A DNA stretch of 50,058 nucleotides, the filler included, from Diploschistes diacapsis (taxonomy: Eukaryota), in assembly GCA_023645945.1 (NCBI GenBank). It is 15 parts of 15 records of this genome, joined end to end, with 100 filler letters (N's around TTAATTAATTAA, not from the genome) between each part and the next. Parts side by side here need not be neighbours in the genome. Positions count along the whole stretch, not along the records: positions 2,207 to 20,028 come from JALAIB010000435.1; 14 more parts are not named here. One strand, given 5' to 3'. Position 1 is the first letter of the stretch. Every line of letters starts with the position of its first letter. The notes beneath the pieces are model-generated. The model was not told the DNA's origin. It searched no databases and worked only from the letters and a program-made list of their open reading frames with translations. Position numbers and translations under genes: made by a program. Positions 1 through 50,058 of this stretch are shown piece by piece.

Positions 1-569
1 TAATTATCCTAATCTTATAGGACCATCTTTATATACTATCAATCTACTCGGCGATAATATTAATTCTCTAAATCTAATAAAACACGCAAGAATTAACGAC
101 CGTTCAAAACACGTCGACATTACTTATCATCACGTACGAGATCTTGTCAAGTAAGAACGTATTAGGGTGTCTTATGTCTTTATCGATAAAATAATTGTTA
201 ATAAGCTTACGAAACCATTAAACTACTTAAAACACGATATTTTTATTAAGGAACTCGATTTAGTTTAAAAGATATTTAATTAAACTATATAGATATATCG
301 GATAATTCCGTCTATAAGAGAATGTTGAGCAAACTGATAGAAGATATGATTAAAAATATAACTGAATTTTAAAAGAAGGTTTAATTTAGTTAAACTCCGA
401 GGTTCAGTTTAGCTGAACCTTCTGGAATTCTAATTAAACCGATTAAGGAATAGTGTAGGTAATAAGACTTAACATATCCCACGAGGATAAAAGTCTGCAA
501 AATAGGATAACCTCCAGGAGAAGACCTCTAGACTTCAATATATCCATTACGTTGCCAAACACATTCAAT
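1..569 (+). mobile_element. RIP-mutated Ty1/Copia retrotransposon 3' end (RNase H C-terminus, purine tract, 3' LTR starting TGTTGAGC at 323)
   Basis: Translation ...GDNINSL...RSKHVDITYHHVRDLVK*...LTKPL matches the Copia RNase H motifs DN / KHIDIxYH / LTKPL. It is followed by a purine run and an ~245-bp TG-started LTR. A second diverged copy lies at 48287-48926. Confidence 0.85.
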
Positions 570-748
570 CGATCCATTATAATAAAAAAATAAAACACGC
601 GAAGATCGATAAAACCCTCCGAATAATTAAAAAGAATTTTATATTTCCTTGGATGAAAACTATCATCGCTCGATTCATTAAAAATTACCGCGACTACCGC
701 CGAGTAAAGCCAACGACTCAAACATCCTAAGAACTCTAGAAACCGTTA

Positions 749-845
749 CATCACGAAAAGTTTTTGGCGGCGAAACACCGCGAAAATCCGCGAGGTTGGC
801 GAAACTGGCGAAACTGGCGAAACCGGCGAAGATGGCGAGGCCAAT
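749..845 (+). mobile_element. Terminus of a DNA transposon (TIR CATCACGAAAAGTTTTT plus GGCGAAA subterminal repeats)
   Basis: The same 17-bp terminus occurs in reverse orientation ending at 1280 and at 49214, each with tandem (T/C)GGCGAAAC units inside and unrelated flanks outside. Confidence 0.65.
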
Positions 846-1003
846 CATTTTTACTAATATATTACGTAAGCAAAAAATTAATGAATTTAATATAATATTA
901 ATAATTTTAATAATTTTAATAATTTTAATTAATTAATGATTATATAATCATAATTACGTAATTATTATTATTATTATATTATATAACTTAAAGTATTTTC
1001 GCT

Positions 1004-1103
1004 NNNNNNNNNNNNNNNNNNNNNNNNNNNNNNNNNNNNNNNNNNNNTTAATTAATTAANNNNNNNNNNNNNNNNNNNNNNNNNNNNNNNNNNNNNNNNN
1101 NNN
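1004..1103. other. Artificial contig linker N44-TTAATTAATTAA-N44 (also 2107-2206, 20029-20128, 21132-21231, 22235-22334, 23337-23436, 24439-24538, 25541-25640, 26643-26742, 27745-27844, 28846-28945, 29947-30046, 47857-47956, 48958-49057)
   Basis: Fourteen identical 100-nt spacers. The 12-mer places stop codons in all six frames. Confidence 0.99.
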
Positions 1104-1280
1104 ATCTTCGCCGGTTTCGCCAGTTTCGCCAGGTTTCGCCCGTTTCGCCAGTTTCGCCCGTTTCGCCCGTTTCGCCATGTTTCCCCAAACGTTTTGGCGA
1201 AAGCTGGCGAAATGGGCGAAACCCGCGAAACAGGCACTTTCGCCAGAAATTTTTTTTTGCTTGAAAAACTTTTCGTGATG
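1104..1280 (-). mobile_element. Opposite-type terminus of the CATCACG-TIR transposon with TTTCGCC tandem repeats
   Basis: Ends in AAAAACTTTTCGTGATG (reverse complement of the TIR at 749), with multiple GTTTCGCC units. The subterminal sequence differs from 749-845. Confidence 0.6.
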
Positions 1281-1689
1281 TATATCGTAATAAACCTTTT
1301 TTATAGAATGTTTACGGAGTATTACCAGCGTTTCGTCGTCGGATCGTTTATCTTAAAAAACTTTATTTTTCTTTAATAAATTTATTTTTTCGTTATACAG
1401 TAATAATTATATCTCGCAATTTCTTCGACGGCGATTCATATACCGTTTCGTTTATTTTTACTTTTTAAATAATTAAACGTAAGACGAATTATTTATAATT
1501 AATAGTCTTAACGATAAGATATAATCATTACTTTACGTCGCATTTATCTCGAGCTTACTGATTAAAATTAAATTTTCTAAAAATATTATTCTTAAATTAA
1601 AGTTTTTTAAGCTTTTAAAATATTGCGTTTATCTTATTACAAATATGCTTCATTATTTATAATTAATTAGTTACCGATATGTTTATCGT

Positions 1690-1932
1690 TGAGACAGCAC
1701 AGCCCAGAGGCTTGCCAAGCCACGGCAGAATCAATGCCCAGGTGCTTACCAAGACACGACAGGGTCAGGAAATGGCTGTATAGATGGGTAGTTCCCAAAC
1801 CCCGGTAGGCTAGCATCTATATTACTTAACGGTACCCTCTTCCCATTTAAATAGTTTCTTTTTCAGCTTTTCGAATCGAGATCTTTTACCTATAAATACC
1901 TAAGCTATATCTAATCCTTCCGGATCAGGCTT
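1690..1932 (+). mobile_element. LTR family A copy (3'-truncated, partly RIPed)
   Basis: Shares the CAGCTTTTCGAATCGAGA...AATCCTTCCGGATCAGGC core with copies at 21762, 25787, 26743 and 49220. Confidence 0.8.
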
Positions 1933-2363
1933 AACTTTTAATAAAATAACATCTTTTTTTACGCTAACGTTTTATATTCGAAAAGTTTACTTTACTTTCG
2001 TATTCGTGACAAATTTAAAACGTTAACCGAATATTAAATATTCAAATGAATTTATAATAACCGGAACTCGAAAATATTATCCGCCGATTTATTATAAATA
2101 ATGATTNNNNNNNNNNNNNNNNNNNNNNNNNNNNNNNNNNNNNNNNNNNNTTAATTAATTAANNNNNNNNNNNNNNNNNNNNNNNNNNNNNNNNNNNNNN
2201 NNNNNNGGGCGGGGGAGTTTCGTGGCTCCATACTCGAGCAAAGAGTAACATCACTTTAAAAAGGAGGCAGTAGGGTCCATAGGTAGAGCCCACCGCCCTT
2301 TTTACTTGTTCTCTCTCCTCTTTTTTGCCCTCTATATCAACACAGCAAAGACCGCCAACTCAC

Positions 2364-2632
2364 CAGAGCTCCCACTCCTTCCTCCCCTCGACCGCCTTCG
2401 CCTCCTTCCCTTCCCCTTCCACTATCCCCTCCAGCTCCGGACACCCGTCGCTGAACCCAAGGCCAACGTGGATGACCTGCATGCCCATCGAGCGTGCAGC
2501 TCCCATCGCTCGAACGGCCTGGTCGATGACCGATGCAGGAGCATTCGTGAATTCGAGGATGCTCGGTTGGATGTCGAGGGTGAGGAGGGCGGTGCTTTGG
2601 GGGTCGGCTAGGGGACGGTAAGGTGGAGTCAT
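2364..2632 (-). CDS. Isochorismatase-like (cysteine hydrolase) family protein, 5' part only
   Basis: MTPPYRPLADPQSTALLTLDIQ...AARSMGMQVIHVGLGF..G.PE matches the family N-terminus (ALLxxDxQ, VIHV). The frame ends at a GTGAGT donor (2363). The remainder is not recoverable before the contig end. Confidence 0.55.
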
Positions 2633-2966
2633 GGTTAGGTGTGAAAGTGGGTTTGAGGACTGGAGAAATTTTGAAAGAAGTGCTGCTTTTTGAGATGGTG
2701 GATCGATCGCTTTCATCTTCTTGAGAAGCCCGTGGTTTAGGCAATGAAGCAGTGACGCGGCGGTCTAGCTTGGGGGGGAAACGACCTTGCCACAACCGAG
2801 CAATGTTTCCTAACTATAAAGGGGATTTGTCGTTTATGAGTTTGTTTGGAGGATCCTTCCAGCAAAGATAGGTGGAACGACAGTGGTCAAAGGACGTGAA
2901 ACATGTTTCTATACAAACAGAATGGGCTAAAGTACTCCGTAAAACAACATCGCTGATAGAAGTCAC

Positions 2967-3734
2967 CTACTTTACACGTCCACCCTGTGATTTTTTCCCA
3001 GTTCCCAGAGTCTTCCCAGTCACTGCATCCTTCCCATCCTTCCTGTTCCTCGCCTTTGCACCGATCGTCCTTCTCGTCTTCATGTACTGGGCCACAACAC
3101 CCGACAGATCCCCTCTGTCGTGCTTCGGCTTCCTCATGTACGTCAGCCGCGCCCTCCTCGCCCTCTTCTCTGCCCGCTGCACAATTTCGATACCAGACAC
3201 CAGTGGACTATACACCTTCACCCAAATCTCCGTCGCTGTCCGCAACAGCTGGTTCCGCAAAAGTATAGCTGTGTCAACGCCGCGCCGCCGGATGTTGATA
3301 CATAAGCCGGCCACAGGTTCGCCGTTCCGGAAGCGCACCAGGAGCACGTCGCCGACATTGGCTTGGTCTATGTTCTTTTTCGAGAAGAGGCGCGTTCGCG
3401 AGGACGTCGGGTCTAGGCGAGAGAGTTCCGATGCTGTGAAGGCTTGAAGGGGCTGAGGGCAGGTTTTGCGGACGGATGGGGGAGGAGGGAAGATTTTGAT
3501 TTTTCGAAGGCCTAGTGGTAGGCATTAGTCCTTGCTTTGGATGTTCCAGCACCGTTGCACATCCATACCTTTCTTAGGTTGATTCAGGAAACCGCCTGGA
3601 GGTTCTGAAAAGATTGGCGTGGGTGTTGAGGTTACCATTGAAAGCTGACGGTACTGCTGTCTCTGCTGGCGCATTTGTCGTAATGCGCTTTTCAAGCAAC
3701 ACAATGGTCGACCTATGGAGATAGAGGAAGACAT
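2967..3734 (-). CDS. img1: Mitochondrial ribosomal protein bL19m (Img1-like), 236 aa; intron 3512-3568
   Basis: VGDVLLVRFRNGEPVAGLCINIRRRGVDTAILLRN...VYSPLV.GIEIVQRA.KRARRARLTYMR is the L19 signature. It has an Arg-rich presequence, and the GTATGG...ACTAAT...TAG intron joins the exons in frame (166+545 nt). Confidence 0.92.
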
Positions 3735-4118
3735 AGTGTGCTTTTCGTGGGGAGGTAAAGGAGTTGTAGTGAAAGCTGCTGCAGTTCTTATGGCTTCGCG
3801 GAAGGGAGATGTCGTTGGAGTCGGGAGATTTCCCGGGATCCAGTATTCTGTCAGCGCTAAGTCAATGTATGTAACAATCAACCTTTCTTAAGCTACTGAT
3901 CTGTATCCCTAGGGTGTCTTAATAAGCAAAAATACGCTGCAAATGCTGACGGTATACTCATATTTGCACTAAGATTTTGTAGACCAGCTCTTCTTGACCC
4001 ACACAAAGCCTTTCAAGAACCTTCATACGTCGCCCTTGTACCTCAAATCCTCCCTTGGATTTCTATACGCTACTTTCGCTACTTCGAGTCGCATTACAAA
4101 CCTTCTCTATCTACTCTA

Positions 4119-5298
4119 ATGGCGGCGCGAGCCCCAGAGGCGTTGCGCAACTGCCTCCGCCAATGCACCGCCAAAAAGCAAACCCGAAGCTTTTCTTCCA
4201 GCTGTCGACGGTGTAAGAATGGTAATACGTATCAGTCCCCAAAGCAGTGTGCCCCTCCATTTACACCATCTAGGTCCGCTCACGACCTTCCCCCAAACGT
4301 CCTCCCCTGAGCTTGACTCCATCTTCTCGACCTGGCGCCGGACCGTCTTCTTCCCATCCCACCTCCCGCCCCAACACACCAGCCTGATATACCGCAAGTC
4401 CCTGCAGCACTTCCTGACGGGCGAAGAGCCCATGTCGGCCAAAGTCGTCACGTACAAGCCCCTCGCGCACGAGAAACCCAAAACGGAAACCTTCACCCTC
4501 GAGCCCCTCGACCACTTCGACGAGCCCAACACGCGCGCCGCCTTCCACCGTGTCCTCTCCCTCCTGCAGGAAAAAAAGGACTGGGAGGTCTTCGCGCACT
4601 TCCTCAACGAGCTGCGCCTCTCCGGCCGCAAGATAAGCCGGGTGATGGTGCAGAGGATAATCAAGAAGGCTGCGCACACGGGCCACATGGGCATGGCGAT
4701 CGAGCTGTTCCGGCGCACGCCGCTGACGGGCCTGCGCATCGAGGACACGCAGATCGCGATGGAGATCATGCTGGGCGCGATGCACAGGGCCGTCGCGGCG
4801 GAGTGGGGCGAGGGAGAGTTGGAGCGCGCGCAGAAGAATGCGGAGACGGCGCTGAGGATGATGGCCGATCCGAACCATGGGCCTGAGGATGTGGTGGCCG
4901 GGCCAGCGAACGAGGCGGAGGTGGTGGGCGTGCCGCTGGCGCTGGCGGGGGCGAGGGCGGTGAAGTATAAGGGGGGAAAGGATGAGGAAGGGAAGGTCAA
5001 GCAGCATGCTGAGCGCTTCGCGGAATGTTTTCAAGGGAGGCGGCTGGAGCTTGATGGGGGCAGTGCGGTGGAGGCAAATCTTTTTCTTGCGCATTGGGCT
5101 CCAGCTTGGTTTGGGATTCACATGGCGTCTAGGATTCTCCAGGGAGAGCCTGGGATTACGGATGCATTGAACGACATCGAAGTCTCGCAACTGGATCCGT
5201 TGCTGAAGCGAGCTATGGAGTCTGCGGAGTCTCAAGATCCGCAAGCGGAGAAGAGGAGGGGAGTAAAGCTGTATAATAACCTTTCTTCTATGATTTAG
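4119..5298 (+). CDS. Conserved-type hypothetical mitochondrial protein with helical/PPR-like segment; intron 4213-4273
   Basis: Presequence MAARAPEALRNCLRQC...TRSFSSSCRR, a GTAAGA...TAG phase-1 intron joining a long ORF, and strong GC3 codon bias. Confidence 0.75.
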
Positions 5299-5377
5299 CC
5301 GGCTTGCTTGCAATTTTCGAAACCTAGATGCACATAAGGAGATGGTCATTTCACATCGTGGTCCCGCGTAAACGCTA

Positions 5378-7142
5378 TCATTCCAAGGACAGGGTATGAT
5401 CATCGCCAAACGTGCCGACAACACCAGTATTCACGGTACCACCCACCACAGCCGGCCCGCTGACAACAATCCACCCGCTGGGGTTGTCATAGCCTTCGTC
5501 GGCTATCTTCTGCTGTGGCTGCTCGACGACCTTCAGCTCGATGGAGCTTAGCGGCGCTCCAAAGTGGGACCTGCTCCTCGACTTCGGGTCTGGGCGGTAA
5601 TCGTACACGTGGGTCTGGGCAATAGCACCGGCTACCTTGGCGGCGGTGAGTGCATAAACCACCCGCGACCCGGTGAAGACGCGCACATCGGACAGCTCTT
5701 GAGAGGTGAGCGGAACAGAACCCCCTCCTGCCCGCTCTGAGGTAAAGATCAGGCGAGGACATTGCTGGTTGAATATCGTATTAGCGCCACGCATGGTACC
5801 GGCAGCCAAGGAGCTGGCTTGACGAGAGTTGTGGAGCTTCTGAAAGAGGCTTTGATTCTCCTTAGTTTTCCGTGCTTGCGCCTGAGCAATTGTTTCGGCA
5901 GATGCGATTACTACCGTCGGCTTGATTCTCTGGAAGGCTAGATCGAAGTCTGGAGCCGAGCCTGCGACGGAGGTGAAGGCGATCGAAGCATGCGAGAACA
6001 TTGCAGCTAAGAAAATGGTAAGTGGAAACATAAGAGTGAGTGGCTCCAGAGAAACTACGAGGTCTTTGCTCTCGTAGCGCATATCACGGTGGAGAGCAGC
6101 GATTTGAGCCGCTACTCCGGCAATGATATTCTGTTGACGGTAAGCTCGGGTCTGGCGTAAGAAGCTAGGAATACTTACGGCCTGCTTGAACTCTACAATC
6201 TCATACGAGCTTGTGTTCTTGGATTGCCAAACTGAAACCACATCCGGAGCGTTGTTGATGTCTGTGTCTGTAGGCAGCTGGGAAGTCACGCCCTCTTTAT
6301 TCTTTTCAACGAGATCATAGTACGTGGAGCCGTTGTTGCCCACCTCCGGCTCCAAGAAGTCCATATGCCGACTGGTCTGTTCCACACACCAGACAATGTG
6401 CTTCAGATGTGGCCCATTCTTGGTCAAATCGCTTTGGGAAACAACGCCAGCAGGAGCGAAGATGACATCAGGCTTGGTCTCTTGGAGCAGTGAGCCCAGC
6501 ACCTCGGCAGTCTGTCCTGGCGGAATCAAAATCGGTGAAGCGTTGTAGAAAATACAAGCTACATCCGGTCAGTAGAACAGCAACAGGTTATCCCATATGC
6601 TTCTCACCAAACAGAGCAACAAGAAATTCTACAGAGTTTGGAAGATATATAGCCGCCCTCTTGGCTCCTAGGCTTTGAATATGCTTGCCAACAGCATTGA
6701 TCTCCTTCGACAGAGTCTCAACGTTGTGAGAGATTGGCTCGTCCTTTCCTCTGACACTCAATATCCGCATGGCATCTTCTGTCGAGCCACGAGGCTTGGC
6801 TACCTCTCTCCAAATATCTCTCAGATCGCCATCCCGCCCGGCTGACCATTTAGAAGCTCCATCATCCTTCACCTTAAGACCGCTTCGTAGAGGATATCCA
6901 TGTGGAACGTCAAGGGCTCTATAGGTAGCAGATTCACCTGTTTGCCTCACGGGAGATGGTGCAGCTTGACGAGCAAGCAGTAGCGGGTGGGTGTCCGGCT
7001 CAGCGCCTAAAAACAGCGGTAAGACTAGACAGGCGATGAATGCGGCAAGAAGTAGAGTAGAGTAGATACTCCAACCAGCAAACAGGGTGTCAAGCTGAGC
7101 ATCAATGGCTCCAAGGAAAGACGTTGAAGACTCTGCCATCAT
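5378..7142 (-). CDS. AMP-binding/acyl-CoA synthetase-like fold protein with N-terminal membrane anchor; introns 6559-6607 and 6131-6178
   Basis: Two long ORFs joined by canonical introns. It has an N-terminal TM segment, PDTHPLLLARQA, AIYLPNSVEFLVALF and HFGAPLSSIELK. A canonical adenylation P-loop is not evident. Confidence 0.75.
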
Positions 7143-7570
7143 GTTTCTGCAGTGATCTCTAATTATGGGTCGAGTAGTGGGCTGAGAGTAGAATACATGA
7201 GAAGTCCATGTAAGCTTTCAGCCCTAGAATTTACTGAGTAAAACAAAAGGACTTAAATTAAGTTACCCCGTGAAAGTTCATATGCTATATAACCTAACAT
7301 TGCGGCTTCAATTCGGCTTAAAGTCCAATATAGGTAATTAGATACACTAATCAAAATAAAGCAAAAGCAACGGACCTTTATAACTAGGTAATTGAAGGAG
7401 TTCTTAACATGGCCTAACGGCGCGTCTTTTTCGGCGAACTGGAGACTGTTGCCTCAACTTAGTGTTCTTACAGAGGTACCTCCCGTAGTATATCTAACAA
7501 CCCTCCAAAGTTTTCCAGAGGTAGGGTAAAAGTCTATGGCCTTCTTTGAAGATAGCTTCATCTGGTCCAG

Positions 7571-9860
7571 CTATAGATCACGTGTAGAGGCATATCCATC
7601 TCCTCTATTGCCCAGACTCCTGGCTTTCGCCACCGAATCGCAAATGTACGCTATGACGACGAAGCATAACGGAGGCATCGCTTCAGAGCGTCCGCAAAAT
7701 CCGCGCCGTCTGTCTCGAATCCTAGCGTCAGTCTGCCCGGCTGCATGTCTCCCATCGTGTGGCAATCCTCCAAGCCCTACACCACAATCGAGGACCAGGC
7801 GTCCAGATCCGAAATGTCCAGACCCGATTCTCGCTCGGGGGTCGACGAGCCAGTAAGTGGGAAAGGAGAAGATTTGTTGGGAAAAACCAAAGATAAGGGG
7901 CAAAGGCCGGTATGCGGTTTATTTGGATTAAGTGGATGCTGAGTTGAACAGTACTGCGCAATCATTAGAGACACGTTACAATAAACAGAGGAAGCATGTG
8001 GACTAGGTTTCGAGTCAGATCTGTTGCGGCTTCAGTCGGAGCATGAGCCCAAGCATAATGAAAATAAGAATCTCACCCAGTCCAAAGCCTTTCGCGTCGT
8101 TCAACAGTCAATCCCGGGTGGTTTAGAAAGATCGTTGTAAGCAAATAAGGGTGGCCGTTGATAGCACGGTGAGTGTAATCCTCGCCCACGAAGAAAAAAC
8201 GCCTGGGTTTGCCGGATTGGTCGCTCTAGAGAGACTCGTGGGTCAGCATGGAAGCATTGGCCAATCGGGAAGGAACGAAGCCTTCTTCGGGTATTCCTTA
8301 CGTCGGCATCCTGTTGACCAGGGTATTCACATTGCCGTGAGGTTTCTGGTAGTAACTGGGGAGGAGGCCAAGCTCAGCCTGAATAAACCAGTGACAGCTG
8401 TGGACACGATTCAAAAGCACGTGTGTAAACCGAGTCATTTCGTAGCGGCTCATCGCTAGCCTCGCTTACCTTTGCATATCCCATTGGCTGCCCTCCGTTC
8501 TGCAAAACGTTTGCGAGCCGTATGAAAGGGGTGTTGGTTATCGAGACAAACAATGTGCCCCGAATGCGACGGTGCATCTCGTGAATCAATGGGTCCAGTC
8601 GGGAATAGGCGCACTCCTGATGCAGGCCCATGCTCTGTGCGATGCGCACAACACTGCTGATAAAGGCTAGATTCTTGAGCGCTTCGTCATCGGTTTCGAG
8701 CAGCTGCGGCCCAGGAGCGATGCCACCAAGGCGTTCAATGTAGGACACCGCGTATACTGACAATACTCTAGACTGTTTAGGTAGGCGGTTCCGAGTTGGT
8801 CGACAACGGTTTCCTTGTTCAGACTCATCAGCGATTGGGCACCTTTCCAAAGACTTGATGGCGCCGCAACGGCACCGGAATAGACAACGGAGAAAAGAAG
8901 TGGGATTAAAGTGGGGTCATCGATGAGTCTTTGCGTAGGGGTCACGTTGTCGCTGTGTCCATACTAGTGCTAGAAAGCGTTGTGCTCTTTTCGGAACGTA
9001 GGCAGGTGGACGATCAGATGGATAGACCGGACACCTACAAGAAAGAATATAGGAGGATATCGCTGACGGGTTTCTTAGAAATTCCTTGTAGCAGGTCAAC
9101 GGAGACGCTCCACAATGCTTCAGAATTAGGAGGGCCATGGATATCGTTAAGGAGCTTCTCGCAGAATGCTTCCTGCTCCCGTTCAGCTAAGATTATACCT
9201 ATCCGGTGCCCAATACTCACCTGGCCGTTCACAAGAGCCCAAAAAGGGCTCTCCACATAGCGTGGCGGTGTGGCTTGTAGGCTGCTGGATACTTTGTGAT
9301 AACGACGCCCGGCCAAGGCTGAGCATTAGCCAACGTCTTGCCCCATTCTCGAATGTGGTTTGAGAGAGGGATTGACGCTAGGCGTGGTAGGTTCGCTGCA
9401 AACGCTGCTCACCTTGGCCGTATTCTCGGTTTCATCGAAACCAGAGTCGGAGCCCGTGCCGGAGCCAAGCAAGAATGAGCTTGGGGGTGCAGCAGGTTCG
9501 ACGGCTTCGATAAAGTCAGCGAAACTTGTGGAGGTAGATGGCGGCTCTGTCGTCCGTTTTTCCTGCTGTATCTCATGATTAGGGAGCGGCTCGGAGGTGT
9601 TGGTCGAATTACATCTGTCCTTGTACCCGCTTTGAGAGTATTCACAAGTTTCGCCAATCGTATCGAAGAGTAACATTCTAGGGGTGAAGGCTGGCCGTCA
9701 ATATGGCTGCTTCGTCTGGCCCATGTGGCTTATGGCACAGTCTCATACCGGTCTCTGTTGGCTACAATTGCTCATTAGCGGCTCGAGAAACCACATGGAA
9801 CGTGGTGATAGAGGGTTGCATGCGTCTCCATTGCGCCCAACAACGCGTAGAGGCAATCAG
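7571..9860 (-). pseudogene. Zn(II)2Cys6 / fungal-specific transcription factor pseudogene
   Basis: Fragments lie in different frames: degenerate cluster NCSQQRPV*DC...GETCEYS, YVESPFWALV, LLFSVVYSGAVAA, CPTLNALVASLL, and VVRIAQSMGLHQE...EMHRRI (Fungal_trans domain motif). There are multiple frameshifts and stops. Boundaries are approximate. Confidence 0.75.
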
Positions 9861-10654
9861 CCAGCGTTGCACGATTAGCTGCGCTTTGGCACTCATGATC
9901 GAGAGTCAGGACGGTGAAGAAGAGCTAGGAGAGGACGACGACGTGGGGAAGGGAAGGTGTCGAGTATTGGGTGCTTATGGAGGTTTCAGCTGGTAGAGTT
10001 CGGTAGATCTTCAGTTGTTGACGATCAGAGGGAGCATTATCACATCTCGAGGCTGTGCCGCGGCCAAGTTGTTCGTTATTGTTTTGATACGGCTCTATGG
10101 AGATTCAATAATCAGCACTTGCATTCTATCTGGAATGAACATTGTAGATTAGGCTGGGATTCTTTTTTAACTTTGCTAAAAGGTTAATAAGCAGACCTCT
10201 CGCGCTTAATCCGCCTGCTGTTACCACGGTAGTGGTGATACCGTTGTGGCTCCCAGTGCGGAATAGTAGTTACCGTAATAACATGCTTTATTTAGCCCAA
10301 GGAACTCCATTCCTTTATAATTTCCTTGTACTTCAGCTATGTGCTGTACTTCCTTTCTGTTATAAATGTTCTCAACCGCCGAAGTGCCTAGATTGACTTA
10401 TAACCTATTGTAAACACAAAAGAATTCGACTAGAGTGACCGAGCTGCATGGCAGGTTCGGAGTACCCTGTGGTGATGAGGGCAGTAGAAAGGGTAGATGG
10501 ATTGGATGCTCTAGGAGCTTGGGGAGTGCCTTGACCATATATGTGGCGGCGTAGTGGTAGGTGCCATGGCTGCGTCTAATAAGACAAGGTCATATCATCA
10601 AAGATCGAGTCTGGCCTCGTCACTATAAGTCTCGCTTAAAGGCCATGCATACCT

Positions 10655-11210
10655 TTAGACACGCCCATTCCGAACGCTCCTATCGGCGGGCCCATCGCCC
10701 CTTTCTGGTCTATCCTCCGTCCACTCCCTCTCCTGTTTCAGCCGCGGAATCACCTCCGCAGCCGCCAGCCACGCCACGCCACGCTCTCCCTCACCCCACC
10801 TGCGTCTCCCCTGCGAGGAGCCTGTCCATCATCTCCGCATGGCTCACGATCGTCGGCGTTGGCGCATAGGGGAAATCGCTGCCGTACAACACATGGCCCT
10901 GCTCCGCAAAGTCGAGCAGGAATCTCATCGTATAGGAGATACCGCTCAGCGCGAGGTCGAAACAGAAGCGCCGCGCATCGGCCAAGAACTCGTGTGGCGT
11001 CTTCCGGGTCAAGCCAGCGTCGAAAGCGAGGTGAGCGGCGCGCGTTGCGAGGAAGGGGAACGTGCCGCCGGGGTGGGAGAGGATGGCTGTTTTGACGCCT
11101 TCAACTCCAGGCTTGTACTCGATACTCGGGCGTTCGGCAAATAAGGTTTGGAAGTACGGGGTAATAGTTGTGGGGTAATAGTTGTGCGGGGTTGTACAAC
11201 TCCATCATCA
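10655..11210 (-). pseudogene. Amidohydrolase_2 family decarboxylase remnant (6-methylsalicylate decarboxylase PatG/YanB-like)
   Basis: GVKTAILSHPGGTFPFLATR...ARRFCFDLALS...LLDFAEQGHVLYGSDFPYAP. The C-terminal EVIPRL is in another frame. There is no intact N-terminal HxH motif, and a 14-bp tandem duplication lies near 11158-11185. Confidence 0.8.
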
Positions 11211-11346
11211 ATATGTAAGTAAAATAAGAGCCACAAATGTGAATATATCAAGTGGGTATCTAGGCTGTTGGGCTGTCAACAAGGACTTCTATACTTCTTA
11301 AAATCCTGCAGCATCTTTTCGTTCTTGCGGCAACCTCATCGCTAAA

Positions 11347-13152
11347 ATGCTGGAAGATCTCAGTTTACTATTCTCATCCCTAACCCGGCTGACCGTTGGA
11401 GCTTTAACCTCGCTATTATTACTTCTTCTTCTTGTTGTAGCAATATACATCGCAGTCCGCTATATCAAGGATCTCAAGCTCCCACCAGGTACGTATCGTT
11501 AGCGTTCCATGTCAACTTGACTGTGCTGATAAGCCTTTGATGATAAGGTCCTCCAGGACTGCCCGTCATCGGCAATGTTCACCAAATTCCAAAGACGGGT
11601 GCTCATCATCATTTTACCGCTTGGGCCCGGCAATATGGTGGTATATTTTCCATCAAAATCGGTCCAGCCACAGCAGTCGTCTTAACGGACAGGCGACTAG
11701 TGAAAACTCTGATCGACAAGAAGTCCTCGCTTTACAGCGAACGTCCAACCTCCTTTGTTACCAATCTCATTACCCGTGGAGACCACTTACTTGTCATGAA
11801 GCATAGCGGGAGGTGGAGGCAAGTGCGCAAGCTTGTCCATCAACATTTCATGGAGGCTATGTGCGATAAACAACATGTTGTTCTTCAAGATGCCGAAGCT
11901 GTGCAGATGATCAAGGACTTTCTCATCCAGCCAGCCATGGGCGCGAACCACATGAAGAGATTCAGCAACAGCATCGTGATGAGCATCTGTGAGTCGATCT
12001 TTTACTTACCTCTGGCGTGCAGTGAACGTCTGGGCTCAGTTGTGCATAGTGTATGGCATTCGTACTCCCGTTTCGTCCACTTGGCACATGACCGAGCTCT
12101 ATGATATGATGGAACGCTGGTCAAAGATTACAGAGACAGGCGCAACGCCACCAGTGGACATCTTCCCCTTCTTGAAGCTTGCCCCGGAGTCATGGTTCGG
12201 TAACTGGATCTCTCGGGCCCGAGACGTCGGCAAACGTATGGATGCGCTATACGGCACCATGAGGAAACGTGTCGTGGCACGACGTATGGCACAAGGCAGC
12301 GGGGGGTCCTTTTTTGACAACGTGCTGGATGTGCAAGAGAAGCTAGGTTTCAATGACCATCTAATAAATTTCATCGGCGGCGTGCTGATGGAGGGTGGTT
12401 CGGATACAACGAGCTCAATGTTGACTGTTTTCCTTCAGGCAATGGCCAACAATCCAGAGGTGCAGCGAAAGGCCCACACAGAGATCGATTTGACTATTGG
12501 CGAAGACAGAACGCCACGCTGGTCCGACTTCAAGGATCTGCCATATATCAACCAGATTATCAAGGAGTGTATGCGTTGGAGACCTGTCGCGCCACTCGCG
12601 TTTCCCCACGCGCTTGCACAGGGTCAGTCTCTCATTTGCCACCTTTCTATTAGCGCTAACGTAATATACGATGCAGACGACATCGTCGATGGCTACCACA
12701 TCCCCGCCGGCACGACCATTATTATCAACGTCTGGGGCTTGCACCATGATCCATCATACTTCGTGGACCCCGAAAAGTTTGACCCGGACCGCTACGCTGG
12801 GAAAACAGCTCTTGCTCCGGAATACGCTGCTGGTCCCGACTATGCCAACCGAGACCACTACGTCTATGGCGCTGGGCGACGTATCTGCCCTGGTATGCAC
12901 CTTGCAGAACGGAATATGTTTCTGGCCATAGCCAAGATGCTGTGGGCATTCGATATCAAACCCAAGGTCGATCCTAAGACGGGTTTGAGGGCGGCTATTG
13001 GGACAGACCCGATCTTGGACTATACGGAGGGTTTTCTGGTGTGTCCTAAGGATTTCGTATGTGACGTACAGGTCCGGTCCGAACGGAGGCGTGAGACAAT
13101 CTTGAGTGAGTATGCCATGGCCGAAAGTCGCGTCTTCGCAAAATATGAATAG
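11347..13152 (+). CDS. Cytochrome P450, CYP619-like (PatH/PatI/YanC-type cresol hydroxylase), about 543 aa; introns 11489-11547, 11989-12049, 12623-12676
   Basis: TM anchor, LPPGPPGLPVIGN, TDRRLVK, DHLLVM, ETGATPPVD, FIGGVLMEGGSDT (I-helix), ECMR, PDRY and RDHYVYGAGRRICPG (heme Cys). Spliced exons total 1632 nt with no internal stop. Confidence 0.93.
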
Positions 13153-15299
13153 GTGTTTGCTGCCTTGAGAATCACGTGGAAGTGATCAAAAAAGTTCGAA
13201 AAGCTGGTGCCTAAATCTATGTTCATATTTTGAGAACGCGCCCGAAGACTTCTGTTGTATATGATTTTCAGACGCGTCCAGGAGCCTTCGGGAGGATCCT
13301 CATCATATAGGGCTCGTTAATAAAAAACACTTGGCCGCCGCCCACACGTGCAGGGCTTGATAGACCAGATTATCCTCTCTTCACAAAGCATGCTGTTACT
13401 ATATAAAGTGTATATAGTGACGTGACGTGGAGCCATTGTGCCTGTATATTCGGGGCCGGGTAATCATGATATCCTCTCGGTAAAACACAGATCTCTCTAT
13501 CTTGGCAGATGCTCTGCATAGAACTCGAGGTTATCTTAATGCTGTTCATCTTTACACTCAACTTCTTTACCAGATAGAAACAAGAACGTTCCATCTTCAT
13601 GATGCTTCAAGGTTTCCCAAAAGCATGCTGGCGGGGAGAAAAGACCAAGGGTGGGAGTTGCGGCGTGTAATATTCTGTAAATCTCGCCTTCCACTAACCT
13701 TTTAAACATACCCATAATAAAGCAGATCCGCCGAGCTCTATAAAAACACTCTGACGAAGGAGATGAAGAAGCAGACCGAGGAGAGGAAAAGCTAGGCCGG
13801 TACTCGAATGAGTATCTGGCCCTGTCGTCAAGTACTAAGCATGCCCAGCACGCTTTCGCAGTCGTGAATATCTCCTCGAAAGCTGCGGGCAGCTGAACGC
13901 CGTAGATATTGGTATAGGTCATCGCCTGGGGGCAGGTACGGAGGACGTACCGCCACGTCCGCACTGAACGCGGCTGGGTGGTCAAGCGCCGACTGGTTGT
14001 AATTGTAGATCAGGCACAGGTCTGGAACGAGCCTAGGCCAAATAGCGGCTGGTTTGTTAGGTTACGGAATCTAGCACATGCGATGCGCTTGTTAGTAAAC
14101 TGCCGTATCGTATGGTAGGATGTGATACGGAAAAGAGTATGCCCGAGGCCGGCGCGCCATCTATCTTTTCTCTTGTCCTCCTGTCATAAGAGAATCTCTC
14201 CCGGCAATAGGGAGTGAGGCGATTCGCGCGAAGATTTACACCTCAATCGGATAACCCCCCGAGGTCTCTGACCGCAGCGAGATCTTCCAGCTCGGCGGCT
14301 CGCCCACCGCCTCGTCGGGTCCATTCCACGCAATCGAGCGGGTTTCGCGACCGTTGGTGCCGTTTACCGTCGTGTAGCCTCCAAAGCCTGGGTTTGAAGG
14401 TTCCGAGTAGGGTCTGCCGCAGGTAAGACGAGCCAACAATGTTCCAGTATGGTGCCTGAATCACCACCACGTTTGCGAAGCGGAACGGAAGTCCGGTTCC
14501 TAGCCGATCGACAGAGGGAAAATGGATCGCGACGCGCTAAGAAACGCTTGTAAGGTCGTAGAGCATGACCACCAAGTTTCTTGTGCATTTTTCCTAGTTT
14601 GAACAGCGTCTGGCCTTTGTGACCCGGCCTCACGCCGATGTTCCAGTAGGCCTCACTCGCTTAGGCAGCCGATGGTGACCCCGGGAAAATGGCAAGCGGG
14701 CTCAAATAAACTAAATAGATTGAACGAAGGGTGTGAAAGAGAACATACAAGACAAGCGCTCCAGCAGCTACAGTGGACGGAGATAGGTGAACCCGGAACA
14801 TGTCTCGAGCAACTGGGAGAACATTTTGTGATAGGAAAATGCAAATCTTGGATCACTGCCCATGAACAAAAAACGGTCCAATACTTACATGACATTCCCA
14901 GTTTTTCCATGTCGTAAGAGACTCAACTGATTGCCCGTTTCTTGGACTCAATAGCTCGTGTAATAATTTGCTGAAGTAGAGCTATAAAGATCCGGCCGAA
15001 AACCCATAGAACGAGTGAATTATCGGCCGAAGTACAAAATCAGGAGAAAGTGGCTAGAAAGAGATAACCAACCACAGGCCTAGACAAAAGCCCTACTATC
15101 TGGCTGAAGTAAGGATGTTTAAACTATAGTCAGGGCCAAGTCGTCAGATGGGGTGACCACTAATCGAAGATGATGAAGGGCCTGTTAAAGTTTTCCAGCT
15201 GCTGAGAGTCGCGAGAGCTTGCGACATACGTAGCGTGGCTTCAAACTCGCGTCGCGGGCCATGGCTGATCTCAACGCCAGCTCTGACCAGCTCCGGTCT

Positions 15300-15915
15300 T
15301 CAATCATCTGTAGCAACAGTAACGCCGGTTTCCATGCGGGCCAGTTCATGGGGTGTATCGTTCCTTCTTGCCGTGTTGACACCATGTTCCTCCTACCGGT
15401 CTCCGCTGCGGTATGGAATACACTTACTCCAAATAACTGCAACTGTGCAGGCATATCCGGCTCCTCCGCCTCCCATGCCTTCCATACCAGAGTTGGTATA
15501 CATTGGGGGTGCTGCTTGGAAACTTGACGTTCCGCTACATCAACCGTCTCTACCTGAGAGTGCCCAAGAAGACCTTTCACCGCATAACCAAAGAAGGCGC
15601 CGCTGAGAATACTAGCAAGCTCTCAATCCTAGGCAAGTTCTTCTCGAGCCTCGAGCTATTCATTACCCGGGATATTGGCTGGAACTGGAAGGTAGGCGGT
15701 ATTTCCCGCAGGAAATCGCAGACTCGCGCACAATTCTGCGATCCTGCTTCTTTAAATGGGTTGCCATGTGCACTGCGTCGTATGTGATCGAGTGTTAGCT
15801 ATGGCATGGTTCTCGAAGGCTTCAAAAGTGTAAAGGATCCAGAATTGCGGAGCACACTTGTGCGCGTGGCAGGCAATGAAGTGTTCTTGTTATTTTTATC
15901 ATGCTTGCGCCTGCG
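15300..15915 (+). pseudogene. Membrane-bound O-acyltransferase (MBOAT/wax-synthase-like; YanI/MacI-type) 5' remnant
   Basis: Hydrophobic segments, then LELFITRDIGWNWKVGGI..RAQF, matching the RGIGWNW motif of fungal secondary-metabolite MBOATs. Frameshifts near 15505, 15737 and 15795; C-terminal half absent. Confidence 0.65.
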
Positions 15916-16671
15916 CTGATGGATTCGATGGAGCCATCTCAGTAGGAAACCTTCCTCGGCCTCCTAATCGGCAATTCGAGTTTCAAGGCTTCATGTGCTC
16001 AAGCAGAGGGATTTACAAGGAGCTCAGCAAGAACGGCCAGAAACCGCCTACATACTTCCATCCCTACCAGTGGGAAAATTTTCGCCTAGGCGAAGGCAAC
16101 TTGACCATCAATCTTGGCGGAATTCCTCGACATTTGACACCGGAAAGTGGAGTGATCGTTGTTGCACCCTGTACCCACCATGTTGTTTATGGAACGCCAG
16201 GAATGGAAAGAAACGAAGTGGAGTTCGTCATCAGAGCAAGCGATAACAAAGTGAATAACCCTGTTGTCCTGAACAAGGCCTTCTTCGAGAACTGGTATGT
16301 GGGTACCAGTAAGATGTTTTCCAGCAAGGGCAAAACCAGACTGATACAGATGCTCTCTGTATGCTTCTCCCAGGAATTAGCCATCTCATAAAGCTAACAA
16401 AGGGTTCGCATAGATGTTTAATGGAGAATGGGAATCTGTTTCGCCTCCGGTGTGAGCCTATATCGGCCTATTCCTCGGCATCGTGATAGGTCGCTGGGTT
16501 GGAGGTATGTTAGGTTATGCTCCATTCTACCCTGGGTGGACGACGGATTAGCAAGCAGCTTGCGATTAGATGGAAAAGAGCTGGTTCGAACGGCGGCTCG
16601 CGGCTCGCGATGCCCAAGAGAAATGCAGAAGGCGCATGAAGAAAGACACCGGGACTGGAAAGACACTGTGA
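15916..16671 (+). pseudogene. Cupin-type oxidoreductase pseudogene (PatJ/YanE/OpS7 family)
   Basis: FDGAI...PPTYFHPYQWENF..GEG.L...LTPESG...IRASD...LNKAFFENWY, then GIVIGRWVGGMLGYAPFYPGWTTD*QAACD*MEKSWFERRL. Three in-frame stops in the last exon, a frameshift after FFENWY, and no start. Confidence 0.8.
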
Positions 16672-18967
16672 GAATGTGAGAGGTGTTTGATTGAATGATG
16701 GAGAGAACAGTCCATCTGAAGCCCACACCGTAGTATAGTCAGCGCTCTCTTCTAGACTTGATCCATGCTTTATACCAGTATCCTGGGAAGTCCCTGCCAT
16801 GTCCAGGGCTAGTTTTCCTCAAGTTCGCATTGGAATGGCTCATATCCGATATACATGAATGTCTGTATGATGTCGAGGGCGATATGGATTATTAACACAG
16901 TGAATACCTCTCTCACCACTTATGTGTACACAAACACTTCGAAAGATGCTTCGGATTAGTCAAAATCATGATATTACGGGGGAGGATGTTGGCGGATCTG
17001 GTCCCGGTTATTCGGACCGTTAACTTGGCGCTGAATCATAATATTACCGGAAAAAGGTAACACCGCAAACGAAAAATAAATATAAATAATGGTCCAAATA
17101 ACCGCTGCTAAGCATCTTGGCCAGAAGCTTGGCTTCTTGTTGTATATACTCATGCTTGCTCTAACAGGGAATAGCTATCAACCTACAGATACAGAGTACC
17201 GGCGCCCATTGATTATGATACACCAAAGCCCAACCTGCCGGCTTTTAAGTAATCCTTGAAAGCGTTGTATTCTGGTGCTATACGGGAGCCAAAACTCAAT
17301 GTTACAAAATACGCTTGAAGGGCAAACTGGATCTTAACGAGAATATTAATGTCTCCATAAACATAGGACAACACTCTACTCTGTAATATATACGGAGCTC
17401 TAGGGGTCTCTCAAGCATGGCCCAGTAGGTGGCTTGAGAAAGCGAGGCTCGATGGTTGCAGTACTTTGAGCCACTTACACCTGTATATGCGGCAGTTGAA
17501 GCCAGTCTGAAACTTGCATCCGTCGGGACCGACAGCGGCTATGTGCATCACGGAGCCTCTCACTCAAATCATCCGCGCCTAATCCTCCCTGTTTCCTCAA
17601 GCCGAGGTAAAGTCCCCAGCTCGGAGTGACACGAGCGGAAAGAAAGTTTAATGGACGCCACTGAGCATAGACTACTTCGGGCGTTGATTGATAATGTTTT
17701 GTTAAAGATGTCTCGGGATAGAGAGTTGTTCCACACAACTGCTCGAGCTGATTTGTTGCCTCCATGTTACTTAGCTTCCGTTTAAGATAGCACGTCGCCC
17801 GCGATGCAGCAGCTGCCACGTTTTTCTGCAAGTTTGACAGCTAGGGTTCCGAACTCCTCGGTCAGGGCATTCTCATATCCGTGGGACAAAATTGCCTATT
17901 TCGTCTCGCCTCAAGTGGTAACGTTGAGATATATATTGAATATAAACTCGTAGCAATTCACTCATTGCTTCGTTTCAAAGCGCCAGGACTTCGCATACTA
18001 TTCACCGATAAATCTTGAGAACTTGCGATAGTACTCCATCACCAGCATAAGACCTTCATCAATCCTCAATAGACGTTAGTACAGACGAGTCAGTCTTCAA
18101 CATGTCACGTCAAGACCCGCCTTCCCCAACCCCATACCCTTCGGCACCTCCTCCAAGTCCGTCGAACCACTGGGACAACAGCTTGAGCAGTCATTCCAAG
18201 AGACAGACATCCCACGTAAGATGCCTAAAGAAATCTTAGATCCGACGAGCCATGGCTCACACCAATAGGGTGAGCAGATCAAGGGACTGAAAAACCTTTG
18301 TGCTCAATGAGTGCCCAATTGCCACGCTTAAAGAGATGGAAAAATAGATGAACATGAAAACGAAAGGATCACCGAAGGCGCTTGTACAGAGATCTCAAAG
18401 GAAAAAGGGTGAACGCGTTGCATCAACATCGAGTACTGCTTTCAGGTTGATTCCAAGCTAGTATGACCAAGGCAATGCACTTGGAGACGCAATAGTTAGA
18501 CTGAATAAAATACAATGAATCAGATCATGTTGTGTACATATGCATGTGACCAGCAATATGAATGCTTCCCAGAAGTCAACCCTTATGTAACCCTGAATAT
18601 GAAACGCTACAAGATCGATTGAATACGATTGAAGCGCGATTAACGACAGGTATCGATCTCAGAACCTCGTAGATGCAAGCAAAATGCTCACATATAAGCC
18701 ACCTTGACTTCATCAGCATTGTAGCTCCGAAGGCGATGAAAAGGTTCTGTAGAAGAAGAAAAGAAGAAGAAGAAGAAGAAACGTCGTGGGGACAACCTTC
18801 GACAATTATCGTACTACAGTCTGATTGGCCCGCGGGCCCTTCCACCGAGGTTCAACTTCATTGGCGTCACGAAACTTCAAGTTGCTCCCACCCGCTTCAC
18901 CATCATCTTCTCAAACACTATCCAGAGTAGTGCGGGCATTGTAGCTTGACATACGGCTCATTTCACG

Positions 18968-19728
18968 ATGCTCGCACAAAGGGTAGCGCAGCAATCGCTG
19001 CGAAGAAGGCGTAGGCGGATCCCATTAATCCCCATTCCCCCCTGACGTACGTGCTAAGCAGCTCGCAGTCGCCATCCAACGACCAGGAGCCTTCTCCGCT
19101 CTCGCCCTGAACAAATCCATCGCCCCCTCTACACCTCTCGCGATCCTCAATGGCAGCCATCAAAGACGGTATGCAGCCCCTTCCGTCCCGTTTCCCAGCA
19201 CCATTCCCCTCCCAAAAACCAAGAGACAAACAAAGAAAGGAAACCACTCGACTGACGAAAAACCCCCCTCTTCTCTTCGCCAACAGACTCGCCGCCACAA
19301 CAAACATCCCCCAAGATCAAGGCCACGACATCCTCGTCAGGCAGCGCCGCAACCGCCCCGTCTCCCCGCACCTGGGCATCTACCGGCCGCAAATAACATG
19401 GTTGGCATCGGCCTTCAACCGCCTCACGGGCTCCGTCCTTTCGGGCGCCTTCTACATCTTCGGCTTTGGCTACCTCGTCCAGCCGCTGCTGGGCGTGCAC
19501 ATTTTCGAGTCCTCGAGCCTGATCGCCGGCTTCGCCGCCATGCCGCTGTGGGCCAAGGTGCCGGTCAAGTTCACGCTGTCGCTCTTCTTCACCTTCCATG
19601 GCTTCAATGGGGTGAGGCATTTGATTTGGGATACTGGGAGGCAGTTCAAAAATCCGCAGGTTATTCGGTCGGGGTGGATTGTTGTGGGGTTGAGCGTGGT
19701 CTCGGCTTTGGGGTTGACTTTCTATTAG
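18968..19728 (+). CDS. sdh3: Succinate dehydrogenase cytochrome b560 subunit; introns 19011-19068 and 19169-19286
   Basis: MLAQRVAQQSLRR presequence, QRRNRPVSPHLGIYRPQITW...NRLTG and FHGFNGVRHLIWD, with three TM helices. Confidence 0.95.
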
Positions 19729-20239
19729 GCTTTGTAGTTGAAGCTGTGTGTTGCGTTTCAAGATTGTTTACATTTGATTGCTACTCGGTGCCTTCGCTGG
19801 ATGATCGCACTGAACCTTCATGTCTCGTTCAGGCACTGATCATATGGCGTACCCATCACAACCGGACTATGAACCTGCAACGCCGTCGCTATGCTTCGAC
19901 ATCGTAAATCCAAACGCATAAAAGGTATCGACCCCACAACGAAAGCACGGATTATCGCCCCCTCCCTCGCCCTCTTCCACCGCCCATGCCGCCCATACCA
20001 CCCATCAGATTCCCCAGCCCACCAAGATNNNNNNNNNNNNNNNNNNNNNNNNNNNNNNNNNNNNNNNNNNNNTTAATTAATTAANNNNNNNNNNNNNNNN
20101 NNNNNNNNNNNNNNNNNNNNNNNNNNNNATATTTATTTTTTAATAATTTTAGAATTATTATATTTATTTTTTACGTTTTTATTTTTTTATCGCGGTGTTT
20201 CGGTAAATTCACGATAATATTTCGATGAATTTACTACAA

Positions 20240-20475
20240 TATAATGTCCGTGGTAGTATCGTGTTTTAAAATTTTTGGCGGTAATGTCCGTGGAAGTGTC
20301 CGTGTTTTAAATTTTTTAACCGTAGTATCCGTATCCGTGCTTTTACTATAATATAATGTCCGTGGAAGTGTCCGTGTTTTAAAATCTTAGCGGTAGTGTC
20401 CGTGGCAGTATCGTGTTTTAAAAATTTTCTCGGTAGTGTCCGTGGAAGTGTCCGTGGCACGAAACGGCCAGCCTA
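20240..20475 (-). mobile_element. hAT-like transposon terminus (TIR TAGGCTGGCCGTTTCGTGCCACGG) with GTGTCCGTG subterminal repeats
   Basis: An identical 24-bp end is at 24929-24952. The tandem TGTCCGTG arrays lie inside the end and the flanks are unrelated. Confidence 0.6.
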
Positions 20476-20559
20476 GGATAAATACTGAAATATTAAAATA
20501 CTATTAAGGACCGTATCGGAATTTATGATTTTTAATAACCAAAACTAATCCTAAGAAGT

Positions 20560-21131
20560 ATAAAATAATAAATACGACGATATATATTAATAAAATGACT
20601 TATCGGGACGTCAATTTACCCCTTAATACGGATGATTTTGTAAAATCCTTCGCAACATAGGCCGTAGGTTCTTTAATGGACATATTTTTAAGATACGATT
20701 AGTATACCTTTTATAAAAGGTCTCGTAATCTTACGGCCTTTTCGACTCCCTTAGATCTATTAAAGAATACTATTTTGCTATAAGGAGATATTAATTCGGT
20801 CGGATAGTTTATACGAATAATAATGGTTATCTTTGTCGATCTTCTTCATATAGTTCAGCCCTTTTTTAACGATTTTAGAATTAAGGGCCTTAAATATACC
20901 TATAATGAAGAAAAAGTTTTGCTTAATATACGGAGATATATATTTAAATATATTTAGAATATCGATTAAACCCTTTATACGATAGAAATAATAGATGTAA
21001 TTGTTTCAAAAACGAAGTTATAATGATGCGTTAAAAAGTTAAAGATAGTAATCTATCTTTACACCCCGGAAAGACGCTTTCTAGAAACTAAGAAGGTCTT
21101 AAAAATAATAGATTAATCTATTCCTTAAGAT
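20560..21131 (+). mobile_element. RIP-mutated Ty3/Gypsy reverse transcriptase fragment
   Basis: DIFLRYD*...SRNLTAFSTPLDLL..TILL*GDINSV..F and QPFFNDFRIKG (degenerate xxDD motif). Stops are TAA/TAG-type. Confidence 0.8.
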
Positions 21132-21231
21132 NNNNNNNNNNNNNNNNNNNNNNNNNNNNNNNNNNNNNNNNNNNNTTAATTAATTAANNNNNNNNNNNNN
21201 NNNNNNNNNNNNNNNNNNNNNNNNNNNNNNN

Positions 21232-21700
21232 CGTTATAATTAAATCGCTAACGTCCGACGGGTTAACGACGATTATCTTACGGGATATTATTTTAAAATA
21301 TAACGCCTCCGATAATATTATATCCGACCGAGGGCCGATATTAACGAGCCAATATTAGTTTTAATTCTGCCGTATCATATAAGCGAGATAGCGCTTAAGC
21401 ACCGCTTTCCATCCGTAATCTGACGGGTAACTAAAACGTCAAAATTAAACGTTAAAACATTATTTCCGTATATTTTATTGCGAGGGCCAAGATGATTAAT
21501 TAGAGCTATTATTATTAATAAAATTTTCGTATAATGCTACGTATAATTCGACGATCAAAATAATCCTATTTTATACGTATTATAATTATAAGCCGAAAAT
21601 CTATTTTAATTTCGAGGTCGAAGCCGACGAAGGAAAAGTACCCGCTATTAAAGCGAAGGTTGACCGCATGTAAAGCCGCACGGGTCTAACTTATAAAAAA
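21232..21700 (+). mobile_element. RIP-mutated Ty3/Gypsy integrase fragment
   Basis: IISDRGPILTSQY*..FC...RLSTAFHP*SDG*LKRQN*TLKHYFR corresponds to IVSDRG/STAFHPQTDGQTERQNQTLE with CAA changed to TAA. Confidence 0.88.
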
Positions 21701-21761
21701 TATCAAGCATGCCTAAAAATAACAAAAGAAATATTTCGATTAGAAGCATCTACCCTATACG

Positions 21762-22234
21762 TGAAACGCCAGCGCAGGAAAGGATGCTTCTCTACCGGGG
21801 GCTGGGCCTGATCCGGAAGGATTAGATGTAGCTGGGCATCTGTAGGTAAAAGGTCTCGATTCGAAAAGCTGAAGAAGAAACTATTTAGGTGGGAGGAGGG
21901 CACCGTTAAATAGTGTGGGTGTTAGGCTTACCGGGGTTCGGGGACTACCTATCTACACAGCCACCCCCTGACCCTGCCGTGTCTTGGCAAGCACCTGGAC
22001 ATTAACCTTGCCGTGTCTTGGTAAGCACCTGGGCATTAACCCTGCCGTGGCTTGGCAAGCTTAGCTTAGCAGGTTCCTAAACTGGGCTATTTCATTATCC
22101 CTCTTTCTAGATACTTGTATCTTTTATAAACGCGATATTTTTTTTTTAGTCAATCTTTATCTCGATCTTTACTTTTTTTTCTAATTTATTTAAAAGGATA
22201 CCCGTTATTTTTTTATAATAAATGTTTCCGTCTC
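21762..22234 (-). mobile_element. LTR family A 3' LTR (21762-22094) with adjacent purine tract and internal 3' region
   Basis: On the minus strand AAAGAGGGATAA|TGAAATAGCCC...GCTGGCGTTTCA. The internal part matches 25655-25786. Confidence 0.85.
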
Positions 22235-23057
22235 NNNNNNNNNNNNNNNNNNNNNNNNNNNNNNNNNNNNNNNNNNNNTTAATTAATTAANNNNNNNNNN
22301 NNNNNNNNNNNNNNNNNNNNNNNNNNNNNNNNNNAATCGATAAAATAAATATTCTTATACGTTTAACATACGATTTAATTTTTAAAACTAAACCGAATAC
22401 TCGAAGACCTTTATACAATAATTTAAATAAAGATACATCGTATTAGTTCCGTGTTGATAACCGCGTTATCGATAAAATAGAATACTTTCGACGAAAAACT
22501 ATTATTATTAACGACCGAAAACATTTAAACCACATAATATTCGACGAATGTAAGAACTTTAAATATAAACTATTAAAACATAAAATAGAAACTTATATCC
22601 TTTACAAATAAATCGCTATAAACGTTACTTTTTAAACTTACTACGAAAACGTTCTAATAGACGAACAACACGAAGATTATCGCTTCCTATACGACTGCAG
22701 TAAAAAGAACTGTTACACTCATTACTACAGCCTAAAACGAAAACAGAACGGAAGAGATCCATTAACGTAAAATAAAGAAAACGTCACATCAAAGTTTTAT
22801 TTCGCTTTTAAGACGTGTCGAATTAAAAAACACGATCATCTTAATCACGCGATCACGTACCCAGCAAATTATTACCGCGATAAATATTATATAATTTTAA
22901 TTTATTACGACTGGAAACTTTAAACCGGTATAATTCGAAAACTTAATTTATTTAACAAAAATTTAATATATTTAAAGCATATACGACAAAATTATCGGTT
23001 TTATAAAATAATAAGCTGTAGATATCACGATAAAGGTTTTGATTTTATTAATAAACA

Positions 23058-23235
23058 TGTTGAGCAGGCAGGCAGAATGCATGGCTGGGAAGTTCAGCTG
23101 AACCTACTGGGGTTCCTGTTAATCCTAATCGGGAGTAATGCAAGTCTATAATACTTAATAGATCCTATTGATATAATAACTTATATATAGATTATTCCTT
23201 TTAATTAAATTTCTAGATATTTAGATTTTAATACA
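23058..23235 (+). mobile_element. Probable solo LTR related to the Copia LTR at 323
   Basis: Starts TGTTGAGCA and contains the GTTCAGCTGAACCT palindrome shared with the Copia LTRs. No TSD confirmed. Confidence 0.5.
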
Positions 23236-24138
23236 TGCGTTATTTAAAAGATTATAATTCGAATTAATTTACTATCCCGTCGCGTTTATATATTAAAAGT
23301 AATATTTCCGAGCAGGTATCACCGTTACAACTACGGNNNNNNNNNNNNNNNNNNNNNNNNNNNNNNNNNNNNNNNNNNNNTTAATTAATTAANNNNNNNN
23401 NNNNNNNNNNNNNNNNNNNNNNNNNNNNNNNNNNNNTTATATAACCTAATATTCCTATAAGAAAGCCGATTTCGTCGAAATTATAAATACCCGAATCGAA
23501 AATATTATATTTATTAATCACGTTACGTATGAGTGTTATGATCTCTATCTCTACAAAATATACACGAGTAGGATCAAGGTGGGTTTGATCTCTATTAGAA
23601 GAAGAATGTGGTAAGAAAAGAAGATAAAGTAGTTATAAGTCTTGGATTATCTCTGGAAAGAAGGCTTTAAGGTGATAAAAGTAACGAATATAGATTAATC
23701 CTAAATAATAATTTAAGATATCTATAAAAATGAACATATTTTAAACTTATAAAGACTATAACGACGTTTTTATATAATCAATAGATCCCTTAATGAAATA
23801 AATAAATAAATAAATAAAATTACCGTTCTTTCTTTCTATTTATAATTAAGTAGAATGATCTTTTAGACCTTTTACCCATCACGTGACCCGTGTCACCCTG
23901 ATTAGACTATATATAAGGAATGGTTGGGAAGTGCCCGACTAGCTATTGCGTGCCAAGTACTACCGACTAGTGCCTTGGATCGTAACATCGCTGCAGAATA
24001 ATGAAATAAAGGAAGTTCGCAAAAACCAAGCTTTGCTATAAACTCTGATCCACACGAGAGGACTGGTGCAGACAAAGACTTGCTGCTGAAGCTCCAAAGA
24101 CGCTCTAAGAAATAATCGAACAATCGTTGCTACCAAAT

Positions 24139-24370
24139 TGTCAGTATAAACTCAAATTATAATGTATATAGAAGATGGATTACTAAAAGCTAGGTGGGCA
24201 GCGAGCCCTTATAGCTACTACAATAGCTGCTAAGAGGGTGGATGCCCAATGGCATAATCACCCATGGCATCACGAGCGACGCCGGCGAAGGCAGGAGCAA
24301 GCGACACCCCTAGTAGCTCAATAGCTACTACAGTTCTTCTTGATTCCGGTTCGGGGAGTATCGTATAATA
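24139..24370. mobile_element. Possible solo LTR
   Basis: Begins TGTCAGTAT and ends TATAATA (a possible RIP product of TATGACA). About 230 bp and GC-richer than its contig. No TSD found. Confidence 0.35.
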
Positions 24371-24538
24371 CTTTTTTTTTATCTGTCGTAGTCGTTATGA
24401 CTGCGCGCAAACGGGATGTATTGATATACGTATATCCGNNNNNNNNNNNNNNNNNNNNNNNNNNNNNNNNNNNNNNNNNNNNTTAATTAATTAANNNNNN
24501 NNNNNNNNNNNNNNNNNNNNNNNNNNNNNNNNNNNNNN

Positions 24539-24952
24539 TGTAGTATCCGTGTCAGTGTCCGTGTTTTAAAAATCTTAATTATAGTGTCCGTGTCCGTGCT
24601 TTCACGGCATTGTAGTGTCCGTGTCAGTGTCCGTGCCGAGAAAATTTTAGCTGCAGTATCCGTATTAGTACTTTTATTATATTATAGTGTCCGTGTTAGT
24701 GTCCGTGTTTTAAAAATCTTAATTATAATGTCCGTGTCCGTGTTTTTATTACAATATAATATCCGTGTTAATATCCGTGCCGAGAAATTTTTTATTACGG
24801 TATCCGTGTCCGTGCTTTTACTACAGTATAGTGTCCGTGTTAATGTCCGTGCCGAGAAAATTTTTTCTGCGGTGTCCGTGTCAGTGTCCGTGTTTTGAAA
24901 TTTTTTGCTGCAGTGTCCGTGTCAGTGACCGTGGCACGAAACGGCCAGCCTA
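24539..24952 (-). mobile_element. hAT-like transposon terminus with long GTGTCCGTGTCAGTGTCCGTG subterminal array
   Basis: Roughly 20 TCCGTG units ending in CCGTGGCACGAAACGGCCAGCCTA, the same end as at 20475. Confidence 0.65.
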
Positions 24953-25640
24953 AATAGAAGACCTGTCCGAGCCTATAATACTAGAATAAATAAAAATAAT
25001 AAATTAAGGATATCTTCGGAAAAGTTAGTAAGAAGTTATTTTTAGAATAATTAAAAAAAAGTTATTTATTATTAAGAATTAATTAATAAAGAAATATTGA
25101 ATTAATAGTCTTTTAATTCTGGCGAATCCGCCACGTTCCTTAACGATAATTAAGATTTTTATAACGTGAACGTTGGCTGATCGGACTTAAAACCAAACAT
25201 AATAATCACGTGCAAGAGCTATAACAAGATTTGGCCCTTTAAAATCAAGTTATATGCTTATCTTGTATCGGATAAATGTTAGGATCAAAAGATAAAATTT
25301 AAGCATTTAAGAAATATTAAGAAGAAGAACATCTCGTTAAATACTACTAGTATAACCGATCTCGTCGTTTTTAATTCTACGTTTTTTATGAGCGTTAACG
25401 ATGTATCGCCGATAATTATTAACGTCTCGTCGAGGTCTATCTCTATTACCATTTCGCCGATCTTAATAGAATCATATTATTATATCGATATCATTATTAA
25501 GTCGGATATAAAGTTTAATCAGAACCCGGGCTTCGGATTTNNNNNNNNNNNNNNNNNNNNNNNNNNNNNNNNNNNNNNNNNNNNTTAATTAATTAANNNN
25601 NNNNNNNNNNNNNNNNNNNNNNNNNNNNNNNNNNNNNNNN

Positions 25641-26154
25641 GGTTTAAAAAAACGAAAACATTTATTATAAAAAAACAACGGGTATCCTTTTAAATAAATC
25701 AGAAAAAGAAATAAAAATCGAGGTAAAAATTAACTAAAAAGAACATCGCGCTTATAAGAAATACAAACACCCAGAAAGAGGGGTAATAAAACAGCCCAAT
25801 TTAAGAACCTACCAAGCTAAGCCTGCCAAGCCACGGCAGAATTAATATACAGATACTTACCAAGCCACGACAGGATTAATGCCCAGACGCTTACCAAGAT
25901 ACGGTAGAATCAATACCCAGATGCTTACCAAGACACGGAAGGGTCAAGAAGTGGCTGTGTAGACGGGTAGTTCCCGAACCCCGGTAAATCTGACATCCAC
26001 ACTACTTAACGGTGCCCTCCTCCCACCTAGATAATTTCTTCTTCAGCTTTTCGAATCGAGACCTTTTACCTGCAGATGCCCAGCTACACGTAATCCTTCA
26101 TGATCAGGCCCAGCCCCCGGTAGTGTAGTATCCCATTCCTGCGCTGGCGTTTCA
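25641..26154 (+). mobile_element. LTR family A 3' end: internal remnant, purine tract AGAAAGAGGGGTAA and 3' LTR 25787-26154
   Basis: The LTR runs TAAAACAGCCC (RIPed TGAAAC) to GGCGTTTCA, with internal ~37-bp tandem units (CCAAGCCACGGCAGAATTAAT...). Confidence 0.85.
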
Positions 26155-26742
26155 TTATTCTTGTATTAAGCTTGCTTTAAAAAAATTAAAAAAATTAATA
26201 TATATGTCTATTATACGGTAAACACGGTGTATCCAGCATAAAAAATATAGTATATCATATACGTTCCTACTTTATCGAAAAAGATCAGTCGTTTTTACGG
26301 AAGTTCGATCATTTAAATAACTAAAATTCTACGTATGTCCGTAATAAAGTCATATACGACAATATATCTTTAAATTAGCTAATAATTGCTGAATCTGATA
26401 TATTTAAGTTATATAAAGGTTTCATTAATTAAACATATGTCAGTTCTTAGGCGAATACGAGCGATTTACGCGAAAAAGATAGCGTAAAAGACTTCGATTA
26501 AAAGAAATTCGCTATTAATGTTTATATGGAATCTAATTATATAGAATTACGAAGTATGTTTAACGCTACTTTTATGAATAAATATAATGGTTTTTCGCGA
26601 AAGCTACTCTCAACGTCTATTATTTAGTATATTAAATTGTATNNNNNNNNNNNNNNNNNNNNNNNNNNNNNNNNNNNNNNNNNNNNTTAATTAATTAANN
26701 NNNNNNNNNNNNNNNNNNNNNNNNNNNNNNNNNNNNNNNNNN

Positions 26743-26948
26743 TACAGGAATACTACACAACCAGGGGCTGAGCCTGATCTGGAAGGATCACGTGTAGCTG
26801 CAATCTGTAGGCTGAATGGTTCAGATTCGAAAAGGTAAGGAAGGAACTATCTAGGTGGGAGCAGGGCACATATAAATAGTCTGGGTGCCAGCCCTACTGC
26901 CCTACGGGGTTCAACCCTTGAACCCACAAACGATCAGGATGTTCCAAT
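26743..26948 (-). mobile_element. Diverged LTR family A-related copy
   Basis: The GGGGCTGAGCCTGATCTGGAAGGATCACGTGTAGCTG...ATTCGAAAAG core is shared, but the distal end is different. Confidence 0.7.
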
Positions 26949-27259
26949 AATAAAATAATTACTTTCGCGGCTAATATCCGAAATAATAGTTCGTACATCC
27001 TTCGCCTTCGGCGGATTTATAAGGATCGTAATAAAAAAGAAATCAAGATTTCCGCCGAAATAATCAGCGAGAAACTAATTATATCTATTAAAAAATAAAT
27101 TAATAATAAATTTACTATAATTGCCATAAGAAAGGATATTTCGCTAGTAGCTGCCCCGAGCGAGAATCTAAATCGGAAAAAGATTAGCTTCTTTATAAAC
27201 TTTAAATAAAAGATTTAACGAATAAATAAACGATAACGACGAGAAAACGTCTCGATAGC

Positions 27260-27744
27260 ATAATTAGGCGATTATAAGAACCTTAAACGAAGAATTCTTA
27301 ATTGCGCCCGTATTAACGGTAGATATAATATTAAGAAAGGGATATAAGAGCTTTAAAATCCTAGTATTAATCGACACGGAGGTTAACGGAATATGTTTTA
27401 TCGATAAAGAATTCGTTAAATAATTTAAAGATCGGTTTAATTTCGTCTCGGTAAAGCTATCGAAGAAAATAGGTAACATTTACGTCGACGATAAACTATA
27501 ACGGCCTATTATTTACGTTCTTTATCTATTAATTTAGTTAGAAGATCATTTTAGTAACATAATTTCTTTTTATATTTTATTAAAGATCGGAAAGCACCGC
27601 GTGATTATTAATAGAAAGTGGTTTCACCTGTAGAGCGTAATGGTAGATTGTGTTACCTCCGAAATGACCTTTAAACCAAATTACTGCAGTTATCTGGAAT
27701 TATCACCCGTTAAAAAACAAAAAGAAGTCGAGGAAGCCTTAACT
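27260..27744 (+). mobile_element. RIP-mutated Gypsy aspartic protease region
   Basis: KILVLIDTEVNGICFIDKEFV corresponds to ALIDTGAxGxxFID. Confidence 0.7.
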
Positions 27745-27844
27745 NNNNNNNNNNNNNNNNNNNNNNNNNNNNNNNNNNNNNNNNNNNNTTAATTAATTAA
27801 NNNNNNNNNNNNNNNNNNNNNNNNNNNNNNNNNNNNNNNNNNNN

Positions 27845-28277
27845 TTTACGCGGACGATTATGCGCTAAATAATAATTCTTAAAATCGAGATTAAGATACT
27901 TCGTACGGCGAATAAGGTATTTAATAAACGAAAAAGAGTTAAAAAAACGCGCGTATAAATTAAAGGATTATTTAACGTATTAAAAGTAATCGTATTATAA
28001 TTTTTTAAGATCGAAATTCGTAAAAAAAAAACTAATATATCTAAAAATAAAGATCGTACGAAAGAGATCGGATTACGCGTACGATGTTATAATAAATATA
28101 ATTAGTCCGAATATAATGCGCGAACTTGCAAAATAAAATCTATAGCTTCTAAGAAAGATATCAATAATTAATATAATAAATTATCGTAAGAATTGATTGC
28201 GTAAATATAATTATAACTCGTACGAATCGAGAAGAGTGTCCGTTCGCTATGAATGTCCGCTCGCTATGCATATACGT
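27845..28277 (+). mobile_element. RIP-mutated Fot1/pogo (Tc1-mariner) transposon 3' end with right TIR, followed by TA
   Basis: LRTANKVFNKRKRVKKTRV*IKG and RCYNKYN*SEYNARTC (degenerate C-terminal CCHC). The TIR is ...TCCGCTCGCTATGCATATACGT|TA. Confidence 0.82.
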
Positions 28278-28562
28278 TAATAGATTTAAATTCATTAAGT
28301 TAGCTAAAATATCGTGTTTTAAAATACGACCATCGCGTCGAGCAATAAACGTCGTACGAAAAACCTTATATATCTAAAATACGCGTTTTATATTAAGCTT
28401 TAGGTCTTGTTTAATAGCCTAAAATGTCATTAGGATTATATTTTTAACCAAAGATAATTCCATAATCGTACGCGTAGAAAATTAATACAAAAGTTAAAAA
28501 TTCGTAAAATTGGATGAGGGATATCCGCTCGCTATGAATGTCCGCTCGCTATGCATATACGT
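28278..28562 (-). mobile_element. RIP-mutated Fot1/pogo transposon 5' end (left TIR plus HTH-psq), same family, opposite orientation
   Basis: Same TIR ending 28562. The minus-strand translation IILMTF*AIKQDLKLNIKRVF*IYKVFRTTFIARRDG is HTH_psq-like. Confidence 0.78.
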
Positions 28563-29206
28563 TAATCGATCTCGTAATTCTTAAATGTTCGATATGGGAT
28601 ATCGGTTTTTCACGATGATAATATTAAGCTTTCGGAAGTCGATATAGGGTCGAAAGGTAATTCCTTTTTTGCCGTTAGGTTTCGGAACGAAAATAATTAG
28701 AAATAATACGGGTGATTTAGATTTTCGAATATATTTTTTCTTAAACATGTTTTAAAGACATTATTTAAGGAATTTCAGTTCATCGCTAATGTTTTATAAA
28801 AAAGTCTAAACTTTAAAATTTCTCCGTCCATAAGTTCGATAATATNNNNNNNNNNNNNNNNNNNNNNNNNNNNNNNNNNNNNNNNNNNNTTAATTAATTA
28901 ANNNNNNNNNNNNNNNNNNNNNNNNNNNNNNNNNNNNNNNNNNNNCCCCCAGACTGTACAAGATCAAAAGCCCCGCGCCTGAGGCCGGTACTGTGATGAT
29001 CCCATTCTTCAAGGCCATTCATTGTACTTCTTCCGGGAGGCAGTTCCGCAAGGGTTGGATGTTACAGTGCATTCATCAATTCGTTGCTGCTGCACTTGAC
29101 CGAGCTTGCTTGACAAGGTTCCGAAGATGCAGTGTGGATAGATAAGACAGGTGTATGTATCTCTCGTTTAGGTACGGTAGATGATCGAGAAACAGGCGGG
29201 GTAGAG

Positions 29207-29239
29207 AGGAGGAGGAGGAGGAGGAGGAGGAGGAGGAGG
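29207..29239. repeat. (GAG)n microsatellite
   Basis: About 11 consecutive GAG units. Confidence 0.9.
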
Positions 29240-30046
29240 ATCCATACTTTTCAGAGCTCGTAAATGCACCTCTCCGTAGTGCCCTCCCTACCTGTAGTAG
29301 TACTCCCACACAGGGAGGGGACAAGCTGTACAGCAAAAAAGTTTATTTTTTCCTAAGCGGCTTTTGAATAATAGGCTTGGAGTAAGTAGCCCCCGCCCCC
29401 CTCCCCCCTCTCTGCGTACAAAATGCTAGCGCGACCCGGCATCTCTCTGCGCGCCTTTGATTAGCCAAGCTCTCCAGTTGAAAGAAACAAAGCCCGTCGA
29501 TTGGCGGCTGGCCTCGCTTTGTTTTGGTCATTGGTTGGCGTGTTTTGCCCTCTTCCCTGTTCGGAGAAGCCCAACAATGACCCGAGGCTGGTTTGGATAA
29601 GACTTCTTTCTGATTGGGTCTGTTTCTCCATTGTCTCAAGCCTTTGTGCACGACCCTGCAGTAGATCTGACGTGTGAGGGATGGGCGTTCTTTTGGTATT
29701 GGGGTAAGTTGTGGGGTTGTGTCGGTGAAGTTCGGATCGAAACCCAGCCGTACCGTATGCTATAAGGAGTGAACAGGCTCGGGGCATTCTACCCTACGAG
29801 AAAAAAAAAAGGTAGACATGGCAAAACCCACGCAACAGCTACCGCTACTCTTCGAGTTCCGGTCCAGCAAGCCCTTTATACTAGCGACGATAATAATAGC
29901 TGTCTTCACCGTAAGTCCCCCCCCCCCCTTCGAGACCCTCATATACNNNNNNNNNNNNNNNNNNNNNNNNNNNNNNNNNNNNNNNNNNNNTTAATTAATT
30001 AANNNNNNNNNNNNNNNNNNNNNNNNNNNNNNNNNNNNNNNNNNNN

Positions 30047-33000
30047 GCCTAAAGGTAGCCACCTCAAACGCCCGAAGCGTGATAGCAACACTCTTCCCCT
30101 CCTCGCATTGAATGTCCACCTCCGCCAGATCGTCCTCCAGCACGTTCGTCTTCGTCACCTTCTTCACGTCCAACAGATGCTCGTCCCAACCGATCCTTCC
30201 CCTCGACGTCCCTCCCAAGCTGTCGTAGATCCTCAGTATGATGCTCCTGCCCTTCCGCTTGGGCAGCTCGCCGCGCGACACGTCCTCGTCGTCTTCGCCG
30301 CGCTTGATGCAGTCCAGCACCAGCGAGGGCGAGCCCGTGAGGCGGATGGCCTCGAAGATGGAGGGATGTGCCGCCGCTGCGGAAGACAGGGGCTTGAGGA
30401 GGCGGTGGGGGTGGTTGAAGTTGTAGGCCGTGCGGACGGTGCGGGAGTCGAGGGGCCCGCTGTGGGGAAGGATGGCGTATTTGAAGCGGTGCTTGCCTGG
30501 TGCGCGTTCGTCAGTAGGGGGGCTCTAGGCAGTAAGACGTGAGAGAGTTTGGCTTACCCATGTCGGCGTGAGCGTCCGGGGCCTTTGGCGCGCGGAGCAG
30601 CGAAAGTCTCATTAGGTTGCCGCATGTTGCGAAGCCGTACTTGCTGTCGTTCAGTATCGATACGCCGTAGCCGTGCTCGGAGAGATCTGCCCACTTGTGG
30701 CAGCAGACTTCGAACTTGGCCATGTCCCAACTCGTGTTGTAGTGCGTGGGTCGGCGTACGATGCCGTATTGAGTTTCGTACGAGGCCTCGGTGTTGGTGA
30801 CGTCGACCGGGAACTCGACCTTGAGGAACTTCATGGTCTCGTGCCATTCTACCTCGCTTTCCATCTCTACATACGATGGCTGATCTGCGAAGGCAGTTCT
30901 GAGGGTCATGGTTGTCTTGATCCAGCTCTTGTCGCTGATCATGGTCTCTGTGACGACACTCGCATGGTACGGACCGGACTCTGCGATTCGCGTTTCTCCT
31001 GAGCGTAATTCCTTCCGTGACTCGAGATGATAGACTTCGACGTCCCATGCCTGCCAGTATAGCGGCTTGTCGTCAAAAATCACCAATTGATTCGCCTTTC
31101 CACCCTCGGGAATGACTTCTCGCTGCACTTTCCGATCGTACAGAGAAATGATAACACCTTCGCGGACTCGTATCATGAGATCCGCGTTGCCCAAAATGAC
31201 CACGCCTTCACCCATTGATTTCGCGAATACCTGGTCGTGATCAGATGAGTACGTCGGAAGTACTGTAGTTACGGCTAGACCTATGCCCTCCACATGCGCG
31301 TAGCCAGTTTCTGAGCCTGGCACTTCAATGATCCCTTCTCGTTGCCATGGAAGAGTATTCAAAGCCATGGGCCGCCCCTTGCCGGCATACTCGGCAAAAC
31401 CCAATACCCCCAAAGCTTCCTTCATAACTGCGTTACCAGTCTTGAAAACTTCGGCATATACCTTGTCCGAATCGTCGTAGCACATCTCGATTGAGCTCCC
31501 AGGCAAGCAGTCATGAAACTGGCATAGCAGAATACCTTCCCACATGTCGTCAATCTCCTTCTTCGGATACTTGTAAGACTTGTCTTTGATCGTCGCGAGA
31601 GTCGCCAGATATTCAATGTCATGCATCAAAATCTCCGTTTTGCGATTGTTCCATTTGTTGTTCGCTTGGGTAGTGTAGGTACCTCGGTGCAGTTCGAAGT
31701 ATAATTCGCCATACCACGTAACAAACTCAGTGCTGCCATCCGCAGCCTTCTGCTCAAGCCTATCAAAGAAGTCTTCTACAGAGTCCCCCATCTTCACGCG
31801 GGGGAGCAGCCCCGTCCTGTCACTCATACCGCGACAACGTCTGAGCTTCTCAAGATGGGTGAAGGTTGGCCCCCCTCCGCCGTCTCCCTTGCCGAACACT
31901 AGCAATGATGTGTTGTCCTCATTGAGTGACTTATGCTGAGTAACGCTTCGCCTGACATCACCAAAGTTCGCATCGGCAGTGTAGGTTTCCGAAGGTGCCA
32001 TGTGGCAGATAACCTGACTGCCATCTAGAGATACCCAATTAAAGGTCGTGTGTGGAAAGTTGTTGATATTGTTCCAACTAAGCTTCTGGGTGAAGAATCT
32101 ATTCATCCCTGCAAGACGACATAGCTGCGGCAGCTGTGTAGAGTAGCCGAAAGTGTCTGGAAGCCAGAATGTCCTACATCTATCTCCAAAATGGCTTTCG
32201 AAGAATCGCTGACCGTACAGAAACTGTCGCACGAGCGACTCTCCACTTGGCATATTTGTGTCATGCTCAACCCAACTGCCACCGATCGGCTGGAAGGTCC
32301 CTTTCTTAATCTTTGCCTTGACTCGGTCATAGAGCGACGGGTAATGCTGTTCTAGCCACTTGTACTGCTGAGCCTGGGAGCATGTGAAGCGATGTTCGGG
32401 ATAACGATCCATCAGATTGCATTGATTCGACCAAGAGCGAGCCACTTTTCGCTTCGTCTCCGCCCACGGCCAGAGCCAGCAAGTGTCGATGTGGCAATGA
32501 CCAATAGCATACACAATGGGAACCTTATCTGATTCGTATACCTTGTGAGAGTCGACGTTTCCAATGTACTCTCTCGCAATCTCCCTTCCTTTCAGTATTG
32601 ATTCATGACTACCGTTGTCGGCAATGAAGACGTCCATGATCTCGTTGCATATTTGAAGAGCCTTATGCTTCTCCCAAGAATCACCGGGAAACTCTCGCGC
32701 GGCATCTCCAACTTCCCAGAAGTCCACATACAACTGTCTCGCTTCAAGATCAACCGCGACAATGTCCGCTGTTTGGAGTGTGAAGTATTTATTCGGGTTG
32801 GGTGGTTGGATAGAGTCTCCGCCTGGAGCATTCCCAAACATTCCATTGCAAGCCATCTCAATGTAAAATATGTGTTCCTCTCCATCTCGCCAGGCTGAAG
32901 GAAAGATCCACTCAACTCTATCCCCTCCACCTGTCAAGCCTTGCAGTGGTTCTCCGGACTCACTCCATACCAAGCCTTCGTTGCCCGCGTCCCAGTGGAA

Positions 33001-33366
33001 CTCAAGGTGTTCCTTCCTTTGAAGCTCGCTTGGTACTTTGATGGCTATTCTGAACCAATGCGTAGACCAGCTCGGACCAAAGCTTTCGCCCTTGTTGGTC
33101 TGTTTGAATGTGCCGTTCTTGATGGCATCTTTGAAAGTCGGACGCTCGAGGTGTGGTACTGAGTATACTGAAAGTTTCACATGATCGTCCCCCGATGCTC
33201 TACCTTCGTAAAGCTTTGCAAGTAAACTCTGGTGTTCATACTGCCCGCCGCTTGTGAACTGGCGCAGCCTATCTGTATAGATGCTCTCAATCTGCTTGCC
33301 CTTTGGACGGGACACAAGCTGGGGATAAGGGTTATATAAAGCCCTAGATTGGGTTTCTCCGCCCAT
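30047..33366 (-). CDS. ams1: Cytosolic/vacuolar alpha-mannosidase, GH38 (Ams1); intron 30497-30557; last codons cut by contig end
   Basis: GHCHIDTCWLWP, FWLPDTFGYS (nucleophile Asp), GELYFELHRGTYT, QFHDCLPGS, LSLLRAPKAPD and C-terminal LRAFEVATFR. Confidence 0.96.
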
Positions 33367-33579
33367 TGTCTTTATGCGGAGTAAAGATTCGAGCTAGGTT
33401 AAGGTCTTCTAGGCACCTGTAGGGAGCTTAAAGCTGGAAATCGAGGGGATGGAGAGCTCACTTGCAGGAGGAACGTCCGATTGGCTGATACATACGCGGA
33501 GCCCCATCGGAGTTACGGACGGGACGTCAATATTCATGTCGACCTCCCCAAGCTCGCAGCTTCTAGTGCCGCTTGGGTA

Positions 33580-35234
33580 ATGGATGTTCCAGTATTGTCG
33601 AGGGTATTCCGGCGGCTTTTTTCCCATGAGACCTGCTCGAAGCTGCGATATTCACAAATTTCAGGCTGCCATATACAGCAGCGAGGCTTTGCCTACTCGC
33701 GGAGCTTCGCAGCGCCCAAGCGCGGAGATCAATCGTTCAATCGGGACAGCGAATGGCAGCAGAGGATCGACTTCTATCCAAAGGACAGATCACAGGAATT
33801 CGAAAAGTACCCATTGGTGACAGCAGACTCGCTGAGGTCATGGAAGAACCGGCCGCGGCGAGTGAAGATGCTGACGAGGAACTTCATAGAAGGTGAATGA
33901 AGAGCTTCTCGTCTAGTACGATTCTGCTGACACGGGTTGCGCACTTCTAGATAGCCTATACAACCCCAATTATGGCTACTTCTCTAAGCAAGCCGTCATC
34001 TTCAACCCTGGCGAGCCCTTTGACTTCAACAACATGCGCAACGAAGCCGAGTTCCACTCCCTCCTTGGCCAGCGCTATACCCAGTTCGAAGACAAGCTGG
34101 ACGACATCTCCCCCGACGATACGCGACAGCTCTGGCACACACCCACCGAGCTCTTCCGCCCTTACTACGGCGAGGCCATCGCGCGCTACCTCGTCGAGAA
34201 TTACAAGCTTACTCACCACCCCTACCACGACCTAATAATCTACGAAATGGGCGCCGGTAACGGCACACTGATGCTCAACGTCCTGGACCACATCCGTGAC
34301 ATGTACCCAGAGGTATACGCGCACACACAATTCAAGATCATCGAGATCAGCTCGGCCCTCGTGTCCCTACAATCCTCGCAGCTCAGCAAAACCGCCGAAT
34401 CCCGCGGCCACGCAGAGCACGTGGAGATCATCAACAAGTCCATCTTCGACTGGGACAGCCTTGTACCAGAACCATGCTGGTTCCTCGCGCTCGAAGTTTT
34501 CGACAACTTCGCCCACGACTGCATCCGTTACGACCCCCGGACGGGCCAGGCCATGCAGTCCTCCGTCCTGGTTGACGGCGCCGGCGACTTCTTCGAGTTC
34601 TACTCCCAGACCCTCGACCCGGTCGCAGAGCGCTACCTTCGCGTCCGTGACGCTGCTGTAAGGCACAACGCCGCGGCGCTAAGCCAGCACCCTCTCCTCG
34701 CCTCCTCGCCCTTCTGGCGCCGTATGCGCGCCGCCCTGCCCCTCGCCCCGAACCTGACGGACCCAGAGTACATACCAACGCGCCTGATGCAGTTCTTCGA
34801 CAAGCTCAACGCGTACTTCCCCCTGCACCGACTGCTGACCAGCGACTTCCACGCCCTGCCGGACGCCGTGCGCGGCTTCAACGCGCCCGTCGTGCAGACG
34901 CGGTACCAGCGGCGCACGATTCCTGTGACAACGCCCTTTGTAAGTGCCTCCACTCTCAGAAAGCACCCTTGATTGTCCTACAGCAAACAAGTGCCTCGCT
35001 AACGTCCCGTTCCCTGGTTGCAAGGTTCACCAGGGCTTCTTCGACATCCTGTTCCCGACCAATTTCCCCGTCGTGGAGGACATGTACAGGGTCATCACGG
35101 GCAAATTCACGCGGCTGCTGTCGCACGAGGATTTTCTCAGGCGCTGGGCGTATGTGGAGGACACGCGGACGAAGAATGGGGAGAATCCGATGCTGGGGTG
35201 GTATAAGAATGCGACGGTTATGTTGACTGTGTAG
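33580..35234 (+). CDS. Mitochondrial SAM-dependent methyltransferase, NDUFAF7/MidA (DUF185) family; introns 33893-33950 and 34940-35024
   Basis: RNFIEDSLYNPNYGYFS, LWHTPTELF.PYYGEAIA, IYEMGAGNGTL (SAM motif), ALEVFDNF and QGFFDILFPT. The start codon is inferred. Confidence 0.88.
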
Positions 35235-35530
35235 TTGAAGGGGCGAGGTGGCTGGATACATCACGTCCAGGACTGTGATGGCCAGTGTTTGTATCAGCGG
35301 GGCTATTTTGTGTTAGATTGGCTAGTTACTGCAGCCTGCCCCCCTGCGCGCGCAGTTAGTTGTGGTCACAGCTTCCATGTTCCCAAGGCACTTTAAGAGC
35401 GAACGAACACGCAGTATCTTATTCTATCTCTTATCTTGTGAAGCTCTACAACTAGTAATAGCTTTCTCTTACGCTACAAGTACTTCATGATCAAGCGACC
35501 AACGAACATGCCAACTAAGCCTCGAGCTCA

Positions 35531-38254
<2,724 letters not shown>

Positions 38255-41071
38255 GATGGATGAGGTCCTTCCTTAGTAGCGGAAAAGGCAAACTTTCAGT
38301 CTTGGGACCAATGCAGCCTAGAGAGCTGGCCAAAAGTTTTGTGAACCTAGGGCGCAGGCAGTGAAATTCAGTTCAAGTTGGTCTCCAGCAGTTGATGGAG
38401 CTACGTAGCGAGTTGGCAGCGCGCAACCACGATAATTCGATTCGGGTTTAGGCGGAGAACAAGCTTTAACATTTGGCAGTTTTGCCTTTAGCCCTATGAG
38501 TCCACTCATTTTTAACCTCCACACACGGGCTGAATTTTCTTCAGTTAACAACACGCCAGTCAAAACACATTACTTATACCAATCTCTCAGCATCCCATTG
38601 CTTGATTGCTTTTGCGCTGTGCGGAGAGAGAGCCTGACCCATGAGCTGGGCGTCCGATCTTGACGAGTCGTTCCGACTTCACATGAGAGGTTGGAAATCA
38701 GCAGAGGTCAAATTTCCAGAGCAACAGTCCTTTTTGCAGTCTTTACACTCGCGCTGCATAAGACACTAAGCAAATAAAAAACATAGCGAGCAGCGTTTCG
38801 GAGTCTTCAGATTTCGCGGATGTCCTGATACCTACAGGGAGACTAGTGATATGCTCATTGCACTTGAGTTCTCGGAGAGCGCATGGCATCTTTGTTGAGT
38901 ATATGAATTGATCAAACGTCCGTGCTAATGATCTAACAAGCAACATTGCTACTTCTCCCTTGAAGTCCGATCTTAAACCCATAGCGAAAAAAGGGGGATG
39001 AGATTTATCAATTCAAAGCAACCAAAAGAGCAAGAACCATTCACAGTCTTGATTCTTTGAAGCTTCTGACACCCTATTGCATATTTCTTTAAAGTCCACG
39101 GGATATCTAGGCACCTACTGAGATGATGCCCTACAGGGCATTCAGAAGCTTTTGATTTTTACAACAAACGCTTCGGATTGCCTGTATTTACTCCCTATTC
39201 TTTCGACATGCAGTGTTTTTGCTCCTTTGCCAACACTCTGGCCCCTACCTTCTTTCCTTTTGGGATTGAAAAAGCCATGGTTCGGGCCTATTTTGGTGCA
39301 AAGAAGATTACCGATGTCCACATACTCACCACGGCATTCTTTGAAGGTGAATGCGGCGGTCCATCATTAATGGTCTACATAACATAGTGAATGCTGATTC
39401 ATGAGTACCCCATGTGAAGTTTTCTTAATCTCTACTTCTTCCGGTTGTCGGATTAGACTTCCCAACACCACTGGAATTTACACTTATTGCTTCCTTACTA
39501 CCTGCACTTGCTTATATCGATGGGGAGCAAGTCTGTCTTTGCATCTGCGTGTATGGCTGACTGTGTCCGGGCTGTTTGTGCAGGACTAGTTATTGCAGCA
39601 ACCTAAATGGCGTTGTTAAGTTCAAAGGCGGTACACATGGACATGAATTGAATACACATATAATTATCCACTTGATATTTGTATTTTGTATATTTCAACC
39701 TGCGACTTAGCAACAAGCTCAACTTTATAACCAGGAGATCTCCCACTGCATGTGTATCCTATCAAATACAAGAGAATAACTTATGATTCGTTTACTACGA
39801 TACACGTGCGATGGTTTGATCTTCAAGCATCTCCAATCTTGGTTAAGTAGAAAACAGTGAGCATCCAGACAGTCGATCGTGAAACGCGAGAGGAACTGTT
39901 TGTGATTCATGTGAGTGGGTGGTGTCGCATAGGATTTCAAACCGCTCTCGAGGCGGAACAGAAGGAGGGTCGGGTCAGTCACCAGAAGATTATCTGCATA
40001 CTGCGTGCTCCACAAAGAGAGCGGAGAAAAGCCCAAGTCTCCTGGATCCTTGTTGAGCGAAGATCACCAAATTACCCGTGCTTCTTCTCGACGATGATAC
40101 ACAGGATTTAAAGGTTGTTGGGCGTACGCGCTGTAAGACCTGCGTGAATTGTTTGTATGGGAGAGGAACCAGGTGGAAGGAAAATACCGATCGACCTTGA
40201 GGTGACGGCTCTGACGGGGCTCTGACGGGGTGGTGCGTTGCCCTTGCCTCGAGCGATCGGCAGTGGGAGTGGCTGCGGGTGGATGAGGCGTTGAAGGCAA
40301 TAGGTGGCACAACTAAACCAGCCAAATGTGTCTACATTTTAACAGCCCACTTCCAGGCGCTGAAGCAATCATGCCAAAGAAGAGACTCCTACTTGGAAAG
40401 TCCTATCGGCAGAAGCGGTCAAAGAAACATACGGGGGAACCGCTTCGTTCGTTCGTTCATTCGTTCGACACTTTGACCTAGTTATGATTGCTGTCAAGGC
40501 CTGAAAGGTCGATGGCTGACGATGAATGGCCAACGCTTTTTATGGCGGAAGCCACAGTTGCCTTCCACTGCGCAGGGCGCTGGCTGATCCATACCCATGC
40601 AATAGATGATGGAGGTGTCATCAATTGAAAGCTTGGTGGTCACTGGTCAAACACAGCTGGCATTCGGGAGTTTTATCTTGGCTGCCGGAACTGTTCGTAT
40701 TTCGTCGTCGCAGCTTTTCCAAGAGCCATTTCATTTCTTGAAGCTCGTCGACAAATTGCCATGACCATCCGAACACGAAAGCTGGGGCAGGGGCGTAGGC
40801 AAATATAATGGTACTTGCTGTGTGCCTATGATAGATAGATAGATAGGTGGGTGGGCAGGGCAGGGCAGGTAGGCAAGCGACGGCTGGGTGCATGGCAAGC
40901 ATATTGGAGGGAGGGTAATATTGAAGCTTTTAAAATATAACTATCTACCTAGGGTTTTGAAGTTCTTACAAATTATGTGAGTTGTGCCAAGTTGTGCCAG
41001 TGTGTGCCAGCCTGCCAGCCACAAACCTTAGCCCCAAACCACACATCCTTTTTTTATAGCAGACACATCAA

Positions 41072-41146
41072 GTACTACCTAACTAACTAAAACTACTAAC
41101 TACTAACTACTACTAACTACTAACTACTACCCACTACCCACTACCC
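41072..41146. repeat. Imperfect (ACT)n/(CTAA)/(CCACTAC) microsatellite upstream of OGT
   Basis: ACTACTAACTACTAACTACTAC... run seen directly. Confidence 0.8.
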
Positions 41147-41623
41147 TGCCCGTTATTCAATCAAGCGCCAGATAGGGCGAGCCCACCATAGACAGTTATC
41201 AAACTTTTTCCATTCTAGACCTTGCTCGAAACTCCATTGTTCCTGTCATCTCGACATCATCGGGTCCAATACAACCCAGACCGATTCTTCTACTCACTGT
41301 AGAATTCACCGACTGAGTCGGTGCTTGAAGCAGAGAACGAGGATCATCAACTGCTGTGTCCTTAGGCGACAGCGAAACCACCTTCCGCCACCGCGGCGAT
41401 TACCTGATTGCTATCAACAATGCCATTCACGCAATTATCCATCATCCGAACAAGAGCAGGACTCTATCCAAATACATGAGTGTTGGGCAGCACTCGCTCG
41501 ACGGCTGGCCCTTCGAAGCCATCATCCTCGACTGAGTTTCGGTGACTTCGAGGTCCATGCTCAAAAGCCTATGCTGTCTTTGATCGATTTTCTTCTTCAT
41601 CTTCCAACAACTACAAACTCACG

Positions 41624-44600
41624 ATGATGTTTGCTGAAGTCCCTCATTATCAACATCCCCACCATATGGCCTCCTCGATCTACTCCCCTCAGCCTCAGCT
41701 CTCTCCTTCGAGCCATGGCCAGTGGTTCTTGGACAATGTTCAAGGCCCTGTCAAGAAGAGCAGTTCCTTCTACGACCTTAGCAATCAAAGAGTTTTGCCG
41801 AGACAAAGTCAATACGCTCTGCCAATTCAGTCGCAAAGGCAGGTGGAAGAGGAGACACAGATTGCAAAGCCTACTTCTCACACACTACGAGCTGAAACGG
41901 GGGAACATATGCTCCGGCGCAAAACACCTAATGGGACACTATCCGCTGGTTACGACGGGACGCTGGTCGAGTGGGGTAGCAGGCCGCATGCAGATAAGCA
42001 TTTTTTGATTACCGCCCCTGATGCTGGACGCTACAGGACGCACCAATCTGCCTGCTTTACTGGCACAAAAGCCACACCACCGGTCGACAGTCAGGTCATG
42101 CTCAACCAAGCCGAAAGCTGGGGCAACACGTACTGGCCTGCTCAAAGCTCTCAACCCCACGCAAGGTACGGTATCAGAAACGATGCGACGACACCTACGC
42201 AGATATGGTTGCAGAATGGCTCCCGCCAGCCGCTCGACTCGATGCTGTATCAAGTGCCTCAGACGCCAATGAGCCTTATCAACGCTGGGGGCTACCCGCA
42301 GGTGCCCACGGTCCTCCAGCCGATGTGGCCTCCAACGGTTGGTTTGACAGCGTCAAATGCCCAAGGTCGATTTGGCCCTTACTGGCCCGACGGATCGTTT
42401 GAACCGTATCGTCCTGCTGCTTTACGCGACGGCCAACTTCCAATCCAGTACAACAATTCTAATTTAAACGGACACTTTGAAGCATACAACCGCCAACAGC
42501 AAAGCATATCTAATTCACCTTACCTTACGCCAACCGAAAATGATGCGGCCTTTTGGAGTGGTGGACAACCTTTTCAAGATACTCGAAGATATTCTGGACC
42601 TGCTTTGACTCCCAATGGCACCGGTGTTTTCCCGTCGTATGATGTTGGCCCACGGCAGCCCAATGATTCCAATACCTCGTTTGCCAACCGTGCTCGCGCT
42701 ATGTCTGCAAGGCTCCAGAGGCATGGAAGTGAGGCCGAGATATGGACACAGTTGCCAAACTCTAGTCAATTGGCTCAGTTGGCGCAGAGGACGCCGCCAT
42801 CACCAAACAATCCGCAGTTTAAGACGAGGGTGCTTATCTGGGCCCATCGGATTTACATCAATCTCATTCAACATTCCAAAAGGCAGATCCCGGCCAAGCC
42901 ATCAGGTGAAAGGAGTCATTCGGTCTTCCCTAAGCCGCTTCGACAATTTCATCCCAGTCCAAGAGATGGGCCTACGATTCAATCACACGACCGACAAAAT
43001 GCATCTGCCTTGGGAAGTGCCGAAGCATCCGATGTCAGCTCTATAGATTCCACTCAACAAACCAACGATCTAATGAACTTCTCACAGTGGAACAGTAGCA
43101 AGCAGAGGAGTTTGTTCCATGAGAAACATGACCGCGGCCTCAGGCTTAATCAGCCGGTGCACAATGGATTTCAAGCACATAGTGGTGCTGAGATTCGCCC
43201 ATCTCCACATTACACCTCCAACCCCTCGACGCCTTCAAACCCTATTCTCTTTTCGCCCCAGCATGCGATCCTCGAGGCTCAGCGCGCGTTGGAGATTCTG
43301 GACGGTCTTTGCCAAGAGAACAACTGGCAATGGGTCGACGGGATTCTTCTCGGCGGTTGCTTGGCGTATGGCTTGGAACAGTTTCAAGCAGCTTTGCAGT
43401 GGTATGACAAGGTTCTCGCCTGCGACCCCAAGTAAGTTACGCCCGCCTCTGTTTGATCGTCAGTTTCTAACTCCGATACAGCAATGTCGAGGCCATTTCA
43501 AATACGGCTGCGGCCCTGTTATCTCTTAAGCGAAGAAAAGAAGCAGAACAATACTGGTTTCGGGCCGTCAAGCTGCGTCCAAGCTATTTTGAAGCTGTGG
43601 AACACTTGGTGGGCTTGCTTTGCAATGACCAAAGAGGTCGCGATGCTGTAAAGATTATCGAGTATGTGGAAAGCTCCCTGAAAATTCCGGAAGAAGCTCA
43701 GAAGTCTCTGCCGTGGGACCACGTCGATGGAAGCAAGAACGAGAACGATGATAGGACTCCGTTTAGCGCAGACAAGGGATTGATGGGGCTGTCCTTGGCT
43801 ACCGATGCAAGCTCCGGGTACCGAATACCTTCTTCGGACAACGGCAGGCTATTGGCTCTTGTTCATGCGAAAGGCAACATGCTCTACGCTCTAGGAGACA
43901 ACGCAGGCGCGGCCAAGGCTTTTGAAGACGGCATCATGATCGGGTCTGGCAGGAGGTCTGAAGGCATCTCCGGGCTGATCAAGCACATACTCCGCGTCTT
44001 TTCTCAACTTATCATGTCGCAGCGGATCGATGCCAATGTTCCATTGGCACCCTACGAGACAGTCCTACTGATGCCGGATGTTGCTCTGAAAACTGCACAG
44101 CTCGTTTTTCCGCAGAGTGGGCAGCTCCCCGGCCTGCGCGAAGTGCCTGAAGGCCATCCGCGGAAAGCCTCAATCTCTGTGGCGAGCAACTGCCTTCTGT
44201 CGCTGGCCAAGATATATCAAGATGGAATGTCCACAAGCGGCGGCAGAACGTTAGGGACGAGAGCAGCCGCACCTGGCGTGCAGGACATTCTAGCACTGTA
44301 CTATTTATCTCTCTCGCTGCAACCGAGCCCATCTACAGCAAACAACGTAGGTATTCTCCTTGCAGGCGTGCAGCAGGCTGTCCAACCGCGGCATATCAAC
44401 AACCCAAAGGATCCTCCACTCCAAAGCGTTCCCGGCGTTGTGCCTGGCAGCGGAATTGCCCTGGCCCTGGCATACTACAAGTATGGCCTCAATTTGGATA
44501 ACCGACACGCTCACCTCTTTACAAACCTCGGCAGCTTACTCAAAGATATCGGTCAGCTTGGATATGCCATTCAGATGTACGAGCAGGCCGTAAAGTGCGA

Positions 44601-46734
44601 CGGCAACTTCGACATCGCGCTTGCGAACTTGGCAAATGCTGTTAAAGATCAAGGACGTATCGCCGATGCCATCGGTTACTACAGGAGGGCTGTGAAGTCC
44701 AGTCCCGAATTCGCTGAGGCTGTCTGCGGCTTGGCAAATGCGCTCAACTCCGTCTGCGGTTGGAAAGGCAGAGGTGGCATCGTGTTCTCCAACAAGAAGC
44801 ATGATCGATGGCACGTCGATGAGGAGGGTATGCTGTTGGATGCTCGAGAACACGGTGTTACAAGCTCTGGTTGGATGAGCCGCGTCGTTGCTATTGTGGA
44901 AAAGCAGCTGCGGGATGGCAAGTCATGGGGCAGAGGTGTACTACAGGGTAGAGACGCTCATGATTTGTTGTCGAGGAAAAATCTCACGATGAATCTACAA
45001 GCAGAGGAGAAGGCCCAGGCGCTCGTCGTTGACGCTGCGAGTGCATGGTCCGGAGCAGATTGGGAAGGCGCAAAGATCGTGCGGCTCGTGGAGCGTGCAA
45101 CCCGCCGTCTAGGTTGGCGCATGTATCGGGAGAGGCATGTTCTCAAGGTTCCATCACAAACAGCATACGGAAGACCTCAACTACCAAGCTCTTTGGCCGT
45201 GCCTAGCGCACCGACCGTCCTTCCGTTTCACACCTTCACCTGCCCTCTGACTGCTAATCAGATTCGAAAGATATCACAACGGAATGGGCTCAGAATATCC
45301 TGTTCGACATTGAGAGCGCCTTGGCTTCCCAAAGTCATCTTCGATCAACCGGCGCCGCCCAAACCATTCCTGAAAGTCGGCTACGTTTCGTCGGATTTCA
45401 ACAATCATCCGCTAGCCCACCTCATGCAGTCGGTTTTTGGCTTCCACGACCCATCTCGTGTCAAGGCTGTTTGCTATGCTACGACCCCGAGCGATAAGTC
45501 CCTACACAGAGAGCAGATCGAGCGAGAAGCGCCCGTATTCCATGATACTACGTCCTGGTCCTCGGACAGGATCGTCAAGCAGATTGTCAAGGATGGCATC
45601 CACATTTTGATCAACTTGAATGGCTACACAAGAGGCGCACGTAATGAGGTCTTTGCCGCACGCCCGGCACCTATTCAAATGTCTTTCATGGGATTTGCTG
45701 GCACGCTCGGCGCAGAGTGGTGCGACTACCTCCTGGCGGATTCCATCGCGGTGCCCCCTTCAATGCTAAGACCTTGGCGCGGAAACGTCGATCTTATTGA
45801 TCAAGTCAAGGACAACAACTATAGCGAAGATGAGTCCGACTGGGTGTATGGGGAAAACATCATATTTGCGAAGGAGACGTTCTTCTGCTGCGACCACCGG
45901 CAAAGTGCACCAGACGCAAAAGGGGCCCAACTCAACTGGAAGGAAGAGCAAGAGCGCCGAAAGAGGATGCGAAAGGAGTTGTTCCCCAACTTGCCGGCCG
46001 ATACCGTCATACTCGGGAACTTTAATCAGCTGTACAAGGTGAGGTTTTCTTCATTTTCCATGGGTTCTACGACTAATATACCTCCACAGATTGAGCCCAC
46101 AACCTTCCGGACCTGGCTGCGCATCCTACAAGCCATTCCGAAAGCCGTTCTGTGGCTCCTCCGTTTCCCCGACCTTGGCGAAGCCAACCTGCGCGAGATC
46201 GCCACACGGTGGGCCTCGGAGTCCGTCGCGAAACGGATCATCTTCACAGATGTTGCGCGCAAGGACGAACACATCGCTCGCGCCCGCATCTGCGATCTGT
46301 TCCTGGACACGCCGGAGTGCAATGCGCACACCACCGCCGCAGACGTCCTTTGGTCCGGAACACCTTTGCTCACGCTGCCACGGTACGAGTACAAGATGTG
46401 CAGCCGCATGGCCGCTTCAATCCTGCGCGGTGCGCTGCCGAGGGGTGCAGTGGGCGATCAAGCGGCCTCGGAGCTTACGATGGCAAACGAAGATGAGTAC
46501 GAGAGCAGAGCGTCGGAGCTAGGGAACGGGTTGGCCGCGGTGCTGGCCGGCGAGAGGGGGGGTTGTCGGTTGCTGGAGTTGAGAAGGATGCTGTACGAGG
46601 GCAGGTGGACGAGCGCGCTGTTTGACACAAGACGCTGGGTGAGGGATCTGGAGGATGCGTATGCAGAGGCGTGGAGGAAGTGGGTTGCGGGCGAGGGGGG
46701 GGATATTTGGTTGAAAGATGTTGTCACGACTTGA
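41624..46734 (+). CDS. ogt: O-GlcNAc transferase (GT41, TPR-containing); introns 43432-43481 and 46039-46089
   Basis: TPR repeats (NLGSLLKDIG...ALANLANAVKDQG), GYVSSDFNNHPLAHLM, NLNGYTRGAR, RPAPIQMSFMGF, FNQLYKI and NAHTTAADVLWSGTP. Confidence 0.93.
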
Positions 46735-47465
46735 TGGGCGTATTATTATGGTATATTTGGCGTTTTGGGGGGTGGGGGATCGATATTGGTATTGGTTATA
46801 GACGGATGGACGGATGTAGACCATCTTTTCTTCTCTAATGGTTCTTGCTTTTTGGGACGGGATCGGACAGCCTATTGGGTCAAGGCTGCACCCGGGTTGG
46901 GTTTGCGCCAGGGATGAAAAACTAGGTGTTGCGTCCTGAAGAGATGGGACGGGATCAACATCTATCCATGGATCTTCTGGATTGCTTTTTTCCGAGTCTT
47001 TGGCTGGCCTTGGTAGCCAGAGTGCGTCTATCTGTTTGTCTATCCTGTCTTGATTGTGTCAGCCATATCGTTATGCGCATTTACTGCTGAGAGATACCAG
47101 TTTGTGTTGGGAAACCAGAATTTCTTGTCATGGCAGAGGTTACCCAGCAACGGGAGCGGGAGCGGCGGCGGCGTGGCCGAGGGGCTTTCTTCTTCATTTG
47201 AAGTCAGTTTTTTCTACTTGGGCGAAGAGATTTTACTGGACAAGACGACGACGGAGGGACGGAATGTTGGTATCTTTGCTTAAATTACTATGGAACTTTC
47301 GAAAGTCTCCCCCTCCACCCCCCCACCCTCCGACTCCGCTTTCTTATTCGAAGATGGAAGGAGGAAGCGGAGGGGTTGGGATTGGGGGCTGATGGATTAT
47401 TTGCTGCTTTCTTGTTTCGTGGCCACCTTTGTGACTAGGGATCTTCTGTCTATTACTGCGGCCTG

Positions 47466-47558
47466 TTGTGCCGTGCTGTGGCTTGGCTTGACTTGACTAA
47501 GCTGAGCTGAGTTAAGCTGAGCTGAGCTGGACTGGACTGGACCGGACGGGACTGGACT
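47466..47558. repeat. Graded pentanucleotide repeat (CTGTG/CTTGG/CTGAG/CTGGA units)
   Basis: Five-base periodic run seen directly, with the unit drifting along the array. Confidence 0.8.
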
Positions 47559-48286
47559 ATTGTAGACTGAATCTCTCGAGCACAATACCACAGACAGCCC
47601 TTCCCTCTTTGATCCAGCCTCCCTATGCGATCTACTACTACTACGTATACGTATACGTAAACACCTACAATGGCTTGCTGTTCACTTTGTATGTCTCGTT
47701 CGCTGGCTATCCCGGCACGTCCCCCCCCCTCCCCAGCCTCTCTCTCTACGGCCGTAGCTTTTCCACCTCACCAAGGTGGGGGGACAGGTCGGTTTGGGTT
47801 GGAAAGACGGGGGAGGAAAGCGGAACACGATCGTGCTTTATCCGCCTCCCCCTCCCNNNNNNNNNNNNNNNNNNNNNNNNNNNNNNNNNNNNNNNNNNNN
47901 TTAATTAATTAANNNNNNNNNNNNNNNNNNNNNNNNNNNNNNNNNNNNNNNNNNNNCTATACTAATTTCAAAAAAGATATTCTATATTAATAAAAATTAG
48001 CGAATATATATTCATCTTGAATAATAATTAAAAATATCTATAAAAATAAATATATAAAACATAAATAACTCTAATACGAGAATTATATATTTAAGCCCTC
48101 GATGGAGCATTAATATCAACTTCTTTTACTTTTAAGGAGCGCAGGGAGCGCCAACGGTGGCTCCCATAAAACAGAAGAAGCGCTGCCCATTACTCCCAAA
48201 GAGCACATGGAACGGCGCCGCTCGCTCCAACAGCTCACGTGACACGAACGTTAGTGAGTCCTTTAGTGAGTGGCTGGGACGTGACA

Positions 48287-48926
48287 GGTTAGCTACCTGG
48301 ATCGTAATACTTATACCGTTAAATAAGCTCTATAATATTTTTAATGTTTGAAAGATATTAGTTATTCTGAATTTATAAAACCATCTTTATATACTATTAT
48401 TTATCCAGCGACAATATTGATTCCTTAAATCTAATAAAATACATAAGGATTAACGACCGTTCAAAATACGTCTATATTATTTACCATCACGTACGAGATC
48501 TTATTAAATAGGGACGTATTAAAATGCCTTATGTTTTTATCGATAAAATAATTACTAACGGGTTTACGAAGCCACTAAACTACTCGAAGCACGACGTTTT
48601 TATTAAAGAACTCGGTTTAATGCAAAAGGTATCCAATTAAACTATATAAATATACCGGATGATTCCGTCTATAAAAAATATTAAGCAGATAAGTTGAAAA
48701 TATGGCTGAAAATTGAACTAAGTTTTAGAAAAAAATTCAGTTCAGCTGAACTTCGAGGTTTAATTCAGCTAAACTTCCTGGGATTCTAACTAGACCGATC
48801 GGGAACAATGTTAGCAATAAGATTTAACGGATCCCGTAGGGTATAAAAGTCTGCGCAGTAGGATATCTTAATAGATAAGACCTCTAGACTTCAATATATC
48901 CATTACGTTGCCAAATACATATAACA
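48287..48926 (+). mobile_element. Second RIP-mutated Copia 3' end (RNase H plus 3' LTR from about 48680)
   Basis: Colinear with 1-569, with differences mostly C/T and G/A transitions. The ITNGFTKPL motif is present and the LTR ends ...ATAACA. Confidence 0.85.
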
Positions 48927-49057
48927 GCATTTGAGTCATAGTGGACAGGTTTAATAANNNNNNNNNNNNNNNNNNNNNNNNNNNNNNNNNNNNNNNNNNN
49001 NTTAATTAATTAANNNNNNNNNNNNNNNNNNNNNNNNNNNNNNNNNNNNNNNNNNNN

Positions 49058-49214
49058 GCCGGTTTCGCCAGTTTCGCCGTGTTTCGCCAAACCTTTTGGC
49101 GAAAGTTGGCGAGTCGCTTGAACGCATTATCTGTCGCCCACCTCGCCGGTTTCGCCAGTTTCGCCAACTTCGCGGATTTTCGCGGTGTTTCGCCGACAAA
49201 AACTTTTCGTGATG
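49058..49214 (-). mobile_element. CATCACG-TIR transposon terminus (same end type as 749-845)
   Basis: Near-perfect reverse complement of 749-830 with TTTCGCC repeats. Confidence 0.65.
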
Positions 49215-49219
49215 AACCG

Positions 49220-49442
49220 TGTTAAGGATGTTAGGGGGTAGTTGTGTAAGCGGGTAGGACCCGAACCCTGTAGGGCTGGCACCTACACATTATTTATTCC
49301 TGCCACCCTCCCATCTAGATAGTTTCTTCTCCAGCTTTTCGAATCGAGACCTTTTACCTGTAGATGCCCAGCTACACGTAATCCTTCCGGATCAGGCCCA
49401 GCCCCCGGTAGTGTAGTATTCCATTCCTGCGCTGGCGTTTCA
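49220..49442 (+). mobile_element. LTR family A variant (TGTTAAGG...GGCGTTTCA)
   Basis: TG...CA ends. The 3' ~140 bp is nearly identical to 26015-26154, but the 5' part differs. Confidence 0.8.
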
Positions 49443-50058
49443 TTACGAACGTATTAAAGACCTTAATACTCCTTACGCCAAGTAAATATTTCTTAAGATT
49501 AAGTATAAAAAGATTATTGAAAGCGAATACCGATAATTACGACTCGAGTTTACCACATATAAACTCTTAAACGATTAATTAATTATAGATATTTAAATAT
49601 ATTTAATTCGCATCTAAAAGAAAATCAATGTTATTAAACTGAATTAAAAGTTTAATACTAGATCAATCTTTTAATAATTATTAACTAATCTTTTATCATT
49701 TTACAGCACGTTGGTTAACGGTATTCATATTTAGATCGAAAGAATCGATTCAAAGAACGTGGATTACGACAAATAGTTGAATAAACTATCCGACAAATAG
49801 GCGAGCTTGAAGACTAAGGTTGCTACATATTCTAACGATAGGCGTTACGATAGCAATAAACGCTTTAACGATAAGCGAAATACCAATCAATAACGCGTTA
49901 ACGATAAATTTATAACGTACCGTTAAAACAAGACACATTCATTTGAACCTAAATTAGACAATTGCTTTCTTTATAAAGACGATTATCGCGTATCGAAATA
50001 TTTTTTAGTTAATAAATTCCGTAAGCTTATTATAATAATAAAAAAATCCTACCCGTAA

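Follow-up and report, generated by a model that had tools for sequence, protein, structure and literature searches.

A single 17.8-kb contig (G000:C3724) of the Diploschistes diacapsis genome very probably carries the remnant of a biosynthetic cluster of the yanuthone/macrophorin/paraphaeone (farnesyl-epoxycyclohexenone) type, in which the synthase and prenyltransferase have been lost, five genes have decayed and one cytochrome P450 gene has been retained. The contig fills positions 2207-20028 of the window, by which we mean the whole 50,058-nucleotide stretch of DNA that was analysed, and it belongs to a fragmented assembly of 4361 contigs that is reported without a completeness figure. Six cluster genes, five broken and one intact, lie between two genes outside the cluster. 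One flank is an AMP-binding-domain gene (5378..7142, minus strand) with long open frames (Pfam AMP-binding, E 6.2e-9 and 0.0028 on two exons). The other is sdh3, encoding the succinate dehydrogenase cytochrome b subunit, whose last coding frame spans 19111..19728 on the plus strand (Pfam Sdh_cyt, E 2.9e-24). A preliminary description of this DNA had listed a transcription factor, an amidohydrolase, a P450, an MBOAT and a cupin, and had read them as a fossil 6-MSA-derived epoxyquinone-type cluster. All five are present in the order given, and that reading is supported by six adjoining loci that are homologous to enzymes of such clusters; the inventory was incomplete, however, as it overlooked a sixth relic, a YanH/MacH stub (14824-14571, minus strand). 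When six whole frames were read through stops, the P450 was the sole Pfam match, and no Rfam family was found in 2200-20100. Subscription papers aside, the literature listings contained no report that treats this locus or describes a yan-type cluster from a lichen fungus.

The intact gene encodes a CYP619 P450 of 543 amino acids on the plus strand (11347..13152; exons 11347-11488, 11548-11988, 12050-12622 and 12677-13152). Its integrity, claimed earlier, is borne out: the four exons are separated by GT-AG introns, there is no internal stop, and the I-helix, ExxR and heme motifs are all present. In a 17-row tree made by a quick search without bootstrap, this protein and P0003 are sister to the clade that contains the named YanC and MacC (SH-aLRT 98), and eight rows from or beside patulin-like loci fall apart from it. 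The SRS5 and SRS6 segments also resemble those of YanC/MacC. Raw identity is just slightly higher to YanC/MacC (56%) than to patulin-like P450s (45-51%), and the protein is equally near to stand-alone CYP619s (60% to one from locus L022).

The best marker of the yanuthone/macrophorin/paraphaeone branch is YanH. A P450 gene of the YanH/MacH clade is represented here by about 80 codons of its first exon (14571..14824, minus strand), which match residues 15-90 of YanH P0342 at 62% identity over 75 amino acids (E 2e-23). This stub carries one frameshift, one stop and a 2-codon deletion, and the remainder of the gene is absent. Its two best matches are members of the MacH/YanH clade, a tight group in which identity to P0182 is 48-81% before the next drop to 34% or less. 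In seven named genomes the clade's member and a YanC/MacC-like CYP619 gene are 3-5 locus tags apart. The amidohydrolase relic (10730..11084, minus strand) is the 3′ part of a YanB/MacB-type 6-MSA decarboxylase, corresponding to YanB residues 211-326, with 59% identity to YanB P0139 over 90 amino acids (residues 211-300). About 210 N-terminal codons are gone, the N-terminal part scores at shuffle level, one frameshift lies near 10820, and only ~260 bp separate the relic from the start codon of the P450. Of the genes that mark yan, mac and par clusters, the CYP619 of the YanC/MacC clade is intact, the decarboxylase is present only as a broken relic, and the second P450 only as a 5′ stub.

The remaining three relics are assigned by family and context. 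A Fungal_trans-type transcription factor relic (7571..9900, minus strand, with inferred outer limits; aligned core 9171-8082) scores 212 in a frameshift-aware alignment with the transcription factor of locus L033, a value reached by none of 15 shuffles (maximum 56.5). It contains at least four frameshifts and two in-frame stops. Its middle region is recognizable as Fungal_trans-type, the Pfam match is weak (E 0.036), and no Zn2Cys6 finger rises above shuffles with any of four reference fingers. Given its family and setting, it would be the counterpart of YanR/MacR. The 5′ half of an MBOAT_2-family acyltransferase (15261..15918, plus strand, with an inferred start; aligned 15463-15918) is identical to the MBOAT of the mac-type locus L039 at 68 of 153 positions, with a score of 268 versus a shuffle maximum of 49 (n = 20). 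It has at least four frameshifts, lacks the C-half, and ends abruptly against the cupin. Identity is 44-48% to the L039 protein versus 27-35% to paralogues in the same genome over comparable lengths, and both family and position suggest a YanI/MacI-like enzyme. The minus strand of 13600-14900 was considered as a second MBOAT and rejected, as the MBOAT C-half scores 32 there versus shuffle means of 34-36. The cupin relic (15924..16671, plus strand; aligned 15924-16662, 60% to P0124) is ParE/YanE-like and would be the YanE counterpart, again on family and context. It has lost its first ~18 codons and has acquired two frameshifts and four stops, and the first metal-binding His is replaced by Tyr. 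In the full-length relative P0124 the corresponding residues are H62, H64, E69 and H104, the same four positions that PMC12720273 gives for the ParE metal site. No solved structure was found to match this relative.

The reported lack of a PKS, prenyltransferase or SDR at the locus held as far as it was tested. No 6-MSA synthase (YanA/MacA) or UbiA farnesyltransferase (YanG/MacG) is found there, and neither an SDR (YanD) nor a FAD oxidase (YanF) gives a Pfam match in six frames of 7201-18902. Pieces of the L039 FAD oxidase have no match in three intervals of the locus, and all 54 alignments seeking FAD-oxidase, PKS, UbiA or cyclase relics in 13160-14580, 16690-18950 and 9960-10740 score 27-47, within a range of 23-50 from four shuffles per alignment. 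The unassigned interval of 1.4 kb that separates the P450 from the YanH stub (13160..14570) was negative in all homology searches, which covered PKS, UbiA, cyclase, FAD oxidase, the MBOAT C-half and the YanH tail. Elsewhere in the genome, the best match to the L039 PKS is 33% over ~890 amino acids (26 of 115 candidates scored in the full-length search), the PKS C-half yields only short pieces at 27-40%, UbiA has three matches at 27-33%, and no Pyr4 cyclase was found.

These relics can be placed in an ancestral pathway whose steps are taken from the literature and assigned here by homology. A 6-MSA synthase would have made 6-methylsalicylate, which the YanB-type enzyme would have decarboxylated to m-cresol and the YanC-type P450 hydroxylated to toluquinol. 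The UbiA enzyme would then have prenylated toluquinol, the cupin would have epoxidised the product, and YanH and the MBOAT would have decorated it. On this scheme the synthase and prenyltransferase were presumably lost outright, five further genes broke down through deletions, frameshifts and stops, with no RIP signature, and the YanC-type P450 alone would have remained intact. Because the synthase and prenyltransferase are missing, production of a farnesyl-epoxycyclohexenone is not expected. RIP was examined as the cause of decay and rejected, the RIP indices of the relics resembling those of the AMP-binding gene.

The preliminary description had also allowed for a patulin-type origin, and a non-prenylated cluster of the patulin, epoxydon or terreic acid type would account for the lack of a prenyltransferase. 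Decarboxylase, CYP619 and cupin chemistry on 6-MSA is common to the patulin (pat) and terreic acid (at) systems, according to the part of PMC12720273 available. The pat and at gene lists in that part, however, include no YanH-type P450, whereas this locus has a YanH stub. Moreover, the P450, cupin and decarboxylase of patulin-like loci, so termed by gene context, are the more distant versions. With YanB/MacB-type proteins the decarboxylase piece shares 57-59% identity, versus 42-49% with those of patulin-like loci. Likewise, the cupin, earlier assigned to the OpS7/PatJ family, is ParE-like instead (60% to ParE-numbered proteins versus 26-37% to the cupins at patulin-like loci when the first exon block is compared). 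There is a single CYP619 at the locus, outside the patulin-like rows, where patulin has two (PatH and PatI). A patulin-type origin is accordingly disfavoured and very improbable. The assignment to the yanuthone/macrophorin branch now stands on firmer ground than in the preliminary description, carried by the P450 tree, the decarboxylase and the stub; the MBOAT, which had been offered as the branch marker, could be linked only to L039, an unnamed mac-type locus.

Assembly or sequencing errors in a functional cluster, which the preliminary description had named as a way to overturn the reading, might be suspected in a fragmented, metagenome-derived assembly, and the small lesions can be checked elsewhere only in part (313 substitutions and 65 indels lie beyond those listed). 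However, a contig from X1 (depth 110; possibly the source) shows no differences over 7302-17389, and contigs from two other studies, X2 and X3, are colinear with the locus at 2-3% divergence. Both bridge the MBOAT/cupin junction, and one X2 contig bridges the decarboxylase deletion, in each case with no extra sequence, so assembly error is excluded for these lesions. From run X4 came just three matches, short and unrelated. The neighbouring genes of this contig keep long open frames, and read errors cannot produce the loss of whole gene halves, which leaves the error explanation barely credible. As far as the two largest internal deletions are concerned, the decay is older than the divergence of the three strains sampled. 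A further proposal, that the cluster is split or duplicated and that this locus is a dead spare with one working member, draws on the 4361 contigs and the missing completeness figure. It is improbable, as the genome yielded no further orthologue-level copy for any of the eight gene types searched, among them YanB, YanC, YanH, the cupin and the MBOAT.

The relics have 18 disablements in 2630 nt, which predicts 11 in the 1632 nt of the P450, where none is observed (P 1.4e-5, or 0.009 at the lowest single-gene rate; the count was made by eye and assumes simultaneous loss of function in all genes). This deficit suggests that the P450 was probably kept by purifying selection after the pathway died. 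Invariant columns are also retained more often in the P450 (118/121) than in the relics (63/73; Fisher p 0.005), with only three usable columns for the YanH stub because one reference was out of register. The P450 could instead be unselected within the same fossil cluster, either the last gene released in a staged decay or intact by chance and now drifting. This reading is unlikely, though it keeps more weight than any other rival. It is favoured by the lack of a pathway partner to supply m-cresol, and by the X2 contig over the P450, where divergence (41/2159, 1.9%) shows no clear drop relative to seven other listed X2 contigs (1.7-3.1%); that contig also contains 23 gap letters whose places are not listed and which could include a P450 lesion, and an X3 contig has a joint at the last codon of the P450. 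Against it stand the zero disablements versus 4.7-11 expected, the conserved columns, and a P450 end branch (0.23) that is not longer than its sister's (0.28). In addition, one X3 contig inside the P450 has 1/349 differences versus 102/4219 in seven other listed X3 pieces, a post hoc contrast (Fisher p 0.004) from eight pieces listed of 38 records.

If selection did retain it, the P450 would act as a stand-alone hydroxylase, with small alkylphenols as its hypothetical substrates. Orcinol is 5-hydroxy-m-cresol. One tentative and rather doubtful scenario is that, after the death of the meroterpenoid pathway, the m-cresol hydroxylase was kept to hydroxylate outside alkylphenols of the lichen or rock habitat, such as orcinol-type compounds released when lichen depsides break down.

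The locus resembles the yan cluster of Aspergillus niger, the mac cluster of Penicillium terrestre/rubens and the par cluster in combining YanB-, YanC/MacC- and YanH/MacH-type genes, a ParE-type cupin motif, an MBOAT and a transcription factor in one block. It differs in that five of six genes are broken, no 6-MSAS, UbiA, SDR, FAD oxidase or cyclase was detected, and the host is a fungus from a lichen sample. The gene order differs as well, R-C-B-G-A-H in A. niger and P. rubens versus R-B-C-H-I-E here, with B and C divergent. Decay in the yan family, like the persistence of a single gene within a dead cluster, has already been published, which limits the surprise; the locus is nonetheless a real fossil. 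Clusters of the yan family are degraded or lost in Penicillium expansum, P. digitatum, P. roqueforti and P. camemberti, and also in P. oxalicum (PMC4700700), an account whose available portion gives neither gene-level anatomy nor selective YanC survival. The dead bikaverin cluster of Botrytis cinerea lacks one structural gene and has pseudogenes for the others, with one gene selectively preserved, presumably for another role (PMC3318441). The available text of that study describes the survivor as a regulator and the cluster as horizontally acquired, whereas the survivor here is an enzyme.

Genome miners would find just an orphan P450 at this position. The locus instead offers a gene-by-gene record of the death of a fungal natural-product cluster. 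It indicates that a fungus from lichen and rock samples once had yanuthone-type chemistry, and it marks out one enzyme that has likely survived in a new role. If that role is as proposed, the locus would represent a traceable case in which a tailoring P450 switched from biosynthesis to detoxification or catabolism while its dead cluster still surrounds it.

A single contig (G000:C3724, places 2207-20028 in a window of contigs strung together through N linkers) of the 29.1 Mb, 4361-contig assembly contains the relic locus together with genes for ribosomal L19, an AMP-binding protein and sdh3. Introns and protein matches show that the host is an ascomycete. The five elements named in the preliminary description (transcription factor, decarboxylase, P450, MBOAT and cupin) all proved real. 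The transcription factor (TF) relic, which has several frameshifts and stops, aligns at 9171-8082 (minus strand) to the TF of metagenome locus L033 with a score of 212, reached by none of 15 shuffles (maximum 56.5). It matches Pfam Fungal_trans at E 0.036, and a Fungal_trans cluster (59% of members) is among the top three look-alikes (0.93) of its 98 aa stop-free piece; its zinc finger is not recoverable at the locus. The decarboxylase relic (11084-10824) matches residues 211-300 of named YanB with 59% identity. Its N-terminal part is physically gone, because only ~260 bp are left before the P450 start, and alignment scores for these 205 residues are at shuffle level. At 11076-11100 the relic opens with residues that end in ILS. 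YanB has this tripeptide both near residue 52 and at 211, so two short similar sequences may mark the ends of the deletion; the upstream part did not score above shuffles. The MBOAT relic (15463-15918) is identical to the MBOAT of metagenome locus L039 at 68 of 153 residues (score 268, shuffle maximum 49, n = 20), has at least four frameshifts and lacks its C-terminal half. The cupin relic, from 15924, has two frameshifts, four stops and a Tyr in place of the first His of the metal motif. The CYP619 P450 (11347-13152, plus strand) has four exons with GT-AG introns and encodes 543 aa with one terminal stop, including the motifs EGGSDT, ECMR, PDRY and YGAGRRICPG.

There is also a sixth relic. 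When a 77-residue read-through of 14798-14568 (minus strand) was searched against 1.84 billion proteins, 25 reached E 0.001 or better, the top two being P450s (E 1.5e-18 and 4.1e-17). The second of these, P0182, shares 80% identity with named MacH and 81% with a cluster containing named YanH. Compared directly, residues 15-90 of named YanH match the stub at 62%, and this is the sole orthologue-level match of 72 in the genome. The stub breaks off after ~80 codons and is damaged by one frameshift, one stop and the loss of two codons; the MacH tail does not align downstream. The YanH clade is sharply delimited (identity 48-81%, next proteins 34% or less). A member lies three to five locus tags from a YanC/MacC-like CYP619 gene in each of seven named genomes (A. 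niger, A. brasiliensis, P. rubens, P. mononematosum, Chlorociboria aeruginascens, Diaporthe citri and Stachybotrys chartarum). The stub is the strongest marker for the yanuthone/macrophorin branch. Database proteins P0218, P0223, P0375 and P0160 comprise named YanH-clade P450s of lichen-forming fungi (Dirinaria, Teloschistes, Lobaria) and a Dirinaria ParE-type cupin; they suggest that yan-type clusters occur in lichen fungi, for which a literature search turned up no paper.

The P450, decarboxylase and cupin were compared with loci labelled patulin-like by gene context (two CYP619 genes, decarboxylase and cupin). In a 41-row quick tree the P450 pairs with database protein P0003 (support 100), and the pair is sister to a 17-row set including YanC and MacC (98), separate from eight rows that come from patulin-like loci or group with them. 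Its SRS5 and SRS6 segments resemble those of YanC/MacC, unlike those of patulin-like loci. The decarboxylase piece shares 57-59% identity with YanB/MacB-type proteins versus 42-49% with patulin-like ones, and the main cupin block is 60% identical to database protein P0124 versus 26-37% to cupins of patulin-like loci. The locus is probably a yan/mac/par cluster by origin; it does not qualify as a working one, as no synthase or prenyltransferase was detected.

For the missing genes, L039 was chosen as reference from 52 loci in a metagenome scan. It encodes an MBOAT, a Pyr4-type cyclase, a 6-MSAS-type PKS, a CYP619, a UbiA and an FAD oxidase; its PKS, UbiA, cyclase and oxidase pieces all fail to match the locus. 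Across the genome, the L039 PKS gave 35 matches, the best 33% over ~890 aa (26 of 115 candidates scored), and its C-terminal half gave 29 partial pieces at 24-40% (34 of 34 scored). UbiA gave three matches (27-33%), the cyclase none, YanB one additional match (26%) and the cupin no second match, and the next best CYP619 match was 29%. Absence of 6-MSAS and prenyltransferase from a fragmented assembly is not proof of genomic loss. The L039 contig (1-15646) has long open frames, including a PKS of 1798 codons, and is a macrophorin-like cluster; its P450 falls with proteins from Peltigera, Pseudocyphellaria and Chlorociboria, apart from MacC.

To judge the lesions, contigs of four runs were aligned to 6900-19400. 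X1, the lichen metagenome best covering 7500-16800 and possibly the source of the assembly, shows no differences over 7302-17389 at depth 110 and is not independent. X2 (organism A) comes from another study and X3 (rock metagenome) from a third. They contain 0.45 and 0.28 of sampled words from 7500-16800, cover 30 and 29 of 30 bins, and are colinear with ~2-3% substitutions. The MBOAT/cupin junction is bridged by X2 record 14 (15222-17054, 1833 letters, 4 gap letters) and by X3 record 21 (15641-16106), and X2 record 11 (10870-13049, 2159 letters), which links the decarboxylase relic to the P450, also lacks the 600 bp. X2 record 13 passes the YanH break by 25 bases only, too short to count. No cluster sequence is added at the joints or loose ends listed; a further 40 loose ends, 65 indels, 313 substitutions and 171 pieces fall outside that listing. 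The TF stop at 8226-8228 is a sense codon in X2 and that at 8298-8300 has no listed change there, so decay is ongoing. Dinucleotide indices give no sign of RIP in the relics.

Positions 17000-17111 form a short dispersed repeat (80-91% identity to pieces on at least eight other assembly contigs); read depth spikes there in both X1 and X2, and Rfam gives no match. Non-coding pieces in the TF-to-decarboxylase gap (10411-10573 and 10597-10684) match three other contigs at 73-80% and are possibly old mobile-element remnants. Separate from the locus contig and without linkage to it, 20129-28845 is a series of ~1 kb AT-rich contigs (GC 0.26-0.37) in which TpA is in excess and CpA/TpG are depleted, resembling RIP-mutated repeats. 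Pfam gives no match at E 0.01 for long open frames at 41546-43435 (629 codons) and 4120-5298 (392 codons).

The yan gene set is catalogued in PMC8362661, and accessions run C-B-(2 genes)-H in A. niger, while P. rubens has R-C-B-(2 genes)-H (PMC7806857), with the prenyltransferase reported between decarboxylase and PKS (PMC9780802). The locus differs in reading R-B-C-gap-H-I-E, and therefore the expected site of the prenyltransferase (G) and synthase (A) coincides with the YanH break, where both were presumably lost by deletion. The 1.4 kb interval that separates the P450 from the YanH stub (13160-14570) contains several open stretches of 100-157 codons, matches no reference tried, is found in X2 and X3 at ~2.5-3% divergence, and may be an additional unrecognised relic. 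Holm et al. reportedly found in 2014 that YanH performs methyl hydroxylation and YanI transfers mevalonate onto the resulting hydroxyl.

The intact P450 was probably retained by selection. By a conservative count by eye, the five relics carry 18 frameshifts or stops over 2630 aligned bases; at this rate the 1632-base P450 frame would be expected to carry 11 (probability of none 1.4e-5, or 0.009 when computed from the least damaged relic). It retains 118 of 121 columns invariant in 14 relatives (their leave-one-out range 0.93-1.0), versus 63 of 73 in the relics (Fisher p 0.005). An X3 contig inside the P450 differs at 1 of 349 bases versus 102 of 4219 in other listed X3 pieces (p 0.004, post hoc). 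Counted against retention, divergence in the X2 contig over the P450 is not clearly reduced, 23 gap letters in that contig are unplaced, and a joint in one X3 contig falls on the last codon. Without 6-MSAS and decarboxylase, a retained P450 would have no internal m-cresol supply, and therefore an outside alkylphenol would be its likeliest substrate. A narrower reading, in which the P450 was co-opted for detoxification or catabolism of alkylphenols encountered in the lichen or rock habitat, is less likely. Stand-alone use has parallels, since metagenome locus L022 has a CYP619 without a recognisable cluster gene (12 frames scanned). This gene (L022:3132-4213) is close to a Pleopsidium protein, its nearest identified neighbour being a chorismate-binding/glutamine amidotransferase gene. 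CYP619 is reported from Lecanoromycetes, once within a PKS cluster (PMC10608907).

Loss and degradation of the yan cluster are reported in five Penicillium species (PMC4700700), and the dead bikaverin cluster of Botrytis is reported to have one selectively surviving gene (PMC3318441). The locus is therefore one more example of a known phenomenon; its new elements are the habitat of the host, the anatomy of six genes and an orphan YanC that is apparently under selection.
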